Below the pieces are notes generated by a model. It ran no database searches and was not told the origin of the DNA. It saw only the letters and a list, made by a program, of their open reading frames with translations. DNA of 63,362 bases, filler included, from Asterionella formosa (Eukaryota): assembly GCA_002256025.1 (NCBI GenBank). It is 25 parts of 25 records of this genome, joined end to end, with 100 filler letters (N's around TTAATTAATTAA, not from the genome) between each part and the next. Parts side by side here need not be neighbours in the genome. Positions count along the whole stretch, not along the records: positions 17,894 to 19,001 come from NKIB01004280.1; 24 more parts are not named here. One strand, written 5' to 3'. Positions 1 through 63,362 of this stretch are shown piece by piece (positions within the stretch are counted from its first letter, which is position 1; the number at the start of each line of letters is the position of its first letter). The position numbers and the translations under genes were made by a program.

Positions 1-528
1 ATAATATTATCTCTGTAGACTCGGTATTATTTTTACGAGACCTGAAATGTTGAATTATATCGTTCACATATTCATTGATTTTACGTACCGTATGCCCGAT
101 TTCGTCCTCACAAATATAGTTCTCACTCTATCTTGCCTGCCTTTGTTCTATTCGGGCTTGCAATAGGCAACGTTCGTCTTCTTTTATCCCATCATCTGCT
201 GCTTGTTATGCTAGTTGAAGCGGATCGGTGAGTACAACAGTGAAATACTGAATGTGGATTGTAGATCGTATTTATCGACTTTCCGATTTGATTTTTCCGT
301 GGTTTGTTTTGATCGCTTCCATCGTTGTTTGTCGTTACTCACTGTCGTGTTGTTTCGATTGTACATATCTACATAAGAACCAATGAATGTATCCATGACT
401 ACTCATTGAAGATGTGGTATTGTGCCGTTGTTGATTGTATTTGTTGATTTGTATTAATTTATAAGCTCATATATTCAATAAATACTACTACTTCTAGTTA
501 GATACTTCACCTGGTACCAGGAACCGCC

Positions 529-620
529 AGCAAGTTGCTGGTAATTTTGAATAACTAAAGATTTAGCTATTTCTATCCCAGATTGAATTGTCTATTTAAG
601 CAAAACTACCGCAACTTGCT
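529..620. mobile_element. ~90-bp mini inverted-repeat element (MITE-like), copy 1
   Basis: Ends AGCAAGTTGCTGGTAATTTT and AAAACTACCGCAACTTGCT are imperfect inverted repeats. A related copy lies at 19557-19641, and lone ends at ~43278 and ~53026. Confidence 0.55.
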
Positions 621-861
621 TACGAGGTACCTGAATGCATACGAGCGACGCAGGACGAGACCATCACTTCGCTCACCTGGTGTGCGGCACGTGAACGACC
701 CCATTGTTTGATGATAGTAGCTGGTACCCCTGGTACCGATAAACGGTACTCCGTTACCAGGTAGTCTAGACCTTTGCTGGTCGAATTCTCATTAGCTTTG
801 CTTGTTTCCGTTCACGAAGTCACGAACATTGCTTTCCGTTCATGACGAAGTGCCTTCCATC

Positions 862-1950
862 ATGGTCCAAACAACTGCAGTGATGCACATCCGCTTGTGC
901 TTCCTTTTCGCTGTCCTATCGATTCTAGTCTCGACGCACGCGGTTCTCATTGAAAGCGAACGGCTCGCTGAATACCACGCACGTAACTATTCATGGCCAC
1001 CTTCTGAAGATGAATTTGTTCCTCAAACAGCTGGATGGACAAAGCTTTACCAAAGACGCCTAAAGCAAGTGGACGCTATTACCGTTGATGACAATTGCTA
1101 CAATGGCTACATGAGTGCTATTCATTCAGGCATTGTCTGTCCGAACTTTACGGAGTTCGGATATGGCCTAACTTCGGCTCCGAAAGCTATAATCAGTCAA
1201 TTGAATCAGATTCTACATGCTGCCTTGGAGCAAAATACCATGAGGGACGAGACGTTGACAGAGTGCATCAAAGGGGCCCCCAAGTTTATAGACATAAGCC
1301 CAAAAATATTGGATCAATCCCTGCTTATGCTGCAGCCCCTCATGGAAGCTTGGAGTGGCACCAAGTTGATTGCCAACAACGCTTATGGGTTGCGAGTGTA
1401 CATGAATGAATCCAAATTAAATATGCACATTGACAAAGTGGAAACTCACGTCATTTCCGCTATCATGCACGTCGATCATGATCAAACAGGAGAGCCATGG
1501 CCAATTGTCATTGAAGATTTTCAGGGAAATACCGTAGAAGTGAATCTTGAGGCAGGAGACATTCTCCTATATGAATCATCCAAATGTTATCATGGGCGAC
1601 CACGACCGTTCAATGGGGAATGGTATACATCGCTGTTTTTGCACTGGTATCCTGTAGATTGGAATCCGGAAATGAGGATGAAAACGCACTATCGTGTGCC
1701 TCCCACATGGGGTATCAAAATTCCAAGTGAATATCCCATTTTGAACATTGTTGACACTTCCTTGGATGAACCAGAATGTCAGCATGGGTGGTGTGCATTG
1801 CAAGGATCTATTGTCTTTTCAGGGCCAGCACCTGGGTATGGAAAAGTTATGTCAGGAGGGATAGTGGAAGAGTTGAAAGGGTTGATCTCAGAGGAAGATT
1901 TGAACAAACAAATTTATGGGGATGTTTCGAGCACTGGCTATGAGCTGTAA
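862..1950 (+). CDS. 2OG-Fe(II)-dependent oxygenase (prolyl-hydroxylase-like), probably secreted or ER-targeted
   Basis: Motifs YGLRVY, HID (HxD), WPIVIED, GDILLYES and HGR. Hydrophobic N-terminus (LCFLFAVLSILVSTHA). First in-frame ATG at 862, alternative at 883. Confidence 0.75.
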   Translation: MVQTTAVMHIRLCFLFAVLSILVSTHAVLIESERLAEYHARNYSWPPSEDEFVPQTAGWTKLYQRRLKQVDAITVDDNCYNGYMSAIHSGIVCPNFTEFGYGLTSAPKAIISQLNQILHAALEQNTMRDETLTECIKGAPKFIDISPKILDQSLLMLQPLMEAWSGTKLIANNAYGLRVYMNESKLNMHIDKVETHVISAIMHVDHDQTGEPWPIVIEDFQGNTVEVNLEAGDILLYESSKCYHGRPRPFNGEWYTSLFLHWYPVDWNPEMRMKTHYRVPPTWGIKIPSEYPILNIVDTSLDEPECQHGWCALQGSIVFSGPAPGYGKVMSGGIVEELKGLISEEDLNKQIYGDVSSTGYEL

Positions 1951-2378
1951 GCGAATTTATTATTCTTGAGAATTTCTTTAGAGTTATAATCAGCGTTCCT
2001 TAACATCATGGATTCTTAACAAGTAAATCCTTGCGTACTGCACATAATCCCAAACAGAAGTAAATTATTTTTCGTATTGCTGGTGTTCACACCAGAATCT
2101 TTGCTCAATGATCTTTTAAATAATAATGTTGAATTTCTTCCTCTTGCATATAACCAAGATGACAGCTCGGGCGACACGCAACAACAACATGCCACAGCAA
2201 CCATCATGAAGCATGATGTCATACCGGTCGTATCACATCAATATGCATTTTATATATGCAAAACGTATATCAGCCATTACGACGCAGGTACATCATTACC
2301 GGCATAATAACAGGTACAGTTCAGTGCCGTGGTACTATCTTAGGTAGCCGTCCAGACCACTATCACTGGCCTATCACT

Positions 2379-2460
2379 GGTACCTGGTACCAGGTACCTG
2401 GTACCTGGTACCAGAGGGTACCGGTGCAAAGGTATGGTACCATGTACCTGGTAAGGTACA
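2379..2460. repeat. Palindromic GGTACC/CCWGG low-complexity tract
   Basis: Contains the perfect 20-bp palindrome GGTACCTGGTACCAGGTACC (2379-2398) and further GGTACC copies. Confidence 0.85.
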
Positions 2461-2855
2461 AAAGCATAGATACTATCTCCCACTATCATACACTCTGTAC
2501 GTAGACACTCTGAATTATGCATATGTAGCCCGTCCGTGGCTTTACGTCAAAGAATACGATATTGTGCGCAAGTGGGTATTTCGCACTCGTGAATAATAAT
2601 TTCAAAGCCAACATCGTCAGACCACCGGCAGGAGGCGACATGAAAAGGTTGGAAGCGTTTAGTGTGCCAGTACAAAATCCCATAGGCTTCTATGTGGACT
2701 CTGATCTGTGACTGTGTACCAGGTACTGCACGAACAAGTTCTTATCTCAAAATCATTCCCATTCTCCAACCCCAGAGTGCTGATTTCATATAAAAGCCAA
2801 GAGTAGTCTACTATTTTAGTCGACTGAACGATAAAGTGAAGACGTACAACTCACA

Positions 2856-4210
2856 ATGGCATCATTGGTACGTTCAAAACAAGCGATGGAACAACAAGTA
2901 AGCTCGACGATGAACAATAGCACGAGGCGATGTTTTATTTTCGGCTGACAGCACATCATGGACAGCGCACGAGAGCGCTCTTGCTTGGTCATGGTTGGCT
3001 TGCATGATGGTATCATTGTCGACGTATACCAGTGGCAGGCACTAACTATCCTCGCCAGCCATGGAACGAATGGTTCAACCCCTGGACGTCATTGAGGGAA
3101 GCGTCAACGCAGTCGCCATGTGCGCGATGGACAGGCGTTCCTAGATTGACACTTCACTCGTTGTAGCTCTTCCATTCTAACTTCACTCACCTCGCACTCA
3201 TCTCGCATCGATAGGAGCCATTAGATCCACAAAATCCAGAATTCCATGGTGAGGAATCCTTACTTGAAGATGATCACAAACAGAAGAAACGCAAGAAGAA
3301 CCAACGGGATGGATCGACGCTGCGCAAGTGCCCCACTGCTCCGAAGCGATTCAAGTCCAGTTACATTTGCTTTTTCATGGACAAACAGCCTGTCATCAAG
3401 GAGGAGTTGGGGGACAATGCAACCGTGACAGAAGTTTCGAAAAGGTCGGCAGAAATGTGGAAGAGCCTATCTGCTGAAGAACGGGCCCACTGGGATGACG
3501 TGGCAGCCAAGGACAAGCAGCGCTACATGGTGGAGAAGGCCACATACACCGGCCCTTGGCAAGTCCCTTGGAAACGCGTGAAGAAGGACCCATCAGCACC
3601 CAAAAGACCCATGAGTGCATTCTTGTACTTTTCTCAGGACAGGCGTCGTACAATCAAAGACAAGAATCCGACCTTGAAGAATACAGAAGTTTCCAGGATT
3701 CTTGGGGAGCTTTGGCGAAATGCCTCGGACTTGGAAAAGAAACCTCATGTTGATCGAGAGAAGAGTGAACGAGAAAGTTACAAGGTTGATATTGCAGAGT
3801 GGCGTGAAGAATTTGGCAAGAAGGTTGAGGAACAGAAGAAACTGCAGGCTGAGCAATCTGCTTATGTTGCAAGCATGTATAGGCACGAAGGGGGCGCATA
3901 TCAATACCCGCAACATGTCCCATATGACCCTAATATGATCAACTCGCAATACATGATTCCTCCTTATGGATATGCTATGCCTCCTGATTACTTGTATGCA
4001 TATCCACCAGTGCACTCAGCTGCTCGATATGGATATGCAAATGGTAAACATGTCGCTGTTCTTGGTCCAAATGGTATGCCGGCATCCTACTACACACCTC
4101 AACAATCGGCAGGAGATGAAGAGCAAGAAGGATACGGGCACTCCTCAGCTTTTGAAAACCCAACTGACAATGGACAGCAGCAATCACAAATGGGGCAAAC
4201 ATCTGAATAG
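2856..4210 (+). CDS. Double HMG-box protein; exons 2856-2897 and 3215-4210 (345 aa)
   Basis: ATG at 2856, donor GTAAGC at 2898, branch-like CTAAC at ~3177, acceptor TAG ending 3214; the join is in frame. Two HMG boxes (APKRFKSSYICFF...W and APKRPMSAFLYFS...GELW) and a Y/P/Q-rich tail. Confidence 0.88.
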
Positions 4211-4929
4211 CATTGATGATCATCCATTCATCTTATTTTTTGTAAATCTTTGTCAAGATAGGTCTCAGACATGCTTTGTGGTGTTGGTCCTTGGTTATTC
4301 ATGAAAAAATATGCTTGTAGATCTTTTACCGTGCATTTTCTATTTACTTGAGAGTAAATTATATCCAGCTAATATGATTAGGGACTTGCAATTTTTTAGA
4401 CTTGGTTGTTCCAAATTTAATGCTTTTCTCTAGGCGCAAAAGATTTCATGCTGTAACTGAGCTCAGCATCAGTGAATTGTTTGGAGCAGAAGGAAATCGG
4501 GATGTGTGCCTTTTGTCATATTGGATGTGACTGTCATGTGGGACAAATGTGTTGATGTCAGCTTGTTCATTGCTAGGACTTAAATATACAAACCCACAAA
4601 TAGTGCATTCTTAACAAGTTTGGCATTTGTCCCTTTTTAAACCACCATCCGGCTCAGTCCCGGCAGCTTAGTCTGGTAAAATCTTAAAATGGGCTGAATA
4701 GTGCTTGGCTCATATGTAATCCTGTAATGCATCTTGATGCAGAAACGTTCTCTCTGCACAGAACTCACATGCCAGCATGTACCGGTATTCATATAACACA
4801 TGGGATGGTCCTTGGCTTAGAAATAAATCTAGGGTCACAAGTTTGATGGAGAAAACAAATATCTATGCTAACCACCTTGACTACCAAGATACCTGGTACC
4901 CTCTCATCACGAGATCACATCAAACCTTT

Positions 4930-5890
4930 AATGACCCTGCAACAAACAATCTTTCCATTTATCGAAAAAGAAATTGAATCTATTGATGCAGCTACCAATT
5001 CTACCGCCTTTACTCTTGTGTCGTCTCTGTGTCGTAATTCTGCAGGTGTTTTGCAAATAGCACTTGCCCATATTGCCCAATGTGACAGTAGCATCATACA
5101 CAATCAACTCCATTTCGTCATCAATTTCCCATTGATTAATGCGGTCATTGTAATCAATATTCTTCTCAGGAACATTTGGTTAAAGTGGTTCAACATATTG
5201 ATGCATATCCTCTTCACTTACGTTGGGAAATGAGAAGTATGGGTGTGGGTAGCTAGATGACATTTGTGGTGGAAGTAATAATTCCACTACGATTCCTTCC
5301 ATATTCAGATCAATTCTTTTGTGAAAGTCCAGTGTAGATTTCCTTTTAATAACCGAGTAAATCATCAGTCCATTGATCAGTGAGACCATTTGACACTGAA
5401 CTTTCGTCCCTCACATTTCTTTTGATAAAAGTTTTCCCACCAATGTCAACAAAATCAGTAGAATGAAGAATATCGTTCTCTGAAGCAAATTTCATGCGTA
5501 TCTGGATTGAAGCCCAAATATTTTTGTTGCAATCGGAATTTTCCTTTCAGCACCAAGAAGCAAAATGCTTCTGTACTGGCATTGATCAGCAAACCAACAA
5601 AATGTGATTGCAATTCACACTGTGCCCGAAGGCAGAGTTGAAATTTGGTCACAACAGATTTGTCTCCTGTTAAAAATGGTTCTCCACACACAGGTTGTCC
5701 TGCCTATAAAATACACTGGAGCAAGAACATCATGCCAGATTTGGTAGCCTTGAATTCCCCTGCCAAAGTCCTTTGACTGCGCAAAACAATAAAGCGTGAG
5801 CGCCCACCTAATAAAGTCATCAATATCCATAGTCTGGAATTTATATTCTGTTATACCAGCTGGTGTGTCATGAATTATGTTAGCATTTTT
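4930..5890 (-). pseudogene. Frameshifted ORF remnant, possibly a transposon accessory gene
   Basis: Adjacent protein-like minus-strand frames (…VLAPVYFIG…, …LINASTEAFCFLVLKG…) broken by frameshifts and stops. Family not identified. Confidence 0.3.
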
Positions 5891-6967
5891 AATTCAAACA
5901 TATTTGATAAGAAGACAACAACAAATTGTAAACTAAATGCACATTTCCTTTTTTCTCAGTTGATTCAATAGTCTGTTTTGCTTGTTGGGGAGCACCAATG
6001 TAAAACAAAACAAAATTGGTAAGTGCTCTTGTCGTTGGACCTATTCACTTCTGATGGAACATAACTGACGGACACGCCACGTTTACCTTCTCTCAAAGTT
6101 AAGCTAACGAAAATGAATCGGTAAGTTTTATTCGACAACATTGGAAACGTGAAACTTACTTATTCAAGAATTTACTGACAATTTACTATTACAGACTTAT
6201 GCATCACTTGCTTTGATTTGGCTGTGGTAAGTGAAGCAAGCAACCACGATGGAATGGCATGATGTTGTGCGTGTCAGTGTAACATGACTAGCTAAAAAGT
6301 CATTCCTTCTCATTGTTACTGTAACTGCATAGGACAATAAAACCGATCAAACAACGGTATAGTCAGCAAGTTCAGAATGACACTAACAGCATGGAGAGAG
6401 ACGCAACATTAGTAAGGCATTGCTTGGCACAAGAAGATTCAGAATAGAGGAAGAAAAGGCCAAGACAGGAATATACATTAAGATGGGTGGAGAGGAGGAG
6501 AGAAACATTCCTCAGGTAGCTGTCGAAACAGAAATATCATTGTTAAATTTGCTAATTAAATTAAAATCAATTCCAATCCTTCTCGAACAATGCTTGTGAT
6601 TAGAATTATGATCATGATTAAGATAGATTTACAATGAAACAATTCACATGATAGCATAGAGTTGAGCTGATTTTAGGATGCGTTGTAGTAATAATTTACA
6701 TCGGGCGATCACGAGAAGTGAAAATAATATGAGAAGGTTTATGATGTTGATGAGAATTGTTGTTGATCAGTTGATATACAATGTGTGATAAAAATGTTCT
6801 TATTATCATTATATTTCAAGGTCGGTAAAATATTAATAAATCATCATAATTATAGGATACCTTGATCATAGTTTTGATCCAAAAATAATCATATATACGA
6901 AAATCCTGTGCCACTTAGCATACAATACCCTTGATCCTAAATGCATGATACTTTTTATTTTCAGATG

Positions 6968-9900
6968 TTGTGTAAAAGTGAGCAAGTCAGAGTTGGGTGT
7001 AGCAACAAGAAAAGAGAGAGGATGAATGAAGTTTATTGTGTCGTCCAGATTGGCAGAAAGCCGGTTGACAGAAGTAAGTGGAAGAGCAGCGCAACTCATA
7101 GGGAAGGACAGGAAAGCAGCAAGACCAAATGGTTGATGAGACGAACGGTCGTCGCATTGGCAAATAGAAGGTTTGCGGACACGACCATATCGAGAAACAG
7201 TGGAATCATGAGAAGGAAGCAGAGCCAGCGGAGGATAAGCGATTGGAGCAGGTGCAGGCGAAAAAGGGGGAGCTCCCTCGGAAGGAAGGGTATTGGCAGC
7301 AGGAGGAGTAAACAGAGCTCCCGCAGGAAGCACAAGATCAATAGCTCCCTTGGAAAGAGAGGGAGAAAGGGCAGGAGGCAGAGGAGTGGTGTCTGGTAGG
7401 GCATCGAGAAAGATGGGCGGAATTGCAGAAATCGAGGTTGTAGCATTGGGTTTAGTTAGATACAGCCATAGGTCAATATCAACAATGGGTTGCCAGGCAA
7501 TGCTTTGTGTAGAACCGAAAATGTAGAGTGGTTGCTAAGTGTAGATCAAGAAACTCGTCGGGCTGGAGAAGGCTGACATGATGTTGTGCATACAGATCAG
7601 CCCAGTGAATAGGGATTTCTTGTTGTGCGAGAGATTCAACAAGGGAAAAATCGTCATAGAAAAACCACATGGAAGGGGGTGGTGACGTGGCCTGTAGCTA
7701 AATTGAGAACAAGGGGGATGCAGGAAGCATGGTATTTGGAACTACCACTACCAAGGTAGACACCCACCCAACAGCATTGTTCCCAACAAGGGATGCTATC
7801 GCCAGAGGAGTGCTGTAGACAATCATCAAGGAGAACAACTGGGTGATGGTGGGGAAAAGAAGGCACCACGTCAGAACAGGAGAGATGCTGCAGGTAGCAC
7901 GGACCATCAGAGCGAGGCTGTAAATTGCATAGATCGTTGGATAAACACATAGCAAAAGACCATTATGCGGATGTCACAGCATCAGGCCAAGCATTTTGGC
8001 ACAGAATACCAATACGGTTTTCAGCCAAAGAATTTTGGTGATGACTACTAACACCACAGTAAGTAATGGATTGGTTCGAAGCAACAATGACGGCTTTGAA
8101 GGCATTGTCAGCAAGAATTCCATTGTCAAGGCATTGAGAATGGTCTGGAGATGCACATAGCTAACCATGCTCTTGGTATCGACAAACACGCACAGCGCCA
8201 CCACGAAAGGATTTCAGAGTGAGAACACCTTTGGAATGGCCAACAAGGCCAAGTTCAGAGCAAGAGAATTGGTCGATGGAGGCAGACCTAGGGCGAAGAG
8301 GGCCATCCGGCATGAGAAAGGGCATGGACATGAGGCTGTCGACGACAGAGCCAGGAGGCTTCTTAGTTTGCCAGGGTTTACGCTTCATTTTGCCATAGAG
8401 ACAGGCGGCACATTTAGGGAGTGGGCAAGTAGAGGCATCACGAATTGATGTTAGGAGCTGACCAGATTTAATCATGTTTTGGATAACAGAGAGGTTCATG
8501 TGGCCCACCAAGCGCAAGGGAAGGCGAAGGAGTTCAAGTTGGGCACTGGACAAAGGGGCAACGGGATTGACAAGAGCAGGAAGTTGATGTGAAATGGGAT
8601 CGATAAGAGGGGCAGGTGCAGAATGAGAGGGCCGAGATGGATCAAGAGAAGCACCATAGATGGCAGTAAAGGTCCCTTCAAAAAATTGGCGAAACGTTGT
8701 GAGGCCGGGGCCACAGGCAAGGATTGGTATGCCAGAGTGAGGCGGATGGATGATGGTGCGCTCGAACTGACGAAAATTGAAAACAAGAAGGGAATGAGTA
8801 TCATAAGTAGTGATGAAAGGTGCCATTGTTGTCGATGTTGCCAAACACATCGCAAGAGAGAGCTTGGGCGCGGCAGAGGCGGATTGGACAAGCAGGAAGA
8901 TAGGCTATGTTGGGGTCGCGAAAACGCCAAAGGACAGTACCAAAGTCAAGGAGAGAAGAGGGACCACCAACAACATGAATAGGAATGGAGGCTGGTGTAG
9001 CAGGGATAAAATCATTAAAAATGAAATCAAGTTTATCATTAGTAACACAATAGGAAGTGCAATTGTCAAAAGCGATTTCGCAGGTATCCACATCAAAGTT
9101 AAGGAATGTAGAGGGAAGAAGATCCGGAGTAGTAAGTGCTGCCAGACTGAAAGGAGGTGAAGCTACGGAAGAAAAGGCAGAGCAAAGAGTTGAAGGAACT
9201 TCTGGAGCGAAGTAAGAGCAAGATAGAGGATCGTGTAGTAACCACGGGAAAGGAAGGAGCACGCGTCCAAGATGATGGCGGGGTAAGGATGGGTAAAGAA
9301 GGGGAGAAAATCGGCAGATGGGGCAAGGCAAGCCAGCCAAGCAGGACAGCGAGAGAAGATGGTATAAGGTAACGGTAGAAGGCCACGGATGAAGAGCATA
9401 AAATGTGCAGACAGCATGACATGGGAAAAGATGAGGTATGTAGAGGGGTAGGCAAAACATACAGATATCGCACATGAGGGACCACAGAAAGATGTGGCCA
9501 GGGTAGACATAAAAAAATAAATAGCACAAAGGTGGCGTAGAAAGATGTAGAAAAGAATACCAGTGGCAAGATATGGAAGGAGAGATGAATAATAGAGAAG
9601 GGATAGAGAAAAGAACGGTCAGCAGGATGTAATCATATAGAGACAAGATTTCGAGAGGTAACCAGAAAATGTGGCAACAGGAATGGAGCAACAGATCGAA
9701 AAAAACAAAAGACATATGGTAGCAGCCGGACCACAGGATCAGAGGGATTCACCAGAATTGAGATCCTCAAGAGTGTAAGCAGCTTGATAAGCGGCAAAGA
9801 GACCGGCAACTTGAGTTGGATCGCCACCTTTGAGAATCTAAGGGCGCCTCCAGCACTGGATGGTGGTGGCACAACAGGAGGAGCAGCCGGAAGAGCTGCA

Positions 9901-10890
9901 ACAAGAACAGTGGGAGGGACAGCAGAAGGATCAGGAGTAACAGAAGGAGGACCGGCTTTGGGTTTCTTCAAGTGACACTGGTTGGGGTGGTGGACAACCC
10001 ACTGGCCATTATTGACAAAAGTGAGGCAGCAAGGGCTTTTGGCATGATTTGTGCACAAGTACTACAAGGTCCGACCTTCAACCTTGCGTTTATTGTATTT
10101 GCCAGGTAGAGGGGGAACGTATTCCCAGCCGGGCTTGTTGGCAAAGGTAGGAAGGCTATTAGGAAGGGAAGGAGGAACAGCGGAAACAGCAGTGGATTTT
10201 CCAGCGACAAGAATGAAACCATCGGCGGGTGGGCCAAGATTGCATTGGTTGTCTTTGGAAAGAAGAGAATATTTGGCAACGGTAGATTTGCGAAGAAAAT
10301 CAAGTTGGGCGGCAGCAGAGAAAGTAGGGGAGAATGGGCCTTGTTGGAGAATAAAATCACGGCGCATTACATTAATAAATCGGACAAAATCAACGTCAGG
10401 ACAGGTAGATAGAGCAAATAGAACAGCCCCACATAAATCTTCTTTGCTACTGCCAAGGCAAGAAAGGTGGTGGTAAACAAGGCGGACAATTTCAGCAAAG
10501 AATTTGATGACATCATAGATGAAGGTGCGAAAAGCGAGGACCAATTTGGCTTGACTCAACTGGTCACGTGTATGTTCGATGTCGATAACGGTTCCAACAC
10601 CAGACATGTGGCAGTATTCCAGCATGTAGCCATAGTAGAGAAGAAAAGAGGTCTCATAAAAAGTCTTGTACTATGTGCTGCAGATAGTGGCTTGGAAGAC
10701 GGGGTTACATAAATTTTGTAGCTTAAGAAAAAGCAGAGTAGAAAGTTTGGCAAGAGCAAGACCAGAGGCAGCAGTATCGGCGAGGAGTCTGGCCTCAGCA
10801 TGTTCAAAATCGCCAAGAACAAGAGAGTGGGAGTCACGAAAAATATCGCAAGGCACACCATGGACATCAGGGATGGAGAGGAAACCCGTA
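6968..10890 (-). mobile_element. Degenerate Ty1/copia (diatom CoDi-like) gag-protease-integrase fragment, without RT or LTRs
   Basis: In order on the minus strand: gag Cys/His motif (CTNH…W…HHPNQC), protease-like IAFDNCTSYCVTN, pre-integrase RLVGHMN…CAACLYGK, integrase core SIDQ…HQNSLAENRI, and GVYLG…LNLATGHVTTPFHVVF. Many frameshifts; boundaries are approximate. Confidence 0.85.
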
Positions 10891-12808
10891 TGATGGAAAT
10901 ATATCAAATATAAAATGTGATGCATCATAGAATATATACTACTATGATAGGAGTGAAATAAAATATTTTCGACAACTTCCTAAATTTTTTATAAACCCAC
11001 CTAAATTTTGGGGCAAACTAACAATATTTTTGTATTGCCGATCAGATAATTTCTGTATCAACAACCGCAATTATTGTTTGCAGCAATCAACTATAATTTC
11101 TATGAAGAGCAAAGTAAAATGGGAATGCTATTGCGATATTAATGCTGTTGTCATATCATTCAAACTATATTTACATTATTTGACTATAGCTATTGCAACC
11201 AATAGCTATAGTTGTAAAAATCGCTGAGCAGCATGCCAAGCTGCTCTGCTTGTTGCATTGGCAACCTTCAATCAATTTTCTAGAAACAATCATCATAACA
11301 CAACCTGTCTTGAAGCAAAGCATTAGCTCCTGTTTCACTACCATCTGGGCCATGGTCATGGATGATTATTGGATGAGAAGAATTGGTTCCTGCAAGTAGT
11401 ATAGAGATACATATGTTAGAGTTGCGAAATTGGCTGATTACAATGGCAAAGCGCACAGACCAATCATCTTGGTTCTTACCTTATTTTGTATTGGAGATGT
11501 CAAACAGCATTTTTGTTTCTGATGAACAAGCTAGACAACTTGTGTGAGCGTTTGCAATGAACAAAAGGCAAGGAATAAATGAAATAACAATTAACATCAT
11601 ACCAAGATAAGCGCCAGCAAAACAACCTTGACAACGACCTCATTTCGTCGTTGAATCTTGAATTTTCTTTCATGAGAAGCTGTAATTAAGAAAGGAGTAC
11701 GAGGGGTGAGAAGTAGAAGATCAGAAAGAGTCACAATCACATCAAACTGACCATGCAGAAGCAACCTTCATCATGGCGGTTTCCTTGATTTTGGCATGAT
11801 TTTACAATTTATGTGGCGCAAGGATGATGATGATGATGATGATACTAGCTAGGGTATCACAAGATATAACTCTTGTAATCAGTCGCTTCAATAGCCGAAT
11901 GGCGACCTTGTTCTGTCATGCTGAGACATTCAACTTGTGTGATTTATACCTCCGCAGTTTACGACAACTTTGGAGCGGGAGGAATGGATTGGGACTATTG
12001 TTTCGCAATTTTGATGGAAGATAAGATTTTCTTTGAATAATGGATTTATCGTATGACTCACTCTATAATAACTAAGAAAGGCAATGATCACCATCACTGT
12101 ATACCGGTATTAGTGTATACTGGTATTGTTTCTGACTTGGTATTCGGTATAATAGCCAAGTTATTAATGCTGCTTTACTTTAGTAACCTTGGTTATTTTT
12201 AATCAAGTCTGACTTGGTGTCAGACTTTCGACTCAAGTCCAGACTTGTTATAAGTAACTATACGACCTGGTACCGTTATGTACTCCGGAGTCCGGAGTAC
12301 TAACAAATACTAGTACCGGTAGGCATGGCGGCATTTATACCTTGTTCTCGATACTATTCGCTATGTACTGGTTTTGCCGTCCTACTTACTTTGGGGGGGG
12401 GGGTGCACCTAGTACCTGGTGCTGTACAATTATACTACCAGGTTCCGAGTACTCCACCAGGTACCGGAATAAAAAAAGCCCCAGCCATACACGTCGTCGT
12501 CGCTTTTCATTGTTCGTTGTGGTGACGAGTGTGACGTGGTCATTGCCCAAAAAAAGCATACCGGTATGTATCATGCGAGACATTTTCTCGCTCGCGATGA
12601 CGCACTACCAGGTACTGAATGAAAAAGCAAGGAGTTTCGTTCGCGATGACTGGACCTTTGCATCCCGCTTTCGTCGACAAGGATTTGAACTGACGAGCCA
12701 TCATGTACAAAAATAGTCGCATGTCGAAGAAATGAAATCTGAAACATAAATCTGACCTTCCACTTTTCTCAACACTAGATCTAGACACACATTTCACTCA
12801 TTACCACC

Positions 12809-14134
12809 ATGTGCCGCAAAGCAGCAGTCGATCAGAAAGAAGAGCAAGCGGCCGGAAAGGTTGCAACTATAGCAAGCACAAAACTCGAAAAGGGCGACGA
12901 ATGGCTAGCCACATTTGACTTCGAGGGCTTTCGTGCTGAAATTCAGGCGCTGGGCAAGAAGCTAGAAGCAGAGCAAGGCCCTGTGGATGTGTTGCATCTC
13001 AGCAAGATGGTCATGTGGAGCAATACTCTTGCTTTCATCGGTCTTGTCACAATGGGATTCGGTATCAACCCTGTCAGCATCATTGGCATTTCCACCTTCA
13101 CGTTTTCTCGTTGGACAATGATTGCGCACCACACATGTCATGGAGGATACGACAAGTGCCACCCAAACAAGGAACGCTGGTCTCGCTTCAAGTTCGGTCT
13201 GGGATCTCTTTGGAGACGTCTTGCTGATTGGTTCGATTGGATGATGCCTGAGGCATGGAATGTGGAACACAACAACCGTCATCACTACAACCTTTCAGAG
13301 GAGACTGATCCGGATTTGGTTGAAATGAATTTGGAACAGTTGAGAGGAGCCCCTATTCCTACTTTCTTCAAGTATTTGGTGGTTCTCGGTGCCATGTTGA
13401 CTTGGAAGTGGTTCTACTACGCGCCGAACACCTACAAGGAGCTCAAGTTGGCCAAATGGCGCCGGGAAGGCAGAGCCATTCCTGATGGTATCAAACCAGA
13501 AGATGCCGTCACGATCAAGACCTTCCTGATGGGAGGAACCCCCTTTTATAGTTTCTGGGAATTCTTTTCCATCGTTGTTGGCCCTTACTTTTTGATCCAT
13601 TTCTTCCTATTTCCGCTTCCATACTTGCTGGTGGGAGAGTATTTGGATGGCTTTGACGGGAAAACTATGTACTGGAATGCCGTCACTAACTTATTTCTTG
13701 CCGATCTCTTGACCAATGTTCACGGCTTTCTTGCTGTGGTCACCAACCACGCAGGTGACGATATGTACCGCTTTCGCAAGGCATGCCGCCCCTTCTCCGG
13801 GTCGTTTTATCTTCGTCAAGTCTTGGCCTCGGTCGACTATGATATGGGCACGGATTTGATCGATTTCTTGCATGGATTTCTCAACTACCAAATTGAACAC
13901 CACATGTGGCCCAACTTGAGCATGAAATCTTATCAAAAGTCTGCTCCTCTGGTTAAAGAGATTTGTGACAGGCATGGAGTGCCATATGTCAAGCAAAATG
14001 TATTTTTGCGGTTGAAGAAGACGGTAGACATAATGGTTGGAACGACAAACATGAAATGGTTCCCTGAAGCCTATGAGATATTGTACCTAGAGAAGGATGC
14101 CACAATTGAGGCTGAAAAGAAGAAGATTAAATAG
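12809..14134 (+). CDS. Membrane fatty acid desaturase (acyl-CoA/front-end-like, no cytochrome b5 fusion)
   Basis: Three His boxes: HHTCH, HNNRHH and QIEHH. Hydrophobic segments present; no HPGG motif; intact 441-aa ORF. Confidence 0.9.
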   Translation: MCRKAAVDQKEEQAAGKVATIASTKLEKGDEWLATFDFEGFRAEIQALGKKLEAEQGPVDVLHLSKMVMWSNTLAFIGLVTMGFGINPVSIIGISTFTFSRWTMIAHHTCHGGYDKCHPNKERWSRFKFGLGSLWRRLADWFDWMMPEAWNVEHNNRHHYNLSEETDPDLVEMNLEQLRGAPIPTFFKYLVVLGAMLTWKWFYYAPNTYKELKLAKWRREGRAIPDGIKPEDAVTIKTFLMGGTPFYSFWEFFSIVVGPYFLIHFFLFPLPYLLVGEYLDGFDGKTMYWNAVTNLFLADLLTNVHGFLAVVTNHAGDDMYRFRKACRPFSGSFYLRQVLASVDYDMGTDLIDFLHGFLNYQIEHHMWPNLSMKSYQKSAPLVKEICDRHGVPYVKQNVFLRLKKTVDIMVGTTNMKWFPEAYEILYLEKDATIEAEKKKIK

Positions 14135-14270
14135 AACCATACCATGCTATCACGAACTCATTAATGTTTAATAGAGCAAAACAACTTGCCACTGAAATAA
14201 TGTAATACTTTATAACGAGGAACGAATAAATGTCCACTAAATGATGGCGTAGGACTATTAATGATACCAA

Positions 14271-15302
14271 CTACCAGGGACAAGCGTAGTCGCTGGCGTC
14301 AGACTTGGCGCTGCCATGAGAGTTGGATCTGTTTCGTTCTCTCTTCCTGTTTGTCTTCTTTGATAATTCTGATACAAGTTTTGTTGGAATCCCCTGTTCG
14401 TCGTCATCATAAGGGAGAATATCGAGGTGAACAGGGGTTGACCTATCGTTTCCAAGTAAGTGTTGCACGCAAGGAGCAGCAAGATCGGTCGGAAGACGCT
14501 CGTCGACTGGAACATGTTTGTATTTCACCTCTTCTTCCTCATCGTCGTCACCTTCGGCTGCAAACACTATGGAGCACGTCGCCGATCGCTTCCAAATACT
14601 AATTGTGTCTCGCACATGTAGCCAGTTAGTGAGTGAGGCTTTCAACAAGCAGTGGTACTCGGACGCCAATCGATCTTGAAATGCTGGACTAGACGATCGC
14701 CCCCAAGGCGCTTGCTCTATCGATGTAGTATCACCAAACAGTTCACCCACATGAATCACATATTCTCCCTTGAAATGTTCCAAACAGGCTGCCCCCAGTG
14801 TTGGTTTGATCTCGCTTCCGTTGCCATCATATTCCTCTGGAGATAGGTCTTCATCTGCATAACACAAGAACAGCGACCGATCTTTGAAATTAGCCAAAAC
14901 ATCAGGTCCACCTTGTTTCACCGCGAATCCCCCGCCTCCCTTGTGTTGCTTGTTTATCTTTCCTCCTTCTTCGGGTTGTAAATCATAGCCAACAATATCA
15001 ATTCCTGCTGCCTTCATTGCCTTGCACCAATACGCATTGGCTCCACAACCAATTTCCACCAAAGGAGAAAAGTTTTGCAAGATGCGAATGGCCCGATCGT
15101 CTGGAGTCGCCCACGCATGTTGATTGACCAGAGATTCACCGAGATCTGCTTGGGCCATCCATATTTCCGCCCTCCGTTCCGGTCCGACTTTCGAGTTGCA
15201 GAAGAAATTGTCTCGTTCGACCTTAGAGAGGGTCGCCAAGAATGCCTGCTGTTGGTCTAAGAGCGGATTCCTTCTGGTTTTTGTGTTCTTTCCCGTTGTC
15301 AT
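14271..15302 (-). CDS. Conserved hypothetical protein with a class I SAM-dependent methyltransferase-like fold
   Basis: Motif I-like LVEIGCGANAYW followed by IVGYD. ATG at 15302 preferred because the ORF upstream of it translates the GGTACC tract. Confidence 0.65.
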   Translation of the reverse strand: MTTGKNTKTRRNPLLDQQQAFLATLSKVERDNFFCNSKVGPERRAEIWMAQADLGESLVNQHAWATPDDRAIRILQNFSPLVEIGCGANAYWCKAMKAAGIDIVGYDLQPEEGGKINKQHKGGGGFAVKQGGPDVLANFKDRSLFLCYADEDLSPEEYDGNGSEIKPTLGAACLEHFKGEYVIHVGELFGDTTSIEQAPWGRSSSPAFQDRLASEYHCLLKASLTNWLHVRDTISIWKRSATCSIVFAAEGDDDEEEEVKYKHVPVDERLPTDLAAPCVQHLLGNDRSTPVHLDILPYDDDEQGIPTKLVSELSKKTNRKRERNRSNSHGSAKSDASDYACPW

Positions 15303-15373
15303 GTTCTGATAAAATAGAATTGTTATGCTGCAATCATTGCACTTCTCCATAGGTCCATTTATAGATTTTGTAA

Positions 15374-15480
15374 GTACCCCTGGTACCGAATACCGGTAGT
15401 CTACCAATGGTACCCTGGTACCTGGTACCGGTCGAACCAGGTACCGGTACCGGTACCAGGTACCAGGTACCAGTACCGGC
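15374..15480. repeat. Palindromic GGTACC/ACCGGT/CCWGG tract upstream of the methyltransferase-like gene
   Basis: Dense array of GGTACC, ACCGGT, CCTGG and CCAGG with fold-back symmetry. Confidence 0.85.
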
Positions 15481-15567
15481 AATCCCCACCATATGTAGCT
15501 ATTGTCTTGTTTTTCGATGCCTGAGACTGTGGATCTCTAAAAAAAGGAATTTTTATATAGGGGGGGG

Positions 15568-15616
15568 NNNNNNNNNNNNNNNNNNNNNNNNNNNNNNNNN
15601 NNNNNNNNNNNNNNNN
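15568..15616. other. Scaffold gap (N-run without linker), flanked by G-run and C-run
   Basis: Ns lack the TTAATTAATTAA core; homopolymer flanks. Confidence 0.85.
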
Positions 15617-17793
15617 CCCCCCCCCACAGTGAGTTTTTCGGCATTCAAGCTATCATCATAGTCTGCAAACAAGTCGACATGAAAAAATATATAAACATGC
15701 GCATACCTGTCCTTGCTGGTACCTGGTAATAACTTCTTGTATTATGTAGAATTTAGTTGGTAATGTAGATATATTCATTCAATAGATTTGAATATTTATG
15801 AATGAGCCAACGGGATTGACTATTTATTATTTGTAAAAAATCTTTAGCCATTTATCAATATACAGGAACGAGTAAATACATGATTAAATGGCAAATGCAG
15901 ATACCGCGACACGACGTCAGTTTTGGACCCAACCGGCGCAATCAAAACCTTAAAATTCGAGCACCAGACAGACGGGATATTTTGACTCCAGTTTCGCATA
16001 TGCTTGCTTGTTTCGAAATATGATAAGAGCTAATGTAGAATACCAATACTAGTCATATTCCAGCTGCTTTACTGACTTCGAGATGCCTCATTGGATTGAT
16101 GACTTTCGTTGTCATTGTAGTTGATAATATAAAAGTAACCAAAGTTATATTGTGATTAGAAAACAATGTAACACTACCATTTTAGAGCAACAGACAAGCC
16201 AACAAATGAGCCCGCAGTAAAACTTGCTGCTGAGATCTGTATTGAGATAGTGTATACAACGTAGAAAATATACCAATGAAATAAAGCCAAAATTTAATGG
16301 CTGATCATTTCTGATGAAAATACCAAAATTTTGGCACCACTGGGGGGAGATTTAAGATGCAATGATTGACAAAGCAAGTAAGATGAAATGATATGAATCC
16401 CACCAGAAGTGGAACCATCATCCAACAACCAGTCACATCTATTTAACCATGAATCATTAATTGATTCATCAACGAACTTTATTAAGAATCTCATTCAGCT
16501 GTATAGCGCCTCAAGACTACTCTACTATGTTAGTACTAGGGGAGCCCGAGTAGCACTTCCTGCTGGTATGAACAGCCCGGGCAGAGTCAGAAAACGACTT
16601 CGCCCTCCGGAGATCATCCCAACATATGTGGTGACGTCCAGTGCTGAGACGCGGAGATGATTCATCAATGAACACAGTCTGTATGAGTCTAATCATGCAT
16701 GCTGCTGGACGATGCATGAGATAGCAGGGATGTATATAGTGGAATTTCCTTCAACAGCCACTTTACAGAAGATCGTCATTTTGTGCCTTCACACGGGGTT
16801 CATCATACTCTCTTCCAATTTCGGCTGTCCATAGAGGGGCTATAAACATCAGTATTCAAATTCCCTTAAGGTTGCGATCCCGGCTTAACCCTAGTTCGGA
16901 GAAAATATCGCTAGGGTTGTAAAAACGGCGTGGAACAGGGAGTTTCCTACTATGAATTCTCATGATTCGAGTGTCCATTTGAATATTTGAATTAAATAGG
17001 AATCGAGGCCAGATTGATAGAGTTCCATTTAAAATTAAAAAATGATATTTAAACGTTTATACTTTTTCTTCATTGATGAATGTAGACATAATTTTGCTCT
17101 ACGCCAAAACACATATATAAATTAGGAGTATGCCAACATGTATGCTCATGGCTCTTGTTTCTAAGTTGATAATGAATCTACGTTGCTGTTTGTAGTTTCA
17201 ATATCACTCCACGCACAAAGGTAGATACCGGTATGTAAATCAGTACCGGAGTCCCAGAGTACTAACGGTATTTCGGTACTAGGACTACCAGGTATCATGA
17301 TGAAGACAGGATGTACTATCGGTACTGATTTTACCAACCAGTATTCAGTACATCTAATACGTGTGGTTCAAGTGTGGCTGGCGAGATTTTACAAGACCGG
17401 GATACTTCAGCGAATCTACCGGTAGAGCAGGTGAATAAATTCAATTCAACCAATCAGAATATGTGTAGTGACGCGGGAACTTTCCCTGGAGTCTTTTCGG
17501 ACTTGGAATTATTCAGCGAAACATATCTACGCAAGGCTCCAAGTATACGAGATCGTTTTTGCACGAACAAATTCTGATTCCAATATTTTGGCGACTGTTG
17601 AAAAAGCCGATCGGATCTTTTTATGGAGGAGGATTGCTCTACATCTACGGGGTTTCATGAAGAATGAAATGTATAGCCGTGTACCCTATAACGTCAGGAT
17701 TTAACTTCTGCAGAGAAGTGGCAGATATCCCTCGTAGATTTTTTAAAAAGCTTGATGGCCCCCTTTTTGACTATTTTTTGGATAGTTACGATT

Positions 17794-17892
17794 NNNNNNN
17801 NNNNNNNNNNNNNNNNNNNNNNNNNNNNNNNNNNNNNTTAATTAATTAANNNNNNNNNNNNNNNNNNNNNNNNNNNNNNNNNNNNNNNNNNN
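17794..17892. other. Artificial contig linker (first of ~24 in the window)
   Basis: N-run + TTAATTAATTAA (stops in all six frames) + N-run, recurring about every 1.2 kb. Confidence 0.97.
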
Positions 17893-17964
17893 NATATATA
17901 TACAGAGTACCAGTAGCAGGTAGTAAGTGATATACTGGGGGTAGTCGGAGTAGTAAACTAGCAA

Positions 17965-18362
17965 CAGAACACCATATGTTCAGGACTGTTGCTACTGCAG
18001 TGGGACAGTAAATCATCATATTTTTAGGATCGTATGATCGTAAAAAACACCATATTTTTATGACTGTTGTAATTACATTGGGACAGTAAATTATCATAGT
18101 TTTAGGATCGTATGATCGTAAAACTAAAAACAAATAGAATACCATATGTTCATGACTGTTGCAATTACAGTGGGACAGTAAATCATCATAGTTTTAGGAT
18201 TGTATGATCGTGAAACTGAAAAGCGGTACCGGTAGTTGGAGTAATAAGCAAGCAATAGAACACCATAGTACTAAATCATCATAGTTTTAGGATTGTATAA
18301 ATAGAACACCATATACATATGTCTATGACTGCTGCTACTACAGCGGGGCAGTACCGGTAAAT
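17965..18362. repeat. Degenerate tandem repeat, ~80-90-bp unit, 4-5 copies
   Basis: Recurrent ACCATATGTTCA-GACTGTTG…GGGACAGTAAATCATCATA-TTTTAGGATCGTATGATCG. Confidence 0.85.
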
Positions 18363-18379
18363 GAATTTAAGATCATCGA

Positions 18380-18729
18380 ACTTTAAGGAAGACAACGACA
18401 ACAGCTGGTCGTGTTGCTGGTCCACTTTTAATGGCCGAAGAAGGAAGCGACGAAAAGATCACCATTACGAGCGGAACGAGAGAAATCGCTTACGACGCCA
18501 AGTCTGGACGATTCTTTGAGAATAACTTGCAGGAAGAAGAATGCATTCCTGACGAGGAATACTGTGTCGTCGATCCGGAAAGTGGGGAACTCATTCGTCT
18601 CACAGTAGCCGAAAAGGAGCGTATCTTTCTGGACGCGCTTCAGTCCTACTATGCCACTGGAAGGCAAATGCTCAAGGATGATGAGTTTGACCTATTGAAG
18701 GAAGATTTGCAATGGAACGGATCTGAGCA
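18380..18729 (+). pseudogene. PGRL1: Internal fragment of PGR5-like protein 1 (cyclic electron flow)
   Basis: EKERIFLDALQSYYATGRQMLKDDEFDLLKEDLQWNGS matches the PGRL1 core. In-frame stop at 18368 removes the signal peptide. Similarity ends at WNGSE with no GT donor. Confidence 0.75.
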
Positions 18730-19556
18730 TATATATAGCTAAAACAAGGAAAGACGACACGACAATTAACGTGATGACTGGTTGTTGAGGATACCGGTAT
18801 GTGATATGCATCAATCCATATCACAAATCATATTATAGTGATGTACATATCAACACATCCGTATACTTAGATCATATCCACTGTATAATACTATCATATT
18901 AACTGTTGACTTTAACTGTATATATTAAACGACAAACATATATATTAATTAACATACTTTATGATTGCTTGATTTATATTCTGTGATGTATCGATAACAC
19001 TNNNNNNNNNNNNNNNNNNNNNNNNNNNNNNNNNNNNNNNNNNNNTTAATTAATTAANNNNNNNNNNNNNNNNNNNNNNNNNNNNNNNNNNNNNNNNNNN
19101 NTCACACTTGTGCAGTCTTCCTCATTATGCTTATTTTTACTGTACAATGAATAAATACTTATAAATTAGTATATATTGTAATGCGAAACGATTCCCTTGA
19201 CATTTTGTTGTTTTGTGGGACGGCATTAATATTACGAAGCGACATGATGGATTCGGAATCTGGTACCAGGTACTACCAATTCAGACATGTGACATGTGAC
19301 ACATTTCCCCAGCAACGAGATGGCGTCTGTCGGTTGTGTGTCGCAAAGTTCAATTGTCATAGTCGTCGGATGCAATCATTCAAGTCACAACTTCGGTCAG
19401 TTTCTGGTACCTGGTACCGAAAGCTAAAAAGCATACTATCACAACGATCGACATATATAAAGATAAAATAACAGAATTAAATAAAAACCTGTCAATATAA
19501 TAGAATTAAATAAAAAGCTGTCAATACGGAGGAGTGTTAAAAAGGCCAGCTATCTC

Positions 19557-19641
19557 TTGCGGTAATTTTGCTGAAACTAAAAATTTAGCTATCTTTATCT
19601 TAGATTAAAATGTTAGTTTAAGCAAAATGACCGCAACTTGC
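19557..19641. mobile_element. Mini inverted-repeat element, copy 2
   Basis: TTGCGGTAATTTTGCT…AGCAAAATGACCGCAA; the interior aligns with 529-620. Confidence 0.55.
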
Positions 19642-20574
19642 CAGGTACCAGGGTTACCAATTATACATAGCAGCAGTCATATGATCAGCGTTCTGGAAAA
19701 ATTCCTTTTTAGGACTTACAGTGTGGGTGTGTTAATTAATTACAAATAGTAAGGTTAAAGTTTAGTACGGTGCACATGCATGTATATCACATTCTCCTGC
19801 ACGTGAAAGGAAAATATATTTTGAGTCTAGAAAAGTGTAATAGGGCATTGACACGAATTGTATAATTTTCATATCAATGAATGTCTACATGTTCCAGCAT
19901 TTAAAGCAATAATTAAAATCAGCAACATTGCATAGACAGTGCAGCAATGCGTTCGGTTTAAAATGACCAACGGTGGTGGAATCTTTTTTCTACTTATGAT
20001 GCACCTTCTTTATTGTTACATCATTCGGATTTCTGATGACCCTTCAGACGATTCATGTCAAAAGTAGGACGTTGAAAACAGTAATAATTATATTAAACGA
20101 GAAATAAAAAGTCGATTACTTGTTATCACGAGGTTTTATGATTGGTTAGCGTTTGCTTATTGTGCTCTCCCAGATCGCAGGTTTTACAGTGATAGTCTCG
20201 GAATCGTANNNNNNNNNNNNNNNNNNNNNNNNNNNNNNNNNNNNNNNNNNNNTTAATTAATTAANNNNNNNNNNNNNNNNNNNNNNNNNNNNNNNNNNNN
20301 NNNNNNNNTATCAAAGATGCGGACAAGTTCAATAGTTAATTCAAGTACAGTATGCCAAATGCAGAAACGAGCGAGCGATATGAAAATGAAATGCGTTCTA
20401 ATCAGAATCATTCTATAACTATAGCTATGTGGACAGTAGTCTGTTACGCACATTTTCGTATCTCCTTCTATGCTGAATCGAAATAGTAGATGTAATATCA
20501 TGTGAGAATTGAAAATTTCAACGAGAACAAGTACCGGTAGAATGTGTCTGTTTACGGGTTGATTGGCGAGATTG

Positions 20575-21415
20575 TCATGCTGAAGTGGACGAAACAGATA
20601 TACTTTGTGCGCAAAATCGGAAGTTGGTAGGGTTTATAATGTCGTTTATTTCTCCGTTCTGAATGATTGGACCATTAATAGCAGCAGCATCATGATATAC
20701 TAAACTATCAAGGAATAAACCATTATCATAGTCATCGGCATCAAAACAAACTGTTTGAACGAAATCAATGGCTGCTGGCGATTGTTTCAGGAATTTTGCA
20801 AGGAGGTCTTGAGAGTGGTGTCGTCCATCTCTTCGAGAAGTCGCTACCATTGATGATGTCTGCGATGCTTGAATCTGAGATTGAATCATATATTGTTGCC
20901 CACACAAGGGGCTGTGTCTGTGATGACCACAAATTGATTTAAAAGGACCTTTACCACAGAATTGACATTTGTCCTCGTCGTTATTGTCACACAGATCCAT
21001 GATATTTACTGTCGTTGCAGTGCTGTGTTGGCGAGAGAAAAATAAGAATAACCGCTAGCTAAAATAATGGACCCTGTTCGGCACATATTTGGCAAACAAT
21101 ACTACCTGGTACCATCCTCATCAGTAGACATAATTCCACCAGTGATGATTTTGAGTAATAATAATCACGTAAAAAAATTGGGTTGCCTACCAGCCACTGG
21201 CTAGTAGTACATTTACCTAGTACCGGTAATAACCTACATAACATGAAAACTGGGAAGAGGGAGCTTTCTTACCGGTAAGTGTGAGTTCTTCATGTGATGT
21301 GTACAACCGTAAAACTTTGATCTCAGATGGATGACATTAGACACCACAAATATCCTTACTATTTCATTAAGTAAAATGCGTGTTGTGAATGTATTAGCCT
21401 CAAGAGCAGGATCTT
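20575..21415 (-). mobile_element. Zinc-finger repeat family, copy 1 (ORF 20575-21000)
   Basis: Near-identical to three other contigs. ORF begins MDLCDNNDEDKCQFCGKGPFKSICGHHRHSPLC. Confidence 0.6.
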
Positions 21416-21515
21416 NNNNNNNNNNNNNNNNNNNNNNNNNNNNNNNNNNNNNNNNNNNNTTAATTAATTAANNNNNNNNNNNNNNNNNNNNNNNNNNNNN
21501 NNNNNNNNNNNNNNN

Positions 21516-22622
21516 CGACGCTCTCTCGCTCTGAGTGTGCACTTCAAACAGCCTTCGTTTGGAATGACAGACTATGAAATTCTCTCCAGAGCGTCGGCAT
21601 TTTTGGTGTGGATCGATCCGCCGGATCCAGGGAAGGACAAGAAAGGAAAATATTCGGACTTGGAACAGGCTATTAAAGAGCGAGAGAAAGTGCATCGGAT
21701 GCAAGAGCGCGGGAGTGAGCCGGCTGGGGGGCCTCGGCGAAATGCTCCAGAGTTGTCGTGGTTGGAGTTTTGTCCAAGCATATTTCGACCCAGAGTGCAC
21801 TGCTTTGCTAGTTCGCATGTACTGTCGCCTTGGTTATGGCCCAAATACTATAACCATGAATGGTTGAAGGAAGTCAAACAAGAGCACTGCATTTACTCCT
21901 TGGAAGTGTATGACGACGAGGAGAACTCGTTGGCCAAGGTGGCCCTTTCTCCGTATGTCATTCATCATCCGAACGAACTCGATCTCGGCATGATTCACTT
22001 GAAAAATGAACAAGAGACACTCAATCTGCTAGAAAAACTTGATGTTCAAATATTTCACATGCGAGACGACGAGATTCTCTTTCAAAAGGATGAGGTGGTG
22101 CACTTTGATGGCTTTTGGATTACTGAAACGGACGAAACGAAAACCGAAAAAGAGAACGATCAGGATACTCGAATCTTTCACCATTTTGAGGAGGCAGGGA
22201 ACCTCATATTTGCATCCACAGAAAGAATCCTTGCCTCGACACAACGCCCTCTGCCGGAAGGAATGTGTGGAGGCCCGGCGATCGACAAGTCTGGAACCAT
22301 TGCTGGTATTGTGGAAGGAATTGTTCCTGTCAATCACACAGACAAAAAAATGGCTGGAGCAGCCAGCATGATACCGTCGCCGCGTATCAAAGAGTTCATT
22401 GACTATGCGGAGCGCATCATGCTACAGCAAATTGTACCATCTGATGTGTTCGAACAAGTGGTTACGATAAAATCAGGCAAGGACATTGGGCACGACAAGA
22501 ATGAGTTAAATGTTGAGGAATTTGATATACAAGACAATATCAATGATGTTATGGAACAGATGAAAAAAAAGTACTCCACAGAGGAAGTTGAAGCAATTAA
22601 AAAAACCGTTGAACGAGAAAAG
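21516..22622 (+). CDS. Trypsin/chymotrypsin-fold (PA clan) protein with Cys nucleophile motif, partial
   Basis: ASSHVL (His), ELDLGMI (Asp) and PEGMCGGPAIDKSGTIAGIV in place of GxSGGP. Open across the whole contig. Confidence 0.65.
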
Positions 22623-22722
22623 NNNNNNNNNNNNNNNNNNNNNNNNNNNNNNNNNNNNNNNNNNNNTTAATTAATTAANNNNNNNNNNNNNNNNNNNNNN
22701 NNNNNNNNNNNNNNNNNNNNNN

Positions 22723-23740
22723 AACCTTGCAGGTGTTGCAGTCCATGAAGGAGAATGCTTCATCCAGCACCCCAATTTCGGTCAAATGTCGGATAGGGGT
22801 CGATGAGTATGATGATTTGGACTACGCAGCACATGTCATTCGAACGTTATCGCCTGTCTGTCAAAGGTTCGTCCTGCATGCTAGAAAGTGTGTTTTGGGT
22901 GGATTGTTGTCCCCAACACAGAATCGAATTGTTCCACCACTGAACTATCCTCGTGTTTATGTACTTTGTCAAATGTTTCCTGAATGTGACTTCTGGATCA
23001 ATGGGGGAATTCCTGGATTAAAGGCTGCCAAACTACTTGTCTATGGAAGTGAGGAAAGTGAAAATGACAACCACACTGACAACCAGCATGCTGTCCCTTG
23101 TTGTCTATGCCACACTTCCAATGGATCGTGCATTGCTCCACCAAGAACTGTACCTCCCAATTTACATGGATGTATGTTAGGACGGGCTGCCATGGATCAT
23201 CCGTCCATGTTTTGGGATGTGGATCGATACTTTTATGGGGAATCATGTAATCCATGTCAGAATCGACGAGAAGTCTTGATTCAATATTGTATCTATTTAG
23301 AACGAACTTACCCTCGCAGATGTTGTGACAATGATGAACGCTGTACCACCAGAATACCAGTTCCTGATGTTGATGTGAGGGATCAAGAGTATTGTACTAT
23401 TTGTAAAAGTATGTATTTAGGAGATGAAATGAGGGAAAGTTCTGCTGTGATACTGGACACAACATCAATCACTACAAAGCCAAAGATCTCATCACGCATC
23501 ATTGATCGTGCCCTAAAACCGGTGCATGGCATGTTTTTTGGATTACCAAAGAATAGGTCCTTTCGGCGTGCTTGTGATGAATTGAGTCGAAATATTGCAC
23601 TCCGGAATTGTGGACCAGGATTCATTTTAAGAAAGGCCATGTTGACAATGCCAGCCAAGATTTTGGATCAAGACTTTGTCAGGACTGAAGATTTAGTTGA
23701 TGGGGATATTCAAGTCCATACAGCACCAAGACACAACTAA
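22723..23740 (+). CDS. dusA: tRNA-dihydrouridine synthase, DusA type, C-terminal part
   Basis: SVKCRIGVD, LHARK, LSPTQNRIVPPLNY, INGGI and GCMLGRAA motifs, with Cys-rich insertions. 5' end truncated by the contig edge. Confidence 0.85.
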
Positions 23741-24330
23741 AGTGAAATTGTTTCTTTTACTTAGTTTGTACTCAATTGTATCATATTTGAATTGTTTCAT
23801 TTGGACAGAAGTCAAGGTGTTTCTACAGANNNNNNNNNNNNNNNNNNNNNNNNNNNNNNNNNNNNNNNNNNNNTTAATTAATTAANNNNNNNNNNNNNNN
23901 NNNNNNNNNNNNNNNNNNNNNNNNNNNNNGAATTCTCAAATGATGCATGTCGCATGTGACATCGATGAAAACTACCGGTACCTGTTATGTTACTTTGACG
24001 AGTGGAAGTCTCTATGTAGGCACGAAAAAGAGATGATTCATGGGCAAATACCGGTACCGGTATGTAAAGTCACCATCTTTTGTTGTCATCGTACAGGGAA
24101 TCTTTTTCGTGGTACCTGGTACAGCATGATGTACATCTCCGTAGTGTTTTTCAATGTTAAATGAGTGGAAATCTCTATCCACGAAAACGAGAACGACCGA
24201 TGTAACATTTCAAAAAGAAACCAACAAACCGGGGAATTTCAGGGGCATAAGTTGTGGACATTTTCGTGGTCCTACTTTTTCCGCGAGGTTTTATGAATGT
24301 AGTATTGGCACAGGTAACGTAAATTACGAA

Positions 24331-24434
24331 TGACATTGTTCATTGCCTTCTCAATCAAAGCCATATATATGTATATATGTATAGTTATATGTTGAACCAT
24401 TGACATTGTTCAGTGCCTTCTCAATCAAAGCCAT
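24331..24434. repeat. 34-bp direct repeat, two copies separated by a TA-rich spacer
   Basis: TGACATTGTTCA(T/G)TGCCTTCTCAATCAAAGCCAT at 24331 and 24401. Confidence 0.8.
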
Positions 24435-24683
24435 TTGTACCTGCATCTAGGCATATATGTTGAACAATTTATATATGGATCGTCCACATGTAAAGGCACT
24501 GACATTTATTTGACAATTACCAAAAACATCATATTTGTTGCCTTTGAAACCCGACATTGTTACGAAGTAAACTCGCTCCCTCTCCCTCTCTCCAGATAAG
24601 GAAAAGGTCAAAGTGCTCAACTCAAGCAGCAGCATCATTTTGCTGGAAAGACCAATGGTGTATTTGTTATTGACAATTGCAAC

Positions 24684-24981
24684 ATGATTTGTTACAGCAA
24701 AAATGCAAAGGATCACAATCAGCAACAGCAGCAACAACAACGCCGCTTTGGTGATGTTCTTCAATCATGGGGAAAGAAGAAAGTTCCTGTAAAGATCGTC
24801 TCAAGAACATCAGTAAGGAGCTTTCTTAAAAAGTTTTACGTCGCAGCAACAGCAGCATCAACTCATTCGGATATGAACAATTGCTCAGTCGATGTATGGC
24901 ACTCTAAGTTAACAGTAGCCGCTGTTTCTACTGTGGGAATAATGGTATTACTCATCATTATTCGACATTCCCGTCAACAAA
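24684..24981 (+). CDS. Possible first exon of a type II membrane protein
   Basis: PolyQ, then a hydrophobic stretch (LTVAAVSTVGIMVLLIII), then AAG|GTACGG donor-like site and a pyrimidine-rich tract. Confidence 0.35.
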
Positions 24982-26340
24982 GGTACGGTTTTTTCTTCGA
25001 CTACTATTGGTTCATCTCTTTTGTGCTGCTTTCGTNNNNNNNNNNNNNNNNNNNNNNNNNNNNNNNNNNNNNNNNNNNNTTAATTAATTAANNNNNNNNN
25101 NNNNNNNNNNNNNNNNNNNNNNNNNNNNNNNNNNNATGTGGATTAGATGATGGCAGTAACGACGAGCAATGAGACGCAGTGGAGCTCCTCGGGTTCACCA
25201 ACCGAAACCAAGCAGTAATTGTTTGGATTGTTCTACCAGGTACCAGGTACCTGGTATCCCCTCCATGGCTAATTTACTACCGGTGTATAGTAACCACAGT
25301 CCTGGTTTGCCGGTAGACTAGCGGGGCACTCCGTACAAGCCAATGATAAAAGTGCATTTGCTTGCCGCTACTGAGCATTTTGGATAAATAGCTACCGGCA
25401 TTCTGATGTAACAAATATATATTCATACTCGGATATATTTCCTATGCAGTCTGTAGTCTGTTCCACATATAATCGACCTTCAGGTCACTCTGCTATCTTA
25501 TCTTGTGCATAGTACCTGGTACCAGGTACCAGGTAGTAAGTGTAGTTAGTATACCGGTAGATAGCTTCCACTATGATTACCGGTACCAGTAGTAAGTACT
25601 ACATAAATATACATAGCGACATACTCAGTATATCCGTATGAATGAGCATACGGTACCGGTACATACCCCACATTTCAGACGTGCGTCGCTATCCGTTATG
25701 TCAACAGGTCCCTGGTACCAGGTACTGGTACCCAAAGTAATCATGTGCGTTGAGTTCGTTCACCTACCATACCTGGTACTGGTACCAGGTACCGCAACAA
25801 CCGGCAGGAAGACTACCTGGTACCGGTATACGTAACCAGCAGAAATTTCTTTTGTAGCGTACTGGTATATACTCCGTACCAAACTGAGATACTTAGAGCA
25901 TTAGCTAAGCAAATGCATATAAATGTACGTGCATGTACCGACTATCAAGGGGCCGTCATATAGATAAAAATATAAAGTATGATCGATGCTTCGGCGGGTC
26001 ATATACAGGTATGAAGCTAATATAAAAAGAAAATGAATGAAGAAAGACACTAAAATTTTCTATATATCCATACCGTGATTTGTATGTAGCATAGATGCAA
26101 TGATGTTAGTTATACATTCTTTTGTATCACTCCCTCATTCGAAATCCGACCATCCACAGCCCTTTCCTGCCATGGTGACAACGAAAGCCAGTCCCTTACA
26201 CAAAGGCATCAATGGCATCCAATTGCTCATTGTTCTCTCTCNNNNNNNNNNNNNNNNNNNNNNNNNNNNNNNNNNNNNNNNNNNNTTAATTAATTAANNN
26301 NNNNNNNNNNNNNNNNNNNNNNNNNNNNNNNNNNNNNNNN

Positions 26341-26900
26341 NATACGTTGAGGCGACCCTGAGGGAACCTCATCCATCAAAGTTACCCATAGTAGAAGGAG
26401 TCCAGGAAAGCTTTCACCATAATCTTCAAGGCTTTCGTAGAAGCCACTAAGTAGCCCAGGATCTACATGAGACTCAATCAACCTCCATAGGTGCAAAGAG
26501 TCATCCCTAGATTGGTCATCCCAGACCATGGACCTGGCTAGTAGTACAGATGCCTCAGTTTCGGCTGTAGGGTCATCGAACTGATACACTGGTTCTGTTA
26601 CAGGACCTAGGCAGTCTTGACCAGTTCATATTTGATGCGAGAATGATTTGTAGACGTATCCCACATGACACCTTCAGAATCAGGTGCATACAAAAACTTA
26701 TCAACGCCTACGAGAGCGGCTTCCTTGCGGATAGCACGCTCCAGCTCATAGAGGGTGAAGTTCACTACTGGATTGCCAGTAGGACCCTTGTGGAGCTTCT
26801 TGCGATCTTTGGTGCAGTACTCGAATAGTCCGCAAACCTCTCTGGTATCTCCCGTAAGTAGCTGGTAGCTAGGGCGAGAAAATTGGAGACATTGATTTCA
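26341..26900 (-). mobile_element. Degenerate gag-like ORF (copia-like)
   Basis: Interrupted protein-like frames (…FLYAPDSEGVMWD…, …DDQSRDDSLHLWRLIESHV…GLLLLWVTL) reminiscent of diatom copia gag N-termini. Confidence 0.35.
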
Positions 26901-27547
26901 GTCTTGAAATGTCTGGTGAGTGCACCACCAGAGTATCATAACCCCCCCCCCCTCGGGCGTGACGTGTCCAAACTTCGTTGCTTGCGTCATCGTCGTTAAG
27001 TATGATCATGGTGAGTTGTCGCTTGCTAAAGTTCTTAGTTCAAGCTATTGTTGTGTTCGAACATCACCATCAAGAAACTTAAAAAACCACACACTTCATG
27101 AAGAATACTACGTCTGTATTGTTACCCTGTATAGCAGAGGCGCTGACACAGTGCTTGCTATCTCACGTGGTGACTATGTAGGAGGCTACAAGTTGAATGC
27201 AATCTCTTGCCTGAATCTCACAACCTTGTCGTGTAACGAACCTTGTTGTGTAAGAACAGTTTAGCTACTACGAGCGTGTTGGGCTCTATAACCAGTTGGT
27301 AAAGGCTACGAATCTGTATCTCTCACGCAGTAAAAGTTGCTAGAAAATTGTTTCTACACAATTTGTTTGTTTTACTTTGTTTGCTTATAGCTGTTTTTAT
27401 AAAAGAGTGAGCTTAATGTTTGAATTTTGAAACCCAAGCTCATGCATNNNNNNNNNNNNNNNNNNNNNNNNNNNNNNNNNNNNNNNNNNNNTTAATTAAT
27501 TAANNNNNNNNNNNNNNNNNNNNNNNNNNNNNNNNNNNNNNNNNNNN

Positions 27548-28371
27548 TGTCCATCCTGTCCCTCCTGCGTGCGCCGCTGATGGCCGCCGCCATCGCCGCT
27601 GCCGCTGCTGTCACCAGCTTCGCCCCGACCCCCGCTTTTGCTCAAGCCTCGGCCCCGGCCGCTGAAGCCGCAGCGCCTGCTGCTGCCGTGGCGCCTGAAG
27701 TGAAGAAGGAAACCATCGACAACCCCTACGGCCTGGATGCGCTGTGGAGCCAGGGCGACTTTGTCGCTCGCGGCACGCTGATCATCATGATCATCATGTC
27801 GATGGGCTCGTGGTACATCATCTTCACGAAGCTGTTCGAGCAGCGCAAGCTGATGAAGGCCGCTGACGCTGCGGCCGAGACGTTCTGGCAAGCCGGCTCG
27901 ATCAAGAAGGGTGCAGAGACCCTGGAAGAAGGCTCGGCCTTCCGCTACATCGCCGAGCAGGGCCTGAAGGCGAGCGAGCACCACGAAGGCACGCTGGTCG
28001 AGAACATCGACCTGAACACCTGGATCGGCATGGGCGTGGACCGCTCGGTCGGCAACATCAACAGCCGCATGCAGGACGGCCTGGCCTTCCTGGCCACCGT
28101 CGGCTCGACCGCGCCGTTCGTCGGTCTGTTCGGCACGGTGTGGGGCATCTATCACGCGCTGACGGCCATCGGCCTGTCGGGCAATGCCTCGATCGAGAAG
28201 GTCGCCGGTCCGGTCGGTGAAGCGCTGATCATGACCGCCTTCGGCTTGGCTGTGGCTGTGCCTGCGGTGATGGGCTACAACTGGCTGATCCGTCGCAACA
28301 AGAGCGTGATGGAGAAGGTCCGTGCCTTCTCGGGCGACCTGCACAACGTGCTGCTCGCCGGCAAGCGGTAA
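27548..28371 (+). CDS. exbB: MotA/TolQ/ExbB proton channel protein (bacterial)
   Basis: LATVGSTAPFVGLFGTVWGI and VGEALIMTAFGLAVAVPA signatures. High-GC codon usage. The contig starts TG TCC, so the ATG probably lost its A in the gap. Confidence 0.93.
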
Positions 28372-28383
28372 ATAGAGCCCCAA

Positions 28384-28404
28384 GACGACGCCTTGGGCGT
28401 CGTC
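28384..28404 (+). other. Intergenic GC-rich hairpin between exbB and exbD
   Basis: GACGACGCC-TTG-GGCGTCGTC with no U-tract. GAGGAGG RBS precedes the ATG at 28485. Confidence 0.6.
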
Positions 28405-28484
28405 GCCCCCCGAGGGGAGCGATTTCCCTTGGGACGGCCCGGCGGGAAATCAGAGCCCCGCGGACATGTGAATGAGGAGGCCCT

Positions 28485-28653
28485 ATGGGCATGAGCATCG
28501 GCGCCGCCAGCGATGACGGCGAAGAGCAGATGAACTCCAGCATCAACACCACCCCGCTGGTGGATGTGATGCTGGTGCTGCTGATCATTTTCCTGATCAC
28601 CATCCCGGTGGTCACGCAGTCGGTGAAGCTGCAGCTGCCGCGCGAGACCAACG
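28485..28653 (+). CDS. exbD: ExbD/TolR biopolymer transport protein, partial (bacterial)
   Basis: INTTPLVDVMLVLLIIFLIT signature, directly downstream of exbB. Confidence 0.92.
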
Positions 28654-28753
28654 NNNNNNNNNNNNNNNNNNNNNNNNNNNNNNNNNNNNNNNNNNNNTTA
28701 ATTAATTAANNNNNNNNNNNNNNNNNNNNNNNNNNNNNNNNNNNNNNNNNNNN

Positions 28754-29859
28754 TTTTTTTTGAAAGAAAACATATTCTTGAGTCCAGATGTCATCTTTTC
28801 AATAGACTCACTCACTGGGTCATATGAAGTATTGTTACAAGAGACTGTGCGGAAATGTTTGTCTTTTCGGCATTGACGAATGGCGTCAGCAATTTCCTTC
28901 TGGGTTGTTCCTGTACAGAGAAGCCTGGAATATAAGTGTAACAAAATGAAAAAGATTCGAAAGGGTGTAAGGGCCTTGCTCCAAAGGACTTGCACCAGTC
29001 TTCATGTTACATACCATTGTTCCCTGACACTCCTTGGCAACACAAGATCGCAAGCAGGTCGTCGGTTTCCTCGCATTCTCTCAAATGAATTTATATCCAG
29101 TACAAATTTCGTGGATGGGTCGTGACCCCAGTCAATTGTTATGGGAGGTCCTTCTGTAACACTGGGATTGTCGCCTAGGACCACAGGATATTCTCTCACT
29201 TCCAAAAATGTAAACTCTACTCGTTTGTGTTGTGTCAAATCCTGTACAATCCCTTTCGTCTTGAGGGAGTTAAATTGCGTCGTAACACGCAGAACGCTTC
29301 GTATCATGGGGATCATATCCCCAGCAGGAGCAGATTGTCGACGCTTGAGACTCAGACGTCGTCCTTCTTGAGGAAATGCTTCGTAGGGCACATCGACAGG
29401 AAGGGACATGGATCTTCGGTTTTCCACCTTTGCCACAGCTACTGTACGGACACGCTGACGAGAGACCCGAGTGGTGATGCTGGGACGTGGCTCGCTTTGA
29501 GGGCCATCGTCGTTGGGACGATCTGCTTTTGCACCGGCAGGAAGCGCCTTGGTGTGCTTCGTACTAGAGATATCTGCTGCCTTCGTACGCTCGCTACCAC
29601 GATGATCGGTTGACTCTCCTTTAGAGCGAGATGGGCGAGAGGGGCGAGAGGATCGCGAGGAGCGCTCATCGCTAATAGGACGGGAGGATCGATGTGCTGG
29701 TTCATCTACTCTTGACGCTCGCTGTCGTTGTTCTCCAGAGCGCGATTTTCGGTGTTCGCCAGCACCAGAGCGAGATGGCCGTTCACCACTAGGGCGAGAG
29801 GATGATGGTCGCGTGCTACTAGGACGAGAGGGCAATGGCGTGAAAGATGGCTGTTCATA
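28754..29859 (-). CDS. Diatom-type LGDNPS-motif protein, partial; intron 28925-29014
   Basis: RVEFTFLEVREYPVVLGDNPSVTEGPPITIDW motif. A 90-bp GTATGT…CCAG intron joins REQW to LLCTGTTQKEIADAIRQCRKDK in frame. R/S-rich N-terminal region. Confidence 0.8.
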
Positions 29860-29959
29860 NNNNNNNNNNNNNNNNNNNNNNNNNNNNNNNNNNNNNNNNN
29901 NNNTTAATTAATTAANNNNNNNNNNNNNNNNNNNNNNNNNNNNNNNNNNNNNNNNNNNN

Positions 29960-30578
29960 ATAGGTCCATGTCACACAGCTTGCTCTAGGAACCAACAAAC
30001 CAACAATCAAGCAGGTATTGTGGACAAACAAGCAAACATGGATGTGGATCCTGATAATGAAAGTAACCTTCCAAGACACCAAAACTATATTTGTTGTTTG
30101 GTAAGAATGGGAAGTTGGAATCACCGAACAAAAAACCAGAAAGGCTTCTATTTACAAGCAGCAGGGAGACAGGGAGCAGGATGAGGAAATATGCATCTAC
30201 TATTGGCAGCGCAAGGTTGTCTGGGATGCAGTGGCAACTCTAGCTAGTTTGAGTGGTTACATGGCACATGTAGTCCTGTATTAAATCTATGAGACATATG
30301 GTCAGGATAAGATTGTTACTCACATTCTCGTCAACCAAATGTTGAAAGGTTGCAGTGGTGGTGGGCATCCACAACTACAGTCGTGTTAAGCTAGATAAAT
30401 GCGTATACTACTAAATAATAACATAAATACTTACTATATGAAATTCAAATTTCATTTTCAATGTACTGTACCTTGTTATTTCATTGCCTGCTTCTTACCT
30501 GGTATAAACACCAGACCAGTTGAATCAGCAGTACACACAACGAAGCTAGCAAAATCCGGCAACACCAGGTGCTGGCAC
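29960..30578. repeat. Dispersed non-coding repeat, copy A
   Basis: High identity to 32852-33473. Confidence 0.85.
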
Positions 30579-31177
30579 CTGGAACATACCGTGGTACCAG
30601 CTACCGGTACCAGGGTACTTCATGCATTGTAACAGCATCGCCCCTGGTACCAGGTACCAGGTACAAGCAACGGTGGCACCGCCCACTCACACACAGTGCA
30701 TGCTTTGTACGTGCATCATGATAGTTAACTAGTGCACTAGCTTTCACAACGACAAAAAAAAGTACCGGTAGTATTGGGGGTAGAATTAATTGTCAATACT
30801 GGCACACCCAGTATAGGAAAAACAGGCTAAAACAACTTAATACAAACGTTTGAATGCTAATACCGGTACTACCGGTAGGTACCAGGTACGTTACCTGGTA
30901 CAGCGAAGGTTGGCTGTGTTGTCGCGGAAAAATTCTACGCGTGTCCCGGTATTTACCGGCAGTCATCTTCCCCATGATAGTCCTCGCAGTCGCCGCCAAC
31001 ATCCTAATGGGATCATCATCCTTCTGTCTATTAGTAGCCTAGTTCCCTTTGCATCGCCNNNNNNNNNNNNNNNNNNNNNNNNNNNNNNNNNNNNNNNNNN
31101 NNTTAATTAATTAANNNNNNNNNNNNNNNNNNNNNNNNNNNNNNNNNNNNNNNNNNNNACTCAAATAAAGGAGCAGA

Positions 31178-32264
31178 ATGATCAGCGCCAGCGAAGCAGC
31201 ACAGAATGCCATTACAGCGCCACCGAACGGCACCACTGGATCGCAGCGGACCAACGGCAGCAGAGGTCGCGGAAGGGGACGACGAGGAGGACGCGGAGGC
31301 CGTGGACCAGGACCAGCACGCACCAACTTCCGCGGCACCACCGATGACATGAACGGTCAAGTTTTTGAGTGCTACGAAGAACAGAGTGACCGTCGTCAAT
31401 ACAGCAGAACGCTTGAGGCTTTGGAAGGATATGTCAAGAAGTCCCTCAAGTACTCGGAAGACCTTGCCACACTATTTGCCGACAAAATGGAGGCCCCAAC
31501 AGTCTCCATGCCGATGGACCCAGGGAAGGATCCAAGTAAAACGGCCGAAATGATTTGGGCGGAGGAAGTCAAGGAGTACGTGAAGCGTACCCGCACCCTC
31601 AGAAGCAACCTAGCCACAATCCATGCCGTGATTTGGGGGCAGTGTAGCGAGGCCATGAAGGCCAAAGTAAAGTCACTTGATGATTACAAGGCCAAGACTG
31701 TAGACAATGATTGTTTCTGGTTGCTCAAGCAGATCAAGGCCATTACGTTGCAGTTTGATGAGAAGCGCAATGGGTTTATATCACTCCTCGATGCAAGAAC
31801 CAGTTTCCTAACCTGCCGACAGCAACAATGGCAAACAGCTGACGCTTACCTTGAGACCCTAAAAGGTTGGGCTGACACTATTGAGTACCACGGCGGAACG
31901 GTTGCCGAAAATCACGAATTGGTCCCAATGGCTGCGGATGACGGAACCATACGCAGCATTGATGAGCGGAAGGCCATTGCACGTGATAGAACCCTTGCAA
32001 TTGCTTTAATCCGTGGTGCTGATGCAACCAGATATGGCACGCTCATTGTTGGTCTCTCCAATCAATACGCAATGGGGAAGGATGATTACCCGACCGATAT
32101 TACATCAGCCTACAGCCTACTTGTGAACTACAGGACCCCCGAGAACACACGTGCCAGAAACCCAACCCCCAGTCAACCCGCTGGTAGCCCTGAGACCAGT
32201 GCCATGACCTTCACACAACGAGGAGCGACCGCCGGCATCAACGGAGTGACACATGACGACGTCA
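31178..32264 (+). mobile_element. Intact gag ORF of an LTR retrotransposon (diatom copia-like), 3' truncated
   Basis: RG-rich N-terminus, IWGQCSEAMKAKV, WLLKQIK and YPTDITSAYSLLVNY; no stops over ~360 codons. Confidence 0.75.
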
Positions 32265-32851
32265 NNNNNNNNNNNNNNNNNNNNNNNNNNNNNNNNNNNN
32301 NNNNNNNNTTAATTAATTAANNNNNNNNNNNNNNNNNNNNNNNNNNNNNNNNNNNNNNNNNNNNAACCTTTCTAGTCACCTAGCCAGAGTACCCATGATG
32401 TGCAAGACATCAGGGATTATAGTCCACTCTTAGTTTATTTATTTCAAGTTCAATGCTGACTTTGAGACTGACTAAGTATAGATTACTCATGAATTCCTGG
32501 TTACTAGAGTATAAGTTCTACTTTCTTTGTAGAGGTGACCGTTTAACCATAAGGAAATCACTGTATCATGATATCCTACTTCGAAATCAAACATTGTAAT
32601 AAGTGTTCTGAAATGTGTGGTTATGCCTTTTACTAGTAGGCTAAATGTTAGTAGAACATGTCTATGGCTGATGAATCATATATCTGGGGTTGGTTTACAT
32701 AGCCACACTAGCTATCCCTATAGGTCAGATCCATTCTTCAGCTAGCTAAAGTTCTACTTTAGTAGAGCTTGTGGAATGATCAACATTTGCTATGTTTGTT
32801 GTAACTATTTAAATAGCCTTATGTGTAGGCTAACCAGCCAAGCAATGTACC

Positions 32852-33473
32852 ATAGGTCCATGTTACACAGCTTGCTCTAGGAACCAACAAACCAACAATC
32901 AAGCAGGTATTGCGGACAAACAAGCAAACATGGATGTGGATCCCGATAATGAAAGAAACCTTCCAAGACACCAAAACTATATTTGTTCTTTGGTAAGAAT
33001 GGGAAGTTGGAATCACTGAACCAAAAACCAGAAAGGCTACTATTTACAAGCAGCAGGGCAGGGCACCAGGGAGCAGGATGAGGAAATATGCATCTACTAT
33101 TGGCAGCGCAAGGTTGTCTGGGATGCAGTGGCAACTCTAGCTAGTTTGAGTGGGTATATGGCATATGTAGCCCTGTATTAAATCTATGAGACATATGGTC
33201 AGGATAAGATTTGTTACTCAAATTCTCGTCAACCAAATGTTGAAAGGTTGCAGTGATGGTGGGCATCCACAACTAAAGCCATGTTAAGCTAGATAAATGT
33301 GTATACTACTAAATAATAACATAAATACTTACTATATTAAATTCAAATTTTTTTCAATGTACTGTACCTTGTTATTTCATTGCCTGCTTCTTACCCAGTA
33401 TAAATACCAGACCAGTTGAATCAGCATTACACACAACGAAGCTAGCAAAATCCGGCAACACCAGGTGCTGGCA
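32852..33473. repeat. Dispersed non-coding repeat, copy B
   Basis: Matches 29960-30578. Confidence 0.85.
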
Positions 33474-33572
33474 NNNNNNNNNNNNNNNNNNNNNNNNNNN
33501 NNNNNNNNNNNNNNNNNTTAATTAATTAANNNNNNNNNNNNNNNNNNNNNNNNNNNNNNNNNNNNNNNNNNN

Positions 33573-34679
33573 NGATATACTTTGTGCGCAAAATCGGAAG
33601 TTGGTAGGGTTTATAATGTCGTTTATTTCTCCGTTCTGAATGATTGGACCATTAATAGCAGCAGCATCATGATCTACTAAACTATCAAGGAATAAACCAT
33701 TATCATAGTCATCGGCATCAAAACAAACTGTTTGAACGAAATCAATGGCTGCTGGCGATTGTTTCAGGAATTTTGCAAGGGGGTCTTGAGAGTGGTGTCG
33801 TCCATCTCTTCGAGAAGTCGCTACCATTGATGAGGTCTGCGATGCTTGAATCTGAGATTGAATCATATATTGTTGCCCACACAAGGGGCTGTGTCTGTGA
33901 TGACCACGAATTAATTTAAAAGGACCTTTACCACAGAATTTACATTTGTCCTCGTCGTTATTGTCACACAGATCCATGATATTTACTGTCGTTGCAGTGC
34001 TGTGTTGGCAAGAGAAAAATAAGAATAACAGGTAGCTAAAATAATGGACCTTGTTTGGCACATATTTGGCAAACAATACTACCTGGTACCATCCTCATCA
34101 GTAGACATAATTCAACCAGTGTTGATTTTGAGTAATAATAATCACGTAAAAAAATTGGGTTGCCTACCACTGGCTAGTAGTACATTTACCTAGTACCGGT
34201 AATAACCTACATAACATGAAAACTGGGAAGAGGGAGCTTTTTTACCGGTAAGTGTGAGTTCTTCATGTGATTTGTACAACCGTAAAACTTTGATCTCAGA
34301 TGGATGACATTAGACACCACAAATATCCTTACTATTTCATTAAGTAAAATGCGTGTTATGAATGTATTAGCCTCAAGAGCAGGATCTTAGTTGATTTTTC
34401 AAATGAATTATTTGAAACATCAACTAATTCAGTCTTGCGTTCAAAATTCATTGTGAAAACTTCACATGAAACAGTTAAAACTTCACATGAAACCGTTAAA
34501 ACTTCACATGAAACCGTTAAAAGTAATCTTTTCTACGTGAAGAGTGGCATTAATGCATGTGAAGTACCACATAATTAACACTCGTACGAAAACGAAATTT
34601 CGAAAAGTCAAATGAATTATTTGAAACATCAACTAATTTAGTCTCGCGTTCAAAATTCATTGTGAAAACTTCACATGAA
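33573..34679 (-). mobile_element. Zinc-finger repeat family, copy 2
   Basis: Same ORF as copy 1. Upstream are three 21-bp AAAACTTCACATGAAAC(A/C)GTT repeats and a ~210-bp duplication. Confidence 0.6.
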
Positions 34680-34781
34680 NNNNNNNNNNNNNNNNNNNNN
34701 NNNNNNNNNNNNNNNNNNNNNNNTTAATTAATTAANNNNNNNNNNNNNNNNNNNNNNNNNNNNNNNNNNNNNNNNNNNNTC

Positions 34782-34955
34782 GAATGGGAGCGTCGTCTTT
34801 CCGATGATTCCTCTTTGACCGCTACTCTCAAGCCCAATGACTCTTTGGATGTCGAATGGAAGGACAATGCTTGGACCGCAAATGTGAACATGCCAATTGA
34901 TGGAACCAACATCAACGGAGCCAATGTCAGCATCAAGCGTGATGTCAACTTTTAA
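34782..34955 (+). CDS. C-terminal end of a probable beta-strand-rich (porin-like) protein
   Basis: EWERRLSDDSSLTATLKPNDSLDVEWKDNAWTANVNMPIDGTNINGANVSIKRDVNF-stop. Alternating polar and hydrophobic residues, terminal Phe, coding-like codon bias. Confidence 0.5.
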   Translation, partial: EWERRLSDDSSLTATLKPNDSLDVEWKDNAWTANVNMPIDGTNINGANVSIKRDVNF

Positions 34956-35255
34956 AGATGGTTAGTAATGTACCATAAGCAATCTATTAAGCTTTTGATG
35001 TATATCCTGATATGAAACTGTCTAATATAAACTTGGATGAATACGTGTACCGGTATCCGATGAAATCTCTAGAGGGGAATTCCAAACTCGATGTTGCCCG
35101 GAGATTTCCTACATATGGTAAGCAGTATGACCGGTACTCCCAGTAATCGTGGCGGCGGTGGCGAGGTCGACGGGTATAAGAGATTCCGGGTTCTTTTGGC
35201 GATCTTTAATTTGCTTGATTTTTGGCATCATTATTATTGTTGGCAGCTAATATAC

Positions 35256-35884
35256 CCGTATACTTCATTGTCCTGGACCCCCCAATGTACACTGCCGTGA
35301 CTGAATTTGACTGATTTTACTTAAGGGGGGGCCCAGGACAATGAAGAGATTTCCCTTATAATAGACCTAAGGAAATTTCTTTAGTTCTACAGGATAGCGC
35401 ACATTTTTCTAAGATGTATTAATATGACAATTATTTCTGTCTTGTGAAAAATGAGAGAGTTCTTCACCTCGCAAGAAAAACGCGACTTCATGTTGTTATC
35501 GGCGATCTCAATTTTCGTTGTCATTATTAGTGTTATTACTTTACTTCTTTTACGATTGTATTTTCCATGTCATTCTTAATACAGGCAGCAAGTAGCAAAG
35601 CGTCGTTCTCTATTTTCGTGGAGGTAATTCGTATTTTCGTCATGGTCAAGGTTGCGACAACATCATGAAGGATTCTCCAGCTGCTCACAGCCACTACCTA
35701 TCGTCTCTTGTGTTTTGTATGTACAAAAGAATCGCAAAATGGTAGCTAAATAATTATGTACTAGTGCCCACGAGGACAAAAAGAAATATAGCACGTTACT
35801 TTGTCTATGACAAGAAAATTATTGGGTGTTTGGTTCCACCTCGAGAAAAATGTACAGGGGGGTCCAGCAACCATAGGGGGGGTC
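35256..35884 (+). mobile_element. Internally deleted derivative (MITE) of the pogo-like element at 48641-50941
   Basis: The left ~230 bp and right ~90 bp match the two ends of the full element; the middle is unrelated filler. Confidence 0.85.
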
Positions 35885-35988
35885 NNNNNNNNNNNNNNNN
35901 NNNNNNNNNNNNNNNNNNNNNNNNNNNNTTAATTAATTAANNNNNNNNNNNNNNNNNNNNNNNNNNNNNNNNNNNNNNNNNNNNGGTA

Positions 35989-36855
35989 CCAGTAAAGAAC
36001 TGCTGTGACCCACTGAGTTCTCCTATTCGTTTGATTAGTTCGACTAAACCTATTCCATGTCTTGCGAGAATCAAACTTGCATGTCTTGTTAACCAAAGGA
36101 GTCATCAAGTTGTGGATCTGTCGATATTCTCATTAAAGGTCGAGGTGCTGAGATACGAACCCTTTTATGTGGACAAAATTTGCCGGTAATGGGTCACAGC
36201 CGTACTTAAATTTTTATCTATAGTTGAATATAATTTTATATACCATTACGATCACGGATTACCCCGTTTGGTTTTCGAAAAATTATTTTTAAGAAGAATT
36301 TTCGTATCCAGATTTATCCGAGTACCTGCTGTACCAGGATACCGGTACATCACAATCACACACAAATGCATTCAGCCGTCAACACATACCGGTATGTACC
36401 GGTTTCGGTGCACACTTTCTTCGCATTGTTGTACGGGGGCTGATGGTATGTGGGTTGACCTTGGCGCGCCCGTTTATGCATGCTGAAATTACTCAATCAA
36501 TGTCAGGGGATAGGGATATGTTTATGACAAGAATCATAGGCAAAATAAATCGCATGCGATATTTTTGTATTTAGTTGCGTATATCACAAAACAATGAATC
36601 CTTAAAACATGGGGTAATCCGTGTTCTGGCAATAATTTCGTCGATTGCACTTTTCAACCAATATTTTAGGAGAAACAAATTGCTATAAACTTAAATCTAA
36701 TGGCATATCCTTAAAGCGTAGATGGTCAGGATTTGGGTCGAAGTTTTAAAATTAACATATTGGCATTTGGTGGGGTCAAACCGTGTTTTTCTCCTGTTCA
36801 GTGGGTCACAGCGGTTCCAATTTTTTTTTAGTGGGTCACAGCAGTTTTTTACTGG
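35989..36855. mobile_element. ~870-bp MITE with TA flanks (Tc1/mariner-pogo superfamily)
   Basis: TIRs CCAGTAAAGAACTGCTGTGACCCACT and AGTGGGTCACAGCAGTTTTTTACTGG with one mismatch. Internal GGGTCACAGC copies at ~36191 and ~36803. Confidence 0.8.
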
Positions 36856-36959
36856 TACCAGATACCAGTACATATAGTCGTTGCTTTGTTGTGCACCGGC
36901 ACCTTCGACAAAAAAGCTATGTAGCGATGTACCGGTACTCGTTTAGACTGGGTACCAGG

Positions 36960-37089
36960 TGTCAGAGTGTGTCTGTTAGGCTGTTGATGTCGACAGGTGT
37001 CCGAAGACTAGGTAGTCTGAGGAATGTCTAAACGGAAATAGACAGGATTTATATAGCAGAAGAATCTGCAGACGAGCGGCGTGAGAAAG
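36960..37089 (+). mobile_element. LTR 5' portion, same family as 60650-60842
   Basis: Begins TGTCAGA and is nearly identical to 60650-60779. Confidence 0.85.
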
Positions 37090-37261
37090 NNNNNNNNNNN
37101 NNNNNNNNNNNNNNNNNNNNNNNNNNNNNNNNNTTAATTAATTAANNNNNNNNNNNNNNNNNNNNNNNNNNNNNNNNNNNNNNNNNNNNGGCATCACAAC
37201 AGCATCGCGATAGGTGTGAGGGGGTGCTGGAATGATCTTGCGGCCAGTGGCAGGAGAGGAC

Positions 37262-38294
37262 CTAGGGGTACATCTAAGCCGCGAAATACGCCACTTTTCG
37301 AAATTTCGTCTAAGTAAGAGTGTTAATTATGTGGTACTTCACATGCATTAATGCCACTCTTCACGTAAAAAAGATTACTTTTAACGGTTTCATGTGAAGT
37401 TTTAACTGCTTCATGTGAAGTTTTCACAATGAATTTTGAACGCGAGACTGAATTAGTTGATGTTTCAAATAATTCATTTGAAAGTTCAACTAAGATCCTT
37501 CTCTTGAGGCTAATACATTCACAACACGCATTTTACTTAATGAAATAGTAAGGATATTTGTGGTGTCTAATGTCATCCATCTGAGATCAAAGTTTTACGG
37601 TTGTACACATCACATGAAGAACTCACACTTACCGGTAAAAAAATCCCTCTTCCCAGTTTTCATGTTATGTAGGTTATTACCGGTACTAGGTAAATGTACT
37701 ACTAGCCAGTGGTAGGCAACCCAATTTTTTTACGTGATTATTATTACTCAAAATCAACATTGGTGGAATTATGTCTACTGATGAAGATGGTACCAGGTAG
37801 TATTGTTTGCCAAATATGTGCCAAACAAAGTCCATTATTTTAGCTACCTGTTATTCTTATTTTTCCCTCGCCAACACAGCACTACAACGACAATAAATAT
37901 CATGGATCTGTGTGAAATTAACGACAAGGACAAATGTAAATTCTGTGGTAAAGGTCCTTGTAAATCAATTCGTGGTCATCACAGACACAGCCCCTCGTGT
38001 GGGTAACAATATATGGTTCAATCTCAGATTCAAGCATCGCAGACATCATCAATGGTAGCGACTTCTCGAAGAGATGGACGACACCACTCTCAAGACCCCC
38101 CTTGAAAAATTCCTGAAACAATCGCCAGCAGCCATTGATTTCGTTCAAACAGTTTGTTTTGATGCCGATGACTATGATAATGGTTTATTCCTTGATAGTT
38201 TAGTAGATCATGATGCTGCTGCTATTAATGGTCCAATCATTCAGAACGGAGAAATAAACGACATTATAAACCCTACCAACTTCCGATTTTGCGC
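37262..38294 (+). mobile_element. Zinc-finger repeat family, copy 3 (disrupted ORF; may include the element terminus)
   Basis: Same sequence in reverse orientation, with a premature TAA at 38004 and a frameshift. Lacks the upstream duplication. Confidence 0.55.
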
Positions 38295-38394
38295 NNNNNN
38301 NNNNNNNNNNNNNNNNNNNNNNNNNNNNNNNNNNNNNNTTAATTAATTAANNNNNNNNNNNNNNNNNNNNNNNNNNNNNNNNNNNNNNNNNNNN

Positions 38395-39502
38395 GATATA
38401 CTTTGTGCGCAAAATCGGAAGTTGGTAGGGTTTATAATGTCGTTTATTTCTCCGTTCTGAATGATTGGACCATTAATAGCAGCAGCATCATGATCTACTA
38501 AACTATCAAGGAATAAACCATTATCATAGTCATCGGCATCAAAACAAACTGTTTGAACGAAATCAATGGCTGCTGGCGATTGTTTCAGGAATTTTGCAAG
38601 GGGGTCTTGAGAGTGGTGTCGTCCATCTCTTCGAGAAGTCGCTACCATTAATGATGTCTGCGATGCTTGAATCTGAGATTGAATCATATATTGTTGCCCA
38701 CACAAGGGGCTGTGTCTGTGATGACCACGAATTGATTTAAAAGGACCTTTACCACAGAATTTACATTTGTCCTCGTCGTTATTGTCACACAGATCCATGA
38801 TATTTACTGTCATTGCAGTGCTGGTGTGTTGGCAAGAGAAAAATAAGAATAACAGGTAGCTAAAATAATGGACCTTGTTTGGCACATATTTGGCAAACAA
38901 TACTACCTGGTACCATCCTCATCAGTAGACATAATTCAACCAGTGTTGATTTTGAGTAATAATAATCACGTAAAAAATTGGGTTGCCTACCACTGGCTAG
39001 TAGTACATTTACCTAGTACCGGTAATAACCTACATAACATGAAAACTGGGAAGAGGGAGCTTTTTTACCGGTAAGTGTGAGTTCTTCATGTGATGTGTAC
39101 AACCGTAAAACTTTGATCTCAGATGGATGACATTAGACACCACAAATATCCTTACTATTTCATTAAGTAAAATGCGTGTTGTGAATGTATTAGCCTCAAG
39201 AGCAGGATCTTAGTTGAACTTTCAAATGAATTATTTGAAACATCAACTAATTCAGTCTCGCGTTCAAAATTCATTGTGAAAACTTCACATGAAACAGTTA
39301 AAACTTCACATGATACCGTTAAAACTTCACATGAAACCGTTAAAAGTAATCTTTTTTACGTGAAGAGTGGCATTAATGCATGTGAAGTACCACATAATTA
39401 ACACTCGTACGTAGACGAAATTTCGAAAAGTCAAATGAATTATTTGAAACATCAACTAATTCAGTCTCGCGTTCAAAATTCATTGTGAAAACTTCACATG
39501 AA
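38395..39502 (-). mobile_element. Zinc-finger repeat family, copy 4
   Basis: Near-identical to copy 2, with the same contig breakpoints. Confidence 0.6.
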
Positions 39503-39624
39503 NNNNNNNNNNNNNNNNNNNNNNNNNNNNNNNNNNNNNNNNNNNNTTAATTAATTAANNNNNNNNNNNNNNNNNNNNNNNNNNNNNNNNNNNNNNNNNN
39601 NNTACTTGTTGAGCATAGTTGAGC

Positions 39625-40330
39625 ATTGCATGTCTCCGTAGTGATTCTAAATTGAGATGTGCCACTATGGCCTTCTCATTTTCGGAGCTGCTACAAATAG
39701 TCTACAGCGATAACTCTAGCAAGTACAATATAGAAAAAGAAGCAGAGGATGAGTAGCTGACAACAATTGAATTCGTAAAATCGTTAAGAATGAGCTGTTG
39801 CATATTTTAACCTTGCATGTCGCCGTAGTGAGTCAAAATTGAGATGTGCCACGATGGCCTTCTCATTTTCGGATCGGCTACAAATAGTCTACAGCGATAA
39901 CTCTAGCAAGTACAATATAGAAAAAGAACCAGAGGATGAGTAGCTGACAATAATTGAATTCGTAAGTTCGTTAAGAAACAGCTGTTGCATATTTTAAATA
40001 TTCAATGCATGTTGCCATCATAGTGAGTCAAAATTGAGATGTGCTGCAATGGCCTTCTCCTTTTCGGATCGGCTACAAATAGTCTACAGCGATAACTCTA
40101 GCAAGTACAATATAGAAAAAGAAGAGAAGGATGAGAAGCTGACAACAATTGAATTCGTAAAATCGTTAAGAAACAGCTGTTGCATATTTTAACCTTGCAT
40201 GTCGCCGTAGTGAGTCAAAATTGAGATGTGCCTCTATGGCCTTCTCATTTTCGGAGCGGCTACAAATAGTCTACAGCGATAACTCTAGCAAGTACAATAT
40301 AGAAAAAGAAGAGAAGGATGAGCAGCTGTA
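39625..40330. repeat. Tandem repeat, ~187-195-bp unit, 4 copies
   Basis: CTACAAATAGTCTACAGCGATAACTCTAGCAAGTACAATATAGAAAAAGAA at ~39691, 39878, 40073 and 40260. Confidence 0.92.
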
Positions 40331-40377
40331 AATTGGTGGAGAAAGCAGGTATGGAAGTTTTGTTGCCAAAGTACTAA

Positions 40378-40707
40378 TGATCAGTCCACAAGCAACGAAT
40401 ATTTATTTCATATCCTGATGACCAATTGAATCAAAATATGTTCATTCTGAGAATATCGCCATTCGCCATGACGGTATTGCTCTCGTGGACATCGAATACT
40501 ATGCTGGATAGAAATCGGCCTTAAGTTGGTTGAGAAAAGAGGTTTGGAATTCTTGTTGCCACAGCACTGATGATCAGTCCACAAGCATCCGAAAATTTTA
40601 CTCATCCTGATGCCTCCATTGATCAATATATAGTCGTTCTGAGAATATCGACATTGTTCATGACGACTTTGATCTCGTGTACATCGAAAACTTTGCTTGA
40701 TAGAAAT
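40378..40707. repeat. Diverged ~193-bp tandem duplication
   Basis: TGATCAGTCCACAAGCA…TTCTGAGAATATCG…GATAGAAAT present twice. Confidence 0.7.
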
Positions 40708-40807
40708 NNNNNNNNNNNNNNNNNNNNNNNNNNNNNNNNNNNNNNNNNNNNTTAATTAATTAANNNNNNNNNNNNNNNNNNNNNNNNNNNNNNNNNNNNN
40801 NNNNNNN

Positions 40808-42105
40808 GAGTGCCAGAGGCGATTCTTAAGGTAGACAGCATGAACAAGTGCAGCACTCCAGTATGTTGGGGGAAGGCCAGCAGAATAGAGAAGAGAGCGG
40901 ACCATGACACCAAATGTGCCATTGAGGCGTTCAACTTTCCCATTTTGATGTGGACTGTCACTGCCAGTGGGTTCCATAATATAACCAGCTGTGGAAGTAA
41001 CGGTGCGCAAGGCATCAGATCGCCATAGTTCACCGCCTTGATCGACACGGAGAGCACGGTAGCCATCACGAAGACCAAAAGTAGTTAGGAATTTGTGAAC
41101 AATATCAACTGGAGGAGATTTGGTAGCAGTTAAGAATACCCATGTAAAACGGGTTTTAGCATGAGTGATTAAGAGATAGGAATTATAGCCATCATATGAA
41201 TGCACAATACGGGGAGCACTGACTTGTTTCTGGAAAGATTGAGAACTGGCACGCATGAAACCAAAATCCAAATGAAAACGGGAGCCAGGAAGGAGATCAG
41301 CAACAGAAGTGGTGTGGCCCATGGTGTTACGGCGGGCATGTGCTTGACTGCAGATGGGACAATGATGGAGAGGGTGTATAAGGTGATGGAGATCCAAAGG
41401 AAGGCCTGTGCTGCAATGTGGAAGATGGCGAAGTTGATGCATGCCAGGATGACCAAGTCGTTGATGCCACAACTCTGAGCTGAGAATAGGAGATAAGCGG
41501 TGTGTGGTGGGCTGAAAGGAAATCTGATTGAAATAAAAGAGATTATTTGATCTAGTCAAGGGTGCAATAACTGAGAAGCATCCAGAAGGGCCATAGAAGC
41601 GAATGTATGCCTGATCAAGGTCCTGGCAGCAAATATCAAAGCCAGAGTAATTGTTGGACTTTTGATTGCAGATGTGTTGTGGGTACAGAAGAGTCTCAGA
41701 CAACTGAGGGCAGTAGTACATGATGACAGGGGTGGTAGAACCATCAGAGAATTGGAGTGGATAATAACCATAACATGGACAGAGCATACCCTTAACGGAT
41801 GCATCAGCACCTAGAAGGTCAAAGGGAACAGAAAGGGGAGTATAGTTCTGGAGTAGTGATAAAGTGGATGTAGAACAGACATTTGCACCTAGGTCACATT
41901 GGTGAAGACCTGTGGAGTCAGAACAGAGCCGAGCAACATGAGCAATAGGGAGAAGAGTGTTGGAATTGTTGTCATGGGGAAGAAATGGTGGAACAAGGGA
42001 AAAACAATCAAAATAATCAGTAGGAAGATGAGGTATGGTGAATGCATGGGTATAAAGGCGATTTAAAGAGGGACAAGAAGGTTTCAGAGGAAGAGGAAGC
42101 GGCAA
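40808..42105 (-). mobile_element. Ty1/copia pol fragment (protease, pre-integrase, integrase core)
   Basis: CDLGANVCST (degenerate DSG), WHQRLGHPG…CPIC, FHLDFG, LRVDQGGE, SPHQNGKVERLN and YWSAALVHAVYLKNR. Confidence 0.93.
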
Positions 42106-42199
42106 CGACAGAGTCCTATTAGGAGGAGAGCTCTCTCTGACAGTCGTTCCGCAAACCCGTAGCCGTTCATCATTCCTGGAAGGGGAGAATGACCAGCCT

Positions 42200-42530
42200 A
42201 GAGAAAATTTGCTTCATAAATATCATCTACATGGAGGTCAGGTAAGGATTCTTCAGGATGGAGGTGTTGAAGATGACGGGCAATGGCCTGACAATGGTTC
42301 ATGCTATGAAGATTCCTCCAAGCAGTGGTTGAATTGTCACAGAAGGTACATGCCATCAGAGAGACTGGAAAGGAAGCTGGAAGCTACAACGTAGCTGAAC
42401 TGAAAACAATGGTGACATGGTACAAGCGCACCTGCGATGCGCCGCTTCCAATAACCAGACAGAACTTGTTGGCAAGATACTTGGAGACTTGTTGCTGTGG
42501 AGAAAAGGATTCTCCATATCCAATTCGGCC
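42200..42530 (+). pseudogene. Probable C-terminal remnant of a DNA transposon ORF
   Basis: YNVAELKTMVTWYKRTCDAPLPITRQNLLARY resembles a SAP-like tail of diatom pogo-type proteins (from recall, not searched). Confidence 0.35.
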
Positions 42531-44249
42531 TCTTGATGTTGTGCTTGTGGAAGGGCATACTCATGTTACTGGGCTACTGGGTACATTGACTGTCGATTAC
42601 ATAATGAACATAATACATACTATACTGGTACAGTAATTATACTGGTTGGTAAGAAAAAAATGAAATCTCATCACCATCATGCTTCCATCATTCCCATGTC
42701 ACAATGCATCCTTTTTGCAGCAGCAATACAAGCAATCATGCCTAAGATAATAAATAACTTTTTTGACATCTTTTGCTTTAAAAGAATGGAATATTCTAAA
42801 CTAAATAATGATGTACAAGTGCTTATGAGTGCTACCCCGGGCACCCTGAGCAGCATGAGTCCACCCAGCATGCATACAGTGGTATTGTATGATTGTTACT
42901 ATATTGGGTACCACTAGTTGTTACATATGATGACACTAGCATTCTTTGAATATTCAAAACCAAATAAATATAGCACCATTCATTATTTGTTGTTTTCGTC
43001 ACTTTGGCCGGAAAAAGAAAACGATTTTGAGTTTCTTGGAGAGAACAAAGCAAAGTTAGCAAGACTTGCTTACTTTTTCTTTGGGACGCCCCTCTATTGC
43101 CCCAGTCATTTTCTTTTTCTTTTTAGCCATTTGCCTCCTTTTGATGTTTCCGCGTTTAGACAAAATAATATTTACATCACTAGCTAGTTGTGATACTGTT
43201 GATTGAAAGAGAAAGTTGATGACATTCCCTATTTAGTCTTTTTAAGCGCATGTCCTGCATCACGTTATCCATTTCAGAAAAATTACCGCAACTTTCTGGT
43301 ACATGGAAGGTCTGGTAATGCACGTTTTATGCGCACTTTTTCAGTTTCAGCTCACTCCCAATAATTTCTCCCATGCCTAACACCAGAAGGATAAGGCTGG
43401 CTTTCCATTCCAAACTCTCTTAAGTAACTTTCTATCCCGTTAAATTATCATTCATTCAATCCAACAAGTCGTGTTCTGATTGTCGAAATCGTGTTCACCT
43501 ACTTCTAGTACTGGTAATAGTATTCAGGAACTGGATGATGGTTTGGTTATAGACTGCACAAATCACTCAGTAACTTCTAGAGCAAATTCTATTCTTACTA
43601 GTCAGTAAGAAATCATATGCGTGGTCTGCAATTTCATTTATAGTCGTGGTTAGCAAACTTTGAAGTAGTCACTAACTGGATCAGTACTTGTAAAAAAGTC
43701 ATTTTGAAAATATGAATAGACTGTTATTTGATATTGTTAAATAGCGAATCAACCAAAATTTGATTCGACCTATAGATTACCGTAGTGTAGCATGATGTTG
43801 CATACTGTGAATGGGTCAAATCATGTTGTAACTTCGCCGCTTTGAATTATGCATCATTGAAACTATTTGAAGCAATTCGCTGCCACTGGTGATTTCAATT
43901 TTCGTTTTCATTTTTTGTTGTCATTTTTAGTGATATTATAATGATTCTTCTATAATTGTATTGTAAAAATCATGAATAATAAACTGGCATGTACCAAATA
44001 GCATGATAGCATCGTTCTCATTTTCCATGGAGATATTCAGTGTCATGCTGGTCAAGGCGGAATGACACGATGCAGCCAGGATTCTCCAGCTGCTCACAAC
44101 GACTACATTTTAGCGTTTAATATATAGAAATAAATCGTAACATCTTTGCTAAGTATTTATAAACTTGCATCTACAACGGCTACCTTCTTGGGTACCCTGA
44201 GCACATATTGTATGAATAGCTTTAGTATCTGTGATATGTATGATATTTC

Positions 44250-44476
44250 GGGGAATGGCTTAGTGGTTAGCACACCTGATGCGGTGGTGGCAAGTTCCAT
44301 TCCTGCATTCTCCACCTGTCTTTTTCATGTAGTCCCTAGAGTTCTGTGGGGTGTGGCTGACAAAAAGACAGGTCCCGTTGTACTTTACGGACGAATAAAT
44401 CTGGTACTAATTGTGTCCATTTATTCATTTATCTGGGCACGAGTGCGATTATTGCATAGCTTTAACGTACTATAAG
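44250..44476 (+). mobile_element. tRNA-Ala-derived SINE-like element, copy 1
   Basis: Head GGGGAAT…ATTCTCCA forms a 7-bp acceptor stem with G3:U70. A-box TGGCTTAGTGG and degenerate B-box AGTTCCATTCC. The ~160-bp body is shared with 51915-52161. Confidence 0.7.
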
Positions 44477-45459
44477 ATAATTTTTTGAAATGTATGATGC
44501 TTGCAAATATGCCAGTACCTGCCTGGTATGCTGTTGCTGCCGCATCACGTGTGATAAGAATAACTGTGATTATGTACATGGATATAACATTACATATGTT
44601 CATAGCAGTATTAGCATGGCTATTAGAGGGCATCTAGTACATAGTTGTGTATGTTCATGTTACCGGTGATTCATTTTTATAAGGGTCATTCTTCAGAAAA
44701 CCTATTTTTATTTGCTAGCAAGTTCTTTTCATAGTCAGCAAATTCTACCAGTAGCTGTTTTCAGCAAGTTCTAGTTGTTTTGTCATATAGAATGATTCCC
44801 ATTTGTATTCCGTAGCAAGAAGACTGTTTCTTGAACCAGTTGATCATGCAGAAAATCCAAGTCGTATTCAGAGTTTGATTCTGCAAATCGTCACAGGTCA
44901 ATAAGAGTAGTAACGTTTTCCTAAATGACTGAAGGAATATTATTTTTATCGAAAGCTGGTCGATCTTGGGAGTGAATTGTTACTGAAAAGGTGCTCATGA
45001 AACATGCACTACTGGACCTTCCTGGAGAATGGGGGTTGTTAAATTACCGGGTAAACTGCTGGTACTTGGCGAGGAATGTTCTGCTTTGCTCTATTATGTG
45101 CCGGTCGGTTGTCAGCCAGCCAGCACCCATCGACTGTGATGTAGGATGACAAATTTTTTTCAAGGGATCAGGCCCACAAAAAAAATTAATTTATAATTCA
45201 CTATTTATCTGTTCAGAATTTTTGTATGAAATTGTCATCATGACAGTTGTTTCCACCACCAAGTCAGCATACTCGCTCAGAGAAAATTTTGAATATGTAC
45301 AAAATATATACTGACTCAAAGAGGAATAATTGGGTTTGTGCTTGCTGCATTCTAAGTAGTCAACACAGAATTCTATGTTAAGGTAACTTTGGAAATAAGT
45401 TACCAAAGCAACAAAAAGCACAAAACGCTTATTTACTTTCGACTTTGTACCAAATGCGT

Positions 45460-45630
45460 ATTTACTTTTTACTAAAGCACCAAATGCTTACCCGCATTCA
45501 CTTTTAACTGAAGCAGCAAGGGTAAAGAGCGCAAGCCAAACCTCCATGGAAGCGTTCCAGCCCTTGCATGATTATTGCAAAAACTGTAAAATTAGCTAAT
45601 AAAATTCACGGTTTTAAGCACGTTTTCCCG
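45460..45630 (+). repeat. Dispersed repeat, related to 61245-61460 in the opposite orientation
   Basis: Shared AAGCACCAAATGCTT…TTCACTTTTAACT-AAGCA-CAAGG…CAAGCCAA-CCTC…GGAAGCGT. Confidence 0.7.
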
Positions 45631-45913
45631 ATGTCCCTGGTACCAGTGTACCGTTACCCTGGTACCCTGTGACTACGTATGTACCGGTCTACATAAAATG
45701 GATCCGGTCATGCAAGGACCCCAAGTACCTGGTACTGGTACCGGTCGGTACCAGGGGTACTACCTCTCTTGTATGTACATGGTGATGTCACGAATCCCAT
45801 CACAGCCAAAGACATCAGCAGCCCAAGCATCACAAGGAAGGCTAGAACCAAGGCCTCATCAGTCGCTCATCACATCATCTCATCATCTCATCATCAATCA
45901 TCTTCCTGCCAAG

Positions 45914-47566
45914 ATGATGTCAAAAAAATTATGCGTTTTTGTAGAATGGGCCATCTTTAGTGCGCTTTGGATTCCCGTTGTCATTGCAGCATCATCGTCA
46001 AAGAGCGCTGGCCTTTTAGCGCACCTTCCAGATTCCATTTGTCAAGATGGAAACAAGAACGAAGACGAGGACGAATCTAGCTACTTGCCCAATATTTTCG
46101 GTCTATGCGTCGGTCCCAGCTCGAGAAGCAGGAAAAACGTCAGGAACGTTAAAAATTCTGCAACTCTGGTGACATCTACATCAACTAAAACCGACTCAGT
46201 GACGTCGCCTGGCATGCGAATCGGGGACCCACAGCTTCCTCATTTCTCGTGGGACGATCCTGGCGAAGATATCGAAACGACCGGAGTCAATGAAACCACA
46301 TTTTTTCCTGGGGAGCAACATGAATCCTTGCAGACACCCCGTCAACAGCAAGCCACGTTCGACGACGACGATGACATTGGTGCTTCCTTAGACTTTCATC
46401 CGAAAGAAGAAGCGCTGGCTCAAAGTGAGACTTTTGGACATTCATCAGTCGTATATCGTTATTTTGGTAGATCTAGGGCCCGGGCTCGATCCTGTGACTC
46501 CATCCCTTTTATTTTATTCGGACCGTCAGTCGACCATTGGAAGACTGCTGGTCAGACCTTGGCGTCGAGAGGGTTTTCGGTCATGGCGTGTGAACGAGGA
46601 CAACACGACGACGGTGAAGAGAGTGCATTAATTGTAGCAATCTTGGACGCCTTGCGGTGGCCTCGGGCGATTTTGGTTGGCTGCGACAAGGAATCATCTC
46701 TTGCCATCAAAGCCGCGATGGAGTTGGCACCAGAGCGAGTGGCCGGACTTGTTCTTTGTGGCGACTTATCTTCAGCAGAAGCCATGTTAAGTCGGCCGAT
46801 AAACGAAGGCGTTTCTTTTGCTCTCGACCAGTTTCTATTGGAGAATCTTGAATGCCCTTTCACTATCATTTGGGATGGTGACCTTCCTCGCCGACGTGCT
46901 GCTCGCTCAAATATCCATGAGGTAGGAACTGCACAACGATGCCTAATTCTTGGCGGGGGATCAGCTCCTCATCGACGTCAACCCGAGCACTTTGCTTGGA
47001 CTTTGACCCGTTTTGTGGAAGAAAAAGTGGACCCTCCGGTACTTGTCGCCCATCGTAGTAGACCATCAGAAGTTGGAACTGAAACTGAAACTGAATCGAA
47101 AAATTTCGCATTGCCATTTGGATGGGATGGCTTTATTGCGCCAGGAAGTCTCCTAGTGGCCGGGCGAATCATTGCGAATGCGCTTCTATTGGCATCGTTT
47201 GGAAAGATATTTGTTTATCAATTCGAAAACTTTCAACACGGTATTGTGCTTTTTCAGTCTCGCGCTAAATTGGTGCACAGCTGGCCGCGACGAATCCTTT
47301 TCTCCGTTATTGCCTTTGTATTTCGGCGCAACGAGCCTATCACTACGGAATCAGAGGACGCTGCCGTGCTCCCGACCATGAAAGAAGAGAGTGAGCCCGT
47401 GGATCCAGAGCTATCAAATGAAGAAAATAGTGAGGGTCAGTCGGACAGCGACGCTCAAAGAAAAGCCGAGAACTACCACGAACTCGAGGAGGAACTTTCA
47501 GGCCAGCCTATGAATACCATCAGCCCATACCAAGGTTTGATGTTTCTCGACCAAGTGATATCCTAG
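45914..47566 (+). CDS. Alpha/beta-hydrolase-fold protein with signal peptide, probably non-catalytic
   Basis: LASRGFSVMA, LDALRWPRAILVGCD, APERVAGLVL, CPFTIIWDG and GSAPHRRQPEHF follow the hydrolase fold, but the GxSxG Ser is absent (VGCDKE). ATG at 45914 precedes a hydrophobic leader. Confidence 0.7.
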   Translation: MMSKKLCVFVEWAIFSALWIPVVIAASSSKSAGLLAHLPDSICQDGNKNEDEDESSYLPNIFGLCVGPSSRSRKNVRNVKNSATLVTSTSTKTDSVTSPGMRIGDPQLPHFSWDDPGEDIETTGVNETTFFPGEQHESLQTPRQQQATFDDDDDIGASLDFHPKEEALAQSETFGHSSVVYRYFGRSRARARSCDSIPFILFGPSVDHWKTAGQTLASRGFSVMACERGQHDDGEESALIVAILDALRWPRAILVGCDKESSLAIKAAMELAPERVAGLVLCGDLSSAEAMLSRPINEGVSFALDQFLLENLECPFTIIWDGDLPRRRAARSNIHEVGTAQRCLILGGGSAPHRRQPEHFAWTLTRFVEEKVDPPVLVAHRSRPSEVGTETETESKNFALPFGWDGFIAPGSLLVAGRIIANALLLASFGKIFVYQFENFQHGIVLFQSRAKLVHSWPRRILFSVIAFVFRRNEPITTESEDAAVLPTMKEESEPVDPELSNEENSEGQSDSDAQRKAENYHELEEELSGQPMNTISPYQGLMFLDQVIS

Positions 47567-47935
47567 TCAGTGTACTGTTACAATAACCATAGATTCATCA
47601 ATGAATTATTTCTCTTATCCAAATACTGTACTATTTTTCTTTCCGGTTAGGGGAAGTCTAATTCAGTAGCAGTACTGATACTACCGGTGCCAGCTACTCC
47701 GGAGTACCAGGTCATGTAGTTGTCTATAACACAGGGACCGGTATAAGTCGGTCGTATTGCACTATCGAGATGTGCCGGTTAGTCTCGATACACCATTTAC
47801 GCACCTACAATAACTTATTGCAGGGGGTGCGTATTCTGTCTACTATTTTTACGGTTAACATCCATTTAAAATTCATAATACTAGAGGTTCAAAGCGGTAT
47901 ATGAAAATATCTTAATACTGCTGAATTAATTACTG

Positions 47936-48520
47936 TTGGAGGCTTCTTTTTCCTTTGAGCTTGCTCTCACAGTTTCCAAGCGATTCAGAAGGGCATCATA
48001 TCATTGCTGGGCAGCTGTCTCCTTGGCATTTTGGACATTTGTTGTAATCTGTTTTGATTCAATTGCATTGTCAAGCGGGTGCTGCTTGTGTAAAAATCAA
48101 CCCTGCGGAAATTTTCTTGTGATTGTCGATGGCTGCTTGTGCTGTTGTCTTTCGCTTTGGTATCTGCTCTGTTGCATTAACTTGCTCCATTCCATGCATT
48201 CTTGCGATTTCAGTCGTCAACAATTGAATCAGTCAGCTTCCCAGAAAGTCCGGTACAAAGGTTCAAATCATGAGGAAGTATTTTTCTTGTCAATTATATG
48301 TTTGTCGCCACAAGATGTCAGCTATATTTCTGACTCCAGCAAGCAATTGCAGTTGAGTGGTCCCCAGCCTCATTCAGATGTTGCAGTTCGATTTGATACA
48401 ATTTTGGCAAAGGAAAGTTGCCAAGCCGAATTTACAATGCTATGTAATGATATCATACTTTTCAATTACAGCCATATGGGAGGTCTACCAGTCTGCGACC
48501 GAAAGAATTCGATTTTTCCA
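47936..48520 (-). pseudogene. Degenerate transposase C-terminal region (pogo-like)
   Basis: The minus strand reads IVNSAWQLSFAKIVSNRTATSE*GWGPLNCNCLL, resembling the AW…GW.PLN post-DDE segment. Multiple stops. Confidence 0.45.
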
Positions 48521-48821
48521 CAACAGTGTCCGAAAATGCACAAACCAAGATCAGTCAGGCAAATTCGTGACTTTTTGCACAATTAGAATTTTCTAGTTGC
48601 ATAAAGTACTCGAATGTCTGTGTGCATGTCTACCGGTATACCGTATACTTCATTGTCCTGGACCCCCCAATGTACGCTGCCGTGACTGAATTTGACTGAT
48701 TTTACTTAAGGGGGGTCCAGAACAATGAAGAATTTTCCTAAGTTAATTTTATTAGTTCTACAGGATGGCGCACATTTTTCAAATATTTATTAATATGATC
48801 ACTGTTTCCGAAAAGTGAAAA

Positions 48822-50021
48822 ATGAGAAAGTTCTTCACCTTGCAAGAAAAGCACGACATTGTGGATGAAGCATGGGAACTCCCTGGCATCATCAAGGCTG
48901 TTGCACGCAAGTATGGCATTGGCGCCAGCAATATTCGGCGCTGGAAAGTTAACTTTCATGATTTTGACAATCGTTATTCTGATGTAGAAGGTTTATTGTC
49001 GGATGAGTGGCGTCTCCTTCTGAAAAAACAAACTTTTCATTTAGGCAAGTCACATAGCAATAGTAGTGCAACTGAATTTGCGGCGATTCGTCTCTTGTAT
49101 GATCAGCTTCGTGGTAATGATCACGCTTGTTCGATCATGTTGCTTGCTGCTGAGCTGAAGCGTTTGTCAGTACATGTTGTTAGCTTGAGTGTTATTCAAC
49201 AGCATGTAGCTCATTGGTGCACATCCCAAAACATCATGTATCGTCGTATCACCCACAAGGCACAAAACACGCGCTATGTACTGAGTGTCATGCAGGAAAA
49301 TATCCAGTACATAAACGCACAGTTTCTTGAAGGTTCATAGCTATCATCATGCTAGTATCGTAAATATAGATGAGACAAACATTTATTTCGATATGGCAGG
49401 CGGGCTCACGCTAGCTGATAAAGATGCGAAAGCCATCAGTTTATGCACCAATGGCAGCAGCATGCGTTGCACAGTGTTGTTGGGTGTTACTATGTCTGGA
49501 TAGAAGCGTGCTCATCTTGTTGTTTTCAAAGAAGTACCTGATGCCAGGATCCAGCAAGAATTTAAAAATCAACAGTTTGCTTATCCACCACAGATGGTTT
49601 ATTGTTGTCATGCAAAGGCGTGGTGGGTTGATGAGTCGGTGTTTGCGCTTTGGATTCGGAAAGTCTGGAAACCATGGACAATCAGCCATAATTCTCAGCC
49701 AAGCTACCTCCTGATGGAAGAGTTCCAGGTGCATTTTATGGCGACGAGCCTCAATGCAATTAAGGATTGTGGCACTGCTGTGGACTTCATTTGTGGTGGC
49801 TACACACATCAAAACTTCAAGTTTTGGACGTTGGAGTAAACAATCCCTTTAAGGGTTTTGTTACTAGGAATGCCTATGAGGACTGGATGGTCGCCCATCC
49901 TCATGGTACAAAGGTGAAGCGGCAGGATGTCGCTCAGTGGGTTTGGACAGCTTGGCTGAGGGTGTCACAATCAACAATTTTGAACACTTGGAATGCGGTT
50001 GGTTACATTGCAAGCGATTGA
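48822..50021 (+). pseudogene. Pogo-family DDE transposase, disrupted
   Basis: N-terminal HTH (FTLQEK…VARKYGIGASNIRRW), NIDETNIYFDM, WVDE, LMEEFQVH and GGYT/SKLQVLDVGVNNPFK. Stops at ~49338 and ~49501 plus a frameshift. Confidence 0.9.
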
Positions 50022-50332
50022 TGACTCTATTTTATTCAAAAAGTGGAGCATGTGACTAGAAATATAACTTTATAGTCTGTTTAAGCATGCTCTATTGTTA
50101 TATTATTGATTTGTAGAAGCAATTCCATAGCACTAATGTTAAAAAGCTTAAGTCGTAATATACGATTTGATTTTTCGTGTTGAAGCTAGTAGAACTACAG
50201 TTGACGTGAATCAGTATCATAAATGCTAAAGGAAATGACTCTAGAGTCTATTTACTGTTCTCAAATATTATAATAAATAGTATAGAATGCATTTCTATAT
50301 CGTTATTAAGACGAGGACTGCTACAATCGAAT

Positions 50333-50744
50333 CTACTCCTGGCCTTGAAGATCCTCCATCAAGCGGAGTGAAGCCATTTGGGCATTCCTCTTGCTCTTCT
50401 TTCTCATCATAGAATTTTCATTTGTCATCATACAGTTCTAGCACCTGCGCAAACTTGTCGATGTACTTGCTCCGTTGTGAAGGCAATGCTGCAACTTCTC
50501 TGCCCAGAAACCCAACAGGGCAAAGTTCCGTGCCATCCTTGATGAGGACAGCCTTGATTGTCTCCAATGGCTTGCCCAATACATCCTCTACAACAGCCAG
50601 CTTGAACCTGATCACATCATCAGCCATAACCGCTTTCTTGCAGCATTCATGTTGCTCACATGAGCGCCCATTGCTGGAAGCATTCAGTCCAAGCAACTCC
50701 CCATCTCGGCGGCTGTTGATTGTTGCTGATCTTGTTGTTGACAT
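50333..50744 (-). pseudogene. Accessory ORF inside the pogo element (Cys/His-rich, HIRAN-like), one frameshift near 50420
   Basis: GRSCEQHECC…TIKAVLIKDGTELCPVGFLGREVA…FAQVLELYDD continues, after a 1-nt shift, as ENSMMRKKSKRNAQMASLRLMEDLQGQE-stop. Confidence 0.65.
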
Positions 50745-51227
50745 GATTACTAATATGTAGTATGCATTGGTGCGTAGTACCGATATTACCGGTAGTTTAT
50801 AATGGTAGCGTCATTCAATTTCCGCAACAAAAATCAGAATCATAGCACGTTACTTTGTCTATGTCTAGAAAACTATTGGGTGTTTGGTACCACCTCGAAA
50901 AAAATGTACACCAGGGGGGTCCAGGACAATGAAGTAAACGGTATTAAATTGCAAAATGACCAAATCAAGATTCCAACAAAGAAATATGAACCATGACAAT
51001 TAGTGTGTACATGAAACTCAGTACAAATATTTTTGGTCATTTCTTGCATTTTCAGCTGTTGTGCTGTTTCCGAGATTTCATTTTTTCTAAGTTTTTCTCA
51101 TCCATTTGTACAGTAGATAAAAAACAATATCTATAATCAGTTATCAAGCGAGCCACTGCTGTTTTAATGGTGCCTCCCCTCTGGCTATATCTTCAAAACT
51201 GAGCAAACGAGGACCAAAAACAACTTC

Positions 51228-51655
51228 TAGCAGCAGTTTCAACTTTTTGTTGTCCATATTACATCAAAAAGTTTATCATTGAACGATTACCTTAACTATG
51301 CTAGTCTACATATACGTCGTGTGAAATAGTAATTGTTCATTGTAAATTTTAGTGGAGATATTCAGTCCAATAATTTCGTCATGGTCAAGATGGAGTTGCC
51401 TTGCTGTCTCATCGTCCCTCCACTACAGCAGCACAAACTAGTAGCAGCAATTTCAACTTTTTGTTGTCCATATTACATCAAAAAATTTATCATTGAACGA
51501 TTACCTCGACTATGTTAGTTTACATATACGCCGTGCGAAATAGGAATTGTTCATTGTAAATTTTAGTGGAGATATTCAGTCCAATTATTTCGTCATGCAT
51601 GGTCAAGATGGAGTTGCCTTGCTGTCTCATCATCCCTCCACCACAGCAGTACAAA
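51228..51655. repeat. ~213-bp tandem duplication
   Basis: GCAGCA-TTTCAACTTTTT…GTGGAGATATTCAGTCCAAT…GGTCAAGATGGAGTTGCC present twice. Related segments at ~35610-35700 and ~44020-44105. Confidence 0.85.
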
Positions 51656-51914
51656 ATTACTTCTACATACTGATAGTGCCGAATTAGTATTCATGCCAAG
51701 CATGTATAATATGCTGCTGCTATATGGAATGTATTTAGTGTGTAGTCATATAGCTACTAGATAAAGTGACGACCTGTCTGTGTCTAGGACTAAAGGTAGC
51801 GTTATGTACATGGCTGACACAGAAGGGAATATATCCAACCTGTAATACTAACTGTTGTTGTACCAGCAGTTGTAATTCACATTTAACCCTGTAAGTATCA
51901 TATCATTACCAATT

Positions 51915-52161
51915 GGCAATTAGCTGGTTAGTAGCACACTTCATGAGGTGGTGGGTGCTGGAGAATGTAGGATCGGATCCTACATTCTCCAGCACCTGTC
52001 TTTCTTTTATGTAGTTGTCCCTAGTAGGGTTCCGGGGGTTGAGGCTGACAAAGAGACAGAAGGTCCTGGTGTACCATATGGACGAATAAATACAGTACTG
52101 ATTGTTTCCATTCAAGTGGGCACGAGTGCAAATATTGGATAGCTTTAATGTACTATAAAAA
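51915..52161 (+). mobile_element. tRNA-Ala-derived SINE-like element, copy 2
   Basis: GGCAATTAGCT…GTAGGATCGGATCCTACATTCTCCA head, the same body as copy 1, and an end of GCTTTAATGTACTATAAAAA. Confidence 0.65.
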
Positions 52162-53789
52162 TTTAGTGACCTTTTTTCTGATGATACTTTAGGATGTCGC
52201 AAGGCTGTCAAGAAGGTTTGGCCAACCGCTGAATTTACATGCGGATTGTGCTCTTCTTATCATGCCTGGAATGAATGGTTAAAATGGCATAGAGGAAAGT
52301 TCAAGAAGTATGCATGATAAGAACAAGACGAGAATAGGTGAGGAGACTCTGAGGCGTATAAGAGAAGTCACTCCTAGATACTTCTGATTCCGCGATTTGA
52401 TGATTTTTAAGTGGATCGCTCAACAGATATAAGTAAAAGTAAGTTGCAACTGCATGGTTGAAAAATTGAGGTCCCAAAATTCCTACAAGAATTGAATTGA
52501 ACGACCCGAATTTAACTCGAGGTGGTTTGCCTGCACACAGCAATAATTCAGAGGGCATCAATCGTGTTGACAAATCATTCCTTGACCAACCACCACAAGA
52601 AGCCTTTAATGGCAAAATTTATTCATAACATGTCATACATGTTAGAGAATAGTTTCAAAGGGGAAGATTAACCAGTATGTTTATAAAAGTTAGTAAGACC
52701 ACTACCAGTATTTCAAATGATCCTAACTATTACCGGGAGTAGGGAATCTTGTATGGTACTTGAAATCCAGAACGAAGGATATGCGGTCTTTCACTTTAGC
52801 CAGAATAAACTAATCTTGGAGACTTAGTAAGGAAATTCGATGCATTCCTGAAAGTTTCTTACGCATTTCCTTACGTTTCCTGAAAGTCATAGTCATATGC
52901 TGTGTGTTCTCGTTTTTTAATTAGAAGAATTCTGCTATTTATTCCGCTGAATCGTGCTATGAAGAGAAGACGTTTTTACTATGATAAAATATGTCTCTGA
53001 ATGGTAAAACATTGTCTGTTTTGGGAAAATTACCGCAACTTGCAGTAGTCTGCATGATTTATCATTGTATGATGACATAGCGATGTTTTTTGTACTATGA
53101 TGTCAGCCAATGTCGATGTCACTAAATCAGGTACATTATTATCATCCGAATTGCTGATAATTTCGACAGTAGTAGTACAAAAAAATGATTTATATTTTTC
53201 GACTTCCCTTTTAGTAAAAAAAGATTCATTCAAAAATCACTTAGTTAGGAAAATTATCTATCATTGATAGAAACGATTATTGATTTGCTACATGCAGTCG
53301 TGTTTGAGTCGTCTCCAGTCGTTCTCCTTCTTCATGATTAATTTGCCATCAACAAGCGAATTTGCAAGTTCTAGTCCCTGTTGGCATGTGATGGGCTGGC
53401 GCATTTTGGCCAGTTGTCCTCCTTTCATCTCAACAATGTATGATTCAAACTCCATCATTGGTGAGCTGTTATTCTGTTAAGTTCTCCTCCTGTCATATTT
53501 TCATGTTGCGCTTTGATCTGCTTTTGATTTTTTCTCAATTTAATTTCGTCTCAGGAGGAATCATAGCAAGCCTCATCGACAGACAAGTGGTAACAATGCT
53601 TGATTTTTGTGGCCGGCAACATTGAGGCAAATTTGGTTGCTCCCTTTGGCCTTCCAGCCAGCACCCCCAACAGCAGAACTATTAGCTTCAGTACTGCTAA
53701 TTAGAACTGGCTGTACTTGTAGTAACTGAACCGTCTGTGAATAGATTTTCCATTAGATCTAACGTTTTATTCAGCATACGTTAAAAAAC

Positions 53790-54150
53790 TGATTGATCAT
53801 TCAAATATTTTGACATGTTGATGATAATTTTGATATATCAACGGCCATATCTGTATGATCAATCAAATTCGTACGTTAGGTTACTAGCATCCACTTGTTA
53901 GGTTATGCGTATATAAGAACTCGTATATATTAGTTACCAAATCTAATCGGTAAACCAAAATTGTTGATATATTGATCAAATGTTGTATTATGATGATGAT
54001 AATTTTGATATATCAATGACAGTGTCGGTGTGGTCAATCAAATTTGTTTGTCAGATTACTTTCTTACACACGTCAGGTTACGCATAGATAGAAGTCATAT
54101 TTATTAGTTATCAAATTTGATATGCTAACCAAATGCTCTGATATATTGAT
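53790..54150. repeat. Diverged ~180-bp tandem duplication
   Basis: TGATGATAATTTTGATATATCAA…TCAATCAAATT…AGGTTA-GC-TA…AACCAAA present twice. Confidence 0.7.
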
Positions 54151-56334
54151 ACGTTGTTTGATTGATCAATAGCTGTTGTTCTTTGATCAGTTATTGTTTT
54201 AGCGAAGGTTATGACTTAACACAGATCACCTTACGTGTATGTAAACCTTGTACCCAACGATGCTATCAGAATGAATTCTGTGCAACAACGGTGCGTTCCT
54301 TGTTGCCATTCCGATTTGAATGCTCTACCGGTACATGCTTTGATCCAATTCTTGTACCGGTAGTATTCGTCATTATCTCTCCATTCGCATAGTATCAGTA
54401 ATCGAATTTCTTACAAGCCATGTGCGTTTGTTGAACAATCCCGTATGAGCTACCTTCTTCCGGGTACGACGATGATCTCACCAGTCTTATAACGAATGAT
54501 ATGGTCTCGATATTGATGGGGAATTATGCTGGCGAAATCTGATTGTTTGTTTGTTACTCAAAATCAAAAGCTTTGAAAAATTTATACGACTGAATTGGAG
54601 AACGATGCATTGAAGGCCACACCCGATTCCAATTCCAACCGAAATCAAGAAGATAGTAACTTTTGATCATAATTCGCCCATTGCAAACATCGATCCGTAT
54701 TTCTGTTCTTCAAGATGAGATGTGGACCAGATGGCGGCGCAGTTTGTTGCTCATGTCCTTAATCATGGGTCGTCCATTCTCATTGACTAGCTATTGGCGA
54801 GCACCTTTGTATGCTGCAGAATTAGAGCCGCAACATCACTAATCAGGAAGTAGTAGCATCACATGAACCTTGAATAGCAGGAGGTTCGAAATAACAATTG
54901 TAACTTTGCTTAAAAAACATTGTACTATCCCATTGTTTTAAGAAATCTCTAGATTGGCAACATCAGAGGCACTATATAGGACAGCCTAACCCATTGCCAC
55001 AAATATACTTTCCACAAAGTGACCGCTATTTTTATATAGCTTGTTATATATACATCGTGTACTAGCTTGTCCCAGCACACATATGTTCTCGCCACTCCAA
55101 AGAAGTGTAAAGTATTTATGAGGGTACCAGAACCATTATTCAATCAATAGCTGATTCCAATGTTGTACAGCAACAATGGTTGTCGAAAGAGGAACATGCT
55201 TCTGTGCACCATTACGGCCGCATTTGAGAAGCATCGCCTAAATTGGGAAACGTTTTTTCCTGACAAGTCGATGAAATTCGTCATACCTGTCATTCTAAAT
55301 AAAGATCACCGACGTCGTGTATTCTCTGTTTATGCATTGACACAGGCGAGTGAAAACGAAAAGTTGATGCCAGTTCATCTTCTCCCAATACCATTCCAAG
55401 AAGTAAAGATCGTGTTGCTTGCATGCCCATGGTAGATCTTGTTTCTACTTCCTCAGAGCATCTAATTGAATCTATCGAATCTGATAGACTTGGTATAAAA
55501 TCTCCCCCTTCCAAAGCAAAAGCAAAATGCAAAATTAAAGGCAACTCCAGACATGGTTGCTAATCCGGAAGAAGCAGTCCATCATGCCTTGTCACCAAAG
55601 AGTTCAAAAATTGTAGGAGTGATTGGAAAGTAAAGAAAGGACAGGTCAAGGAGGGAAGTGATTTGTCCCATTTATCCAGTAAGGAGTTGGAAATATTGAA
55701 ACAGGACATGGTCGCCAGTCTGGATGCAGTACATGGGTGCATTTGGTGGCATATTGTTGTCTTTCTGATGTAGTCTAAAATTTCGAGGAAAGTGCTGAGT
55801 TTTCCATGAAATCATCGCTGGTCCTATATGATTCCGAAATTTCCTTGAAGTTTCAAATGATGTTTTGTTAAACAAGCCAGACTCTAGGACCACATAGAAT
55901 TTGTTGAGAACAAAGTCCAGGACACTGTCATCTAGTCTCTTCTCCTTGCCTTTGTCATCATGATCAAAGTATCTAACCAGTAAGAGTTGTTCCTTAATCT
56001 TCCGTTGTCTCTTGAACAGACATGAAATACGCCATAGAAACACGTTTTTCCTGATTGAAAAATCTGCGATCGGTATCCCCTTACAACCAAGATCGTTCCA
56101 TTCCTTGTAGCACTCGGAACATTTGCCATTCCAGATAACAAGTGATATATGGCACTATCGATAGCGTGCAAATGTCAAGTTGTCAAGTTGTCAAGAAAAA
56201 TGTGACTGTAACATAACAAGGAAGCAGAAAGGGATAATGGTCTGTCAACTATAGGATTATACAGCGGGCAAGTTCTGGATCGGAAGCAATGCAGCACCGA
56301 CATACTCAGTAATAGACATTAGATTGGTAGCGCA

Positions 56335-56842
56335 AAGCTACAGTTTCATAGTACCAGCTTAGTAATAGGTACGGTTTCACTGCAGCCATATCAAGTTCCG
56401 GCCGGGTATTGAGACAAGGGGAAGAAGGGAATGCTGGTAGGGCAAACGTACAGTTTCACAGTACCAGCGTAGTAATACGTACAGTTTCACTGTAGCCACA
56501 TCATGTTCCGACAGGGTATTGAGACAAGGGAAAGAAGGGAATGCTGGTAGGGCAAACCTACAGTTTAACAGTACCAGCGTAGTATTAGCTAGGTACAGTT
56601 TCACAGTAGCCACGTCATGTTCCGACCTGGTATTGAGACAAGGGGAAGAAGGGAATGCTGGTAGGGAAAACCTACAGACTCACAGTACCAGCGTAGTATT
56701 AGCTAGGTACAGTTTCACAGTAGCCTCGTCATGTTCCGACCAGGTATTGAGACAAGGGGAAGAAGGGAATGCTAGTAGGGCAAACCTACAGTTTCACAGT
56801 ACCATCGTAGCTAGTATTAGCTAGGTACAGTTTCACAGTACC
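56335..56842. repeat. Tandem repeat, 110-114-bp unit, ~4.5 copies
   Basis: GTATTGAGACAAGGG at 56406, 56516, 56630 and 56744. Confidence 0.92.
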
Positions 56843-58640
56843 GGGTATTCGAATTCCTGTTAAGTCTTGTATATTTTATCTAATCATTCATCCTGGTAGG
56901 GTATTAAATGTTCCTTCGAAAAGTTACTAGACATACAGAGATGTATGTTATACACATTTCTGAAGAAGAGGAAATTTTGAGATATTGTTAAAAAATTCAT
57001 GCCGGTAGTAATGCATTCTATTCCACATAACAAACTGATGAGGGAATGGTGATAGAGAGCCTTCTACCAGTATCAAACCAACCGGTGAGAAGAGGTAAGT
57101 TATATGATTGTTTTGCTTCTCAACTGTGGCTACCAAGGGGCTTATGATCAGTACCATGTGAGACCGGAAGCAAACTATAAAATTATATCGCTGTTCGTTT
57201 GTGCTGCTACCACTCACAGTTTCTACACTTCCTCAGAACGAAAGATAAAAATCAACCTAATTACGAGGTAAGAAACCGCACTTAATATCTTTGTGCACAA
57301 TGCTGCAGAGAGTTTGTTGTGTCTGTGTACAATAATTTGGATTTCGACATAAATAACATCTTTCCCTTCCATATATGCAGATGTGAGCGAGGGTGCGTTA
57401 ACAACGCTACCTGTCACCCATCAATCAACAGTGAGAGCATAGGTAAATTACTCTACTTTCATTTGATGCTCGTTATGTCGATTGGAATGTGAAGTTACTA
57501 TATAGATTGTTTATGTCATCAGTTCATGGCACATGTGTGGCTGGAGATGCTTTAATTGTTGCAACACTTTTGCTAACATTGATATTATCTCCTCAAAATC
57601 ATACAGGAACCTTGGAGAATGTGGCTTGCTACCATTCTTAATGGAAGCAACAACCAACCATGAGAGCACAAATAAGTTATATGCACATTGCCTGCTCATA
57701 CGGAAATTCGAGTGATGGATTTTTGATGTGATTGTTTTGTTGCACTTATCTTCGTTCAGATGCCTTGCTTACTTGATGCAACAGTTTTGCTAACATTGTT
57801 GTTATTATCTCTTACAGGAAAGTCGTACAAGAACATTGGAGAATGTGACTTGCTGCCATTCGCAATGGTAGAGGTTCAAATAAAGCATCATCAATTTCAT
57901 TTACTCTCTCATTTCATTTTGAAAAGGCAATGATCTAAACATAGCTACCGGAAGTGAAAATTAAGGTATTGAAGACCACTGTGTGCTCATTCTGATAGAG
58001 GATGCGCACAGTGGAAAGTATGGGTGACCAGAAGTAGAATATTTGAGTATTGAATAGTAATCTATTTAATTCGATTAGTGTTCATCATTGATCGAACATG
58101 ATAATAGGCTTGATCAATGAGAGAAATAAGTTAGATCATATTACCGTTATTCTGGTTGTCATGCTAAAATTGGCAATTGGCAATTTTATTGCCGAAAAAT
58201 TCGATGTGCCCCATATTGCCCATAAATAGAAATCACTAAAGAAATTACTTGTAGCATAAAAATTACTTAGATGTATCTGAATGGCAAGACGATAGCTGGA
58301 GCCGGAATTGCTGAAGGCAATACACTCCCGAGGTGGTCTCTTGCCTGCGAGTATACATGTGTACTTGACTGGGATGGCACTCGTAGGGTGACCTTCTCGC
58401 ACCGCCCTATACGAGAAGGCAAGTAGCCGCCGAGAAGGGCATTGTTGAGGCAATTCCCGCTCTAGCTATCGTCGCGTCATTCGCTTACCTACTGCCCACA
58501 AATTTAGCATAAATGTCAATTTTAGCCTACTATTGCCCATNNNNNNNNNNNNNNNNNNNNNNNNNNNNNNNNNNNNNNNNNNNNTTAATTAATTAANNNN
58601 NNNNNNNNNNNNNNNNNNNNNNNNNNNNNNNNNNNNNNNN

Positions 58641-59726
58641 CTTTGACGATGCATTCGATGACGTTGCCTGTTTTTTTTTGCATACAAAATTGTCGATATG
58701 GTATTGTAGACCAAGTTTGGTGGAAATGACTTTGAGACAATGAGGGCATGTCCGATCTTCTTCTGCTTCGCGCCTTCTGGATGTCTTTTTATGCGTTTTC
58801 TGTATTGCTTGAGTTTCGACGTCATCACTTGTGCTGTCGTCATTTGAATCCTCATCGATTTGGTCGGCATCATTTGAATCTTCATCATCAGTATTTTCAA
58901 CAGCAGCCACATTGTTGGAGTTCGTCTGCCTTCGTTTGGGTAATTTTTCGGCTGTTCCCCCGTCCTTGGTCGTTTTTTTGCCTGATTTTTTCCCTGGACT
59001 GTTCCCATTTTTCTGATTTTTTCTGCATACAAAATTGTCGATATGGTATTGTAGACCAAGTTTGGTGGAAATGACTTTGAGACAATGAGGGCATGTCCGA
59101 TCTTCTTCTGCTCCGCGCCTTCTGGATGTCTTTTTATGCGTTTTCTGTATTGCTTGAGTTTCGACGTCATCACTTGTGCTGTCGTCATTTGAATCCTCAT
59201 CGATTTGGTCGGCATCATTTGAATCTTCATCATCAGTATTTTCAACAGCAGCCACATTGTTGGAGTTCGTCTGCCTTCGTTTGGGTAATTTTTCGGCTGT
59301 TCCCCCGTTCTTGGTCGTTTTTTTGCCTGATTTTTTCCCTGGACTGTTCCCATTATTCTGATTTTTTCTGCATACAAAATTGTCGATATGGTATTGTAGA
59401 CCAAGTTTGGTGGAAATGACTTTGAGACAATGAAGGCATGTCCGATCTTCTTCTGCTCCGCGCCTTCTGGATGTCTTTTTATGCGTTTTCTGTCTTGCTT
59501 GAGTTTCGTCGTCATCACTTGTGCTGTCGTCATTTGAATCATCATCGATTTGGTATGAATCATTTGAATCTTCATCATCAGTATTTTCAACAGCAGCCAT
59601 ATTGTTGGAGTTCGTCCGCCTTCGTTTGGGTAATTTTTCGGCTGTTCCCCCGTTCTTGGTCGTTTTTTTGCCTGATTTTTTCTCTGGACTGTTCCCATTT
59701 TTCTGATTTTTTCTGCATACAAAATT
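58641..59726 (-). CDS. Protein with near-identical 115-aa tandem repeats, each with a C2HC zinc finger, partial
   Basis: 345-bp period. Each unit has CPHCLKVISTKLGLQYHIDNFVC (C-x2-C-x12-H-x5-C) plus basic and acidic tracts. Confidence 0.75.
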
Positions 59727-59845
59727 TTCCATTTTATATTGATCNNNNNNNNNNNNNNNNNNNNNNNNNNNNNNNNNNNNNNNNNNNNTTAATTAATTAA
59801 NNNNNNNNNNNNNNNNNNNNNNNNNNNNNNNNNNNNNNNNNNNNG

Positions 59846-60649
59846 GCGCGCAACACGCTAACGGTCGAAGAGATTAAGACAGACATCCGGGACTACTACG
59901 ATCTATATGTCCGGGATGACGTCAAAACGACTAACAAGAACAAGAGTGAACAGGCCTTCTACACGAAAGGGGGGAAGTTCAAAGGTGACTGTCGTAAGTG
60001 TGGCAAGTATGGCCACAGGGCGGCTGAATGTCGCAGCAAGGGCAATGGTGCTGACAAGAAGGAGCTCACTCCTGAGCAGAAAGAAAAGAGGAAAACGATC
60101 AAGTGTTTCAAGTGCCAACGCATGGGACACTACGCAAGTGAGTACACTAGTAACAGTGCATCTAAGAATAATAGAAACGAAGAGAACAACACGACTACAT
60201 CTACCCAGCAGCAAGGAATGTTCGTCGACACGTGCGTCGAAATTAGTTACAACGAGGAAGTCAACCTCGCTCGTGACGTCAGAAATCGCTGGTTGTTAGA
60301 CAGCGGTGCTACTGTTCACATCTGCACGGACGTGCGCATGATGGAAGACAAGAAACAAGTGAGTGAAACGGTCGTGGTAGGGAATGGAACTGAGATAGTA
60401 TCAACTGTCTCTGGTACCGTGACCCTGACGACTACTACGGACGAAGGAAAATGCTTGAAACTCACCGATGTGCTTTATGCACCGGAGTTCAAGCAGAACA
60501 TCATCAGTGTCTCTAGAATGATCGACAAGGGTAATCAAGTGATCTTCGAGGACGATAGGATGACGATACGAAACAAGAGCGGTTTTCTAACCTGCAAAAG
60601 AGATAAAACTCGAAAGCTCGGAGCAATGTATCATGTCGAAGGTAATCCG
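59846..60649 (+). mobile_element. Ty1/copia gag (two zinc knuckles) and protease, interrupted by an LTR
   Basis: CRKCGKYGHRAAEC, CFKCQRMGHYASEY (last Cys lost), WLLDSGATVHIC and LTDVLYAPEFKQNIISV in a single open frame. Confidence 0.93.
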
Positions 60650-60853
60650 TGTCAGAATGTGTCTGTTAGGCTGTTGATGTCGACAGGTGTCCGAAGACTA
60701 GGTAGTCTGAGGAATGTCTAAACGGAAATAGACAGGATTTATATAGCAGAAGAATCTGCAGACGAGCGGCGTGAGAAAGATCTTGACCGGTCATTCCAGG
60801 GCAGTACTGGAGCGCGCTAGAGTAGCGCCATATATTTCAACATGGTAGCGGGC
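60650..60853 (+). mobile_element. 193-bp LTR (60650-60842) followed by a primer-binding site
   Basis: TGT…ACA termini, a second copy at 36960, and TGGTAGCGGGC immediately after the LTR. Confidence 0.85.
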
Positions 60854-61244
60854 TTGTTAGTACAAGTGCTGGTACGAGGAAGAACATGAAAACCAGAGGT
60901 CGACAGTTCGAGTCCATCAGCAAGAACAGAAAGAAAAAGAGAGAAGAGAAAAAGNNNNNNNNNNNNNNNNNNNNNNNNNNNNNNNNNNNNNNNNNNNNTT
61001 AATTAATTAANNNNNNNNNNNNNNNNNNNNNNNNNNNNNNNNNNNNNNNNNNNNAGTTCGCTTGATTCCTTCCGTTTAGAGTTGTGGAAGTTCTGTAATC
61101 AAAAAGGTGCAAATTGACACTTTGGTCGGGAAATCAAGCGAGTTGTTGCAACGTCATTTTAGTTGGAGTACGGAGTCCTCCGTACCAGGTAGCTATGTAA
61201 AACCAATGACACGTCGGCCACCTAAAATATAATAAACAGTAACT

Positions 61245-61460
61245 GGGAAAACCGCAGAACGTGCTTATATCCCACTTAACGGCAATAAATTTGGGATGTT
61301 AAATACTATTAACTAATTATACAGAACTGTATACATGGTTATAGCGCGTCGTGCATGGACTTGCACGCTTCCGTTGAGGCTTGGCTTGTGCTCGTGAGCC
61401 TTGATGCTTTAGTTAAAAGTGAACAAGAAAAATAAAGCATTTGGTGCTTAAGTTAAAACT
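61245..61460 (-). repeat. Dispersed repeat, related to 45460-45630
   Basis: Reverse-complement alignment by eye. Confidence 0.65.
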
Positions 61461-62822
61461 AAATTAAGTTTCCTGCGTAAGTTAAAAGTTTCTTCGTTGG
61501 GAAGGCCGGCGTGCATGCATTTTACCCGGCCGGCCCATCCAAAAGGACGTTAACATACAACGCCTTTCGTTGTTGCTGCGAATTTTGAAACGTGTATCAA
61601 GAACTCACTCTTCCATGTGCACATGCACGTTTTCCGTATTTACCTGGTACTCCATCACATTACATACATACTACAGTCGAATCAGTAGTAAGTAAATACT
61701 GCACCAGGTACTGTAAAGGAACATTATGTAATGATTGGTTTGCTTTGCTTACAGTGTTCACAAGTGCCGGTATTTAGACAGTTCTGCTGAATCTACAAAT
61801 ACCAGCATACTTACCAGTGGAATAATAAAGCCTACGGCATACGGTAGGCATAAATCTATTGATAGTAATTACGGATGTACTAAATTGGGCAATTGTGTGA
61901 AGAAAACCACAGGTTGGTTCTTTATAATTTATAAATGAATGAAAAGAAAACGAACGATTTTGAGTAAATTAATGAAAGCGCGGCATAAATGAATCAGACT
62001 TGTTTCAATCGCTCCACTCTCGCTCATCATAGTCAAGTTTCATCGATTACATACAGTATCTGTCGGTTTACAGATTTACCGGTGAATGTGTATCTATTAT
62101 CCTCACGTGCGATTGTTTATTTGCAAGCAATAAACAAACCCAAAACATAACGTAGTGTNNNNNNNNNNNNNNNNNNNNNNNNNNNNNNNNNNNNNNNNNN
62201 NNTTAATTAATTAANNNNNNNNNNNNNNNNNNNNNNNNNNNNNNNNNNNNNNNNNNNNTACAGTTTGAGTGGTGGGATGATGACACATGATAACAAATGT
62301 TTGATTCCTTCGTCGGAGACGAATGTAGCTGATGACAACGAGTTAGTTTTGTCAGGGTTCAACATCATCGCGCACATTTTCGCTAGCGGTATTCCATAGT
62401 ATCCTATTTCACCAATTCTGTACTTGTGGGGATTCGTCATTGAAAGAACCACATCAGGTTAAGGGTATAGTTTGACTTACATAGGTTGACTGCTGGAGGA
62501 GCTCATGATGGAAACAAAGTCTAGAGTTTGCTCGACTACCAGTAGATTGACAATGGGATGAAAAAAAATTGATTTGATGATCCTTCGTTCTACAGTATAC
62601 TACCAGTACCAGGTAACTGGTACCTGGTAACAAGCGAATACATAAAATCGAGAGATAACAGGACGAGTTCAGCCCTCGTGCCATTCCTGAACCCAAATGA
62701 ATGCACCAGTAGGTTAGGGCTAGGGGTAGGGGAGCGATGCACAGAGTCGTTCGTTCGACAATGACAAAAATTGAGTTTAGCTACCGGTACTTACTACCCG
62801 GTACCAGAACCAGGTACAGGTA

Positions 62823-63016
62823 CCAGGGAAGGTCCAGTAAAACACGTTTTTTACTTCGAAAAAAGAATAACAAAGCTAAATATCTCGATTATCGGACCGT
62901 CCACCGAGAGTAAGTACCTGGTACCGGTACAAGTTTAAGGGAAGGTCCTGTAATCGAGATAATTAGCTTTATCTATCGGCTCATAAGCAAAACCGTGTCC
63001 CACCGGACCTTCATGG
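62823..63016. mobile_element. ~200-bp fold-back/MITE-like element
   Basis: Ends CCAGGGAAGGTCC and GGACCTTCATGG. Internal inverted pair AAAGCTAAATATCTCGATTATCGGACC and GGTCCTGTAATCGAGATAATTAGCTTT. Confidence 0.55.
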
Positions 63017-63362
63017 TACTCAACCAGGTACATACCAGATACCTTATCCTTTTAATATGAGGATCACGAGCGAGCGACTGTTCCGATCGCAGCAACAAGA
63101 AAACGCTCAGCTTTTGGCATGGCTGTTTGTAAAGAAACCCCTGGTAAGCAAGAAAGAAAAAAAATAGAATTGATTACTAGACTACAGATCATGATGGCAA
63201 AAGGGTCCGGCAGACAGCAGCAAATCAATCCAACAACCATCATTCCATAGATACCAGCTAACATAACTTGATATATGCTATCATTACATCTCCATTAATC
63301 CACAATAAATGCACATACTACGATCATGACAATTCCATTCCACGCACTTTTGAAACTGACTT

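What the first reader, a model, noticed from the sequence alone, without database searches (positions are those of the whole stretch)
18300..18362. Copy-specific insertions repeatedly create palindromes: a candidate genome-wide mutational mechanism
Seen by comparing repeat copies: CAGTAAAT becomes CAGTA-CCGGTA-AAT (18354-18359, creating TACCGGTA); CCATATGT becomes CCATATACATATGT (~18310); CTACCACTGGCTAG becomes CTACCAGCCACTGGCTAG (21191); GTCATGG becomes GTCATGCATGG (~51595); GTAGTA becomes GTAGCTAGTA (~56810); a TIR GCAAGTTGCGG becomes CCAGCAA-G-TTGCTGG (527-541); GGTTCC versus GGTACC (~35832 vs ~50886). In each case the longer or odd copy has gained local inverted symmetry. Established: template switching at quasi-palindromes and hairpin-opening repair (P-nucleotides, hAT footprints) produce such inverted micro-duplications. 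Inference: an unusually active process of this kind operates here and, iterated, builds the GGTACC/ACCGGT tracts. This is the strongest candidate in the window for an undescribed phenomenon.
Basis: partly seen in the sequence, partly recalled or inferred. Interest (0 to 1): 0.75.

Follow-up and report, generated by a model that had tools for sequence, protein, structure and literature searches.

The report
Two kinds of transposon excision scars
The small insertions in this alga's repeated DNA are mostly not mirror copies of neighbouring sequence; they are two fixed types of scar (TA-CCGG-TA, and any duplicated base pair around G, C or GC) that match two abundant families of cut-and-paste jumping genes and were probably left when these jumped out.

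Summary
The insertions are real and frequent, but they are direct 2-bp duplications around a fixed filler, not inverted micro-duplications. Class A (the headline site, 18354) is TA-CCGG-TA. Three pogo-like families begin TA|CCGTA, one copy lies at 48641-50941, and their flank preference matches that of TACCGGTA. Class B (21191, 51595, 56808) is D-GC-D or D-G/C-D for any dinucleotide D: 25 of 33 polarised 4-bp insertions (nulls 1-16%); for non-palindromic D, 34 direct and 0 inverted among 83 four-base events. The D spectrum matches the targets of a Plavaka family (817 ends, CATCT..AGATG, 2-bp duplication). Its ends read C..G while the scar reads GC, so the filler would be the complement of the ends (hairpin, or untemplated G). 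Palindromes are a by-product. No locus was found both with an element and with its scar, and the 7-bp TA-CC(A/T)GG-TA type has no donor. This scan reported class A many times and class B once (donor unidentified) on other pieces of this genome; the Plavaka link is added here.

The parts
18352..18359 (.). Class A scar TA-CCGG-TA (headline site) in the last unit of a 78-93 bp tandem repeat
   Evidence: empty, single, double and triple alleles; 132 matches to the other units in fetched DNA are all empty
18310..18321 (.). 6-bp insertion (CATA-TA-CATA); not class A or B; can be read as a reverse-complement copy of the right flank, so a possible template switch
   Evidence: 17 short, 20 long
18269..18273 (.).
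   Evidence: 2 of 20 loci (the window's contig and one identical over this stretch)
21191..21196 (.). Class B scar CA-GC-CA (direct duplication, not a palindrome)
   Evidence: 27 short, 1 long, 1 other
51595..51600 (.). Class B scar AT-GC-AT in one of two 214-bp tandem units
56808..56813 (.). Class B scar TA-GC-TA in one of the 114-bp tandem units
48641..50941 (+). Decayed pogo-like DNA transposon, TIRs starting CCGT, TA on both sides (48639-48640, 50942-50943); candidate donor type for class A; a TACCGGTA lies directly upstream (48631-48638); class B scars inside at 50216, 50748, 50770
   Evidence: (DDE_1 E 1.2e-5 above cut-off; CENP-B_N E 0.001 below cut-off)
35256..35884 (+). Non-autonomous ~640-bp derivative of the same pogo-like family, cut by the contig end; holds the GGTTCC form
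38395..39502 (-). Piece of the Plavaka-type element (start of the transposase gene and subterminal repeats); like pieces at 20309-21415, 33574-34679, 37190-38294; candidate donor family for class B
   Evidence: PF18759 E 1.7e-8 on the adjoining frame in L076
17894..19001 (.). High-copy repeat that holds the headline site; found joined to Plavaka pieces in other contigs, probably an internal part of that element (no whole element assembled)
   Evidence: (576 candidates, 40 scored)
531..618 (.).
2377..2424 (.). GGTACC/ACCGGT tract of 7- and 6-bp units (another at 15390-15479)

Best explanation
The insertions are excision footprints of two abundant cut-and-paste transposon groups. (A) pogo-like elements insert at TA and duplicate it; on excision the first bases of each end (CC or CCG) stay on the flanks and are joined, giving TA-CCGG-TA; CpG decay gives CCAG/CTGG. 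(B) A Plavaka-type (CMCT clade) element with C..G ends duplicates a 2-bp target of loose preference; on excision both copies stay and one G and/or one C is added, giving D-G-D, D-C-D or D-GC-D. As the scar reads GC and not CG, the filler is the complement of the ends: either a flank hairpin with the terminal C at its tip is opened and filled in, or a repair polymerase adds an untemplated G to each 3' end. Palindromes arise when a self-complementary filler sits between two TA or AT. Tracts grow when more 6-7 bp units are added at an existing scar, by re-targeting or slippage. Shown: scar forms, their excess, donor ends, duplications, matching target preferences. Inferred: that excision made them, the strand chemistry, how tracts grow.
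For:: of 110 polarised insertions, 25 of 33 four-base are D-GC-D (nulls: tandem 16%, P-nucleotide 2.1%, switch 1.2%, random 1.1%; p 5e-14 against tandem), 28 of 34 three-base are D-G/C-D, 8 are class A; where the filler is unambiguous it is G/C in 28 of 29 three-base and GC in 21 of 29 four-base events (CG 0); 34 direct, 0 inverted; in 400 kb TACCGGTA 168 sites (5.5 expected), GC the top 2-base filler (1.35x). Class A donors: 333 TIR hits, 27 of 30 ends after TA; three families start CCGTA, with complete TA-flanked copies; T just outside the TA is 0.10 for pogo ends (n=41) and 0.10 for TACCGGTA (n=307) against 0.25 for all TA. Class B donor: 817 ends, PF18759, 2-bp duplication shown with empty sites for GA and TT; D spectrum of 103 scars vs 49 ends p 0.94, each vs background p below 1e-18, without TA Spearman 0.80; base outside D also matches (p 0.89). 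One TA is seen empty (3 copies), as TA-C-TA (1) and as TA-GC-TA plus a Plavaka end (1).
Against: No locus was found both with an element and with its scar: five flank searches gave none. GC is the reverse of what direct remnants of C..G ends would give, and no paper found describes CACTA/Plavaka scars of this form. The 7-bp TA-CC(A/T)GG-TA type (146 sites in 400 kb, 3.2 expected) has another flank profile (G outside the TA 0.69) and no donor. A TA-flanked family with CTG ends leaves no clear excess of TA-CAG-TA (79 vs 72). Scars outnumber living elements by roughly 100 to 1 (extrapolation). 12 of 46 long-majority ('deletion') events are also class A or B, 165 of 321 events could not be polarised, 34 of 110 insertions are multi-base and fit neither class and 13 are single bases. 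One end pair mismatched (TA/CA) and one partner-end search found nothing. 10 of 17 class A events have a local copy of the filler, so slippage can explain those.
Confidence: 0.65

Rival explanations
1. Class B scars come from 2-nt staggered breaks without a completed insert-and-excise cycle (abortive cutting of targets by the Plavaka transposase, or another nuclease), filled in and joined after untemplated G is added to each 3' end.
For: Explains G, C, GC and also the rarer GGC and GGCC fillers (3 of 321 events) with one rule; removes the need for tens of thousands of full cycles; one X-family polymerase domain and two Ku domains are present.
Against: A nuclease unrelated to the element would not be expected to share its target spectrum; class A fillers start with CC, so G addition is not general; the repair gene set is ordinary in number.
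Confidence: 0.17
2. Class B scars are ordinary direct remnants of an element not yet found, with G(G)..(C)C ends and a 2-bp duplication.
For: The same logic that explains class A gives G, C, GC, GGC, GGCC without new chemistry; my end searches covered under 1 Mb of 68 Mb.
Against: No such family among repeated ends or inverted pairs in 776 kb; the Plavaka family already fits the target spectrum and is very abundant.
Confidence: 0.1
3. One reading: template switching at quasi-palindromes or P-nucleotide repair makes inverted micro-duplications genome-wide.
For: Palindrome arms gain more often than under a tandem null (19 vs 6.9 of 93); 18310 and the T at 539 can be read this way.
Against: 0 inverted vs 34 direct; reverse-complement templates no more common than chance (18 vs 13.9; 43 vs 44.5); simulated switching gives D-GC-D in about 1-2% of cases; only 14 of 45 D-GC-D have a self-complementary D; the T at 539 never recurs.
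Confidence: 0.05
4. Amplification, sequencing or assembly artefact.
For: Fragmented short-contig assembly; only contigs, no raw reads, could be laid.
Against: Scars are shared by descent among diverged copies and decay by CpG change; contigs of runs X1 and X2 cover the TACCGGTA at 48631-48638 without gaps; 0 of 84 class A motifs of the window fall in 8.2 kb of long host reading frames or in the bacterial contig.
Confidence: 0.03

Closest known systems
Tc1/mariner/pogo excision footprints (Stowaway/Osmar, PMC4561436 passages; Tc1 taCATGta as cited in PMC3520976 passages; Sleeping Beauty recalled)
   Same: TA duplicated on both sides, with terminal bases of the element between; donors of this superfamily are present with CCG ends.
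   Different: One scar form at about one per 2.4 kb, far above the rare and varied footprints of rice (8 of 94 excisions perfect, PMC4423477 passages); stacked into tracts; a 7-bp form without a donor.
hAT (Ac/Ds) hairpin footprints with P nucleotides (PMC5873905, PMC4561436 passages)
   Same: A complemented base at the joint, if class B comes from C..G-ended elements.
   Different: In hAT the complemented base is the flank base next to the element, with inverted flank copies and deletions; here both target copies are whole, nothing is inverted, and the added base is always G or C.
PlavakaB elements, CMCT clade (PMC12730594 passages)
   Same: Plavaka transposase domain, 2-bp duplication, CATC.. 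termini.
   Different: Fifth base differs (CATCT vs CATCA); host is an alga, probably a diatom; no excision footprint for Plavaka was seen in the passages read.
Template switching / quasi-palindrome correction (recalled)
   Same: Can perfect palindromes; may explain 18310 and 539.
   Different: Needs the insert to be an inverted local copy, which the bulk is not.

Membership tests
Tc1/mariner/pogo excision footprint (class A) | TA kept on both sides of the filler | tested here: met
Tc1/mariner/pogo excision footprint (class A) | Filler equals terminal bases of a TA-targeting element in the same genome | tested here: met
   CCGG: three families start CCGTA after TA. Does not hold for the 7-bp type, next row
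Tc1/mariner/pogo excision footprint (7-bp CC(A/T)GG type) | Element with CCA/CCT/CCAG ends after TA | tested here: inconclusive
   none in 16 of 93 DDE_1 places fetched nor among repeated ends; no DDE_3 match
Any excision footprint | Same locus seen with the element and with the scar | tested here: not met
   searches found none; one search listed no joint across the whole pogo copy (229 joints not shown); low power in a collapsed assembly
Any excision footprint | Scar produced by the transposase in an excision assay | not testable with these tools
   needs bench work
hAT/RAG-type hairpin (P-nucleotide) footprint | Inverted copy of the flank at the joint | tested here: not met
   0 inverted vs 34 direct; 18 vs 13.9
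hAT/RAG-type hairpin (P-nucleotide) footprint | Joint centred on the complement of the base at the cut | tested here: inconclusive
   GC 21, CG 0 of 29 fits the complement of C..G ends, but untemplated G fits too
Template switch / quasi-palindrome correction | Insert is the reverse complement of nearby sequence more often than by chance | tested here: not met
   43 vs 44.5 of 93; 88 vs 104.3 of 220
PlavakaB (donor family) | Plavaka transposase domain | tested here: met
   PF18759 34.5 bits, cut-off 26.3
PlavakaB (donor family) | 2- or 3-bp target duplication | tested here: met
   GA and TT; one pair mismatched, one partner not found
PlavakaB (donor family) | Termini CATCA..TGATG | tested here: inconclusive
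   CATCT..AGATG, 4 of 5 bases; no phylogeny run
NuwaI (PHIS), for the 88-bp MITE | CWG target duplication | tested here: met
   53 of 87 ends have CWG
NuwaI (PHIS), for the 88-bp MITE | Autonomous partner with DDE and Myb/SANT genes | not tested
   no search made

The most novel reading that the evidence does not exclude
Plavaka/CMCT transposases excise by a RAG-like flank hairpin whose tip is the element's own terminal C, leaving a uniform D-G/C/GC-D scar. In this alga such scars, with pogo scars, make up about 40% of small insertions in repeats and number in the tens of thousands, so 'indel' spectra and abundant palindromic motifs of many genomes could be read as a record of which transposases were active, and scars seed tracts that another MITE then targets.
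Probability: 0.3. Interest if true: 0.72.

Novelty: new variant of a known kind. Interest (0 to 1): 0.47.

Why it matters
Excision footprints are known, but as rare and varied events. Here two uniform scar types supply about one insertion per 26 substitutions in repeats, break reading frames, and explain the dominant palindromic words of the non-coding DNA, which could be mistaken for regulatory motifs (the Phytophthora TACATGTA motif was argued not to be a footprint because of its abundance; PMC3520976 passages). If class B is the Plavaka scar, it is a first handle on how this untested transposase group cuts DNA and gives a simple cross-genome test.

Tried and rejected
Local inverted templating as the main source: rejected. 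CpG decay of CCCGG/CCGGG as the source of the 7-bp type: rejected, since CCCAG/CTGGG is not among the top ten 5-base fillers and CCCGG is 11 against CCAGG 146. The 88-bp MITE as a TA-flanked donor with CCWG ends: rejected, W is repeated directly, not inverted. Searches for scars at sites of known insertions: nothing. Split-alignment search for inserted elements gave mostly internal deletions and the MITE. De novo inverted-repeat and repeated-end scans found no G..C-ended family with a 2-bp duplication. A mistyped pattern gave no hit. Tc1-type DDE_3: no match. Repair genes: 1 X-family polymerase, 2 DRMBL, 2 Ku matches, nothing unusual; Pol theta not searched. Only assembled contigs of 4 of 24 listed runs were laid; most indel rows were cut (12 shown, 93 not). 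Paper searches for published CACTA/Plavaka or diatom pogo scars found no sequence to compare; the dahlia footprints are in a figure that is not held. No supplements were read; Figure S2 of PMC12730594 (Plavaka termini) may bear on the family assignment.

Full report
Setting. The window is a string of contigs: two of about 17.7 kb and 23 of about 1.1 kb, joined by N spacers. The genome is 68 Mb in 15,436 contigs, a eukaryote; runs that hold it include freshwater metagenomes. 'Diatom' is my reading from gene content and from earlier notes, not a tool result. One contig (27548-28653) is bacterial.

The seven examples. All are present. Five are multi-base insertions, one is a single T unique among the genome's copies of that arm, one is a substitution. 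The headline insertion is old within its family: of 100 listed copies (135 in all) 40 are empty, 50 have one CCGGTA, 5 two, 2 three, and 3 other forms (counted by eye). The two double copies I held are sisters on a star-like tree, so one event.

Catalogue of indels. All-against-all alignment of 251 non-redundant sequences (864 kb; of 267) gave 455 indels of up to 12 bp; 375 after merging near-duplicates, 321 after dropping 54 in A/T runs; 110 short-majority (insertions), 46 long-majority, 165 unpolarised. The loci were chosen for likeness to window repeats or for element ends, so this is not a random sample. Of the 110: 25 D-GC-D, 28 D-G/C-D, 2 with GGC/GGCC, 8 class A, 13 single bases, 34 other. 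D-GC-D is 25 of 33 four-base insertions, against 16% for random tandem duplication, 2.1% for P nucleotides and 1.2% for local switching. For three-base insertions a tandem null already gives 74%, so the informative count is the unambiguous one: G/C in 28 of 29; for four bases GC in 21 of 29 and CG in none (on the unmerged rows with their own de-duplication). Six of the seven multi-base differences shown when contigs of four public runs were laid on 42300-56300 are class B; these compare mainly paralogous copies, and 93 rows were not shown.

An inverted micro-duplication predicts D-x-rc(D). For non-palindromic D there are 34 direct and 0 inverted cases among 83 four-base events. The insert is the reverse complement of the adjacent flank in 18 of 93 (13.9 expected) and of sequence within 20 nt in 43 (44.5 expected). 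Palindrome arms do grow more often than chance (19 vs 6.9 for two or more pairs), which follows from self-complementary fillers between TA pairs.

Class A and its donors. In 400 kb from long contigs TACCGGTA occurs at 168 sites (5.5 expected), TACC(A/T)GGTA at 146 (3.2), the CCAG/CTGG form at 102 (15) and an 8-bp form at 26 (0.7). None of 84 such motifs in the window lies in 8.2 kb of long host reading frames. The window holds a pogo-like element at 48641-50941 with TA on both sides and TIRs starting CCGT; the TIR has 333 exact hits, 27 of 30 ends follow TA and 3 follow TAC. Two more families start CCGTA (16 of 93 DDE_1 places fetched). Two 3' overhangs CC, or CCG paired through CG, give CCGG: this is inference from the known mariner-type cut (PMC4561436, passages). 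Flanks agree: T outside the TA is 0.10 for 41 pogo ends and for 307 TACCGGTA half-sites, 0.25 for all TA. The 7-bp type has a different profile and no donor.

Class B and its candidate donor. A 2-bp duplication is shown for GA with 13 empty copies and for TT with one; one pair mismatched and one partner was not found. PlavakaB is described with 2-3 bp duplications and CATCA..TGATG ends, in a clade with Transib and RAG1 (PMC12730594, passages). Target pairs at 49 ends (TA 23, CA/TG 11, AA/TT 6, GA/TC 4, AT 2, three singles) match D in 103 scars (TA 40, CA 22, AA 18, GA 6, AC 5, AT 4, AG 4, CC 3, CG 1; polarised or not; 8 ambiguous dropped): p 0.94 between them, below 1e-18 each against background, and Spearman 0.80 without TA. 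The next base out matches too. One TA is seen empty, as TA-C-TA, and as TA-GC-TA followed by a Plavaka end; this shows a shared hot site, not an excision. Direct remnants of C..G ends would read CG. GC needs either a hairpin with the terminal C at the tip, opened on its 5' side and filled in, or an untemplated G on each 3' end; the second also yields GGC and GGCC. hAT scars are centred on a complemented base, but a flank base (PMC5873905, passages). I cannot choose between the two.

What is missing. No site with both element and scar. Extrapolated from a non-random 400 kb, scars run to tens of thousands against a few hundred elements, which asks for very many cycles or for abortive cuts. 12 of 46 long-majority events are class A or B; I read them as older insertions fixed in the sampled subfamily, shown only for the headline site. 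Tract growth: 8 of 59 listed copies with a first scar have further units while 132 matches to sister units have none, so existing scars attract more; slippage and re-targeting both fit, and 10 of 17 class A events have a local template.

Literature and earlier notes. Ten searches found no paper on these scars in diatoms or on Plavaka excision; the library lacks most subscription journals, including the older CACTA footprint papers, so absence is weak. I saw passages only of PMC3520976, PMC4482050, PMC12730594, PMC4561436, PMC4015899, PMC7481187, PMC4423477, PMC5873905 and bioRxiv 10.1101/2025.02.11.637652, and passages plus section 18 of PMC3193017; no supplements. Earlier notes of this scan on the same genome report class A repeatedly, class B once without a donor, and the Plavaka family separately; a word search joining Plavaka and scars found none. 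I had class A and class B, before reading those notes on each.

Verdict. Real and striking in scale, but a variant of a known process, not a new palindrome-making one. The open and testable part is the Plavaka-GC link.

Noticed in passing
window 531-618; L131-L160: 88-bp MITE, 485 arm hits, CWG duplication (NuwaI-like, PMC4482050 passages). It sits preferentially in the TACC(A/T)GGTA tracts: 29 of 53 CWG ends are preceded by TAC against 4% of all CWG. Several ends show an extra TG or AG between duplication and element, unexplained.
   Followed up: partly
window 18371-18742: 123-codon frame inside the high-copy repeat that resembles a piece of the photosynthesis gene PGRL1 (name from recall; no Pfam hit); possibly a captured host gene piece amplified with the Plavaka element.
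   Followed up: no
window 27548-28653: Bacterial contig (exbB/exbD-like, about 70% to Burkholderia/Variovorax plasmid records), with no class A motifs.
   Followed up: partly
window 29960-30600, 32852-33473; L101-L130: Another TA-flanked inverted-repeat family with CTG ends, rich in class B scars, without a clear footprint excess of its own.
   Followed up: partly
window 50418-50810 (- strand); L242-L246: pogo-like families carry a second small reading frame on the opposite strand to the transposase; no Pfam hit.
   Followed up: no
window 35253-35256; L021, L032, L042: 3 of 30 pogo ends have an extra C between TA and the TIR.
   Followed up: no
L194, L155, L175, L085: Elements framed by TTAA with GG..CC ends (Kolobok- or piggyBac-like by recall).
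   Followed up: no
window 58641-59744: 345-bp tandem repeat, three copies at 97%, with an open frame of repeated C2H2-like units.
   Followed up: no
L161-L200: 8-bp scar TA-CCAGGG-TA / TA-CCCTGG-TA is 26 vs 0.7 expected while its mirror CCTGGG is not among the top ten; hints at a donor with CCAG ends.
   Followed up: partly
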